64,000 nt of DNA from Gekko japonicus. Taxonomy: Eukaryota. This document shows positions 1 through 64,000 of the stretch, piece after piece (positions within the stretch are counted from its first letter, which is position 1; the number at the start of each line of letters is the position of its first letter). Made by a program: the position numbers and the translations under genes. The stretch is from contig NW_015167061.1 in assembly GCF_001447785.1 (NCBI RefSeq), positions 2,059,770 through 2,123,769 on the forward strand, read 5' to 3'. The notes under the pieces were generated by a model, which saw only the letters and a list, made by a program, of their open reading frames with translations, was not told the DNA's origin and did not search any database.

Positions 1-1121
1 TGACTGGGAGTGACTTTCCACCCCAGGGGCAACTTCCTTAGGGTGGCCGCCTCTGTCCCCCCCCCCATTTTTGAGAGGGGGTGGGCTGTGGGGAATGAGA
101 GGGCGAATCCTCCCCTTTCAGTGTGTTGGAGTAACATTGGTGTGGACCCCCCCCCCCAAAAAAAAATGTATCTGCTGGGAGTGGGCTGGGGATGAAGGGG
201 GGGCTGGGCTGCTGCTCCCCCCTTCTAAATCCCAAGGGGGGGTTAGTGGTGGTTTTTCTTCATCTCCGGGGGGGGGGAAAGACCCCCAAACTCTGGTGTT
301 CAGTGGGGGGGGGGGTCCCGCTGTAACCACACCCCCAACAACCACAACAACACGGTGAATTGAATAGACAAGGAAGGGGTCCCTCCCCCGCATCCATTTG
401 GGGTCTGCAGGGGGCAGGCCCGAGAGGTTCCCCCAAGTGCAGGTGTGTGTGGGGGGGGAGTGTTGTGTGTCCCACTTTTTCTGTGGGGTGCCTAAAAGTT
501 TGCCTGCCCTCTGTTCCTTTGGCTCGCCCTGAGTTTAGAGTTCTGTGGGGTTGGCCTCCTGCCAGCCTTCCGGGTTAATGGGGGGTAGGTGCCACCCCCC
601 CAAAAAAAGACCTATTTATTCTGTGGGGCCAGTGACCTTATTACCCCCCCCTTAGGTGGCGGAAACAGTTATCACTCTCCCTCTGTATATGGTGGGGTGT
701 TTCTCTTCTTCTCCCCCCCCCCCATGAAGTATTTGGATTCAGGCACTGGGGGGGGGGCATTCGTTCCCTTATCCTGACAGAATAATCTATAGATGGGGAG
801 GGTGTTTCTCCCTCAATTTTCACATGTGGGGCCAAGTTAGGAAGACCCCCCCCCTGCACGGTCCTTGATTGACACCTTCAGTCATGGATGGGGGGGCGCA
901 GTCTCACTCCCTGCCCTCCACTTCGGGGGGGCTGTGCCCCCTCTCTGGAAGACTGGGGGGTCCAACCTACCCCCCCCCACATGGGATTTGGGGACCTCAC
1001 AGCCTGGACTGGGGGGAGTTGTGAGGGCTAATTTCCCTCCCCCCCCCGTGACTGACTGACTGACCGACTGACCCCTCGGCCAGTGCCACTCCTCCTGGTG
1101 TCCCCATCCTCTACTTGCAGC

Positions 1122-1656
1122 CAATCCTCCCTCTGAGCCAGTGATGGCGAACCTTTTAGAGACCGAGTGCCCAAACTGCGACCCAAAACCCACTTATTTA
1201 TCACAAAGTGCCAACATGGCAATTTAACCTGAATACTGAGGTTTTACTTTAGAAAAAACAACTCATACATTAACTTAAGATGATGCAAACAAAGTAAGGA
1301 AAGCAATCCCAAATGCTTTCATTTACTTAAAATTATCTGGCAGAGAATTCCACAATTTAATGATGGTCTGGGCCTGGCTGGGGCGATGGCAGGCGTACCC
1401 GCAGAGAGGGCTCTGAGTGCCACCTCTGGCACCCGTGCCATAGGTTCGCCACCACTGCTCTAAGCGGTGGAGTCTTGTGAACAAAACTTCCACTTTGTGA
1501 GCTGCTGGCATTAAGGTTGTGAGTGAGTGATCTGGCTGCTGCATAAATTAGCTTGCTCCAGAGCCCTTCTTCCTGAGCGAAGACAAAAAATGTGTCAGCT
1601 GGAGGCTAAAAACCTGTGAGCTAGCTCACACTAACTCAGCTTAGAGGGAACACTGC
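1122..1656. mobile_element. Family-1 hAT MITE (~205 bp, TIR CAGTGYTCCCTCTAAGCTG), interrupted copy
   Basis: Same sequence as the copies at 14120 and 55026. Confidence 0.75.
1139..1457. mobile_element. hAT-type MITE (TIR CAGTGATGGCGAACCT) nested in the left end of a family-1 MITE
   Basis: TIRs at both ends; 8-bp TSD ctctgagc/ctctaagc. Confidence 0.8.
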
Positions 1657-1778
1657 GCGTGGCTTGGCCTGGTCAGTCAGTGTGGCCTACCCGTGGCAGG
1701 CCCAGCTGCCTCTCCAAGGGGTGGGGGCTGTGTTTGTTGTGTTGGGGGGGGTGTCTACTCAGAGAAGTTCCAAGAACC

Positions 1779-1973
1779 AGTGCTCTCTCTACGCCATGGA
1801 GTCTTTCCACTTTGCGAGCTCCTGGCGTTAAAGTTTTGAGTGAGCGATTGGGCTGCTGCTGCAAAAATCAGTTTGCTCCAGAGCCCTCCTTCCTGAGCGG
1901 AGACAAACACGTGTGAGCCGGAGGCTAAAAAGCTGCAAGCTGGCTCACACTCACTCCGCTTAGAGGGAACATT
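1779..1973. mobile_element. Family-1 hAT MITE
   Basis: TIR-like ends and shared internal sequence. Confidence 0.75.
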
Positions 1974-2165
1974 GAGTCTGGGTGCCTCTTCCCCCCCCCC
2001 TTGGCTTCCTCCTGGGCGCTTTTCCCCCAGGGTGGGGGTGATGTGAATAGCCCCCCTCCTCTGCCCCCCCCACTACCCTTAATGACGGCCTCTTTCTCTC
2101 TCCCCTCCCCATCCCCCCCCCCTTGGCAGGCGGGCAGCCAGTGAGGAGGCCAGGCGGCGTCGGTC

Positions 2166-2378
2166 ATGCCCCGGAGGAAGGTGGCGGGGCGGGCCTGGGA
2201 CGGCGGCGCGGGCAACGGGCCCGGCGGCGGGGCTGCTCGCAAGCGGCCTGCCTCCTCTTCCTCCTCCTCCTCGTCATCATCGTCCTCATCCCGCACCGGG
2301 GGGCCCCGTCTGCAGCCGCCCAGGAAGAAGGAGCGCAACGGAGGTGGTGGGGGAGACGGCGGGACTGGGGGTGGGTGG
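2166..2378 (+). CDS. RCC2: RCC2 coding exon 1 (MPRRKV..., poly-Ser/Gly N-terminus); 3' end uncertain
   Basis: MPRRKVAGRAWDGGAGNG resembles RCC2 MPRKKAAAAAWEEPSSGNG. A pyrimidine tract + AG acceptor at 2128-2129 precedes it. The only nearby phase-0 GT is at 2379. Confidence 0.7.
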
Positions 2379-5300
2379 GTGCGGGGCGGGGCGGGAGGTC
2401 ACAACAGCCCTCCAGAGTAGACCCTCCCACCTCCTCCCTGATGGGGATTTATTGGGGGGGATGGAGAGGGCGCCTTGCGGGTGGACGGGGGATCATGGGG
2501 TGCGGAGCGCTGAGCACCCCCCTTCCTTAGGGTGATTCTCCCTCTAAACCGCGGAGTCTTGTGAGCAAAAAATCTACTTTGTGAGCTCCTGGCATGAGCG
2601 GGCGATTCAGCTGCTGCAGAAATTAGTTTGTTCCGGAGCCCTCCTCCCTGAGCCGAGATGAAAATGTGTGAGCTGGAGGCTAAAAAACTGTGAGCTGGCT
2701 CGCAGCAGCTCAGCTTAGAGAGAACAGTGGTGATGGTGGGGGTCTACTTCTGGGGAGGAAGGGAAGGGAAAGGGATTGCCAGCAAGAAGGGGAGATGCGG
2801 GAGGTTGGGAGGAGTGGCAACAGGGGCACGTGGGGGGGTGGCCGAGAACCAGGGATCCCCATTTAGGGGACGGGGTGGAGCCACGTGTCCTGTGCAAGGG
2901 GTTGCTGTCAATGCTCCTCCTAAGCCGTGGAGTCTTGTGAGCAGAAATTCTACTTTGTGAGCTCCTGGCCTTAAAGTTGTGAGCAAGCGATTTGGCTGCT
3001 GCATGAATTAAGTTTGCTCTGGAGCCCTCCCTTCCTGAGCGGAGACAAAAATCTGTGAGCTGGAGGCTAAAAAACTGTGAGCTACCTCACACTCACTCAG
3101 CTTAGAGGGAACACTGGTTGTTATTAGGAGAGTTGTGATTGTGCAGACCCTGGAACACAGACACACTTAGGGTGCGTTCAGACGGGGTGCGTTCAGACGG
3201 GGGCTTTACAACGGTATAGGTGCCGGTTCCAACCAGTGTACTTACCGGCGTTCACACGGCGAACATCTGCCTCCCGTCCCTAACCGTTGTAAAGGCCTTT
3301 AAACCGTTGCACTCTGCCACTAGGTCCCCAAGTGGTGGTATCCTGAGTGCAACGGTTGCAATCGCTGTACCCCTCCGTCTGATCGCTCTCCACCGGTGCC
3401 TAGCCACTTCCGTTCGGAAGCCTGAGGCGTCCAATTTCCCCCCACCATTTTTTTTTCACTAAGCGATATGCGCTTGGGCGAAGCTTTGCCCTGAGCGTTT
3501 GTTTAAAAAAAAAATGCCCCTTAGTGTAGCGTATCGGAGGAGTCCGGGACTTAAGGGAGGTCAGTTTGGTCTTTAAACTTTAAAGGTAAGTCCTTACCTT
3601 TAAAGTTTAAATGTAATACGGGGTGTTTTGAGCATGCGCAAAGATCGCCATTCTGTGGATGGCTGCCTATGCGCATGCTCAAAGTGAGTTAAAAAAAAAA
3701 AGCCGACGCCCGCAGCGTGTGAGCGGGCATACAGCGATGGGATCCGCAAAAGGGAGGTGAGTGTGATCGCGTTTCAGCCGGCATAAACTGCACCGGTTCC
3801 AACCGGTACAGTTTATGCCGGCTGAAACGCCGCGTCTGAACGCACCCATGGAGACGCACACTTTTTGAGATGCTGGAATGCAAGGAGCTGCTGGGGGTTT
3901 CCAAGGTAGAAGCACCTTGTGAAGAGGTCTCAGGGCTTTATATTGGGGGGGGTGTAATTTGGGGGCAGACCGGAGGAGTGGCTGAACCTCCACTTGAATG
4001 CCTGCCTCGGGGTCCAGGAAGGGTCGTGGGTGCTGAGGCCATCCTCCCCACACACTCTCAGGAAGGTGCCCCGTGTTCCTTGGGAGCCCAGAACTGCCTC
4101 TGGCCCCTCTCCCTAGTTGTTGGGATTGTTGGTTAGCGGTTTGTTCTAGCTCTGGGGTGCAGTAACATGGGAGAGAACTAGCATTCAGAGCTCTTATCGG
4201 AGAAACGGGCTCCTTTTCCGCATCAACTCAGGGAACGGTCGGAGATGGGCCCTGGGAGAACTTGGCTTCTCTCTGCCTCTCTCCTTAGGAGCTGGCGGAA
4301 GCCCCCCCCCCCAGTCTGAAGAGGTCCAGGGGAGAGATGCGCATGTCTGGCCTCCCCCCTCCCCCCCTTCCTTCCCGGGCTGCAAGGGAAGTCTTGCTTC
4401 TGCATAAAAGACTCCAGACGCATGCACACACCCACCCACCCACCCTCCTTCTCTTTCCACTTGGAGGGGAAGCCGAGCCTCTCTGGGCCGCAGCGGAGCC
4501 CTTCATACGGCCCCCCCCCCTGCTCTTCCCCCCCCCCCCCCCCAATCCCTTTTGTCTACCTGCGGACCGGCTTCTCAGGGGGGAAAGGAAGGGGGGGAGC
4601 TGAGAGCTGTTGTCTGCTGATTAAGAAGACTGGGCTAATTAAAAGCTCCCCTCTCTGGCCGCCCAGTGGCTGGAGGACCAGGACCACGCCTTGGAGAAAC
4701 TTTTATTCGCCGGCATGCGAGGCCTGCCAAAGGAGCACACGCCTGTGTGGGACAGCAGGCGCTGTGGTCTGTCTCTCTCTTCGTAATAGGCTATTTCCAA
4801 ATACAGGTCCGGTTTGTTTAGTTGCACTGTCAGCCGTTTTTTAGCGTAATTGATTGTTCAGTCCTGTGCATGTCTGCTGAGAAGGAATGCGTGAACTCAG
4901 TGGGACTTAACTGACTTCTGAAAAGGCCCAGAAGGGGAGGGGGTCCACATGTCTGGAAGTCCTGAGTTCTTTGTTTTTAGAAATATCAGCTGCATTCAAG
5001 TTAGTTCATGTGGGGGGGGGGAGGGTTGACCTCATCTTCCCTGACCTGAAAGGGGCCCTCACAGCCATGGCTTGTGCCGCTGAGTCCTAGAACTGAATGC
5101 TTATCCTCGTCGACCAGTTGCTGCTCTAAGGGATCATTGCAGGTTAGGCTGAGAGCTGCCCCTCCCACACACACTCTTTCCAGCCAGAATCAGGGCTTGA
5201 TGACTCTGAACCCAGGACTCCTAGTTTTCAGTCTGTTGTGACACTTACTTTGAGTGTCTGCTCCTAGACGCAGGTTGACCTGACCTGGGAGAGCCAACGT

Positions 5301-8300
5301 AGGGCCCCCAGCCAGTCTCACGATGGGACTATGTCGTAATGATGAAGCTGGGGAAAGTTCAGTGCTTCCCGTCCAATTCCAGGTCATGGAATACGTGACT
5401 TCTGATTCCGGTCCTGCAGAGGCCGGTATCTAATACTGCCTGCAAACACAGCTAGAGATGGCTTTTGCACACTCATTCTGACTCTGTCTGTCTGTCTGAC
5501 ACCCAGAAACTTGAAGGGCCCAAGTTCAAGGGGCAGCTTCTGATATTTGGAGCCACTAACTGGGACTTGATTGGCCGCAAAGAAGTACCCAAGCAGCAAG
5601 GTAGGTTTACGGCAGCACAGACCATTTTTGGATTAAATTAGCTGGGTGGGCAAGAAGGGGAAAGTGGGTGTCTTTAGGACATTTTATTAATGGGTAGATC
5701 CCACAGGTGTTTGTAGGGCTGAGTTGCTGTCTTAAAGTTTTCCAACACTGCTGGATTTCTATCCATGATTGTGTTTTGTTTTTATACTGTGTCTTTTTAC
5801 AGAGTTAGTTATAAGCTGACCTTTTGGTCAGGGCTTTTAGACCGATGATAGAAAGACATCGTTTTGCAAGTCATCTCAAACTGTTCTGAGAGATGAGGTA
5901 GTAATTAATGATTCAGGTTATAGGGAAGGGGCTGTTGCTTAGTGGAAGAGCCTCTGCTTTGCATACAGATGGTCCCAGGTTCAATCCCCAGCACCTCCAG
6001 TTAAATGGACCTGAGTAGACAGTTCTGATGCTTCCTCTAAGCTGTGGAGTCCTGGGAGCAAAAATTCCACTTTGCGAGCTACTGGCACTAAAGTTGTGAG
6101 CGAGCCATTTGGCTACTGCATAAATTAGTTTGCTCTGGAGCCCCATCCTTCCTGAGCCAAGACAAAAATGTGTGAGCCGGAGGCTAAAAACCTGTGAGCT
6201 GGCTCACACTAACTCAGCTTACACTGGTTCTGACTTTGAAGGACCAAGGGGATGATTCAGTATAATGCAGCTTCATGTGTGACATGGCCTGTATGGGCAA
6301 AGGAGGGTGCATGAACAGAGAGTTTGCTGAAGCGTGTGCAAAACTATTTGAGCCAGTGTGACAGACTTGGATTCCCAAGACAGCCATCTCCAAGTTAAAT
6401 TAGCTCATTGGTCCTTGGTCCAAGGTGGGGACTTGGCTTTTGCTGTTGTGTCTCTCAGTTCTGTAACCTCAGCTGCCCTCTGAGCCTCATTAACATCCAG
6501 AGTGAGGTGCAAAGGAGACCATCCTATCTTTGCATCTCTTTCGGCTGCAGTTGGGCCTCATGCAACTGGATGTGCCTCCGTAGAGCAAATTCTGTGCCCA
6601 TAGAAAACTAGCACGTCAGAGGCACTACTGGTTCTACATCAGCCTTCTCTGACATTTTAGATTTATGGAGGAGCGGGCAGTCTGGTGTGCAGTCGGAACG
6701 GACCTAGCACAGCTTCGCCTCCTCTCTGAGGAATGATGTGGAATCTGAAGCTTCCTAAATGGCATCTGAGGATGACCCATCAAGGTCCAGGGCTTGCAGA
6801 TCTGTGATGCAGGCACTGGCCTTTCATTTTAGGCTATGTTGGACCCTGATTCTTTTCCTTGATCCATTTCATCTCTCACTGCCACAAATGATAACCCAGG
6901 TTAACAAACCTCGCAGGTTCGGGGAGAGTACTGTAGATGTCAAGAGACCGCGAGTATTTTGTATGTGAGTTTTATGCTACTAGCAGAACGGATGTTTGAA
7001 CCTGTAGCTTGCGGAGATGGGTTCGCTGGCTCTTCGAAGCAGACATCTTCCAGGTTTTCTGCCTGGATTAGAATAGAAGGGGAGCCCCCACAGCCAGCGT
7101 TGTCCCCTCTCTGCTTTGCTTATCACAGTTCTGACGTTATCCCGGCTCAGGCTGTGCGCCCTTCGCTTGATATCTAGCTGCAGGTCACCTGAGTTCAGCT
7201 TCTGCTCTTCAGTAAAACAAAAAGGTAAAGGTTCCCTTGCTTGAAAGCCAGTCGAGTCCGACTCTAGGGTTGCGGTGCTCATCTCCGTTTCCAAGCTGAA
7301 GAGCCAGCGCTGTCCGAAGATGTTTCCGTGGTCATGTGGCCGGCATGACTAGACACCAAGGTGCACGGAATGCTGTTACCTTCCCACCAAAGTGGTACCT
7401 ATTGATCTACTTGCAATTTCTTGCTTTCGAACGGCTAGGTTGGCAGGAGCTGGAACTAGAGATGAGAGCTCACTCCATCATGCGGCACCCGGGTCTCGAA
7501 CTGCTGAACTACTGACCTTCCACAGCCTGCAGTTCAGCGACTTAACCACTTGAGCCACAAAAGGGGGCAGCAAAAGGCAAAGGCTCAGCGGCAGAGGACA
7601 TGCTAGGACGTTTTAGGGTCCATCTCGGGTATCTCCGGTTGCCTGCCTCTGGCCTGGGGTCTTGGAGAGCTGCTGTCATCGGAAGGATAACACTGCTGGG
7701 CTGTGTGGCCCAGTGGTCAGACTTGGCAGAAGGCCACTCTCGACACTTTACTAGAAGAGCTGGTGAACTATGTGGAGCGTAGCAGAGCAGGGAGGAGGAG
7801 GCGCTGGGTGTTTTGGATCCTCTTGGTCACTGACTTCCATATGCCAGCAAAACACGTTTGGTGGCAGTAGTTCTTTAAGGGAGATCGACTGGATCCCCGT
7901 TTTGCAGATGGAGGACTGACCCGGCCAGTCTGCAGTGAAGAATTGGGGGGGGGGGGGCCCTGACTGAGTGGCAGAGTGCTTTCTTTACCTGCAGAAGGTT
8001 GCAGGTGCAACCTCTGGCTTCTCCCATCCAAAGGATATCTGACAGGTGCTGTTGGAAAAGGTCTGTGTCCACCAGCCACTGGCCTAGATGGGGTGCAGCA
8101 TAATAATAATAATAATAATATACTTTATTGTCATTGTACACAGTACAACGAAATTAAAGGTGCAATCATTTCAGTGATCTACAGCCATACACATATACAC
8201 TCACACAACCATTCACAACCATCCCATAACTCCCTTAAGGTTCACATTGCAACCTAAACCACCAATGTCACCCAAATTCCAACTTCATGCAGCATTTAAA

Positions 8301-11300
8301 GCAATAATAGCTCTCGAATAAAAACTGTTTTTATTCAGCATGCTGCACCCCATCTAGGCCAGTGGCTGGTGGGCACAGACCTTTTCCAACAGCACCTGTC
8401 AGAAACAGGTGCCCCCTTCCCACCACCGCTGTCACTCCCTTCTCTCCCACTCGTGGTCCCTTCCCCAGTCCACGTCTGCTGGCAGTGTTGAAAGATAACA
8501 ACAAAAAGACTCCGCTATAGGGTGCCTGTTAGGTTAGTCACTTCCCTGCATTGTGTGTGTGTGTGGCCTTAGGTAGGAGTTGTATAAACTGTATAATGTA
8601 AACCGCTCAGAGCCCTTAGGGGGTGAGTGGTCTATAAATCAAAGGAAATAAATAATAATAAATAATAAATACATCTCTCATTCAGAAACGTGGCTCCTGG
8701 GGGGTGAGTTGCCGGCCACTGGCTGCCGTTTCCAGGGGTGGGCCTCAGACTTGGCCGATGCCGTTTTTGACGGAAATAGCTTGGCCTGCCTCTGCCGACT
8801 CCCTTGCTCTCTCATGCCATTGCTCCTCTTGCATTGCAGCCGCTTACCGTAACCTGGGCCAGAACTTATGGGGGCCCCACCGGTATGGGTGTCTCTCAGG
8901 GATCCAAGTCCGGGCGGTGGTGTCAGGGCCGTGTGCTGCTCACAGCCTCCTGGTTACCTCGGAGGGGAAGCTCTGGAGCTGGGGTGAGTAGAAGAAGGGG
9001 CCTTTGGGTTTGTCTCTTCTTCCGCTTTGCATGCAGGAGGTCCAGGGCCGGTCTGTGGCACCTCCACTGTAAAGGACCACAAGTAGCCGGTGTTGGGAAC
9101 GACTCGGTCTAGAGATCCTGGAGAGCCACAGGGCCAAAAAGAGCAGCGGTTCANNNNNNNNNNNNNNNNGTGGGGGAGGAGAGCGCAGTGCGGGGGGGGG
9201 GGGGCTGCTTTGCATGGAGAAACTCCCAGGTAGCTTCCCTGGAATCTTGTGGCAAAGGAGATTGCGCAGCCGGACTGGGAGAAGACCTTGGAGAAGTGCT
9301 GCTGGACAGACCAGGCAACAGTCTGTTCAGTGGACTGGCAGTCTGACTCCCTGCTGATCTTTCATGGAGGGCCCGTGGGGGAGAGCACAAGGGGGGCCCT
9401 GGTTCGGTGCAGAGCATCAAGGGGTCATTCTGTAGAGAAAGAGGAGGTGCAGGAGCTCATTAGCATAGGCCACACCCCCTGGCGTCACCTGAAGTGTGTC
9501 AGAAGGCAACACCCACCGCTCAGGCTCCACTGGACTGTTTTGGATTGCTAGCTATTGGTGGAGCGGATGGACGTGCAGATCTGTCCTGGCAGTGGAGGGA
9601 GAGCTTGTACCTGAATAAACCTTGGCCTTAAAGGTGCCACTGGACTGTTTTGGGCTGGGGGGAGCTCTGCAACTTACCTGGCTGCTTCTTGCTCTGACTG
9701 AGGGCTGCTGGGAGCAGGGGGTGGGGCTTGTTCCATGTGTCCACCCCCTGGGCTCTTCACTGCCGGAGCTCCGCTCCTGTGCGGTCCTGCAGGAAATGAC
9801 CCCTGAGAGCATCTAATCGGTGTAATTTATTACAGCAAGAGCCAGTAAAGCAGTACAATTCTGACGTAAGAGAGATTAAAACAGTAATAAATAACATAGC
9901 AATAGTAAAAAAGAACATTAACAAGGGAAAATTAATAAAATTAGTAAAATAATACTAATAATAAGAAAATGTACAGGGTTTTTCCAGCTAAAATAAGTTT
10001 ACGTTCCCTAATAGCTAAGAAACAAAATTTCGCCACAGCGTAAGTCACTGAACTCTGAATGTCTTCTAGGAGGAATTTGCGTAGGACTTCTGGCCTAAAA
10101 TCAAGTTAAGACTGCAGAGGGTTAAATCTAAATAGAAAGGGCAGTATAAGGTGATCTCGTTCCTCCTGATAGAATCTGCAAAACAGGTGCAAAGCATCTT
10201 TAGGTGAAAGGATGTTGGGTACCAGGGCTGGTGAAGACCCTTGCCTGAGGCCCTCATGAGAGAGCTATGGGGATGCAAAAGATCCCTTCCCGGGTGGTGG
10301 AGGGGATCTAGAAAGCTAGGCAAAATCGTAACTGCTTGGTTGGGTTTCTGTGGACTGTCTCTAAAAACAAAGGGTGCATGTATGTCTTGTCTTGTGTATG
10401 TGTAATCTTGATGGCATGGTGTTTTTGTGTGACTCTCTTCTAGGACGTAACGACAAAGGGCAGCTGGGACATGGAGACACCAAGCGTGTAGATGCCCCCA
10501 AGGCCATTGAAGCACTCGGCAGTGAAACAGTTGTCTTGGCAGCTTGTGGCCGAAACCACACCCTAGCCCTGACAGGTACAGGAGGTTTTATGTGAGCTCG
10601 CAGCACCACTCGCTGGCCTGCTGTGCTGTTGTAGAATGTTGTCAAGCATTCCAGTTGCTCAGAGGGAAACAGGCGGCATCGCAGGGCCAGAGGTGGGAGC
10701 GGCAGCTTTGTGAGAGGAAAGAAAAATATACATTGAACAGGGGGAGGCCTCACACAGGGCCTGAGAATGGGAGGACCTGTGTGCTGTGGGCAGGGGAGAG
10801 AGAGAGAGAGAGGGAAGTTGAACAAGAGGGGAATACAAGCAAAACCCTTGCAGTAGACAGTATGGACAGCGGAAGAAGGGTCTGGTGGGGAGAATGGGTG
10901 GAAGAGGAGGCAGAGGAAAGAGGGTTAGATGGGGCTGGACGGAAAGAAAAAGCGAGAGAGAGAAGGTGGGGGAAGAGATTCGCACACAGTCCGGAGTCAA
11001 CCAGGGCAAAATGCTAAGGGCACCCTGGGGAACTTTGGGCCCCAAAGCCAAAAACGGGAGACTGTCGTTGGAGGGGCAAGAGGCGGGCGTGTTCATGAAG
11101 CCTCTTCCCCTTCTGCATTCCAGAGAACGGCTCCGTGTTTGCCTTTGGAGAGAACAAGATGGGCCAGTTGGGCCTCGGTAACCAGACGGATGCTGTCCCC
11201 AGTCCCACGCAGGTTGGCGCCGCAACTTCTCCTCCCCCTTTATTAACAAGGAACAGAACAGTGAATGGATCCTGCAGGTGTTCAGTGAAGCTCAGTTCCG

Positions 11301-14300
11301 CTCTCAGGGAACTAAATCAGCTGTTTCTGCCGTGGGGAATGTCTTGCGTGTTTATGGGCTGGAAATGCGTGACACTTCTTTCTCTTTCAAAGATCTCAAA
11401 AACCTGGATTGCTGTAGAACAGGGAATGAATGGTGCATCTATTCAAAAGTAAATATCTCAGGCCTTGTGCAGTCTTATGTGTGGCGACCGTGCGGTGCTC
11501 CATGTGTGTATCTGTGCGGACCTAATAGCAAATGGACTGGCACGTAATTGAGAAGCTAACTTACTTGGCCCAGTGCTGGTTGTGTGCCCTTTGAGAGAGC
11601 TGAGGGGGTGCAACTTTAACTTCCCACACACAACCTGCAATAGGCCCTCCAAGAAGACCTCTGGCGGCTTTAAGCGTGAACCGTCTTTTAAAAACTCTGC
11701 CTTTTTAGATCATGTACAACGGGCAGCCGATCACCAAACTGGCATGCGGAGCTGAATTCAGCATGATAATGGACTGCAAGGGGAACCTCTATTCCTTTGG
11801 GTGCCCTGAGTATGGGCAGCTGGGTAAGTGGCCCATCTTTTCCAGACTCTTCTTTCTTTGACTGTATCTAATAAGAACATAAGAGAAGCCAGTGCTGGAT
11901 CGGGCCAATGGCCCCTCCAGTCCAACACTCTGTCACACAGTGGCCAAAAAGACCAGGGGCCATCAGGAGGCCCACCAGTGGGGCCAGGACACTAGAAGCC
12001 CTCCCACTGTTGACCCCCCCCCCCAAGTACCAAGAATACAGAGCGTCCCTTGACCCAGACCGAGAGTTCCTATCCATACCTTGTGGCTAACAGCCACTGA
12101 GGGACCTCTGCTCCATATGTTCATCCATAAGAACATAAGAGAAGCCAATGTTGGATCAGGCCAGTGGCCCATCCAGTCCAACACTCAGTGTCACAGTGGC
12201 CAAAAATACCAGGTGCCATCAGGAGGTCCAGCAGTGGGGCCAGGACACTTGAAGCCCTCCCACCATTGCCCCCCCCCCCAAGCACCAAGAATACAGAGCA
12301 TCTCTTGCCCCGGACCGAGAGTTCCTACCTATACCTTGTGGCTAATAGCCACTGATGGACCCCTGCTCCATATGCTTATCTAATTCCCTCTTGAAGCCGT
12401 CCATGCTTGTAGCCACCACCACCTCCTGTGGCAGAGAATTCCATGTGTTAATCACTCTTTGGGTGAAGAAGGACTCCCTTTTATCTGTTCTAACCCGACC
12501 ACTCAGCAATTTCATTGAGTGCCCACGAGTTCTTGTATTTTGGGAAAGGGAGGAAAGTACTTCTTTCTCGACCTGCTGCATCCATGCATAATCTTATAAA
12601 CCTTGATCGTGTCACTCCTCAGCCGTCGTTTCTCCAAGCTAAAGAGCCCCAAGCGTTTTAACCTTTCTCCCAACACACAATATCTGCTTCTGGGGCATGA
12701 ATACATAATGGCCCTTCTGGGTCAGAACAGTGGTCCACAGTAGCACTCTCAACCTTTCCTCCAGCAAATCTGAAGAAAAATTTATAGCATCCTGGTATTC
12801 ACTCATTAACTATATGGTTGAATCTGGTGTAATTCCAGCAAATCCTTTATACAAATCAATTATATACTTTTGAAACATTATTTGGCTTGGATCTTAGATA
12901 ATATCTGAAGTTACTTTCAGAACACTGATTTAAAATCTGCCTGTAAAGATATATATTCATTGTACGATTGTTGCCATAAGAGATGTTTTGTAGTGTGTAA
13001 TACAGTCCTCTGGAGTCTTCAGCCTGGACATAGTTAAGCATGCATGTTTTTTCCTAACCTATTTTTGTACTTCATCTGCAGACATCTATTGCATTTACCT
13101 TGTATTGTTACTAAATTCCTAAATAAAAATTATACATAATTTTTGAAAAAAGTACAGGGGTCCACCTAGGCCAGCGTGTTGCTCCCTGACAAGCCCCGGG
13201 GCAGGGCACAGAGGCCAAGGCCTTTCGCAACAGCTGGCCGTCAGAGGGACAGTGTCTCTGAACTGGGTCTGTTCCATTCATCCACCGATGGGCCTCTTCC
13301 TCCTGAAATTTGCCTCCTCTCTTAAAGACATCTAATCTAGCAGCCGTTACTAAGCATTTCTCCTCACCGCACAGAGTTTTGCCAGTGGGCCGTGTGCAGC
13401 GCTTTGAACTGGTTCCTTTTGCCTGCTTTGAATCAGTGCCTATCAGCCTCATGTTTTTCTTCTCTCTGATCTTCCTCTGTCCTACGCAGGGCACAACTCT
13501 GATGGAAAGTTCATCGCCCGAGCACAGAGGATAGAGTATGACTGTGAGCTGGTTCCCCGCCGCGTTGCCATCTTCATAGAAAAGACAAAAGACGGCCAGG
13601 TCCTTCCTGTACCAAATGTGGTTGTGAGGGATGTGGCCTGTGGCGCGAACCACACGGTAAGGAGCGCTAGCATAGCCTTTGGAAGCCCCAGAGAAGGGGG
13701 GGGGGTTTGGCTGACGGGCATGGGAAGTTGGCACGATTCTCCTCTCTTGCCTGCCTCCCTGCTTCCAGGGAACTCAGGATAGCGTACATTGTTCTCTTCT
13801 TCCGTATTTTTATCCTCTTGGAGACCCTGTGAGGTAGGACAGACGGAGAAAGAGTGGGTTGGCTCCTGCCAGCTTTTCCGCCCTCTGTCCCATGTGGCTC
13901 TCATCCATGCAAGGTCCACAGTTGCCAGCGTAGGCTTCGGGGGGGGGGGTCAAATGGAATTCCTTCCTTCCTCTTTCACCAACAAAAAAGTTGGTGAGAT
14001 GCAACACAGTGCCTGGCCCAAGATTCCCTTGTGAGCTTTGTTGATATTAATAGAAAGATGAAAAACCCAGAAAACTTGAAGGGGGGGAATGCTTTTCCAG
14101 AAAAAGAGAATATGGTGAGCAAGGCTCCCTCTAAGCTGTGGAGTCTTGTGAGCAAAAATTCTACTTTGGGAGCTACTACTGGCATTAAAGTTGTGAGCGA
14201 GCAATTTGGCTGCTGCATAAATTAGTCTGCTCTAGAGCCATCCTTTGTGAGCAAAGGCAAAAACATGCGAGCTGGAGGCTAAAAAACTGAGTTAGCTCAC

Positions 14301-17300
14301 ACTAACTCAGCTTAGAGGGAACACTGATGGTGAGCATTATGAATTAAACCCACATGACATTAGGCAGGTAGTCGTCATAGTAAAATTTATTGTGTAGCCA
14401 TTGGTCATTTCCATTTAAAATTTAAATTTAAACAATATACAAATTAGACAACTTACAGCACTGGAATTCAAATTAGATTTAAAATATAATAACCTCTAAA
14501 AATCTGCACGTTCAGTATTTCAATTCATTAAAACCTTAAATATAGATACCCGTCTCCAGAAACACGTACACAGCCGCATACATTGCCGTTTTACAGTTCA
14601 ATTTCATTTCAATGTCCTATGTTCTTGGCCCTGATTTTACTAGCTGCTAAGGCGAAGAGTGGTACCCTATAGGAAACTGTAGGGTCTGCGTCTGACAGCA
14701 GAAATATTAATTTATCGGTGTCAGAAAAAAATTGCAATTGATCTATTATTGCAGTCAAGAGTTTACATCTCGGTTCCCAGACATGAGGCAGGTGGAAAGG
14801 AAAATTCTGCTGGTAGAGAAACCTTGAGAGAGGAGGCATTCTGGTGTGCTTAAGTACTTCATTCATGTTAGAAGGGTACCAATATATTAAACTACTTCTT
14901 CATCCTTTTCCGTGAGCCAGCGTAGTGTACTGATCTGGGAGACCCGAGTTCAAATTCCCACTCTGCCATGGCAGCTCACAGGTTAACTTTGGGCTGGTCA
15001 CATACACAACCTAACCTGTCTCACAGGATGGTGGTTGGGAAGGTAAAAGGGAGAAGAGGAGAATGTAATGTTTGGGGAACAGAGCCAGTTTGGTGTAGTG
15101 GTTACGTGCGCAGACTCTAATCTGGGAGAACCGGGTTTGATTCCCCACTCCTCCACTTGCACCTGCTGGATGACCTTGGGCAAGCCATAGTCCTGTCAGA
15201 GCTGTTCCTGAAAAGAGCAGTTTTTGTCAGAGCTCTCTCAACTCCACCTACCTTGCAGGGTGTCTGTTGTGGGGAGGGGAAGGGAAAAGGAGTTTGTAAG
15301 CCACTCTGAGACTCTGAGTGAAGGGTGGGGTATAAATCCAATCTACTCCTCCTCCCCCTCTCCTTCCTTCACATGCAGTTGCTGGTGTGACCTTGGGTCA
15401 GTCACAAGTTATTTCAGAGCTGTTCTCTCAAGGGCTGTTCTCAATAGAGCTCTCTCAGCCCCACCTGCCTCACAGGGGGTGTCTGTTGTGGGGAGGGGAA
15501 GGGAAAAGGAGTCTATAAGCCGCTCTGAGACAACTTTTGGGTAGTGAAGGGCGGGGTATAAATCCAACCCCTTCTTCTTCCAGTTATCCTCAGTGTCTGG
15601 CTTTTCTTTTTAAGGTCATGTCACAAACCAAGTCCTCTGTGAAGTCTCCTCTCCTGAAATTCCCTTTTTGCCCATGATGACCTCCTCTCTCCATTCAGCT
15701 TGTTTTAGACTCCCAGAAACGGGTCTTCTCCTGGGGCTTTGGGGGCTATGGCCGGCTGGGTCACGCTGAGCAGCGAGACGAGATGGTGCCCCGACTGGTC
15801 AAGCTGTTTGACTTCCCAGGCCGGGGGGCGGCACAGATCTACGCGGGCTACACCTGCTCCTTTGCTGTCAGTGAAACGGGTACGTGTGGCCATATTCAGT
15901 TAGTGAGGTGGATGTTTAGAAACGTAAGCTGTTGTGGGGCGGGGGGGTGTACAGCACAATGCCTACCTGGTGGCGGCAGCGGCTGAGTATCTCAACCAGA
16001 GATGCTTGACTGCTTGCAGAAGGCAGTCCCGGAGCGAAGAACTGCGAGCCTGGCCCAAGGTCTGTCTGTGGTCCGTTTTTATGCTGCCTATTTTTATACT
16101 GCGTTGGGGCTTCTTAAACACTGGGTTTTAAATAATATCTTCTAACGCTTTGCTTTTATTTTATCCCGTATGCTGCCTCTGGCAGATTCCTACAGATTGC
16201 CCCACACACACACACATACACCCCGGTTAATTACAAAAGAGCCAGAGTCCAGCGGCACCTTCAAGACTAACAAAATTGTGGCAGGGGAGGAGCTTTTGGG
16301 AGCCGCTGCTTGGACTCTTGCTCTTTTCGACTACCACAGACAGACAAACATGGCCACCCATCTTGATTAATTACAAATGCCATTAATTATGGTGCCTAAA
16401 ACTGCTGCGAGTCTATTATTGGATGGCCTCAGGTTCTTGCCTTTTCAGGGAGGCTGACTTTGTCTAAGAAACAGTAATGGTGAGACAGGCTTAAGGGTGG
16501 AGAAGGCCTGCCTGTTGGCATTCCAAAGCGCAGCACTGTGCGAATGATGCCTGCAGGAGCCACCTGTGCCAGAGACAGCTGTGGCTACGCAAGAAGACCG
16601 ATCCTGACTCTCCCCCTCCCTCTCCCTGTGTCTCGCAGGTGGCCTGTTTTTCTGGGGAGCCACAAACACTTCACGGGAGTCCACGATGTACCCCAAAACC
16701 GTGCAGGATCTGTGTGGCTGGAAAATCCGCAGTCTGGGTTGCGGGTAAGAGTGTGTGTGTGTGTGAAAGAGAGAAATCTTTCCAGGAAATGGGCAGGCAG
16801 GGTGGCAAGATGCTGAAATGCAGGAGTTGCAAGAGGACGTTTGCAAACGGCTTTACCCACTCCCCAAGTCCTGAGTTAGCTTGTTAACAGGATTGACACG
16901 TGCAGTTGAATTACCTTCAGAACTGGAAACTTGTGCGGGGTTGCCATGATCCTCCAGTCTTGTTTATGTGCCCCCTCTTCCCAGTATCTTTGTTTCATTA
17001 AACATTGTTAGTCTTAAAGGTACCACTGGGCTCAAAGTTTGTTCTATTGCTTCAGACCAACAGGGGCTACCCCCCTGAATCATTGTCTCACAGGATGAAC
17101 TTTGTGTGGGGATGTAGGTAGCCCTGGAACTGATTCTGTTGAAATGCAAAAAAGCAGGAAGGGCTGACCTTCTGGTGCCCTGGACTGGGACTGGGGGTTT
17201 TTTTTTGTGTGTGTGTGGGGGGGTGAATCTGCCTTTGCATAAGGATGTGTGCGCTGCCTCCCTGGCTGTGAGTGCTGCATTTAAAAAGCTGTTGGGAGGG

Positions 17301-19967
17301 TTGAGTCATCTTACCTTTGCTAATTGTTGCTTTTAATAGACCAGTTTCTATGCCTCTAATGGGCTTAGAGGTTCTTTTAGATTTGTTGTGAACTTTCTTT
17401 GTACTGTTTGCTAATGGTCTGGAATTCCATTGTCTTTCTAATGGCGGGAAGTGAATAGGAAATCTTTTTTGGGGGCGGGCAGTTTAATGGGAGGTGGGAG
17501 AGAAGGACTGAAAGAATCTTGCTTCTAAGGAAAATAGTAAAAAGCCCAGTGGCACCTTTAAGACTAACAAACTTTATTGAAGCATAAGCTTTTGAGAAAC
17601 ACAGCTCTCTTCGTCAGATGCATCCGACGAAGAGAGCTGTGTTTCTCGAAAGCTTATGCTACAATAAAGTGTGTTGGTCTTAAAGGTGCTACTGGGCTTT
17701 TTACTATTTTGCAGCCACAGACTAAGACGGCTGAACTCCTCTGGATCTATGAGTTGCTTCTAAGGGAATCATGATCCAGAGTTCCTGCTGCTCGCCCTTT
17801 CCCTGGCATCAACCAAAGGGGGGGAGGGATCTTTTAGTAATGGTAGCCCTGACTTCCTTGCCCCTAAATAGAAAAGAACCTGCCCTACTCATCTGTCTGA
17901 GCCTGAGGAGGACCGGAGGGGCATATGATTGCTTGCATTTCTGACCATTTGGGTTTGCAAAATGGGATGCGACTCATCCCCAAGGTGCAGCCTGGGGGGG
18001 GGCGGTGTTCTTTTCAGCTCCTGGAGCTTTACAGTCTAAGTACAGGGTTCAGAGACTCTTGCCTGACGAAGGAGTTGCAAAGGGAGTTGGGCTCTCCAGT
18101 GGTCAGTGTCCCTCTGGCTGGAGGCCGTTGTGGGTGCCAGTAGGGCTTTCTGAGCAGTAACCTCCTTTGCTTCCCTATTTCAGGAAAAGCAGTGTTATAG
18201 TGGCTGCCGATGAGAGCACCATCAGCTGGGGCCCGTCTCCAACCTATGGAGAACTGGTAAGGAGGCCGCCACGTGGGGCTGTGGGGAGCTAAAACCAGGG
18301 GCTTCTCTGTTGCTGCTGGGCACACCCAGCACATTTCTTCTGGACACTTACAATATGCTAGTGAACCTTGGCCCAAGGGTCTCTGCAGAGGGTCTTCTCT
18401 CTCCTTGGGGAACCAGTTTGGTGTCGTGGTTAAGTGCACAGACTCTAATCTGGGAGAACCGAGTTTGATTCCCCACTCCTCCACTTGCATCTGGCTGGAT
18501 GACCTTGGGCAAGCCACAGTTCTGATAAGAGCTGTTCTTGAAAAAGAGCAGTTTCTGTCAAGAGCTCTCTCAGCCCTGCCTACCTCACAGGGTGTCTGTT
18601 GTGGGGAGGGGAAGGGAAAGGAGTTTGTCATCCGCTCTGAGACTCCCTTGGGTAGTGAAGGGCGGGGTATAAATCCAATCTCTTCTCTTCTCTTCTTCTC
18701 CTTCCCTGCACCCAACACACTGACCTGGTAAATGAGCCTCTTATGTGGTAAGATCTCAGTGTCTCAAGGAACGCTACCTAGGCAGTGCAGCTTTCGAGTA
18801 GCCTTTGAGGAGTGGAGCAAGGGCAGGCGTGGGTGTGAGGGCACGGGCTCGTTCCTTGGCACCTGCTTTGTTGGCCGTTGTGGGCAAGGCCTGGGCCGGG
18901 CTCTGCAGCTGGGTCCTTGGGGAGAGCTTCAGCTCCACCCCCCGGCACCGTTAGTGGGTCTTGCAGCATCAAATTGCAGAGCGCTTTGCTTTCCCCACAA
19001 GTGCCAGAGCCTGTCTGACGTATTCTTTAAGAGGCCATTTGGCAGGCGGGCGCTGTTTGCGCTGCAGACGCCGTTGTTTATGGGCTCCATTTTCCACCTG
19101 GAAATTGGAGATTTATTTCCCGAAGCCTGCACACTGATCTCTGGGCCCGTTCCGCTCTCTGGAGCGATAAATTCCCACTTATCCCTCCCCTGGAGGTGCT
19201 TCACTTTTAACCCCGAGATCAGCCTCCGTGGCAGAGGCCTCGGGCACTTGGTGTCATCGTCTCAGTGACTCTCTGGGGTGGCTAGTTTGCTGCGGGTACA
19301 GAGATCGAATGGTTGGGCCAGAGGCACACAGCAGAGTGCGGGCCTTTGTGGCCTACACTTTGAACCCGTTCACCAGCGTCTACAGGAGTACCTCCTACAA
19401 ATGACGTTGCTTCGGACCAGGAATGCTGCACGACTCCCAGGACTCCCTGGCTCTCCAAAGGACTTCCAGGCCAGTATGAGCAGAGTACCTAAGATGCTCA
19501 CTTTGACTTCCAGAGATTACGAAGCATGCCTGTTTCCCAACACAGGAAGCTAATCTTGCTGGCGAGAGAAGCAGATTTTGAGTTTGCTGGCTGGTGACTT
19601 CCACGGCAGCCGTTGGCCTTCTCGGCTCTGACGTCTGCCCTTTGCCTTCTTTCCTCAGGGCTACGGAGACCACAAGCCCAAGTCTTCAACTGCAGCTCAA
19701 GAAGTGAAGACCTTGGATGGGATCTACACAGAGCAGGTAGGAGCAGAAACAGCCACGAGGGAGCCCCCCATGGCCCCTTCCCCAGCCAGAAGTGGCCTCC
19801 TGGCGTGAGACCGAATCCACCACCCAAGCGGAGTGGCCTGCATTCTCTGTCTGTCTGCTCAGGTCACCATGGGCTACGCCCACTCCCTGGCCATCGCCCG
19901 CGACGAGAGTGAAGCCGAGGAGGAGAGACTCAAGAAGCTGCCAGAATACAACCCGCGCACGCTCTAG
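2166..19967 (+). CDS. RCC2: RCC2 (regulator of chromosome condensation 2 / TD-60), spliced CDS, ~498 aa
   Basis: join(2166..2378?,5507..5600,8840..8983,10444..10575,11124..11212,11709..11823,13490..13656,15699..15879,16639..16744,18184..18256,19659..19736,19863..19967). Exons 2-12 have GT-AG boundaries and compatible phases. Translation matches recalled vertebrate RCC2 (GQLLIFGATNWDLIGRKEVPKQQ ... LPEYNPRTL*). The first donor is uncertain. Confidence 0.97.
2533..2729. mobile_element. Family-1 hAT MITE
   Basis: Shared internal sequence, degenerate TIRs. Confidence 0.7.
2909..3116. mobile_element. Family-1 hAT MITE
   Basis: TIRs; degenerate 8-bp TSD gttgctgt/gttgttat. Confidence 0.78.
3170..3847. 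mobile_element. Palindromic non-autonomous DNA transposon, PIF/Harbinger-like
   Basis: TIR GGGTGCGTTCAGACG (3170-3184, tandemly duplicated; right copy 3833-3847); internal hairpins; TSD not clean. Confidence 0.6.
5507..5600 (+). CDS. RCC2: RCC2 coding exon 2
   Basis: cccag|KLEGPKFKGQLLIFGATNWDLIGRKEVPKQQ|gtaggt, 94 nt. Confidence 0.96.
6027..6225. mobile_element. Family-1 hAT MITE (right TIR partly deleted)
   Basis: Shared internal sequence. Confidence 0.7.
7221..7558 (-). mobile_element. Sauria SINE-like element
   Basis: AAAGGTAAAGG tail and GGTCATGTGGCCGGCATGACT core; second copy at 42589-42930. Confidence 0.7.
8038..8403. repeat. 64-bp inverted repeat (8038-8101 / 8340-8403) around a (TAA)n-tailed insert
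   Basis: Arms are reverse complements with 1 mismatch. Confidence 0.9.
8840..8983 (+). CDS. RCC2: RCC2 coding exon 3
   Basis: AAYRNLGQNLWGPHRYGCL...GKLWSW, ag/gtgagt, 144 nt. Confidence 0.96.
9154..9169. other. Assembly gap (N run)
   Basis: 16 N. Confidence 1.
9419..9805. mobile_element. Family-2 hAT MITE (TIR CAGGGGTCATT)
   Basis: 8-bp TSD agagcatc; a second copy lies inverted at 43567-44029. Confidence 0.75.
10444..10575 (+). CDS. RCC2: RCC2 coding exon 4
   Basis: GRNDKGQLGHGDTKRVDAP...ACGRNHTLALT (RCC1 repeat), 132 nt. Confidence 0.96.
11124..11212 (+). CDS. RCC2: RCC2 coding exon 5
   Basis: ENGSVFAFGENKMGQLGLGNQTDAVPSPTQ, 89 nt. Confidence 0.96.
11709..11823 (+). CDS. RCC2: RCC2 coding exon 6
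   Basis: IMYNGQPITKLACGAEFSMIMDCKGNLYSFGCPEYGQL, 115 nt. Confidence 0.96.
11872..12668 (-). mobile_element. CR1 LINE 3' fragment with duplicated 3' UTR
   Basis: ORF2 C-terminal remnants [40 protein letters not shown]; (TTCTTATG)n tail. Confidence 0.85.
13490..13656 (+). CDS. RCC2: RCC2 coding exon 7
   Basis: GHNSDGKFIARAQRIEYDCELVPRRVAIFIEKTKDGQ...ACGANHT, 167 nt. Confidence 0.96.
14120..14326. mobile_element. Family-1 hAT MITE
   Basis: Perfect 8-bp TSD ATGGTGAG (14112-14119 / 14327-14334). Confidence 0.88.
15081..15580 (+). mobile_element. tRNA-derived squamate SINE (Squam3-like), one full copy plus one partial tandem copy
   Basis: A/B-box head AGCCAGTTTGGTGTAGTGGTTA...GGTTTGATTCCCC and (CTT)n tail; more than 10 copies in the window. 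Confidence 0.8.
15699..15879 (+). CDS. RCC2: RCC2 coding exon 8
   Basis: LVLDSQKRVFSWGFGGYGRLGHAEQRDEMVPRLVKLFDFPGRG...AVSET, 181 nt. Confidence 0.96.
16639..16744 (+). CDS. RCC2: RCC2 coding exon 9
   Basis: GGLFFWGATNTSRESTMYPKTVQDLCGWKIRSLGC, 106 nt. Confidence 0.96.
17531..17753. mobile_element. Penelope-like retroelement remnant: 180-bp palindrome with hammerhead-like motifs
   Basis: Palindrome 17531-17710 centred on GATG|CATC; 12-bp TSD TTGCTTCTAAGG (17519-17530 / 17754-17765). Confidence 0.65.
18184..18256 (+). CDS. RCC2: RCC2 coding exon 10
   Basis: GKSSVIVAADESTISWGPSPTYGEL, 73 nt. Confidence 0.96.
18411..18700 (+). mobile_element. Squam3-like SINE
   Basis: Same consensus as the copy at 15081. 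Confidence 0.8.
19659..19736 (+). CDS. RCC2: RCC2 coding exon 11
   Basis: GYGDHKPKSSTAAQEVKTLDGIYTEQ, 78 nt. Confidence 0.96.
19863..19967 (+). CDS. RCC2: RCC2 last coding exon
   Basis: VTMGYAHSLAIARDESEAEEERLKKLPEYNPRTL*TAG. Confidence 0.96.
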   Translation, partial: VTMGYAHSLAIARDESEAEEERLKKLPEYNPRTL

Positions 19968-21893
19968 CCTGGGCCGCCTGCCCTCTCCGAAGCAGCTGCC
20001 CCTTCCGATGTGCACTGGGACGCAGAGTCGGGCGAAGAGGTGGCCGACATCGATGAGCCGGCGCCTGTTGGGCTACCAGAGATTGGGTTTTATGAGCAAT
20101 TTCACGTCTTGACTGCCTGTTGCTATGACTCTTCCCCTTCTCCTACCCCCGTCTGCCCTTTCCAAAGGATGGCTTGTTTTGTATTGGTATTTTTGTTTTG
20201 GTTCTTTGTTGCGGGGGGGGGGGGGGGTGAGTTATGTTGACGAGATCTGCTCATGCCTGACCTCTTACCATTCCAATGAAAATGGCAGGACTGTTTTGTC
20301 AAAATTGGGACAACTCGTCTTTTTGTTAATCTGGCTACGGTTAAGCAGCGGACCAGAAAGCAGCATTTTGAAGAAAGGTGGTGGCCGGAACTCTTTCGCC
20401 CGCAAAAGCTTTCCTCTTTTGTAGAAGGGCCCTCTCGCCTTTACTCCACTTCCTTAGAAACAAGGGGTAAGTAGGAGGCCTCTGTAGGGGGGCTTGTGGG
20501 GCTTCTCGCTCCCTTCTGCTTAAACAGGCACCTGCCACATAAACACCCCAGAGAACATTCGGCGTGAGCCAGTGGGAACATCCACTCACTCCTTGGTACT
20601 TAAGGTTGAGCTCTCACATGGCAGGATGTTGTTGGGAGTCCAACTGGGCCTGCATCGTTCTTGTATGCTGAACAGTTCCTTCTCTTGGCAGGAGATTAGA
20701 AAGTGACATTTTCTTATAGGGACCTCCCTGGCAAGCTAGCATTTCCCCTGCCTTTACAGGTGCCACCACACGAGGGCATCTCCAAAGGCTGTACAAGCAT
20801 GGGAGAATGGAGTGGTGGTTGTTTTCTGACACTCCTGGCTCAGACAGGTTAGGGGGCAGGGCTTCTCTTGCTCCAGCGCCTCTTCCCTCCTCCGCCAGCC
20901 ATTGAGCAGGGCTAACTCCATACAGAGCAGAGGGCCAAATTCTCTGCAGCTGGGACTTGCTGGCCCCGCATTTGGAGGGAGCCCCTTCTGTTCAGCCTAG
21001 ACACGCACAGCAACGGGCCAAGGATGTGTCACTAAACAATTCCCCCACGCTAAGAGGTACCCCAGGTAGTACTGGAGGGGGAACCTGGATTGAGATGAGG
21101 TTGGAAGTGGAGTGGCCGGTCTCCTGACTGCAGTCCCCCGGACTTGACCGCCCACAGGTTCTTCTGCCCCTCTGTGCCATGCTGGAGAAATTCGGTGCCT
21201 TGAACCAGAGACCACGTTTGTTCTTTCTTCTTGTTACTATGAACGCCTATATTCAGGCATTTCTCCCTCTGCCACCCTCCCTTCTCCTGTTTGTTACCTG
21301 TGTGCTCTCCGAAAGCATGGGGGCCCCAGAGCCAGCAGTGTCTGATGTCTTGTTACTTTTTTGGTTCTTGAAAAAGTTTGGGTTACAGAAGCGCTGGGCA
21401 GAGAGTGGATGGGAAAGAGGGGAACGGGGGTAGTGCCGCGTGGCCTTTTTGAAACGAAAATCGGCACAGCCATTCTACACAGTTCCCTTCTCTCCGCTGT
21501 CCTGGCTGTTCAGCGTTGTTGTTGTTTTTTAACAATTCTGTTACCCTCCCTCTCCCCCCCCCCCTTCAGAAAGTGGGACTGTTTCTTTTGCCATGTAGTT
21601 CTCACCACCTCTTGGGGAGAAAGCTCAGTTGGAGACGTATTTTGGAAATTTAATTTGCCACCAAAGAGAGCGTGTGTCTCCGAAGGGAAAAACTTTGCTC
21701 AGGTACTCTTTGAGCGCAGATGTGCCCGGAGGCCTCTCCTGCACCCCTTTTTCTAATGTGGGGGGTGGGGAGAGGGAAAGAAGGGAGCCGAGCTGGAAAT
21801 ACTCCTGAGGCTGTTTTGAATTTGAATAAGGTAGGAAAGTTTCCTAGCCTAATGCTGTAATTTACCCCCTTTGGTTTTTTTTATATTTCTCAA

Positions 21894-21899
21894 AATAAA
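21894..21899 (+). terminator. RCC2 polyadenylation signal AATAAA (3' UTR ~1.9 kb)
   Basis: AATAAA preceded by U-rich sequence and a TGTA motif, at the end of a repeat-free stretch after the stop codon. Confidence 0.7.
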
Positions 21900-22400
21900 T
21901 GTTTAAATACAGGATGAACTTGTGTAGACCTCCTCAGTGCAAAACACACACACACTCCACCCACCATGCATTTTGGAGGCACTGCGTCAGACAGGTTCCA
22001 AAGTGCATAGCAGCTTCAGGCACAGTGGAAACTTGCCTGTGGAACTCTCTGCCACTCAACCTGGCAATGCACGGAGGCACTCCATCTGTGGCAGGCGGAG
22101 GTAAAGGGCTACTGCCTAAGCTGATGGTGGCACTTGGGATGTGCCAGGGTCTCCGACTTCTGGGCATGGCTTGGCAGGTAGGGGAAGGCCGCATCCCCAG
22201 GGGCTGTGGGAGTGCCCACCACCTCTGCCAGTGTTCTAAGTTTCTGAACCGAGAGATTCTGGAGTGGGATGGGAGCCCCCCTCGGCCAAGAGCAGTTCTC
22301 CATGCCCCTCCCTCTCATGTGCACATAGACACACAGAACATGTTGGGTGTGAATGCCTTTTCCACCTCCGTGCCATCAATACTCAATAGTTCTTCAGAAC

Positions 22401-22406
22401 TTTAAT
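22401..22406 (-). terminator. Probable PADI-A polyA signal ATTAAA
   Basis: ATTAAA on the - strand at a position homologous to ATTAAA 55352-55357 of PADI-B. Confidence 0.55.
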
Positions 22407-23142
22407 GAAAACAGCATGTGAAAACAATTGGGGGGGGGGGGAAGGCTGTTGGCAAGATACAACTTTTTAAAAAGGTCTGCAGACATTCAGAATTACTTGG
22501 AAATGTACATTTCTCACCCTTGTTCCTTTCTGGCACTTGGAGATCTTATGCCACACATTGTAGGGACACACACACACGAGAGAGAGGTGAGCCGTTCCTC
22601 TACCTGAATGCCTGGCCCTTTGAGGTCCTCTGCTTCAGCCCTCGACCGGGGTCTGTGGCAGTTAGTGCTGCATGGACTACAAGGGCCAGCCCTCCCTCTC
22701 TCTCGGTAGCCAAGAAGGTTTCCAAGGGGTCCTCGCTTGGGACAAGTCCAAGGGGTGAACTACCCAGCCCAGTAGCACTGGTCATAATCCCAGCTTCCCT
22801 GGACTCAGGCAGGCAGTGTACTTTGGGGGGGGGGGGCGTGGAGTATGCCTGCAGCCTCCAAGCCTCCTTATTCCTTTCTAAAAACACTAAACAGCCTGAG
22901 GTAGCCCCTAGAACCCTGGAGGGCAGGATGTATCCTTAAGGGTTGTTAACGCGCCTGTTAATGGCTCTCCATACATGATTTTAAGGATGAATGGAATGTC
23001 AGCATTTCCATGCTGGACAGAGTAATGGGAACTGCAAGAGGACCAAATCACCTTCATAAATTCCCACCAAGAGAACCCAGTGAGGCTCCCAAGAAAGTTA
23101 CTGACTGCTACATGCGAGACTGGTGCAAGCTACCCAGGGAAA

Positions 23143-23379
23143 TCAAGGCATCGTCATGTTCCACCACTTGAAGGAGAAAGGCTGCCGACAGACGTTGGTG
23201 CCGCAGTGGATCTCGCCGTGCTTTTGGTGGTAGGCTTTGTAGTCGTCGATGAAGGTGCAGGACAAGCCCAGGGGCTCCAGCAGCCACCGGACTTCCTTTT
23301 CCAGGCAACACTGTCTGTTAACCATGGGCCCGAATGGCTTGGGGATGCCCAAGTGCCTCTCCAGAACGAGCATGTTCAC
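23143..23379 (-). CDS. PADI-A exon 16 (catalytic Cys, stop)
   Basis: [18 protein letters not shown]...[25 protein letters not shown]. Confidence 0.96.
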
Positions 23380-26300
23380 CTGCAGGGAGGAGATGGGCCA
23401 TGCCGGAGGGATGAGAGAGGCTCCAGGCCGTGGTGGATGCTCTGGCGGACTAGCCAGAGTTTTGACATGTAGAATGGATGGATAGTGAAGCCTCACCGGT
23501 TTAGGTAGTGGGTGGGGGTGGGTGGCGTGTCTACTCAGAGAAGTTCCAACCCATTTTGAAGTTGGGCCTTTTAGGGGAGGCCATTCAACTGCTGCCGTGA
23601 TCACGGGCACCTCTGGCCTGCTCCACCCGCGAGGCTGCAGTGTCGGAGATGCCATTCCCCGCTTTCAGCCTCTAATAAGGTGGGGTGGGAACAGGAGGAG
23701 GAAGGCAGGTTTTGAATGGTTGGCAGAGACTGTAATTAGGAGGGAGATTCTAGTGCTTCGGGCATCCTGTGGTAAGACTGAGGGGGCCGGCAGGGTGTGT
23801 GAGAGAATGTTGACAACCTAGAGGCCAAAGGCGGAGTACAAGAAGTGGCAGTCGTGGGAACAGGCCCTGCTGGAAAGCACCTGTACGGGGACCAGGGTCG
23901 AGAGGTGTCTGCCTAGCATCCTTTGCTCTGTTCTCAAAGTCGGCATCCGAGAAAAGAAAGCGCCGGCAGAGTCTTACCATGTTGGGGAAGTACGCAGCAG
24001 CCTGGCCAGAAGGATCCTCGGGCGTAAACAGCTGGGGGAGGTCGATGATGTCTTCCTCGGTCAGCCCCAGCTCCTCCTTGAGGATGTCCCGGTTCCAGTC
24101 GATGCATTTCTGGAGAGGAGGGAAAGCAAATGCTGCTGTGGCCTCGGGCCAGTGCCAAGCGGTCCCTCCCCCAGCCATGTATCAAAGGAGAGGTGGAGAA
24201 CAAGGGGGCAAGGGTCTGTGGCGGGAGAAAGGACCCTCTTCTATGGGGAGGGCATCTCAAGCGCTGCCCCCCTGCCAGGGCACCTCTACCCCCTCGGCCG
24301 TCCACATTCTCATTCTGCTGCTTGTGTAGACCCAGGACACCAGTGCTGCCCTTGGCCGTCCCTGGAAACCCCAAATGCCTGCCGGCACAGCTAATTGTGT
24401 GTGTGTGGGGGGGGTTACCTGGAAATACTCATTGCTGCTCTTCAAATCTCGGTCAGCCAGAATACTTTTTATTTTGACCTGACTGCAAGTATCCAGTTTC
24501 CCTGTAACGAGAGTGGCATTGCTGCTTGGTTAATCCTCATCTGAGATATAAAACCCCTTGAGGCCCGGCCAGTCCCCAAGTCAGGAGCCATCTTATGAAC
24601 CTACCAGGCATTGCTCTCTGCTGAGTCTCCTCTTAGTCCCACAGCCAAGCGTCTTCCTTAGCTGTTCTACCAATGAGAAGCTGGAGACCAAACCCCAGAT
24701 GTTCAGGATGGAAACTGCTGGATTTATGGTCAAATCCAGCTTCCATTTCCTCTGGGTATCTTCCTGGGGCAGGCCATAGATGCCATTCTCCACTTTTATC
24801 TGCCTGGCTGGGTCAGCCCTACCTGTGCTGTGGGGGACCCTGCAGGAGGTCTGTTTTAACCCCCCCGGGTCTCCCCACCAGGGCTCCCTCTAAGCTGTGG
24901 AGTCTTGTGAGCAAAAATTCTACTTTGTGGGCTACGGGCATTAAAGTTATGACCGAGCGATTTGGCTGCTGCATAAATCAGTTTGCTCTGGAGCCATCCT
25001 TCCTGAGCGAAGACAAAAATGTGTGAGCCGGAGGCTAAAAAACTGTGAGCTAGCTCACACTAACTCAGCTTAGAGGGAACACTGGACAAGCAAAAATTCT
25101 ACTTTGTGAGCGACTGGCATTAAAGTTGTGAGCGAGCCATTTGGCTGCCGCATGAAATAGTTTGCTCTGGAGTCATCCCTTCCTGAGCTAAGACGAAAAT
25201 GTATGAGCTGGAGGCTAAAAAACTGTGAGCTAGCTCACACTAACTCATCTTAGAGGCCAGTTTGGTGTAGTGGTTAAGTGCGCGGACTCTAATCTGGGAG
25301 AACCGGGTTTAATTCCCCACTCCTCCACATGCAGCTGCTGGTGTGACCTTGGGTCAGTTACAAGTTCTTTCAGAGCAGTTCTTGAGCGAGCTCTCTCAGC
25401 CCCACCTACCTCACAGGGTGTCTGTTGTGAGGAGGGGAAGGGAATGTAAACCGCTCTGAGACTCCTTTGGGTAGTGAAGGGTGGGGGGTATAAATCCAGT
25501 CTTCTTCTTATACTGTTTTTCCGGTTTTTCAGCTTAGTCAATTGAAGGTGGAGGATGTTCTGAATAATCATGGGCTACAGGAGGCCCCATAAACAGAAGC
25601 TGGCCCTTTTATCCTGCCCCTTCCCCAAGGAGTGCTGGGCATCGTGTGTGTGATTCTGCGCTCCTCAAAACAATCCTGTGGAGTAGACCAGGCCAAGAGG
25701 GTGTGTGCCTAGCCTATGGTCACCTTCAAGGCTGGGCTCTGGTCCTGTTCTGATGCTCAGTCTGTTACACCACAGTGTGTGTGTAGACGCCTGGTACTCT
25801 ATCCTCACCTACACAGAGAGTGTAACGCCTGTTCACTCTTTCTGGTCCTCTTAGCAAACTTAGATCCTCTGCTATTTAGGAGATTCATCAGAAACAAAAG
25901 GCATTCTTGTAGGCTGCTCAAATGCTTGCCTTTTCCCCTGGTATGGGGTTATCCAGCACAATTGTGCCCACCTGCTTTCACATCTTCTACTCCTAAAGAA
26001 GACGGGGACGGCAAAGGATGAGATGGTTAGACAGTGTCATCGATGCAACGAACATGAAATTGAGCCAGCTTCAGAGGACGGCGGAAGACAGGAGGGCCTG
26101 GCGGGAGATGATCCATGGGGTCGCGAAGAGTCGGACTCGACTGTGCGACTGAACAACAACAACTCCTAAAAGTTCCCCCAATGCAGAGTTGTCAAGCTGT
26201 GCTTTTGGCTTACTTAGAGAGAACATGTACTATAAGGCCTGCTGATCAACATGCCACTGTGGCCAAGTTCTCTTCCCTTGATGGCCTGTAAGGTTTGGCA

Positions 26301-29300
26301 TGAGCATGTTCTGGTGACGGTTCTTGCTTGCCCTAGAGACCAGATTATTCTGAGTCTGAGCTGAACGTGGCTTCTCTCTTTGTAGGCTTGGGATATTTTT
26401 CTAATGACTTTTGGTTCTGTCGAGCTAAGCACAGCTGGATGGCTGACAGTCCACTACGAATTCTAGGGAAGCAAGATCGTCCTTTCTGAAGGCTTCAGCC
26501 AGAAGAACCCCCTCACCTACCTTCAAACATGAGCGCGTCTCCGTAGCCCTCTTGCTCCTTCTGCTTCAGCAGTTTGTAGCAGGCGGTGGGACTGGCCAGG
26601 AGCAGGCGGAAACCCTGGAAGCCAAAGAGGGCAGGCGGTGAGTGGGGGGGGGGGAGAGAAGCAGGAAAGAGATAGGGCTGGACATAAGAACATAAGAGAC
26701 GCCAATGTTGGATCAGGCCAAAGGCCCATCCAGTCCAACACTCTGTTTCCCACAGTGGCCAAAAATACCAGGGTCCATCAGGAGGTCCAGCAGTGGGGCC
26801 AGGAGGACACTAGAAGCCCCTCCCTCTGTTGCCCCCCCAAGCACCAAAAATACAGAGCATCCCTTGCCCCAGCCTGAGAGTTCCTATCTATACCTTGAGG
26901 CTAATAGCCACCGATGGACCTCTGCTCCAGATGCTTATCTAATTCCCCCTTGAAGCTGTCCATGCTTGTAGCCACCACCACCTCCTGTGGCAGTGAATTC
27001 CATGTGTGACGGGTACTGTACCACCGTCGTTATGTAAATTGTTTTTAGCAACCATGTGTGTATTTTATGCTGATATTTATGTTGTTGTTCAGTTACCGCT
27101 GTTTTATGTAAGCCACCCTGAGCCTGCCTTGGCGGGGAGGGCGGGATAAAAATCAAATGAATAAATAAACGAAGCATTAACACAGAGGAGAATCCATTGG
27201 AGCGCACCTCCCCACCCCACCTTAAAGCCTTTTCTTAATGGAACATAGGTCAGTTCTAACCGATGTATGAAACATCGGGGGAAGGCCTCGGCCTCTGTGC
27301 CCTGATGATGGGCCTCGACTGGTTGGCTGCTCTGTGGGACAGGATGCTGGACTAGACGGACCCTCGCCGGTCTGACCCAGCAGGGCTCTTCTGTTCCGTT
27401 TTCCAAGCCTAATTCTGGATCCAGCAGAGTTTTCACCACATGAATCTGCTTGACACGGACTTAGACCCTGAGTCAATCAGTGTCTCACCGCTGTCTACTC
27501 AGACTGGCAGTGGCTCTCCGGGTCCCAGACAGCGGTCTTCCTTATCACCTCGTACCCGGTCCTTTCTTCCAGAGATGCCAGGGATTGGAGGTGGGGCCTC
27601 CTGCGTGCCAAGCAGGTGCCCCTACCTACGAGACGCAGCCCGTCCTTCGCCGTGCCCCCCTCAGTGAGCCCATGAGCGGCAAAGGAGAGTCAAGGTTCTG
27701 TCTCCAGGCATTTGCATGCCTAATCGATTGCCTGCCTAGCTTGTCTGTCAGGTTTCCCTGCCCTGGAGTTAAGGCAGGAATCAAGGGAAGGATGACAGTT
27801 GCAGAGAGAGGAGATGCAATCAGTCGTTTCAGTCGGACAGGAGAGAAGGCTTCATAAGTGCAAATAAGCATAGTTGGGTAACAGCAAAAGCAGGACATTG
27901 TTCACGTGAAAGAGAACGCTGGGCCCCCGTGTGCCCTCGGATCCCTTGCACCTCCAAGTCGCAGGAGTGAGATAAACGGATCACGTCCCTCCACAAAGAG
28001 GTGCAGACATCTGTACAACCCACAGTCATGACTCAGACTGAAGAATCTTGGGACAAAGAGCACTGAGTGCTGTCTGCTCATCTTGATTCTAGGTACATCA
28101 TGTGTTTGAAATCTTTATTTCATTTATGTCAGTTACAGGCTGCTTTTCTTGGAGAAACTGGAGTTGGATTACAGAGTATAGGAATAAGCACAGGCAAACA
28201 GCCGTGACCTCCAATAAACAAGGCCGTTGGAGTGGGATTCCAGAACTGGGAAGCACTGCTACCAACAAGTTGTCTGAGGTGTAACATCCCATAGTGCAGA
28301 AAGCGAGTTACAAAGGTAGAAGACTATGCAGGTAAAGGAAGGTGTTGCATGCAACACACACTGCGAGATTCTGCAATCCTTTTACCTTATTAAAAAAAAA
28401 CAGCCTCCTGCCCTGTCCCAGCATGGTTCAAATCCCTGTATAAAAATGCCTCCTGGATATGTCTGTTTTGCACATTCTGCAGAACGGGGTGGGGGTGGGG
28501 CGCTCCCTGACCCCCTTAGTCAGGCCGTTCCACACGGAAGGGGCCCCAAGATAGAATGCACATGAGTTGGGCAGGTGCTGTTCGTATCCACCAGTTTCAT
28601 TTTAGACACCAGATGCAGTTTTTTAGCTCTTGGGCCTGGGGTCTATACGTGCAGTGCCTGCCAAAAACCTCAAAGAGGGCATGAATAAGGTTTTCAGGTG
28701 CGGGGGGTGGGGCTTCAGTGTCCTTGCTACTCTCGCAACCCCACCCCACCCCCAATCAGAAAGCTTTATATAAAAATGGGGAAATAGAACATTACAAAAA
28801 CAAGCCAGTTTGGTGTAGTGGTTAGGTGCGCGGACTCTAATCTGGGAGAACCGGGTTTGATTCCCCACTCCTCCACTTGCACCTGGCTGGATGTTGGGTA
28901 TTTGCATGTTGAAAACACTCAATGTGTGTGTGTATGGGGTTAAATGTCTGTTTTGTTGTTACAGGAAGTCACCTGCCTTTGTGTTAGCCAATGTTAGCTT
29001 AAGTCTGTTAGCCTGCGAAAAGCATCCCTGTTCTGAGAGTTTGATTGGAAGCAAAGTGTTAGTGTCTTTGCATTTTATGGCCTCTCTTCCCCTCTTTGTT
29101 TGTCTTGAAGAAGGAGCATGCTACAGAGGCCATTACAGTTCTTCTAGTCTAGTGAGAGGATGTAGCTTATATAGCTGTTGTTGTTTTCTCCCAAGTTACC
29201 CTTCCCTATGGTAGAATTGTAGTAAACTTTTATATTTTAAACACACATGGACTCTGGGTCTGATTATTGAACTCTGGCATTGCTAAGCTGTTTTTTTTAA

Positions 29301-32300
29301 CTCTGCTGAATTTCATAAAATACTCCAACACTGGATGACCTTGGGCAACCCACAGTTCTGGCACAGCTTGTTCCTGAAAGAGCAGTTCCTGTCAGAGCTC
29401 TCTCAGCCCCACCCACCTCACAGGGTGTCTGTTGTGGGGAGGGGAAGGGAAAGGAGCTTGTCAGCCGCTCTGAGACTCCTTTGGGGGTAGTGAAGGGCCA
29501 TGGGGGTATACATCCAATCTCTTCGTCTTCTTCTTCTTCTTTATGTGAGCCTCCCTGAGCCACCCTTGGCTGGGAGGGCGGGGTAGAAATTTTAAGAAAA
29601 GGAATAAATAAATAAAGCTGCACCATTAGCATATTTTATGCAGGGCAGAGGTCAGGGGATATTTTCATACCTACCTTTCGATCAGGAGCCGGGACAAAAG
29701 TCAGGAACTCGTCCACGTGCCCCACAACCAGCCAATCCGAATCCAGCTCCACAGGAGACTGCACCTGCTGGGCAAAGAGGAAGTCCCGGACGACCTTAAA
29801 CATCTCTCGGTTTTCTGCCCTGTTAAGCAAAGACAAGCAGTGGTCGTTTAAGGGCTGCATCCAGCCCAGTGCTGGCACCAGCTACCTCTTCCCATTTCCA
29901 GGGTGGTCTGCATTTCCCTGGAGAAATCCGTGGACGGCCTCTTCACCGCCGTGGTGTCTTTCCTTGCTCCTGCTTCACACACATTTTCCAGTCATGCACA
30001 ATGACTGAAGGGGCCTCTGCTTCATGGCAGAGTGGCAGACGAGAGAGAGAGAGAGAGAGGAACAGATTTAAAAGCAAGGGGAGAGCCCTGCTGGTCAGAC
30101 TGGTGGCCCGTCTGGTCCAGCATCATCCCGTTTTCCACAGTGACCCACTGGGTAGCCCCGGGAGGCCTGCAAACAGCATGGAGACCAAAACCACCTCTTC
30201 TTGTGTTTCCCCCGCCCCACCCAGGTATTCAGAGGCTGGCAGTTCCGTTTAGCCCTCATGGCAAGTAGGCTGTGCCGGAGGCCTCTCCTCCATTCCATTC
30301 GTCTGCCTGATCCCCTTTTCCAGCTGTCTAAGCCCTGGGGCATCCACCCCATCCTGTGGCACCGAGTTCCACAAGTTGATGATGCATCATGGAAGGAAGC
30401 GTTTTCCCATGCGAGCCCTGACTCAGCCACACCCACACGGCCAGGGTGATGAGCGGGCCAGCTGTCTGCTAAACCCGCTCAAGTGACTCCTGTCCCCCAA
30501 CAGAAGCCCAGGCTAGCCCAATTGCGGAAGCTAAGCAGGGTTGGCCCTGGTTATTACTTGGATGGGAGACCAAGGAAGTCCAGGGTTGCTATGCAGAGGC
30601 AGGCAAGGGCAAACCACCTCCGTTTGTCTCTGCCTTGGCCTCTATGGCCCATGCTAGCCTGATCTCCTCATATGTTGGAAGCTAAGCAGGGTCAGGCTTG
30701 GTTAGTTCTTGGGTGGGAGACCTCCCCCCCCCCCCAAGGCAATGCTCCCTCTAAGCTGTAGAGTCTTGTGAGCAAAAATTCTACTCTGTGAGGTGCTGGC
30801 ATTAAAGTTATGAGCAAGTGATTTGGCTCCTGCATCAATTAGTTCGCTGTGAGCCTGAGGCTAAAAAACTATGCCGAAGAATAGATTCTTTTGAACTAGG
30901 GTACTGGAGAAGACTCTTGAGAGTCCCCTGGACTGCAAGGAGATCAAATCAGTCAATCCTAAAGGAAATCAACCCTGACTGTTCCCTGGAAGGCCAGATA
31001 ATGAAACTGAAGCTCCAAGACTTTGGCCACCCAATGAGAAGGGAGCCCTCACTGGAGAAGAAGACCCTGACGCTGGGAAAGATTGAAGGTCAAAGAAGAT
31101 AGGGACGGCAAAGGATGAGATGGTTAGACAGTGTCATAGATGCAATGAACATGAAGTTGCGCCAACTTCAGAGGACGGCGGAAGATAGGAAGGCCTGGCG
31201 GGATCTGGTCCATGGGGTCGCGAAGAGTCAGACTCGACTGTGCGACTGAACAACAACAACAAGCTCACAACTAGCTCAGCTTAGAGGGAACACTGCTCCA
31301 AGGAAGTCCAGGGGTTCTACACAGAGGCAGGCCATGGCAACCCACCTCTAAACATCTCTTGCCTTGAAAACCCTGCGGGGTTTCCACAAGTCAGTGGTGC
31401 TTCAACAGCACTTCCTATCAACAGAGCCCAACGCTCACTCACCTGGAGATGTAGCTGCCGATGAGGATTCTCCCCAGGGGGTACTGCTTGCCCTTGACGG
31501 TCACCGGGGGGCTGACTTCCAGGTTTCCAAAGGAGTCCAGTTGTGAGGCAACTTGATCAGTAGCCGGCTCTCGTTTCACATAACCAAAATCCGGGCCCTT
31601 TCATGGGTGCAAATGAGAGCAGAGTTAGATCATTCTCATCTCCACGGGTATAGCAAATAGCGGCGTGAAAGGAAAGTGCTGCAACGGCCACAGTGGCTAC
31701 AGCCGGTCTTTGCAGGGCAAATTCATGGCCGTCGGCAGCTGTTAGTGAAGAGAGCTAAAGTGGAACCAGAATGGAGTTTGGTGGCATTCTACCAGTTTAA
31801 ACAGCTGACATTAGTAATCAATTTCAGGCCTTGCCTCTGAGCATCAAAGGAGCATCCATGGACACACCTCAGTGTGATTCAGCAGACCAATGGCAAAAGG
31901 AGTGGCATTGCAAATTATTCACCAGCCAGCTGTGCAGAGGGATGCCTCTGACTTGCACCCAAGGGCCCATTCTGCATCTAGCATTTGCTCCGCTGTTTTA
32001 CCAAACCTATGGTTGAAGAGGAAATTCCCCTCTACGGTTGCACGCCCCTTTCACTGCGATTGTTGGATTTGATGGCAGTGTCCAGTCTGCATGCTGGTTT
32101 CACTTCCTTTGATCTCTCAGTTTTATAGAAGCCGTCTGGATAGATTTATGGCCATTTTGTGGCCGTTCAGGGGTGACTCTGCAGTCAGTATGGCGTTGGC
32201 CGGGGGTACCTGAATGTGGTTTTGAGCTGCATCTTTTCCTGTTCCAGTGTGGGTTTGGTAAAACAATGGAGAGAGTGCTAGATGCAGAATGGGCCAAGAA

Positions 32301-35300
32301 GGGGAACGGGAGGCAAAACTGCCCTGGAACAAGGCCCCCGATGGAGGGAGGGGAGAAGAAGAGAGAAGAGGTTGGATTTATCCCCCGTCCTTCACTCCCC
32401 GGAGGAGTCTCAGAGCGGCTTACAAACTCCTTTCCCTCCCCCCCCCCCCACAACAGACAGACACCCTGTGAGGCAGGCGGGGCTGAGAGAGCTCTGACAG
32501 AAACTGCTCTTTTTTCAAGAACAGCTGTGCCAGAATTATGGCTTGCGCAAGGTCATCCAGCAGGTGCAAGTGGAGGCGTGGGGAATCAAACCCAGTTCTC
32601 CCAGATTAGAGTCCGCCTGCACTTAGCCACTCCACCAAAGGCCTGCACTCGCAGCAGAGGAAAGAGCGAAGGAGCAGGCTTGCAGCAGCGTCTTGCACTT
32701 TTCGGTGGCCACGCAAGATCCAACTCATCTCATACCGGCCGGCTGCCATTGTCCCCACCTCAGAGTCAGTGTGGTCCCACCGGCAGGGGCTCTAATGTCC
32801 AGTCTGCCCTTGCTGCCCAGCCGCCTCTGCCAGCAAAGGGCTCCAGCAGCATCCCAAGAATATCCCAGCTTTCGAATGACAAAAGCCCAAGTTGGATGTC
32901 CTCAAGACGGGAGAACTTCTCTTTGACCATTTCTCATTCTCAGGCCCTTACATGCAAATGTCACCGTTTCTCTAGCCAGGAGGCCCCAGGCACGAAGGGT
33001 CAGGGAGCTCAACCACATACCAAGAGGTCTTTAAAGGGGAAATCCTTCAGCTCTCTGTTTCTAGGGGAGTCGAAGACTACCGGAAACCCTTTGTGGGGAG
33101 CCTGCACGTAGCCGATCTCCATCTCGTCCTGTTCCGGCAGATGAAACGAGAGAGAGAGAGAGAGACGCTCCTTAATTCCTCATGCCGAGCGGTGAGCACA
33201 GCAGCAACAGTCTCCGGTACCCACACCCTTAAAACCACTGGGGCAAGTCTGTCCCGAAACGCCCCGAATCTCAGCTCCATCTCAGAGCCTCACGACACCC
33301 GTTTTCTCTACTGATGACTCCCCAGGGCACTTCAATGCCTTTGTTACAAGGCAATAATTGGCACATAGGAAAGCATGCTAATTTCTTGTATCCTTGTAAA
33401 GTGTATTATATGTGCACACAAAACGCAGGAAAGCTGATACACTTGGAAAACCGGCTCCCGTCTGCACTCGGCACTGCAAGGAATGCTTTCCTATCCACAA
33501 ACTGTGATTGCTGGGGGGGGGGGACACCCAGGAGCTGCCCCCAGTCCCTGGGGCTGCACCTTATCCAACATGATCTGCCGGCCCGTCAGCCTAGCTGCAG
33601 CTCTGCCTCCATTCCCGCAGTCACCTGGATCCAGCGATCTCCGTGGTTCTTCTCTCCTTCGCAGACCGTCAGAGCACAGCCAGCTTTCCACGTCAGCTCT
33701 TTCACAGCACCCACAAAGTCTGTGTTCTTGCTCTCCCTGGCCAGCTTGCTCACAGCCACCACGAAGTCCCTGTCGTTGGTCTTCCTGACCAGCCTGCACA
33801 CGTCGGTCACCACGCCGGGGTTCTCGCTCTCTCTGTGCAACTCTTCCACTGCTTCCACCAAGCAGCTGTAGCCTCTGCTTTCGGCAAGCTCCAGCACCTC
33901 GTCCACAAATTCATCACTGTCGCTAATGCTGGGTATCAGAATGAGAAGGTGAGGAAACTGAAAGCAAGCCACACGCAAAGAAGAAGAAGAGGAGAAGAGA
34001 TTGGATTTATACCCTGCCCTTCAGAGCAGCTGACAAACTCCTTTCCCTTCCCCTCCCCACAACAGACACCCTGTGAGGTAGGTGGGGCTGAGAGAGCTCT
34101 TGAGAGAACTGCCCTTGAGAGAACAGCTGTGAAAAAAGAGAAGAGGAGATTGGATTTATACCCCGCCCTTCACTCGGGGCCTCAGAGTGGCTTCCAATCA
34201 ACTTTCCCTTCCCCTCCCCACAACAGACACCCTGTGAGGTAGGCAGGGCTGAGAGAGCTGTGACAGAAACTGCTCTTTCAAGAACAGCTCTTATCAGAGC
34301 TATGGCTTGCCCAAGGTCATCCAGCAGGTGCAAGTGGAGGAGTGGGGAATCAAACCCGGTTCCCCCAGATTAAGCACTACACCAAACTGGCTCAGTTTCT
34401 GAGAGAGGGAAGGGTTTGCAGTTTCGATTAACCAAATGAACGAAAAATGCTGGGCCCAGAATTTGGGCCTGGTGCAAAAAAATGCCAGCACACCAACCGA
34501 AACTTGTTTGTAGAAAATCTCTTACCTGCAGACGTACACTGTTCTCGGTGGCAAGGTATTGGGGGTCATTATCCACGGAGCAACACGGAAAACCACCGAG
34601 TCGCTGAAAATGGGAGTCGCAGGAAATTTCTGTCACGGGGAGGGGAATGCAGGGGGAGGAGGGAAAAAAGTGTTGGCAAGCATGGCTCCCTTGATCCACA
34701 AAGGACTGTGTTAGAAGCCAGGAATGAAGATTCAAGGCCTCTGCACAGAACCAAGAGGCAAGGATGCCCTGAATTATCCCATTTCAGGCTGCGGGTGCTG
34801 CTGAGGTGGGCAGGGACATGTATGAACTCTTTGCCTGGAGAAAAACAGCACATCAGAGGCTTTTCGATGCAAGAGATTTTTAGCCGGGTTTTTTTCCCAA
34901 CTTGCAGTGCCCACTCTCCCGCCCTCCCTCTCTCCCTTTCTCTCTGCCCAGTAACTGCTTGACCACTTGATTCGGCCAGTGATATAAATCCTTCCGCAAA
35001 AGAGCACGTGTAGCAGCCCCTTTCCTCCCACAGGTATTCCAGGGCACAGTGAGTCTCCCCCAGTGCTTGGGCAGAATGCCCCAAACCCTAAACTATCGAC
35101 GGCTTTGTTGTGTCACCACCCCATAAGAAAAAGGGTCTGAGTCCGACTTGCTCTGGTCCTCCTCTACCCACAGACAGGGCTCTTAGCTACCAACGCTGGC
35201 TTGGTTTCTCCTGGTTTTGCAGCCAACTTGCACTAGAGTCAGTGCCCCGTTTCTTCTGAGCCCACACCGTCATCCTGCCCTGGCTCTGTATTATTCTGTC

Positions 35301-38300
35301 TCCATCCTTCTTCTCCGTCAGAGTTAGCACTGAGGAGCCCATGCACGGCCCTGCCAGAATTCTCCCTCCTGCGCCCCTTCTCAAAGCGGGCACCACAAGG
35401 CTCCTTGGCGTATGCCTCCATACCTTCGACGGGTTCTCTAGCAGCGTGACGTGGAAGGAGACCAGTCCTGAGAAGTCGACATCGGGGAAGGCCAGCCCTT
35501 CCACGTAGAAAACAGCCTCTTGGTCTCTGCTGCCCTTCACCTCGCAGGAGGCGTTCCTCGGCCCCAGCACGGCCTTGTACTGGCTCACCTCCCTCCCCTC
35601 TGCAAAGCAAACACAGGGATTCCCCCACAAAATAACCTCTCCCACCTGGTCGGAACTGGGGGAAGGATCCCTTTTTGCAAACACGGGCAACCTTTGTTCT
35701 CATACGTACACCTAAGGAATTCAGTGCCAGAAGACGAAGCCACTAATCTAGGTGGCATTAAAAAACCCAGAGGACTTAAAAGTCTATTGAGGAAAGGTTT
35801 GTCAACAAGCAGTAGCTACCAAGGCTACATGGAGTTTCCATGTTTGGGAGCAGTATACCTCTGAATGCCGGACACTGGGGAGAGAGGAAGTGGAAGACCC
35901 CTGCCCTCGTGCCCCGTGGTGATGGAAACTGCCCTGAAGTCACAGCTGACTTGTGGCGACCCCGTGCGGTTTCCAAGGCAAGAGACGTTGAGAGGTGGTA
36001 TGCCAAGGCCCTGCTATTCCATGGAGGTCCCCCATCCCAAATACTGCCCACCCTGTTTAGCTTCCACGATCTAGCAAGATCAGGCTACCCACATCAGGGC
36101 ATTTGGCTCCTACTGGAAATTTAATAAAATAATATGGCGGACTAGGTGGACCTGATCCATCATCACTAGGTTGGCCTGATCCCGCAAGGCAGCAGCTATG
36201 TGGGGGAATGTGGGATGCTAGAAGAAGAAGAGGAGATCAGATTAATGCTCCACCCTTCACTAGAGAGCCAGTTTGGTGTGGTAGTTAAGTGCGCGGACAC
36301 TAATCTGGAAGAACCAGGTTTGATCCCCCACTCCTCCACTTGCAGCTGCTGGATGACCTTGGGCCAGCCATAGTTCTGTCAGAGGTGTTCTCTCAAGGAC
36401 AGTTCTGGAAAGAGTTCTCTGTCAGCCCCACCTGCCTCACAGGGTGTCTGTTGTGGGGAGGGGAAGGGAAAGGAGTTTGTAAGCCACTCAGATTCCGAGT
36501 GAAGGGCGGGGGATAAATCCAATCTCCTCCACTACCCAAAGGAGTCTCAGAATGGCTCAAAACAGCTGTGAAAGAAGAGAAGAGGAGATTGGATTTATAC
36601 CCCGCCCTTCACTCGGGGCCTCAGAGCGGCTTCCAATCAACTTTCCCTTCCCCTCCCCACAACAGACACCCTGTGAGGTAGGTGAGGCTGAGAGAGCTCT
36701 CTCTCTAGGACTGCCCTTGAAAGAACAGCTCTGAAGGAACTTGTGACTGACCCAAGGTCACACCAGCAGCTGCATCTGGAGGAGTGGGGAATCAAACCCG
36801 GTTCTCCCAGATTAGAGTCCGCGCACTTAACCACCACACCAAACTGGCTCTCCCGGATGCCAGCCAGGTGGACTGAGGAGAAACTTCTGTTTGTAGAAGA
36901 AAACTTCAGTGCCAAGGTCACATCCCCTTGGAGAAACAGGCCACGCCACGCCCTCTCCTTATGCAGGACTCGGCCATTTTTGTGAAGAGCAAAGACGCCG
37001 GGCGACCATGAGGCCAGAGAGCTCGGCAGACACTCACCCTGCGCCTGGAAGACCCTCACTTTGTCCTTCTCAGAGACTGAGACGTGGAGAACCAGCTGGT
37101 ACTTCTTGAAAATGTCAACAGGTCCTCGTGTTGTCAGAATCATAACTGACATGTCCTTGAGGTCTGGAGAGGAAATCAGACATCAGCTGCAGCAGGAGGC
37201 AACAGGGAAACGTCTCCCTTGCAGGGCTGCGGGCGTCTTAGGACTGGCCGTGGTCGGGTTTAATAGCCCCCCCGGGTGCGGAACCCGGTCCTCCCCATCC
37301 CTTTCTGGGAAAGGCTTTGGAGAATCAGGAAGACTCTGCTGACCAGTCCTGCCCCCCCCCCCCACAGGATTACAGTGAGCCTGACAAACGTGTGTCCACC
37401 ACCTCTCCAGGTGCCCGCCACCTCAACCAGCTCACAAAGTAGAAACACTACAGTGAAGTCATAAAAACGACAGCAGACAAACGATTGACGATAAGCCATA
37501 CAAATGGGCCACTTTTCCTGCCAGCAGTCCTCGAGGGTCATTACAAGCCCACGCTTTGTGTCATTTTGCAGAATGTGGCAAAACCATAATGTTCCAGTGG
37601 CCGTTTTTTAAAAGGAGGTTAGAACTGTAGCAGAAGGGGCCGGTTCAGCTGGGCACATTTATAATGGAACTGGATTGTAGTCCCCTGCAATGATTATTCT
37701 AGGTAATATCTGGCTTTTCCTGCATGATCTTTACCTTGTAATGCACTTTCTACTTTACCTTAGAGAGTTTGCTGTTTGCATTGTTTTCTAATCCTGTAAT
37801 CCTAGTCCTCTCGCATTGTTCATTAGTTGTTTTACAGCTAGATTCGAATCCAATCTCACTTCAGGGACCAACAAAATCTTCAGGATATAAGCTTTCCAAA
37901 GTCAAAGTTCTTCCCCCAAGAATTTTGCTGGTCTGTACAGTGCTACTGGACTCGAATCCAGCTCTTCTACCGCAGGCCAACACGGCTACCCTCTGGAACT
38001 ATCCGCATGGTTGTTTTATACTGTCGGACCGCACAGTTTGTATCCTGTAATCTGCCTTGAGTCTCAGCAAGACAGGTGGATGATGAATGACATAAACAAA
38101 TCCATAACTAAATCCCTTCAAATGGTTGCCTGTGTCCTTATGCTGCTGGGGTGATCGACACTATCCTGTGTGGTGGTGGTCTATAATTATCATGAAGGAG
38201 TGAGAGATGACGTGACTGCTCCACTCCTGGCTGTGGTACCAACTGAATAGCCCGTGGCCCTTCTTCTTGCTGGGGAGAGTGTGCACATCCCTGGAAACTA

Positions 38301-41300
38301 GCTCTCACTTTGAATGTAGCCACTGAAACGAGATCCTGGGTATGGAAAGAACCCTGTTAATCATACACATATACTGTGTTTTATTTTAATGAATGTGTTA
38401 CTGAATGGTCTGCTGACCATACAATAATAAAGCAGTCTGTCTAAGAAGCCATAAAACAGGCTATAGGAACAGCAGAAAGCAACATTTAGCAGCCCGAAGT
38501 GATGTTCGCGAGACACTCCTGTGGTTAAAACGGCTAAAACAGAAGGAGCCCCTCGGTTAGAAGTCTTGAGTAAAAAGAAGCGTCTTGGCCCGGCGCCTAA
38601 AAGAGAGTTTGGCGCATGCCAGGTGAGCCTCAGTGGAGAGGATATCCCAAAGGTGAGAGGCCGCCACAGAAGAAGCCCTGACTCTGGTCCCCAGCAGCCT
38701 CACTCCAGCAGGCAAAGAGGGCAGGAGGTGTGAGGAGGAAGGCCTTCTCTGGCAGGCTGGACAGTGCAGGAGGAGGCGGCCCTTCAGGGACCCCCGCCTC
38801 AAGCCCTTTCTGGCTTTAAAGATAAGAACCAGCCCTTGAACGGTACCTGGGGAAAACGGGCAGGTAGTGTAGGTCTTTCACGAGCGATGTGTGACCTCAT
38901 GCCCAGCCTGGCTGCCTCATAGAGAGAGTGTTACAATCATCTAAACTGGATGTGCTCAGAGTATGGATCACCATGGCTTTTTTAGGAATGGCCGTGACTG
39001 ATCTATACACCAAGGAATGCCACGGAGGAGACCTGATCCAGGATCAGCAACGTCCCTGAGCTATGAACCTGCCCCGGGGGCGGGGGGGGGGGCAAACAAA
39101 AAGCACACAAGGTTTCATGGCCTCAGGTGGTCACTGACCTTCTTCCGATTCCACCTTTTCATCTTGACAGTCCAGCCCCTGTGTCCGGGGCCTGTCTCTG
39201 TCGCAGTTCACCAAGAGGATGGCTCCTTTGCCTTCCGGGCCCCACGTCCACGTCCTCTGCAGAGGCAAAGATCAGTGGCAGGCAGGCCTGGCCGGCACAA
39301 AGACGTCGCGGCACCCCCCGCCTGCCACCAGGGCTTCCACGCAGCCTCCGCCTGTCACTTTTGGAGGGGGGGGTCACGAAAAACAGTGCCCCTCTCACAG
39401 TGGCTAATGGTCAAGCTGGTCTTTGCTGCTGGGAAGAATTATGCAGAGTTTGAACAAATCTGCATGAATCAACCGAGCTGAGCTTGCATGAGCCTGTTTA
39501 CAGGGAAGCGACACCACAAGGTGACGTTTCCCTGTTAATCGCCCGTCCTTGTAAATATGCTCAAATTCACACAGTGAAATTGAGCAAAAGCCCCAAGGAA
39601 TCCCACCACTGAAAATGGACATTGTTGTTCCTGTGGTCACAAAGGAAACACATAAGGGCTCCTCTGAGGCCCTCAAGCGCTCCGGCCTGCCTTGCCCGGC
39701 CGCTTTTACCTGGGTCCGCGCGCCCCCTGCTGCCCTTCCTGCCTTGCCTGGGGGGCTTATACCAAGGACTCGACTCCAGCCTTGACATGGTGCTGAACAA
39801 GATCGACAGACACCCCCCTCAGACTGACCCCTCCGATTCTACTTGCCCGGGGGTCCCAGGAAAGACTGGATTCAGGAGCCGCCTGCACAGGGGTCACCCT
39901 CGCACGTCAGCTGGATGTGGGGCTGGTGGCAAAGGGAATCCACAGAGCCGTGTGCCCTGGGACCAGTGAGCGAGCTCTGGCTAAAGCACTCCAAGACTCG
40001 GTCTTCTCTACCTTATCGGCAACTCTCTTTGTCACGGTTCCGGAGCGGCTTGAATCTGTATCCAGGGAGACCTCTGCAGAATGGTGAGAGGGAGAGAGAG
40101 AAACGTCTGTGGGCCCAAGGAACACGTTGGACAGGTGGGCAACATGTGTCTGTCACTCACATGTTAGTGTTAGCAAGGGGGGAATGAATCCCACCCTTGG
40201 TGGACCACCCACTCAGCAGTCGGCCCACCCACCAGCCTACCCCCGCACAACGGCTGCCTGGTGAATGCAGCAGGGAGGGGGCCGTGGGGCAGCTCCAGGT
40301 CCCCTCCTCACCCACCTGACTCTAGACCTCCCCTCCTCATTCCCCACCACCACCACCTAAATCCTTGACACCTGCAGAGGCACCTCCTGCCCCACCACCC
40401 ACCCCACAACACTCCATTCCCTTGTCTGATGAGTGCAGGCAGCCTTCCTGTCTTGAGGGGGGGGGTTTAAACCCCCTATCCTCCATTTTGGGGGGTTCAC
40501 ATCTTTCTGCAGACCTGGTGGGGTTCCGCTTTTTTCTGAACCTGGCCTCATTCTCTGGGTCTATCGATCCGCATGGGGCTGAGCATTACATCAAGGATCC
40601 CAGTACTGTGAATCCCCCGCTGCCCTGAAGCAAGGGAGGCCCTTGGCCCCCTCTGTATGGGTGGGATAATGCGTAGTGCTGTCCCGCTTCCCCCCCCCCA
40701 ACCATCTCCAGTGCCTGGCTTGGGAGCCACAGCCACAACTTGTGGCATGACAATGCTGCAGGCACACCCTTGCACAGAAGACCAAACTGGACAGTTTACT
40801 GAGTAGTTTTTCATCGTGCCCTTCCTTGAAGCAGCTCCATTGTGGGTGCCCCCCCCCCCCCGGCCGACTAAACCCTCGAAAAAACAAANNNNNNNNNNNN
40901 NNNCAGCACACATATGGTTTGGGGTTCAGGGGAGCGCTGGGGGGGGGGGGGGAGCTTCCAGTTTCCCTCCTGTCTCACTTTTGCTGGCAGAAATGGGGGG
41001 GGGCCTTTCACGCCCTTTCTCTGGCTTCATGTGCTGCAAGGAATGAAAAGCCCCCCCCCCATGCCCTGCTGTTTCTGCTGAGATGGAAACCAGAAGCTCC
41101 TCCTTCCCGCTCACAGCCCTGAACACACAAGTGCTGTTTAAGGTGAGTTCCCTTAATGTACGTCTGGCTGTGAGTCAGGATACGCACTCGTGACCCAGCA
41201 TGTGTTGGACATACCTACTGTGTATTTTAGCCCTTACTCCCCAGTAAGAGTGTTTAGGATTGCTGCCAGCAGTGGCTGGATAGGACCTCCGTCTTCAGAA

Positions 41301-44300
41301 GCCGTTCTGACCCACTGAATACCAGAGCAAAGTCTGAGTCAAGTGGCACCTTGAAGACCACCAAAGTTTTATTTGCAGGATCTTATGCACTTCCGCAGGG
41401 CCTGTAAGACGGAGCTCTTCCACCAGGCTTTCAGTTAGGAGCCGCCCACTAATACCACCAACGGCCACTATTACTATCTGCGGCATAGGCCGGGCTGCAG
41501 TGCAGTGCGATCGCGCTGCCGCTGAGTAGGATGTTCTGGCCCTCTATGGCACGCCATCTTGCCTAAACTGTACTGCGAGCACTTTAATTTGTATATTGTA
41601 ATTGATTGGTTGTTTAACCGGTTTTAAATGTTTATATGAATCTCGGCCCAGTGGGCCAAGTAACGTGAGCTGCCCTGAGCCTGCTTGCAGGGCGGGAGGG
41701 ATAGAAATGTGACAAATAAATAAATAAATACATGTATTCAGAGTCTAAGCTCTGGTGTGCAAAGCACACTTCTTCAGACAAAAGCTCATCCCTTGGATCA
41801 AACTCTGTTGGCCTTCAAGGTGCCTCACTGGACCCAAACTTTGTTCCGCTGCTTCAGACCAACAGAGACGCTCCCGCCTGAATTTTTCTCCACGGGACAG
41901 CAGTTACTGAAGGGGAGCAGCGGGGGCGGGGGCCTCTGCCCCCTGTTCCTCTCTTCGTGGTTCTTCAGCGCCACCCAGAATGGAAGCTGAGGAACTAGAC
42001 ACAGCCTGGATCCGGTCCCACTGGGCGCTTGCCTTCTGAAGCCAGACCCGGTGCCCACCAGGCGCCCCCTCTTCCTGTGCACCTCCTTGTGCTTTTCTGC
42101 TTGACCCCAACGGTTGCCAACTTACCTACGCAGGTGAGCTGGAGCACGGCTGTGGCCATGGGTGTCTCCTCATTGGCCTGGTAATACGAAATTGTTACCT
42201 ACCAAGAGGACACAATGCACTCATCAGTTACTCCAAACTACCGGCTGCTGAGTGCAAACCCCTGACGGCATCAGCTGAGATGGGTGTCAAATGTGGCTGC
42301 AGAAGAGCCGTGGCCCCTGCCATCTCTGGGGGGGGGGAAGCAGGGAGTACACCCATTATTCCATCTTTATCTCACCCTTCCTGGAAGGAGCTCTTCAGTG
42401 CCATCGCCTGGGAGGCAGGTGGGCCTGAGCAAGAGGCCAAAAATCACACGCTGGGTTTCATGGCTGAGTGAGGATTTGAACCCGGCCTCCCAGGTCAAAG
42501 ACTAACGCTCATCCCACACCAGTGCTCTCTCCAGGGTTATTTGCACCCTGGTAGAACTAGGGTTCCCAGTTTATGCTCTTAATGTAGAAAAAGGTAAAGG
42601 TTTCCCTTGCTCAAAAGCCAGTCGAATCTGACTCTAGGGGATGGTGCTCATCTCTGTTTCCAAGCTGAAGAGTCAGCACTGTCCGAAGACGTTTCCATCG
42701 TCATGTAGCTGACAGGACTAAAGGCTGAGGCGCACAGAATGCTGTTACCTTCCCACCAAAACGGTCCCTATTTATCTCCTTGCAATTTCTTACTTTCGAA
42801 CAGCTAGGCTGGCAGGAGCTGGGGCCAGAGGCGGGAGCTCACTCCGTCACACGGCACCAGGGGCTCGAACTGCCGAACTACAGACCTTCCAGTCTGCAGC
42901 TCAGTGTCTTAACCTCTGAGCCACCACAGCTTAATGTAGAAGCACACTTTATTTCTTCACTGGGCACTTATTTTAATGGTTGTTTTAATGGTATTGCATT
43001 AAGACTGATGTCAACCGCCCTGAGCCCGCCTGCAGGGAGGGCGTTATATAAATCAAATCAATAAATAAATAAACGTTTAAAAAGAAATTCCCAAGCCTGT
43101 GCAATTCTCCAGATCTAGGTTCTGTTGCCCTTTTGCCATGTTATGGTTGGAGTTTACTGTTTCTTAGTGTCGTGCCATTCTTTTTTCTGTGATGGGCAGT
43201 TGTGACACCCATGTGCCAATTATGCCCTCAAACAGCCTCCTCCTTGTCATGGCCTCCCACACACAGACCCGCAAGGAGGGCAAGGCAAGCGAGGAACTGG
43301 CCCCCGGGGCACTAAGCGGCACGGCACAGGGGAAAAACACACACCTAAAACACGCACCTGCTCTCCCAGGCTGTCATGCCATTAGGGAAAGGGCACATTC
43401 CAATACATTCAAATCGAAGCAACCAATCAGCGGGGGGAAGGGGGGCCCCTCTGAAGATGGCTTTGTGGGCCAGGCCTGGCAGGCTTGCCAGCTCCCCCCC
43501 CCCCCCCCCCCGGGTCAATCTTAGCCTTCTTGGTGCTTGTCTTTCTGGACATTATATATTCCTGCTCAGGGGTCATTTCCTATGCGAGCGCACAGGAGCG
43601 GAGCTCAGGCAGTAAGGAGCCCAGGGGGCGGGCACATGCAACAAGCCCCACCCCCTGCTACCAGCAGCCCTCAGTCGGGCCACAAGGAGCAAGAAGCAGC
43701 CAGGTAAGTTGCAGAGCCCCCCCTCTCGCCCGCCTTCAGGTACAAGCTCTCCCTCCTCTGTGAGGGCAGATCTGCGTGTCCCCCCCCCCATAGCTAGCAA
43801 TCCAAAACTGTCCAGTGGCACCTTTAAGACCAAGCTTTATTCAGGTAGAAGCTCTCCCTCATCTGCACACTCCCCCCCCCCAGTAGCTAGCAATCCAAAA
43901 CAGTCCAGTGGAGCCTGAGCATTGGGTGTTGCCTTCTGACACACTTCTGGTGATGTCAGGGGGTGTGGCATATGCAAATAAGTTATGCTAGTGAGCTCCT
44001 GCACCTCTTTTGCTACGAAATGACCCCTGTCCCTGCTGGATATTAGGAAAAACTTTTTCACGGTCAGAGTGGTTCAAAGGTGGAATCAGCTGCCTAGGGA
44101 GGTGGTGAGCTCCCCTTCAGTGACAGCTTCCAAGAAGAGGCTGGATGAATATTTGTCAGAGATGCTTTAGGCTGGTCCTGCATTGGGCAGGGGGTTGGAC
44201 TAGATGGTCTGTATGGCCCCTTCCCACTCTAGGATTCTGTGATCTCCGCCGCCACCTTCCTCCCTGCCTTCAAGCTAGAGGAGTTTGCCCCCATTATTCT

Positions 44301-47300
44301 TAAAGGCATACGTTCTTTTCTGGGCCAAAGCCCTCGGTTGCTCAATGCCAGTCTATAGAAAGAGGGTGAGGCATATTAGACTAAGGAAAGATTGACAGGC
44401 TGGGTCAATGGAGTCTTATGGAATTTGTCGGCCAATCAGCGACTCACAAGGGTAGCAGAACCCGCTGCCCAGTGTCCAGTTGCAGCAGGGGAAACTACGT
44501 GAAGGCTGTGCTGGTGGGGCCAGTTTCGCCTTGCTGCTCTGGCAGGGGCTGGGCCTTCGCTGGGCTGTCTGGTAAGGAACGGGGCGGAAACAGGAGTTTG
44601 TGGCTGGTGACGATGAGCCATGGAGCAGATGGTCTCCTGACTCATCTGGCCTGACCTGGGAGAGAAAGAGGGCATGGTGGGATTGGGGGCTGGGGGGAGG
44701 AGCCATGTCTCAGTGGTAGAGGACCTGTTTGGCACGCAGAAGGTCCCGGGTTCAGAAAGACCTCTGCCGGAGACCCTGGTCTGACTCAGTATAGGCTTGG
44801 GCAGGAATGTAAAAAACAGCAAGCAATCCATGACATAAGAACAGAAGAGAAGCCAATGTTGGAGCAGGCCAGTGGCCCATCCATTCCACCACTCTGTCAC
44901 ACAGTGGCCAAAAATACCAGGTGCCTCCAGGAGGTCCAGCAGTGGGGCCAGGACACTAGAAGCCCTCCCACTGCTGCCCACCCCCCAAGCACAAAGAATA
45001 CAGGGCATCACTTGCCCTAGAGTTCTTATTTATTTGTTGTTGCCGTTGTTCAGTTGCACAGTCAAGTCTGACTGTTCAGGACCCCATGGACCACATCACG
45101 CCAGGCCCTCCTCTTCCGTTGTGCTTCTATACCTTGTGGCTAAGAGCCACTGATGGATTTCTGCTTCATATGCTTATCTAATTCCCTCTTGGAGCTGTCC
45201 AAGCTTGTAGCTGCCGCCACCTCCTGTGGCAGTGAATCCCATGTGTGAATCACTCTACATGTGTCTTTTTACTTTTTAAGGAAGAACATTTGATCTAGAA
45301 TGATGGTGAAGGAAGGGGGGTGGTTTGTTTCGTTGTTCTTTCTTCGGTAATTCAGGATGTGTGTGTTTGTGTGCCCCCCAGCCCCACCAGCCACCACTGC
45401 AGCCAAGTGTTGCGCATGTCAGACTTTGCGTGGCGTCATCGTGGATGGCCGTGGTCCTGCACTGCCTGCCCCTTACGCTTCCTGCCATTTTCGAGAAGAG
45501 CCGCTGGTTTTCTTGTGTGGAACAGAAATGGTTAAGATCGTTCGGAAGGAATGGTGTCGCTCTGAATAGCGAGGCAAGGTGTAGCACGGGCAACCAGGGG
45601 CCGTCAACGCAAAGTCTGACCCAATAATATCAATCAGGCTTCATGGAAAGCCTATCAACAAAACCATCATTCAAGTTTACGCCCCAGCTATAGCTGCTGA
45701 GGAGGAAGACATCAGAAGCTTTTATGCAAGTGTCCAGGAAGAAATTGATCGTGTACCTAAAGGAGATGTGCCGATGGCCATAGGCGACTGGAATGTGGAA
45801 GCAGGAAAGGACGCAGAACCAAAGCAAAGCCGCGTCCCCCGTCCCCACTTACTTTCCATGGCTGCAACTGGACACTGGGCAGTGGGTTCTTGTTATCTAC
45901 ATGGACCGCCCCCAGGGGTCCGCAGCTAAGCAGGAGCTTGGTCCCCAAACACAAAGGGGACCTAGGGATCCCAGTCCACCTAGAGTCCACCAATAGCACC
46001 CTTGGCGGGAGATTCAAAACCTCCAATGAGGACAGAGGTGTGCTGGGTGGGAGTGTATAGAGTTGGCCTTGCAGGGCCGTTTTTCCTTGTCTTGTTGTGA
46101 AGTACAATAAACGCGTCTGAACACATTTCGTAGCCCGAGTTCTCCACGCGTCGAACCCAGTACTTTTCAGGGATGCTGCTCCATGCCAGTCTCTGATTGC
46201 GCCATAAATTCCATAAGAATCCACTTACCCCGCCTGTCAATCTTTCCTTATTTTAATAGGCCCCGCCCTCTTTCTATAGTCTTGCATTGAGCAGGCACGG
46301 GGCTTTGGCCCAGAAAAGATTCCGTGGGGAGAAAAACTCTCTGGCTTGAGGGCAGGGAGGAGGTTGGCTGTGGTCCGGAAAGAGAAGCAGGGAAGAAGAG
46401 GAAGAAGGGAGCAAGCCCCGGCCTGGCAGTAGGTCCACGAAGGCTTTTGCTCCACTTTTACGGTGGGGGGGCAAGGAGCTGAGTCTGGTGGGGCAGTGCC
46501 CCCTTTGCCATGGTGAACCACGACGCCCTCCCCACTTGGTTGGTTCAGTCTGAATGTATAAAAATACACCCCCTTCCTAAAGGCTGAGGGGGGGGGGCAA
46601 CAGTGGGAGGGCTTCTAGTGTCCTGGCCCCACTGCTGGACCCCCTGATGGCACCTGGTGTTTTTGATAATCAAAATAAATATCACCTGCTTCAAGAATCT
46701 CAGGCTAGCAGGTGAGGCACAAGCATTTCAACCACAGGAATAATATCTCATCATTGTCCACATTTATGTGCCGTTTTTCTAGAACACTTTCAAGGTGTCT
46801 CACGGTAAGCAAAGAGCAAAAATAAAGGCCATTCAAAATAACTATTAGGAGCTAAATTTTTAAAAAGCCAAAACATCTTTTTTTAAAAAAAATCCTGTCA
46901 AAAATTAACAGAGGAAAATGGGAAAAAAGAAGCTTCTATCATCCTTCCAAAATGCGAATAGAGGAGGATCCCTTCTTGTCTCTAAGGCGAGAGCCAGTCT
47001 GGTGTCATGGTTAAGTGCGCGGACTCTAATTTGGGAGAACCGGGTTTGATTCCCCACTCCTCCACTCGCACCTGGTTGGATGACCTTGGGCAGGACATAG
47101 TTCTGACAAGAGCTGTCCTTGAAAAAGAGCAGTTTCTGTCAGAGCTCTCTCAGCCCCGCCTACCTCCCAGGGTGTCTGTTGTGGGGAGGGAAAGGGAAAG
47201 GAGTCTGTGAGCCGCTCTGAGACACCTTTGGGTAGTGAAGGGCGGGCTATAAATCCAATCTCCTCCTCCTCCTGTTCTTCCTTCTTCTTCTTCTTTCTTC

Positions 47301-49016
47301 TTCTTCCTTCTTCTCATTCCTTCTTCCTCTTCTTCCTCTTCTTCTTAAGGGGTGATCGTTTCCCTGCCTCGGGCTGCAGCAGTAAAGGCCCTGCAGCATC
47401 TAGTAGTAGGGTGCTCATGGCCTGCCACTGCTTCCCCATGAGGGTCTGCTGCACCCCCCTCCCTCCCCAAAAAGCCATGAATGCCGCTAACCTGCCCGTC
47501 GTTGACTCTCCAGCTGGATTTATGCATGGTCACAATCACCTCCACCCCGACGTCCAGGGGCCACCCGGTGACCAGAGAAGGGATCTTTGACATTTTCGTA
47601 TCATGGACAACATAGTTGACTCCGAGTGTCTTGTGCACATGAAAAGTGGTAGCGCCTGCAGGGGCCGACCTGCAAGAGAAGCAGAGAATTCACAGGTCGC
47701 CTGGGAGGAGGGGCAGCAGGGGTGGCACGTGGAACTCACTGCCAAGGGAGGCAAAGCGGTGGGGGCTGACCTGAAAGAGACCCTCGTGGGGGTCCCAGGG
47801 GATAACTTAGTTAATGGCGATGCTGACCCAGTGGGCGGTGGCCAGGAGAAAGGCAAGCTCTGCCCTAGGAAATGTTAGGAAAGGGACTGAAAGCACTGAT
47901 CAGTTGTGCTGCTGCGTTAGGAAGACCCAGATTTCCTGGTTGCTGTACCATGTCACCAAAAAAGAGACTGCAGTACTAGGAAAGGGCCAGGAAAGGGCAC
48001 GCAGAACAATTGAGGGGTTGGAGCATCTTCGCAATGAGGAGAGGATCTCTTTCTCTACCCCGACCACTCCTGTACACGGTTTTATGAAGCTCCAGCAAGT
48101 TATCAGTAATTTGAAGTCGGTTTCTTTTTAACTAAAAGGCGTCAAACTCTGTAGTCATTTCTCCGCAATAAACTGAAAAGCTCCAGGTTCCTTAGGCATT
48201 TGGAACTTAGTAGTTTAGAAAAGTATGAGTTCAAACTTACTGATCTCTATGAAATTATGCTCGATGTGGTCAGAGCAGATAAAGGGGGGGCATCACACTG
48301 GGGGGGGAGGTATTTGTGGATTTCCTGCCTTGTGCAGGGGGTTGGACTAGATGACCCTGGAGGTCCCTTCCAACTCTATGATTCTGTGATTCTAGAACTT
48401 TTAGCTACCACATGAAATCGAGGGGCATTTGAGGTTACTGACATATATCTTCTGTTCCCCCACATGAACATAAACCTATGTAGATGTAACTCCTGCCAAA
48501 GCATCCAACACCCCCAACTCTCTTAGGATTTCAGAAAATGTTAGCCACACGTAGCACTGGCATAAAATAAGTATTTATAGTAGCTGCTTTAAATGTATAT
48601 ATTTTTCTTATCGAAGATGTAGGAGACCTAGAACTGGTTATTCTGGAAACGTGTCATTACAGAGAGAGCTGCCTTCTGTAAAATGTAAGTGAATACCTAA
48701 AAGTGTCTCAGAGCATGTGCAATGTATCCACCCCACATCAGAAGAGCCCCACATCCTCACTCTCTTGTGCCACCTGAAGAAAGCTCCTAGGTTACAAACT
48801 GCATTTGAATCTGGGCAGATTCAAGCCCCACCTCCGGACTAAAACTCCCAAGTTTGTCTAACCGCTGTTAAGCCCTCTGCCCTTTCTTTTGGCTCCTAAA
48901 AATAGTCGTGAGAAAGTTTCTTACCCACAGACATCAAGGGAGAGTTCTGTGCCCAGCACGTAAACGGTGCTTGTTGGCTTCTCTGTGGAAAGTCGGACCC
49001 ATCTTTGCTGAGACAT
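23143..49016 (-). CDS. Protein-arginine deiminase (PADI1/PADI3-like; 'PADI-A'), complete 16-exon CDS, ~728 aa with a 64-aa repeat insertion
   Basis: complement(join(48925..49016,47492..47669,42126..42198,40012..40073,39139..39256,37038..37163,35424..35599,34526..34629,33625..33928,33021..33128,31443..31597,29675..29819,26521..26614,24419..24501,23978..24109,23143..23379)) = 2187 nt, open frame, all introns GT-AG. Catalytic motifs WIQDEME, GHVDEF and HCGTN are present. Paralogue identity cannot be resolved by eye. Confidence 0.95.
23978..24109 (-). CDS. PADI-A exon 15
   Basis: [44 protein letters not shown], 132 nt. Confidence 0.96.
24419..24501 (-). CDS. PADI-A exon 14
   Basis: [28 protein letters not shown], ttacag/gtaacc, 83 nt. 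Confidence 0.9.
24878..25256. mobile_element. Family-1 hAT MITE plus partial tandem duplicate
   Basis: Shared sequence. Confidence 0.75.
25255..25510 (+). mobile_element. Squam3-like SINE
   Basis: Same consensus. Confidence 0.8.
25998..26163 (+). mobile_element. RTE/BovB LINE 3' end
   Basis: GGATGAGATGGTTAGACAGT...CATGGGGTCGCGAAGAGTCGGAC...(CAA)n tail. Confidence 0.75.
26521..26614 (-). CDS. PADI-A exon 13
   Basis: [31 protein letters not shown], 94 nt. Confidence 0.95.
26683..27008 (-). mobile_element. CR1 3' fragment
   Basis: Matches the element at 11872. Confidence 0.75.
29675..29819 (-). CDS. PADI-A exon 12 (catalytic His/Asp)
   Basis: [45 protein letters not shown], 145 nt. Confidence 0.96.
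30505..31410 (+). mobile_element. Nested cluster: 5S-rRNA-derived SINEs > family-1 MITE (30740-31295) > BovB 3' fragment (30871-31262)
   Basis: GGAAGCTAAGCAGGG..GGTTAGT.CTTGG.TGGGAGACC 5S-like head; MITE halves flank an RTE ORF remnant ([22 protein letters not shown]). Confidence 0.75.
31443..31597 (-). CDS. PADI-A exon 11
   Basis: [10 protein letters not shown]...[29 protein letters not shown], 155 nt. Confidence 0.96.
31964..32295. mobile_element. Harbinger-like MITE
   Basis: TIR GGCCCATTCTGCATCTAGCA; 3-bp flank AAG/AAG. Confidence 0.6.
32355..32638 (-). mobile_element. Squam3-like SINE
   Basis: Reverse complement of the consensus. Confidence 0.78.
33021..33128 (-). CDS. PADI-A exon 10 (catalytic Asp)
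   Basis: [36 protein letters not shown], 108 nt. Confidence 0.96.
33625..33928 (-). CDS. PADI-A exon 9, expanded (5 x 16-aa units)
   Basis: pyrimidine tract + cccag|[18 protein letters not shown]...[36 protein letters not shown]|gtgact; 304 nt = 112 + 4x48. Confidence 0.85.
33980..34393 (-). mobile_element. Squam3-like SINE with duplicated tail, ~50 nt upstream of the exon 9 acceptor
   Basis: Reverse complement of the consensus. Confidence 0.78.
34526..34629 (-). CDS. PADI-A exon 8
   Basis: [34 protein letters not shown], 104 nt. Confidence 0.95.
35424..35599 (-). CDS. PADI-A exon 7
   Basis: ...YKAVLG...[29 protein letters not shown], 176 nt. Confidence 0.95.
36262..36851. mobile_element. 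Inverted pair of Squam3-like SINEs (36262-36530 +, 36571-36851 -)
   Basis: Two copies tail-to-tail. Confidence 0.78.
37038..37163 (-). CDS. PADI-A exon 6
   Basis: [42 protein letters not shown], 126 nt. Confidence 0.95.
39139..39256 (-). CDS. PADI-A exon 5
   Basis: [39 protein letters not shown] (Ca2+ ligands), 118 nt. Confidence 0.95.
40012..40073 (-). CDS. PADI-A exon 4
   Basis: [21 protein letters not shown], 62 nt. Confidence 0.92.
40889..40903. other. Assembly gap (N run)
   Basis: 15 N. Confidence 1.
42126..42198 (-). CDS. PADI-A exon 3
   Basis: [24 protein letters not shown], 73 nt. Confidence 0.92.
42589..42930 (-). mobile_element. Sauria SINE-like element
   Basis: Matches 7221-7558. 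Confidence 0.7.
43567..44029. mobile_element. Family-2 hAT MITE
   Basis: TIR CAGGGGTCATTT; TSD ttcctgct/tccctgct. Confidence 0.75.
44038..44243 (+). mobile_element. CR1 LINE 3' end
   Basis: AGGAAAAACTTTTTCAC...GGGTTGGACTAGATG...GATTCTGTGAT tail. Confidence 0.7.
45540..45800 (+). mobile_element. Degenerate RTE/BovB endonuclease fragment
   Basis: Reads as [20 protein letters not shown]...[10 protein letters not shown]...IGDWN. Confidence 0.7.
46989..47345 (+). mobile_element. Squam3-like SINE with long (CTT)n tail
   Basis: Consensus match. Confidence 0.78.
47492..47669 (-). CDS. PADI-A exon 2
   Basis: [11 protein letters not shown]...[26 protein letters not shown], 178 nt. Confidence 0.92.
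48925..49016 (-). CDS. PADI-A exon 1
   Basis: [31 protein letters not shown]|gtaaga, 92 nt (typical PADI exon 1 size). Confidence 0.92.
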
Positions 49017-49216
49017 GTCGGGGCCTTTCTCTGCCCCGCAGGCAGCCACAGGTGCGCCACAGGTGTCTGGCTGATCCCCTCCAAGGCAGTGGCACAGAAC
49101 GCTGGGTACCACCCGAGCTCCTCTGACCCGCAGGGCGGATGATCGGTTCAGTCCCACCCCTGGATCTCCTCCTCTGGGCTGGAACTTGGCCGTCAGTCTG
49201 CACACTCGAATGCCAT

Positions 49217-49218
<2 letters not shown>

Positions 49219-49270
<52 letters not shown>
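49219..49270. repeat. (GA)n microsatellite ~200 bp upstream of the PADI-A ATG
   Basis: About 26 perfect dinucleotide units. Confidence 0.95.
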
Positions 49271-49273
<3 letters not shown>

Positions 49274-51880
49274 TCAGCTGGCAGCCGAAGGAAGGAGGAG
49301 ACGGCAGAAGCCAGAGGGTGTGGGTAGACTTCCTTGCCCTGGAGAGGCAGTCCAGTGCGGCAAGGGACGGACTGCTCCCTCTCCGGTGCCAACATGTCTT
49401 GTCCAGTCAGGGCTTTGTCTTATCTGCAGCGGCAAACAGATTTGCCTGCAGCAAGGCGAGAGTTTTCCTTGGAGTGTTTTAACACCTGAGACGACTTGTG
49501 CTGGCCGAAATGGAGGTAATCTTCCTTGGGGTTGGTTGGTTTACCCTTAAACAGGAGATGTCTGGGGTGTGCCTTACCCATTATGTGCCCTGTGTCAGGA
49601 CCACTCAGCCATGAAAGTTGTTTTCTGTGTAGCGTTCAGTTCTGGGGTATGTCTGTGATGTGAAAGCTGAAAAAGAGATGTACATAAAATCTACATCTTC
49701 AAAAGTTTCAGGCAGGTCCGTAGTCACAGAGGGGCATCCCAGGGCCAGGCCCCCTGGGTTACTGGCAACGCCCCCCCACAATTCCCTATCCAGCCCAGGT
49801 CCCCCGAGCAGCGGCAGGGGCAAGGAAGGAGCCAGGGATCCCTTTAATCTGATTAGCTAGTGCCCCCCCACTTAAAAACTCCCGGCTACGGGCCTGGTTC
49901 CAGGTGTCCTGCCTTCACAGGTGCTGAAGGGAGTTCTAGACCTGCAGTACATGAAGCACACCTCTTATGTGGTCAGCCAGACTTCTAAAGAATCTGTGCC
50001 CCCCCAAAAAAACTCTCGCCGTTTTTGTTGTAGGTCTCTGAGAGGATGGCCCTTCTGCCTTTCTGGGTCTTTAGGGAGCCACATCCAGCTCTCCTGCCCA
50101 GGCAACCGTTACTGCCCAGGTTTGCCGCCACAGCTGGATGGAGCTTGCCGTACCTGCCTTCCACAGTCAAAGAGGGGAGCATGACCAATCCAGCCTCTGC
50201 CTGGTCCTCTGGGATGCAAAGAAAGTTGACAAAGGTGTTTATTGGCTTCTGATGTGGGAAAGATGAGAAGGTGGCTGTTACAATCTGTCTGGGAGAACCT
50301 GGCAAGCCCCATGCCCTGGCCTTTTTTGGACAAGCAGAGCTCAGAACATAGAGATCCTCCCTCCAGAACTGGTTCCTGGTCCCATATTCACGGTTCCTCA
50401 TTCACAAATCCAACCACAACGTTAATGATACTCAGAAAACTCTGTACGGCAACTCCTATGTCCCCAGGAGCCGTGGTGTTCCCTGGTCCAACACCAGATG
50501 TCAGTATTCACTGCTGCAAAGCAGGGAGAAATTAAGACCAAACACCTGCAGGTGTCCCAAAACAGCCTTTGGACCAACCCAAATCATATATCCCCAGACC
50601 CTGGGGACCGAGCCCCGTAAAGAGACATAACTCTGCAACCAGGTTTGGGGCACTGGATTTGTGAAGGTCCCAATCTTGTCTGGGGAGTGCGCAACTTTTT
50701 AAGGCCCATCAGTATTTGTGCTTAAACTCACAAAGGAGGTGCTAGGAACTGCCAATAAGGAACTGGCAACCAACTTCCATCTGATTAATTGCGGCTGAGG
50801 CAGCAAAACAGGAGACAACCTGCAGCATCACCAACTGATTGCAAATTAAGTTTGCAAATTAGGAGCTGGCAAGGGTTGCTCACAAGCAGCCGTGTGCTGA
50901 AACGACACTTCACCCTGACAGCATCTGTGTACATTCCAGGGCTGCAAGAGGAGCAGGCTCACATGTTGATAGGAGTGGGCCTAGAAAACAACAAAAAAAC
51001 AGATAACGTGCAGAGCCGTCAGGTAAGCAGTGGAGAGGAGACTGCTAGTATTTTCTAGGAATCGGGCAATTTCCCACTAGGTCAGAGCGGAGTGGCCTCA
51101 TAGAGTACATAAGGCTATTTTCCCAGGATGTCTTCTCTGCCAGCTACAGGTTTGTGGAGGGGCTCATGTGACAGGAATACAGTGGAACCCAGTGGTTGAA
51201 TTAATGGGGTGAATGGTAGAGTGGAGGGCATTTCTCCCACAACCTCAAGTGTAGAATGCAGGAGGCAAAAACTCGGGTGGAAGGGTGGGAACAAAGAGAT
51301 TTTGGATGGAGGCAGCCGACTCACAACAAGGATGCAAGGGCTGGCCTCGAGTATGGGCTGTCAGGTCCAAGTTAGGCAATCCCTGGAGGTTTGGGGGTAG
51401 AGCCTGGGGAGGGGCCTCCACAGAGTATAATGCCATTTTCTAAAGCAGCCATTTTCTCCAGGAGAACCAATGTCAGTAGTCTGAAGATCAGTGGTAATTC
51501 TGGGAGATCTCCAGGACTTGGTTTACCCGCCCTGGGTTGGGAAATTCCTGGAGGTTTTGGGGGGCGGCGGGGGGAGGCAGGGGCCCAGCAGGATATGGTG
51601 CCACAGAGTCCATCCTCCAAAGCAGCCGTTTTCTCCAGGAGAACTGGTCTCGGTTACTACCTGGAGATAACTTGTAATTCCAGGGGAGCTCCAGGCCTCT
51701 CCTAGAGGTTGGCAACCCTAGCAAGGTGTGGTGCTTGACCTGTATTGGAGGAGGTTGTGCTATCCATGAAGACTCAGGTTTACAGTGGGGTGGTACTTCT
51801 TACTTCCTGAAAGGCCAGGCACTGGCCCTCCCAACCTTTCTTGGGTTCATTTGGCTTTTGATTACTGTTATGTATCAGTT

Positions 51881-52171
51881 GAAGAAGAAGAAGAGAAGAA
51901 GAGATTGGATTTATACCCCATGGCCCTTCACTACCCAAGAGAGTCTCAAAGTGGCTGACAATCTCCTTTCCCTTCCCCTCCCCACCACAGACACCCTGTG
52001 AGGTAGGCAGGGCTGAGAGAGCTCTCTAGACAACTGCGCTTGGGAGAACAACTCTGAGAGAACTTGTGAATGACCCAAGGTCACACCAGCAGCTGCATGT
52101 GGAGGCAGAGTGGGGAATCAAACCCATTTCTCCCAGATTAGAGTCCACGCTCCTAACCACTACACCAAACT
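51881..52171 (-). mobile_element. Squam3-like SINE
   Basis: Consensus match. Confidence 0.78.
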
Positions 52172-55025
52172 GAAGCCGATGTACTAACTGCACCTCTTCC
52201 TGGAAAAGTGCAGCCTCCACAGTTACATGTGATCTGGTCTCTTCCCATCTGGGTGGACTCCTGTAGCATGTTCTACAAGGGGCAGATTTTGCACTTGTGT
52301 TTTTAAAAAAGAGAATTATTATTGCATATCCCTAGAGTGTGTTTTATTTCTGCCCCTCCCTGAGATCCGTGAGGAAAAGTAATTGAAATGTTGCTCCTGG
52401 AAACGTCAAACTGTGGCCACCTGGTGGTAATCTGGGGTGAGCTGCTTTGACCTGTTGGAGACATCTCGCATCATCTCTTGAGTAGCAAAAATGAAGCAGA
52501 GTCAGGTGCCACCAGGTAGCACTGGCATCCCATGTGGATTCATGTGGGTGCTGAGCGGAGAGTTCGAATCCTTTGGTACTCTCAGGAGAAAGGCCTTGTG
52601 ATCTTGAAGGGGTGGCTCTGAGTGGCTGACAATGGACTGTGAGGGGAGGCCATGGGACAGAGCAACCATCCCTCAACACCACCTTCTAGAAGCTACCACT
52701 CAGGCCACCAGGACACAACACCTCCAACGGCTACCTCAGGCAGGTGATCCAGAAGGATGCTTTGGTCAGCAACAGAAAGGTCCAAGAGAATCAACAAGAT
52801 CACGATCTCCTGCTCTTTCTAAGGAAGGCGACTGAGGGAGTGTTCTAATAAAGCCAGCCTCTTCAAGACAGCCCATATTTATTTACTGGGTAGTGCATAT
52901 GCAGAAACGACCGCTGCCCTTGCAGTCACCCCAATAATTCAACAGTTGGGACTGCACCCTCTCGCAGCAAATTCGTAGCTGGGGGGAAAGGTGCCCTTGA
53001 ATGAGTCATCCATCCCCCAAGCACCGAGTACTTCAAATATTTCAGCGCTTTCAAAATCAAATGGCTCTGGCCAGAGCAAGACAAAAGGTTTGTCATCTAG
53101 CAGCTCTGCTGGAATGTCACACCTAAAGGGACAGAGACCAGGAAAGCCAAAATGCTAGATTGTATTTCTTCCTTCTGGGGCAAGAGGATTGTGAATGACC
53201 CCAGAGGTCACTTTTGAGGGAAGATTATTAGTTCTCAGGACAGAAGAAAATCTCTCTTATCTTTTGGCCAGGGAAGTTCAAACCCTGAAAGACCAAGCTT
53301 TACAAAAACACTCCATCTTGATCAGGTGCTGAAGAACAAAGGAGTGAAGTCCTACCTCTGAGACTAAGGTAATGAAGGATTTTTAACTACTGCAGCTTCA
53401 AGTCTAATTTAGTATTTATTAGAATAAGTATAGAATTTAGGGTTTAGAGCAGAAGTGTCAAACTCATTTGTTATGAGGGCCAGATCTGACATAAATGTCA
53501 AATTTGTTGGGCTGGGCCACATATGCCATAAAATGTAATGCCACGTACTGGAGATACAAACTATATAAAGGTCACAGGCAAACCCAGTTAATGATATTAT
53601 TTTTTCTCAAAATACAAAGAAAAGTAATTGATTCCTAGCAGTAAAAGCAATTGATTTACTGGGGAACCCACAAAAGCCTGGCAGATCCACCCACCCCAGT
53701 GCTCATTCCTCCTGCATTTCCCACAGAAGCGGCAGGACTGAGGGGAAGGCCTGACAGAGACTGTTTCCAAAACCTCCAGGGGACGTTTTTTATCCTTGCC
53801 ACAACCCCTTTTTCCTCGCAGGCTGAAAACAGCACCAGTTGCTCACAGGCCAGATAAGAGCTTTGGATGGGCCAATTCTGGCCTATGGGCCATGTTTGAC
53901 ACCCCTCATTTAGAGGATAATGCGGTTTCACCTTTTCTTTGTATACTTGCTCATCCTGATGCTGTACAGACCATGTGTATGCTTTTTATTCATTTATTAA
54001 CCTTCCTTATCGAGTGCCCAAAGCCTGATCTCTGTACCTACACCAACCTATTCAGTCCCCCTTTCTGAACAGCAATAAAGAGCAGCAGCTGAGCTTGCCA
54101 TCCCTGGAGCACAAAAGCATGATAGACTGTTTCCACGCTAGCTAGTAGGAGTGAAGCAGGAGACGCAGCAAGTAGGCAGAGCTTTTAAAACAGTAATACA
54201 GAGTCCTAGATACCCAAATCTGTCTAGTGGGAGGTACTCTTTCCGATTTGTTGGTGGCAGCGGTTGTTATCCACAGAGTAGGTGACAACCCCTAGGGGTA
54301 AGGGGAAGGGTTACCTCACTGGGGAGGGGGGGTGAGACACTGGATGGCAGTGGGGGCTTTTCGGAACACCTGGGACAGGATGGAATTGTATAGATGGGTC
54401 AAATGCTAAAGGATGTATATGTGCTGCTTCACTGGACGTGTTTAATAAGCTACTGGTTATACCAGCTTAATGTACAAGAAACTGTCCACCTGAGTCACTC
54501 TCTGCCACTAGTCGCGGCAGCCTCTTAGGGCAAACAAACTGGGAAAGGTCATGGAATGCACCAATATAAGCATCTGCTCCCGGAGGCCATGTTTGGGGTG
54601 TGTTTTCCCAAAATGGGGCAGGTGGTGGCTGAAAACAGACCATTTTGTAGAAAACTGAGATTCCTAATTTCAGTTGCTTAAGGGACAGGATGAAATGATT
54701 ATGTAATCAGGATTGAAGAGTATCCTTGATGAACACAGGAAGACGTCTTCTCTTGAGCCAGGCTCCCTTTGGTCCGTCCAGGTCAGCCTGGTCTCCTCTC
54801 ATTGGCAGTGGCAGCTGGTCACATCACTGATGGTCACATCCTTTTAGCTGCAGATGCTGGTGACATTCTGCATGCCAAGCAGATGCTCTGTCACTGGACC
54901 GCTGTACCTTTGGTGCCAGATTTCCAACTGTCAGGGTCACCTGGTTGATCCTTCAGTGTCCTATTGTCGTCTCAGGAACATCCCCAATAAGCACTGCCTC
55001 CTCCTCCTCTGGGGGGAGTCCCGGC

Positions 55026-55231
55026 CAATACTCCCTCTAAGCTGTCGAGTCTTGTGAGCAAAAATTCTACTTTGTGAGCTCCTGGCATTCAAGTTGTGAG
55101 CGAGCTATTGGGCCGCTGCACAGATTAGTTTGCTCTGGAGCCCGCCTTCCTGAGCGGAGACAAAAATGTGTGAGCCGGAGGCTAAAAAAAGGGGAGCTAG
55201 CTCACACTCACTCAGCTTAGAGGGAACACTG
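55026..55231. mobile_element. Family-1 hAT MITE
   Basis: Perfect 8-bp TSD GTCCCGGC (55018-55025 / 55232-55239). Confidence 0.88.
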
Positions 55232-55351
55232 GTCCCGGCCCCTCCCCCTGCAGCATCCACTCCTCCCCCTCACACCCCAAATCTCTCCATGAAAGGACCA
55301 CCTGGTGGGAATCCATGTGCCATTAATCAGAACCCAACATTTCTTCAGACC

Positions 55352-55357
55352 TTTAAT
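55352..55357 (-). terminator. Probable PADI-B polyA signal ATTAAA
   Basis: Lies within a block homologous to the PADI-A 3' end. Confidence 0.55.
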
Positions 55358-57271
55358 CACACAGCTTGTAAAAACAATTGAGGGGAAGGAAGTTTGTCCG
55401 CAAATATGTGTATTTCTCTTAGGAAGGGGGGGGGAGGAGATCAACAGAGGTATAGAATTCAAAATCACCTAGTTGTTTGGGGTGTTTTTTTTTTTTTTAA
55501 AGGAAATGCACAATTTTCACCCGTGTCACTTACAGATCTTGTGCCACACATTTTAGGGGCAGGCAAGGGGGAGGGGGGTCAGCCTCCCCTCTGTGCCTGG
55601 ATTCCCGGACTGGCCCCTTCCGGTCACCCGCTTTGGCCCTAGACCTGTGTCTTGGGAGGTTAGTGCTGTGTGGATTAGAAGCGAAGGATTCTGCATGCTG
55701 GCCCTTCCTCTCTCTCAGTGGGCAAGGAGGCATCCAAGGGGTGAGCCATCCAGCCCAGTAGCACCGGTCACAACCCCAGCCTCTGTGGCCTTAGGCAGAG
55801 GTCAGCGATTCTACTCTAGATGGAGGCAGGGAGTGGAAAGGCAGCCTCCAAGCACCCGGGACCTACGTCAGGTCTTCCCAACCGGCCTCGGCTGCAGAAG
55901 GAAGAGCAAATGCGGCTATCAGAAGATGCCCACAGAACAGGGACTGCCAAATCTGCGAAGAAGCCCAGGAACCTACCAGGGCATGAAATGTGTTTGTGGA
56001 CCTCCCTAGTCGGTCCTTAAGACAAGGGAATGTGCAAGAAAACAAGACCGGCCCTTTAAACTGGCCACGGGAGGTGGAAGGAGAAGGCGGCCTTGGGATC
56101 CCCTTTGTAAATCTGGGTCCGAACTTGCCCCAGCCGGCCACCCTGAGCCGGCAACACAGGCGTTTAATGGAAATAAAACGAAGTCCTGTTCCGTTCCCTG
56201 GAGTAAAACGATGCGTCGGGGGAAGGGGGGGGGAAATCAGAGGGGCAGCTGTGCTATTTGTCTGGGCACCTTAAAGGCTGATAACAATTATGCTAGCATA
56301 TGCTTTCATGACTCAGAGCCCCTGAAGACGTGCGTTCCGACTCATTACGAAAGCTCACGGCCGCATAAATGTTGTTAGTCTTGAAGGTGCCACGAGGCTC
56401 CTGTTTTATAGGAAAAAACAAAAGCGTACCTCCACTGACCACAAGGAAAGGACATAATGTGTAGGGCAGGTGTCCGTGGACATCCCCTTCCTCCACTCCC
56501 ACCCCCTCCTTCATTCTTGTTCCTTCTTTCTCTGGTTCAGCAAAAAAAACAGCAGGGACCGTTCTCTGGACCCGTTTCCAGGCCAGAAAGCTCAGAGCTT
56601 GCTTTGGAATGTGGAAGGCTTTGGTTTTTAAGTAGGTGGACTAAAAGGGAGGAGGAAGGCTGAATGCGACCGGGACAGGGCTGAATTTTATGGTTCTGTA
56701 ACCATTTGCTGGTCAGAGGGAAGGCAGGACGGTGTCGCCCGAACTCAACCGATCTCAGGAACGCAGCAGGGTCCGTACCTGGAAGGGAGACCACCGAGGA
56801 GGGAGGCAACGGCAAAAGCCACCTCTGCTGCTCCCTTGCCTTGGAAGTCTCTTGCTGGGGTTGTAAGTTGGCTAAGACTTGACGGCACTTTCCACGCACA
56901 CACCCACTTGCTACTTCTCCTTCGCCCTCCCCCGGGAGACCAATCCTATTTTACTTGGAATGTGTATCACACCCCTCATCCTGGATGCTTTCAGTGGACG
57001 CTGCACCTTCGTACCCTGTTTCTCTGCTGTGAGTTAAAGGGCTGAATCTGTGCTGCTTTTTGATGGGTTCCGTGTGAGCCCTCAGGGCAAAAAGGGGACC
57101 CAGTTCTGAAACCTTCTTGCACTACCAGTGGGAGAAACCATGTGGTCCCTTTGAAAGTTCCCGAGGATGCGTTGGGCACAAGATAGCGGCAAGCTACGCA
57201 GCAGCTACTTCGGCACCTCCCGCTGCCGCCCAGAGTGCAGGGAATGGCCAGGGCTGCCCTCCCTTCCCGAC

Positions 57272-57505
57272 TCAGGGGATGACGTTCCACCACTTGAAGG
57301 AGAACGGCTTCCGGCGGACGTTGGTGCCGCAGTGGACTTCGCCAAGGTTTTCGTGGTAGGTTTCAAAATCATCGATGAAGGTGCAGGACAATCCCAGGGG
57401 CTCCAACAGGCGACGGACCTCCTCCTCCAGGCAGCACTGATCGTGAATAATGGGCCCAAACGGTTTGGGGATGCCCAGGTATTTCCCCAGAACAAGCATG
57501 TTCAC
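57272..57505 (-). CDS. PADI-B exon 16
   Basis: [77 protein letters not shown], 234 nt. Confidence 0.96.
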
Positions 57506-60500
57506 CTGTAGACAGGAGATGGGAGTTGGGACGTGCATCAGGAACAGATTCCGAAATAAACCCTTCCCTGAAGGAGAACACAACCTGCTTCAACACATCA
57601 CAGATGGAAATATAGGAGTCTGTGGGGGTGCCACCAGTAGAGTCTAGAAGCCTGAACAGGGAGTCGGGGTGGGGGGGACATAATCCAGCCTCATCCATGC
57701 CACCCATGGAAATCAGGAGCTATGGCAGCGCGCCAGCCATAGTCTCCCAATGACGCCAGCAGTCGGGCAAGGTGCGGGAATGGTGCTTGCACATCCTGTC
57801 CTCGTGCAGCTTTGCCCCAGAAGCATCCACACAAAGAAGAGTTGGCTTTCATACCCCGCTATTCTCTACCCGAAGGAGTCTCAAAGTGGCTTACAATTGC
57901 CTTCCCTTCCTCTCCTAAGGAGGGGGGGAGAGGAAGAGGCGGTTGGATTTATACCCCGCAGCTTACAGACCTCCTTTCCCTTCCCCTCCCCACAACCGAC
58001 ACCATGTGAGGTAGGTGGGGCTGAGAGAGCTCTTTCAAGGACAGCTCTTGTCAGAACTAAGGCTTGCCCAAGGTCACCTAGCTTGGTGCATGTGGAGGAG
58101 GAGTGGGGAATCAAACTCGGTTCTCCCAGATCAGAGTCCGCGCACTTAACCTCATACTGTAAGCCGCCCTGAGCCCGCGTGCGGGGAGGGCGGGGTATAA
58201 ATAAAATTAAATAAATAAATAAATAAATAACCACGACACCAAACTGGCCATACCAAACCACTACACAACAGGCAACCTGTGAGGCAGGTGGGGCTGAGAG
58301 AGAACTGTGACTGACCCAAGGTCACTCAGCTGGCTGCATGTGGAGGAGTGGGGAATCAAACCCGGTTCTCCAGATTAGAGTCTGCCGCTCCTGACCCCTA
58401 CACCGTGCTGGCTCTCAACGGTGGTGCTTCTAGGCCCCCTCTGTTGTGGCAGTCCAGGGTGCAAAGCTGCAGTGCGGCTGGGCAGTGAAGACGAAAGGGC
58501 CGTAAAGGGCTGGCGGTGGGGAGGAGGGATGCCGAGCTGAGCCCTGCTGCCCCCCTCCGCATCCTGGCTCTGGACAGCAGCTCCGCTTGGGGACTCCACC
58601 CCACAGCCTCCCCCTCCCCGTCCCTCCCCTGAGACAGATCAGAGGAGGACAGGACTCGGAAGCCGGACTGTGGCTGGAGGAGATGGAAAGAGGGGAATAA
58701 GAGGCATGCTGCCAAAGGTAACCTGGCAGGATACGGCCAAATCTCTTGGAGCAAACCATCCGATCTGTATGGGGGCCCTGCAGTTCTAGAGCAACTCCAA
58801 TTGCTTTTTGCACCTTGAACGAAAAATGTAGGCGAGGCCTTTATGGGAGCCTTTAACCTACGATGCTGCTGAGGCTGCCACATCTCCCTGGCCGATCCGC
58901 AGCCATTCAAGAGCAGGCACCAGCTGTCTCCAGTCTGGCGTCGTGGTGAAGTGCGCAGACTCTAATCGGGGAGAAGTGGGTTTGATTCCCCACGCCTCCA
59001 CTCGCAGCTGCTGGATGACCTTGGGGAAGCCACAGTTCTCTCAGAGCTGTTCTCTCCAGGGCAGTTCTCGAGAGAGCTCTCTCAGAACCCCACCGACCTC
59101 ACAGATTGTCTGTTGTGGGGAGGGGAAGGGAAAGGAGTTTGCGAGCTGCTCTGAGACGCCGAGGGAAGGGCCATGGGGTATCAATCCAGTCTCCTCCTCC
59201 TCCCTGTCCAGTGTTCTCAGACCTCTGTGCTGCATCTTGACCAGTGACTGAGCCTCGTCCTTCAACCACCCCGTAATAAGGACACCGCCAGCCGGAGCAC
59301 TCTAGAGGCACCCAGCCCCCTTGCTGAGGCAGAAAAGAGCAGCACCGGCTCTTCCTCTCTGCTGCTGAACTGCTGGCAACGGAGCTCTGGAGGGGGCAGA
59401 CTCGCTCGCCAGCCCCGGCAGGGAGGGCTCGCCCAGCACCCTTCGCTCGGTTCTCAAAGTCAGCCTCCGCGAAACAACTCACAGAGACTCACCAGGTCGG
59501 GGAAGTAAGCGACAGCTTTGCTGGAGGTGGTGCTGCGCTTGAAGAGCTGGGGGAGGTCGATGATGTCTTCCTCGGTCAGCCCCAGCTCCTCCTTGAGGAT
59601 GTCCCGGTTCCAGTCGATGCATTTCTGGAGAGGAGGGAAAGCAAAGCGGGGAAGTGTCTGTTCCACTGCTGGAGGAGGCACAGGTGCCACGCTCGTGCCA
59701 AGCAATTAATCTGCCACCTGTGCCAGTCTTTGCCCGTGACTCGTCACCCTGGGGCTGTTTCCTGACTCAGGTCCCTGCAGGCTTCCTGGGGGGTGTTGGC
59801 AGGCCAGTCCTCCCCCCCTCCCAGTATTGCCACAGATGGCAGAGGCTTGTTCTGTCTAGGTACAGCTGGTTGCTCCCTGTGTGCAAGATGTGCACTAGCC
59901 AAACTGTGCTCCGCTCTGCCACCCTCCCGGCCCATCTTCTTCTGTGGCTCCAGCCCGAAACTGGAGCGCGGAGAAGAGGCACACGCGCTCACACTCAGCC
60001 CAGCATCCTCTTCTTCCGTCCGGACTTGGTCCCCCACAGTTCCCGCAGCCACTTTGGCATTCGTCTCGGCGAAGACGAAGGGGCGTCTGTGACCACGAAG
60101 GGGCACCCCAGACAGCCCTTCACGAAGATTACCTGGTAATAATGGTTGGTGTTTCGCAACGTCTGGTCAGAGAGAATCTTTCTTATCGAGATTTCTTTGC
60201 TTTTTTTCACTCCTGTAACAAGAGACGGGTTTGCTGCTTCCTTTCGGCTACAGGCTCTTCCTTAACTTGATGGGTCAAACGCCTCAGTTCTCGTAAGACA
60301 AGATCTGTCCTGCACATTTTTGTCCCGCCCATCCTTCAAGGAGCTGGCGGGTGTGTGTGCATGTGGCTCTCGCCCACCTCATTTCATCATCACAGCAACC
60401 CTGTGAGGAGGGCCACCCTGTGCATGACCTGGCAGAGAAGGGATTCCGACCCAGGCTTTAGTGTCGCGAGGACATGAATACATACGAAGGCATGACGCTG

Positions 60501-62933
60501 CCTTCTACTGACTCAGCCCCTGCGTCCATCAAGGTCAGCACTGTCTAGTCAGGCTGCCAGCAGCTCTCTGGGATCCTGGGCTGAGATCTCTCACATCATC
60601 TAGTGTCCTTCCGGCCCCACTGCTGGACCTCCTGAGGGCACCTGGTATTGTTGGCCACTGTGTGACCCAGAGTGTGGGACTGGAGGGGCCACTGGCCTGA
60701 TGCAGCATTGGCTTCTCTTATGTTCTTATGTCTGGGGCGAGTGATGCTCTGCCTTCTTGGTGCTCGGGGGGGGGGGGGGGGGGGGGAGGCGCCCTGGGGA
60801 CACTGCTGGACCTCCTGAGGGCCCCTGGTATTTTTGGCCACTGTGTGACCCAGAGTGTGGGACTGGATGGGCCATTGGCTTGATCCAGCATTGGCTTCTC
60901 TTATGTCCTTATGTCTGGGGCAAGGGAGTGCTCTGCATTCTTGGTGCTTGGGTGGGGGCAAGAGTGAGAGGGCTTCTGGAGGTCTGGCCCTGCTGGTGGG
61001 CCTCCTGATGGCCCCTGGCTTTTGCCACTGTGTGACCCAGAGGGTCGGCCTGGAGGGGCCATTAGCCTGATCCAACACTTGGCTTCTCTTATGTTCTTAC
61101 CACCTGAGCCTTACTGGAGACTGAACCTGGGACCTTCTGCATGCCAAGCAGAGGCTCTGCCACTGAGCCACAGCTCCTCCCACCGCCACCCCACCCCCAC
61201 CGAGATCTAGACTTCCTATACGGTCACGCATGGCTAGCCCGTCTCTAGGGAGAATGAGACAAGTTTGTGAGGGGGCTCAGAGTAATCACAGGACTGCATA
61301 AAACTCACGTATAATGAGGCAGCCTGCTGGGCTCAGCTAAGCCACCGCTCTCTCCCCTCTGGCCAGCAGCACCTCTCACACACCGCCAGCAAGGGCCTTT
61401 TCCCAGCCTGGGACTGAAACGAGCAGATGGAACTGAGCCACGGGCCGTCTCAGCATCCCGCCACAACTCCCACACCTTGTCGTGATTCAGCCCCTCGCCG
61501 CCCAGGCCTCGGGGGGGGGGGGGGGGAAAAGGGACCCGGGGGGGGGGGGGAAGAGAAATTGGGTGGGGGTGGGCAAGCTCCGTCCTGCACGTGTGAAACC
61601 CTCCTGGGAAATTATGCTCCGGAGCAAAGGGAGAAATCGCTCCGGGGAGGAGACATCTGGTAGCCCCCAAAGCTCTGCTGATGTTGGTGAAGCAGAATGA
61701 GAGGAAACAGAGAGAACCACCATGCAGTAAAAGGAGGAGAACCCCTGGTTGGAGAAGAAGAGATTGGATTTACACCCCATGGCCCTTCACTACCCGAGGT
61801 AGTCTCAGAGCGGCTGACAAACTCCTTTCCCCTCCCCTCCCCTCCCCACCACAGACACCCTGTGAGGTAGGTGGGGCTGAGAGAGCTCTGAGAGAACTGC
61901 CCTTGAGAGAACAACTCTGAGAGAACTTATGACTGACCCAAGGTCACACCAGCAGGTGCATGTGGAGGAGTTGGGAACCAAACCCAGGTCTCCCAGATTA
62001 GAGTCTGCGCACTTACCCACTACACCGAACGGGCTCTCAATAGCTGTTGTGTTAAAAGAATTATCTTATCATTGCAACATAGTAATGCCTACCCCAGTAA
62101 CATGCCCCACACTCATCACTTCTCATGGCACCATTTTTCACAAGGCCCAAGTGATCATCCCAAGAATCTTTATATTCCCATCAACTAGACTAAAAATGCC
62201 CTTTTTTCGACAGTAGCAGCGCAGTCTTAAGGGACAGCGTATGTGGAAGACGGGGCAGTTGACGCTGCCTGACCTCACTCCGATGCTCCTGCAAAGGCAT
62301 GCCGATGTCACGAGGACACCAGCCGGACTCTCCCGGCATAGACGGGGCACTGGGAGGGGAGGAGCGGGGCTTCGGTGGGATCTCCTGGCCCAGGATCCTG
62401 GCCCCCAGCAGCCATGTAGGCTTCCGCCCACGCTGCAGTAGGCAAGGTGAACGCAGTCAAAAAAGATCACTCAATCAATGGAGCTGCCCCCTTAAAATCA
62501 AGAAGGGTTCATTCCCCCCAGGAAAGAGTGCTGAAAAACAGGTCACGCTGGAAGGTATGAAAGAACGCAAAAGGTTTTGACACCTTTAGGGAGGATTTGG
62601 CGGGAAACAATCAAATGTACCTGGCTGAACTATCTGCTCTGCAGTTCCAGAGCAGCTCCCATTGCTTTTGATAACTTGGGTGTTGCCTGGGAAGGCTTTT
62701 TTTTTAATCACAGCTTTTATCCTAAGGAGCTGTTGCGGTTGCCACTGCTCCCAAAACACCAGCAGCCGGAGTCAGCCCGGGGCAGCCTTCCCTCTCAAGC
62801 CTGAACTGCTGCACAGGCCCAAGAACCCCCTCACCTCACCTTCAAACATGACCGCGTCTCCGTGGCCCTCTTGCTCCTTCTGCTTCAGCAGTTTGTAGCA
62901 GGCGGTGGGACTGGCCAGGAGCAGGCGGAAACC
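57272..62933 (-). CDS. Second protein-arginine deiminase paralogue ('PADI-B'), exons 13-16 only; 5' part lies beyond the window
   Basis: complement(join(62840..62933,60133..60212,59493..59624,57272..57505)); ends [23 protein letters not shown]. Confidence 0.93.
59493..59624 (-). CDS. PADI-B exon 15
   Basis: [44 protein letters not shown], 132 nt. Confidence 0.95.
60133..60212 (-). CDS. PADI-B exon 14
   Basis: [27 protein letters not shown], 80 nt. Confidence 0.92.
60600..61097 (+). mobile_element. Tandem CR1 3'-UTR repeats (3 units)
   Basis: Repeated ...GGCCACTGTGTGAC...GGCTTCTCTTATGTTCTTA units. Confidence 0.75.
61751..62029 (-). mobile_element. Squam3-like SINE
   Basis: Consensus match. 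Confidence 0.78.
62840..62933 (-). CDS. PADI-B exon 13
   Basis: [31 protein letters not shown], 94 nt. Confidence 0.94.
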
Positions 62934-62961
62934 CTGGAAGCCAAAGAGGGCAGGCGGTGAG

Positions 62962-63789
62962 CAATGCTCCCTGTCTAAGCTGTAGAGTATTGTCAGCAAA
63001 AATTCAACTTTGTGAGTTACTGGCCCCACTGCTGGGCCTCCTGAGGGCCCCTGGTATTTTTGGCCACTGTGTGATACAGAGTGCTGGACTGGATGGGCCA
63101 TTGGCCTGATCCAACATTGGCTTCTCTTAAGATTCTTAATATGGAGCAGAGGTCCATCCGTGGCTATTAGCCACAAGGTATAGATTAGGAACTCTCAGTC
63201 TGGGGCAAGGGATGCTCTGTATTCTTGGTGCTTGGGGGAGGGAGGGGAACAGTGGGAGGGCTTCTGGTGTCCTGGCCCCACTGGGGGACCTCCTGAGGGC
63301 ACCTGGTATTTCTGGCCACTGTGTGACACAGAGTGTTGGGCTGGATTGGCCATTGGCCTGATCCAACATTGGCTTCTCTTCTGTTCTTATGGATAAGCAT
63401 ATGGAGAAGAGGTCCATCAGTGGCTATTAGCCACAAGGTATAGATAGGAACTCTTGGTCTGGGGCAAGGGATGCTCTGTATTCTTGGTGCTTGGGGGGGG
63501 GGGAACAGGGGGAGGGCTTCAAGTGTCCCGGCCCCGCTGCTGGACCTCCTGATGACACCTGGTATTTTTGGCCACTGTGTGACAGAGTGTTGGACTAGAT
63601 GAGCCATTGGCCTGATCCAGCACTGGTTTCTCTTCTGTTCTTATGTTCTTAAGTTGTGAGCGAGCGATTTGGCTACTGCATAAATCACTTTGTTTTGGAG
63701 TCATCCTTCCTGAGCTAAGACAAAAAGTGTGAGCTGGGGGCTAAAAAATTGTGAGCTAGCTCACACTAACTCAGCTTAGAGGGAACATG
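62962..63789. mobile_element. Family-1 hAT MITE interrupted by a tandem CR1 3'-UTR array (~63021-63650)
   Basis: 8-bp TSD GCGGTGAG (62954-62961 / 63790-63797); the empty site is seen in PADI-A at ~26634. Confidence 0.85.
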
Positions 63790-64000
63790 GCGGTGAGTGA
63801 GAAAGGGGTGGGTGGGGGGAGAAGCAGGAAGGAGACAGGGCTGATCTGTAGCACTTTAAAAAACGTTTCATTCAATGGCAGGGCCTCGGCGTTTGCCTTC
63901 ATTTATACACTCCCCATTCTCCCTCTGAGTGCCTCAGCACTGCTGAGCGGATCCTTTTCCTGGGCAGGAGGAAGCAGGAATTGCTCCTTTTATCCCTTTA

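Follow-up and report, generated by a model that had tools for sequence, protein, structure and literature searches.

The window analysed here is a stretch of 64,000 nucleotides of the Gekko japonicus genome (contig NW_015167061.1), and its central feature is a PADI3-like gene of 16 exons which lies on the minus strand between 23143 and 49016. The gene was tracked by exon-wise search with phase-compatible junctions. An RCC1-repeat gene of the plus strand (about 8.6–16 kb) converges on it, and the PADI3-like gene lies downstream of a second PADI gene whose 3′ exons are located at 57275–63194. The mammalian PADI cluster ends beside RCC2, and the RCC1-repeat neighbour found here matches that arrangement. 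This position at the end of the cluster, next to the RCC1-repeat gene, would suit the last PADI of the cluster, and hence the gene is called PADI3-like. Among solved structures, exons 8, 9 (tail) and 16 are closest to PAD3, and exons 7 and 10 score slightly higher with PAD1, so the gene may be orthologous to PADI1 rather than to PADI3. Two runs of N are present in the window, at 9154–9169 and 40889–40903.

The junctions of the exons were picked by a crude home-made matrix for donors and acceptors, with compatible phases required, and the family searches were run exon by exon, each exon alone serving as the query. The 16 exons joined together give 2187 nt, which are read as 728 open codons with consistent phases and a single terminal stop. 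In the Pfam search PAD_N (PF08526) was matched by exons 1–3, PAD_M (PF08527) by exons 5–7 and PAD (PF03068) by exons 8–13, 15 and 16; the profile positions are colinear across the exons, and exons 4 and 14 were not long enough to score. The catalytic residues of PADs are Asp350, His471, Asp473 and Cys645 (PAD4 numbering), and the active-site Ca2+ ligands are Gln349, Glu351, Glu353, Asp369, Ser370 and Asn373. The catalytic Asp is the first residue of exon 10 (33021–33128, minus strand), where it aligns with D350 of PAD3 and with the equivalent Asp of PAD1. A His-x-Asp motif is read in the translation of exon 12, which covers positions 161–207 of the PAD profile, and the Cys motif of exon 16 aligns with the catalytic Cys motif of PAD3. 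The residues of the Ca2+ site are also present: exon 9 ends in Gln, while exon 10 starts with Asp-Glu-Met-Glu and carries Asp-Ser-Pro-Arg-Asn further on, all column-aligned with PAD1 and PAD3. The sequence evidence supports the gene as a protein-arginine deiminase with an otherwise intact frame and catalytic motifs. An earlier note, made from the letters of this DNA, had called it an otherwise intact PAD enzyme, and the 728 open codons, the matches to all three PAD domains and the catalytic motifs bear this out.

Exon 9 (33928–33625, minus strand) is 304 nt long and comprises one base and 101 codons. A pyrimidine-rich tract with AG (33930–33929) comes before it and GT (33624–33623) after it. 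The first base completes a split Ser codon begun in exon 8, and it is followed by one Ile codon, by five units of 16 codons each (33924–33685) and by a canonical tail of 20 codons (33684–33625) ending in Trp-Gln, whose final Gln directly precedes the catalytic Asp. The five units are located at 33877–33924 (unit 1), 33829–33876 (unit 2), 33781–33828 (unit 3), 33733–33780 (unit 4) and 33685–33732 (unit 5), all on the minus strand. Across these five 48-nt (16-aa) units the frame of the exon contains no stop and no indel. Compared in pairs, the units share 44–67% identity in DNA and 4–6 of 16 residues in protein, units 4 and 5 being the most similar pair. Due to this divergence Tandem Repeats Finder picked up units 4 and 5 alone. 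Every unit has hydrophobic residues at positions 6, 7, 10 and 13, as an amphipathic helix would, and positions 1 to 4 or 5 are polar or helix-capping. The net charge changes along the array, from −7 in unit 1, the most acidic one, to about neutral in units 3–5.

The periodicity of the exon was analyzed by autocorrelation. The self-identity was 0.557, 0.542 and 0.510 at shifts of 48, 96 and 144 nt, against a mean of 0.30 for the other in-frame shifts; codon-shuffled controls gave 0.312 ± 0.034, and none of 5000 shuffles matched the self-identity observed at 48 nt. The GC content of the extra units at codon positions 1, 2 and 3 is 0.61, 0.36 and 0.81, and that of the rest of the coding sequence is 0.57, 0.39 and 0.70, while the flanking introns have 0.52; this pattern of the extra units resembles coding sequence and is unlike the introns. 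The chance of an open stretch of 192 nt is about 6–10%, whether it is taken from the same composition or from the flanking introns, so openness is weak evidence when taken singly; the units additionally hold their exact length and register, beyond a merely open frame. Sequence, translation and 48-nt periodicity agree with the earlier note on a 304-nt exon of five in-frame units free of stops and indels, and its descriptions of the units as strongly diverged in DNA and as keeping a hydrophobic register throughout also hold at the identities and positions given above. An all-against-all comparison of the open pieces of the window, in which the matches were mostly interspersed repeats, gave no other copy of exon 9, as only the 3′ exons of the neighbouring PADI gene fall inside the window.

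The size and place of the insertion were read from alignment with human PAD3. C311 pairs with the final complete codon of exon 8 (34526–34629, minus strand), D350 with the first codon of exon 10, and residues 311–349 with the 39 residues that close exon 9, namely unit 5 and the tail, unit 5 covering about 311–328. Between the equivalents of C311 and D350 there are 102 residues here and 38 in human PAD3, an excess of exactly 64; the chain of 728 residues less these 64 gives 664, the chain length of PAD3. In the Pfam PAD profile, similarly, exon 8 reaches as far as position 29 and exon 10 begins at position 71, and exon 9 has 101 residues. The canonical spacing for one helix (about 38 residues) is absent from the gene, and this altered spacing is considered a variant feature within the PAD family. 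Unit 1 comes after the start of the exon in the way that the one helix of other PADs does, and unit 5 runs on into the canonical strand, from which it follows that the duplication is internal to exon 9. The alignments support the insertion as four extra copies of the helix which comes before the strand running up to the catalytic Asp. The four extra copies and the 664 residues left on their removal, both claimed earlier, are recovered by the local join of 16 exons. By eye, unit 5 is the one that most resembles the PAD3 helix in the alignment.

Searches with exon 9 and with a two-sequence profile, made within length limits which excluded full-length annotated PADs, gave a single homologue, P0003, an ORF of 133 aa on a Logan contig of 1268 nt. 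Intron sequence flanks the exon on both sides in this ORF, which therefore derives from genomic DNA or from some other unspliced source. All five units are present in P0003, free of indels. Units of the same rank share 12–15 of 16 residues between the window and P0003, and units of different rank 4–8 of 16; the array of five units therefore already existed when the two species diverged, and its units have not been homogenised afterwards. The identity to P0003 is 53/65 (82%) over units 1–4, 13/16 over unit 5 and 20/20 over the tail, and unit 4 is identical in 15 of 16 residues. The intron flanks, when read in frame, are identical at 12 of 29 positions (41%), which differs from units 1–4 with a Fisher p of 2e-4. 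After Poisson correction the five units, with 15 changes in 81 codons, evolve at about 0.23 of the rate of the flanks, an estimate based on a single pair of species and 29 control codons. The core positions 6, 7, 10 and 13 are spared by all 14 changes which fall within the units, and unit 1 is acidic in P0003 too. The claim of an old and conserved array is thus upheld by five orthologous units, by a rate about a quarter of that of the flanking introns and by an intact hydrophobic register. On this comparison of sequences the array is probably a real enzyme variant maintained by selection. A search of protein representatives (1.8 billion proteins) with the exon peptide returned just two unrelated repeat proteins and no PAD, because the PAD tail is too short to be significant against so large a library.

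The splice signals bear on how much of the exon is retained. The acceptor AG (33930–33929) and its tract (33929–33955, minus strand) have 15 pyrimidines out of 20 at −23 to −4. Among 15 in-frame AGs which fit the donor of exon 8, itself of consensus type (crude score 7.1), the acceptor at 33928 ranks first with a crude score of +3.5 and is the sole one with a pyrimidine tract. No donor-like GT was found inside exon 9. AGs in register with the units do occur inside the exon, at 33738–33737 and at the equivalent positions 33785–33786 and 33833–33834, and no AG is present at the four-unit position. Exons starting after them, at 33736, 33784 and 33832, would hold 1, 2 and 3 units in 112, 160 and 208 nt; the scores of these starts are −6.7, −6.7 and −9.7, with 5–9 pyrimidines. 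Each of these AGs falls where a helix ends and consists of the third base of one codon and the AG of an Arg codon. Ala-Arg also ends the single helix of human PAD3 and unit 5 of P0003, and for this reason the AGs are regarded as by-products of coding. We also considered that the repeat unit might contain an intron acceptor, of which the internal AGs would be vestiges, and rejected it on the same shared Ala-Arg ends.

The canonical exon 9 of PADI genes is 112 nt long. As an alternative, the extra 192 nt could be spliced out. In that case the AG at 33738–33737 would be used, the enzyme would have 664 aa, and units 1–4 would be relics of a duplication left in the intron. This AG lies in frame exactly at the start of a 112-nt exon, with C before it and G after it, and the length of PAD3 is what remains once 64 residues are subtracted; however, it has 8 pyrimidines in 20 beside its score of −6.7, against 15 in 20 and +3.5 for the acceptor at 33928, and it falls within the Ala-Arg pair that ends the helix in human PAD3 as well, as a coding by-product would. 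Relics in an intron would moreover lose the open frame, the indel-free length and the helical register, whereas the units have kept them, are 82% identical across species where the flanking intron is 41% identical, and are coding-like in GC by codon position. We therefore regard removal of the extra units by splicing as quite unlikely. The production of both forms may also be considered, in which the alternative in-register AGs would give isoforms with 1, 2, 3 or 5 helices and so tune the enzyme. Exons of 112, 160 and 208 nt are indeed offered by the in-frame AGs, but all three stand in weak context, each is 96–192 nt downstream of a far better acceptor, and the conserved Arg codons account for their presence, so that such isoforms are rather doubtful.

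Mis-assembly of tandem repeats does occur, and the array could on that ground be an artefact of the assembly, or else belong to a pseudogene copy which is decaying or was expanded recently. The units differ from one another at 33–56% of DNA positions, so an assembler cannot collapse or expand them, and the five units recur in a contig obtained independently from another species. The gene is moreover intact in its frame of 728 codons, its splice sites and its catalytic motifs, which leaves an artefact or a pseudogene extremely improbable. Taking the evidence together, we consider it likely that exon 9 of this PADI3-like gene is the product of an old in-frame amplification of a 48-nt unit, giving five helices and adding 64 residues.

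The fold of the exon 9 peptide was modelled with AlphaFold2, which predicted five helices at residues 3–18, 21–32, 37–50, 53–66 and 69–81, one for each of units 1 to 5 in order, in keeping with the amphipathic helices read earlier from the sequence. The block-mean pLDDT is about 77–89 over the units and 70 in the first ten residues, with an overall mean of 74 and a pTM of 0.60; the input was the exon peptide alone with an alignment of two sequences, and the model says little on the packing of the helices or their placement on the enzyme. The tail is modelled as disordered in the isolated peptide and is a strand in the whole enzyme. With this model Foldseek found nothing significant, the best match (E = 0.2, TM 0.44) being among designed or TPR-like helical repeats; likewise, Pfam gave no repeat family on exon 9, and the matches of phmmer to designed repeats were marginal.

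The resemblance to alpha-helical repeats of the TPR-like and designed kinds lies in the prediction of consecutive helices joined by short turns. The TPR-like unit is a pair of helices in 34 residues, whereas here a single helix is repeated every 16 residues, and the array differs also in having come from duplication of the enzyme's own helix and not from an acquired repeat domain. The nearest comparison is human PAD3 (PADI3; PDB 7D4Y, 6CE1; 664 aa), which shares the boundaries of exons 8 and 10 at C311 and D350, the catalytic Asp and Cys motifs and, after removal of 64 residues, the length; it differs in having one helix and 38 residues where the gecko gene has five helices and 102 residues. 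Human PAD1, PAD2 and PAD4 (PDB 5HP5, 4N20, 1WDA) are likewise three-domain enzymes with matches at exon level, and they also have a single helix in the place of five. The repeat unit is presumably near a segment ordered by Ca2+. The Trp of the exon 9 tail corresponds to W347 of PAD4, a substrate-binding residue (PMC5314407). The residues listed for the dimer interface of PAD4 are 6, 8, 237, 273, 279–283, 433–443 and 544–548, and the helix at 313–330 is absent from them (PMC5314407, PMC3120853). As the helix lies outside this list, no known role of it predicts the function of the array.

The likely course of events under an amplification inside exon 9 may be set out as follows. In other PADs a single amphipathic surface helix joins the strand that ends at C311 to the strand, Trp and Gln before D350. 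Tandem amplification of the 48-nt unit, wholly inside exon 9, would have produced five helices, the entire 304-nt exon would be spliced in from the acceptor at 33928, and the five units would fold as an antiparallel stack. Since the turns are short the helices should pack up and down, and an odd number of helices would keep the chain direction of the single helix, so that the flanking strands could hold their canonical places. Unit 5 would probably occupy the site of the canonical helix on the catalytic domain, and units 1–4 would probably project from it as a charged arm, acidic at its first helix. Such an arm could provide added surface for Arg-rich substrates or partners, or for regulation, with the catalytic chemistry unchanged. 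The substrates of PADs are Arg-rich, and it is for this reason that a docking or regulatory surface is suggested, with low confidence. It is a speculative and rather improbable proposal that the array forms an arm new to PADs, acidic to neutral along its length, by the entrance of the active site, which serves in Arg-rich recruitment or alters Ca2+ dependence or oligomeric state, or else that it provides a length tuned by splicing (1, 2, 3 or 5 helices).

In the papers searched on how PADI genes evolved and on the PADs of reptiles, no mention of a five-helix PAD insertion was found, which agrees with the earlier note, to which no described PAD of this architecture was known. Annotated proteins in public databases may already include the insertion, unremarked.

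PADs are much-studied drug targets, and the length of their catalytic domain is highly conserved across vertebrates. The PADI3-like gene of this gecko looks like a case in which a helical array of 64 residues is naturally tolerated and conserved some 20 residues ahead of the catalytic Asp. If the array is unexpressed or functionally neutral, it is merely a lineage-specific curiosity. Should it be expressed, it would demonstrate that large additions can be accommodated on this face of the catalytic domain, and it would offer a natural comparison between the 728-aa enzyme and a form lacking the four units, in substrate choice, activation by Ca2+ and assembly. The gene also appears as a clean case of a structural element which was multiplied inside one exon and whose register was then kept by selection.

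A single interspersed repeat is present in many copies in the window and in both orientations, including two copies in tandem in intron 8 (34010-34370) and further copies at 36400-36760, 32100-32620, 29300-29640, 18030-18760 and other positions. One of the intron 8 copies ends within about 50-90 nt of the acceptor of exon 9, so the pyrimidine-rich stretch that precedes this acceptor may in part derive from the repeat.

A plus-strand gene at about 8660-16000, convergent with the PADI3-like gene, carries Pfam RCC1 repeat matches on two exons (E = 4e-13 and 6e-10), in keeping with RCC2 as the gene that borders the PADI cluster at its end.

Upstream of the PADI3-like gene and in the same orientation (minus strand) lies a second PADI gene, of which the window covers the 3′ exons, 13 to 16, at 57275-63194, its exon 9 lying beyond the window. 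The last exons of the two genes share 75% identity at the protein level, and similarity at the DNA level between 22400-24500 and 55500-60200 extends past the last two coding exons into both 3′ flanks. The similarity in the flanks is consistent with a tandem gene duplication in which the 3′ ends can still be recognised.

The two genes are near-identical in exon 13 and the intron flanking it (26447-26712 against 62805-62974), with 86-100% identity over 24-49 residues in matches found on both strands, and on the minus strand in two reading frames. This exon is far closer between the paralogues than the remaining exons are, and such near-identity, reaching into the intron, suggests that the region is a gene-conversion tract between the PADI paralogues.
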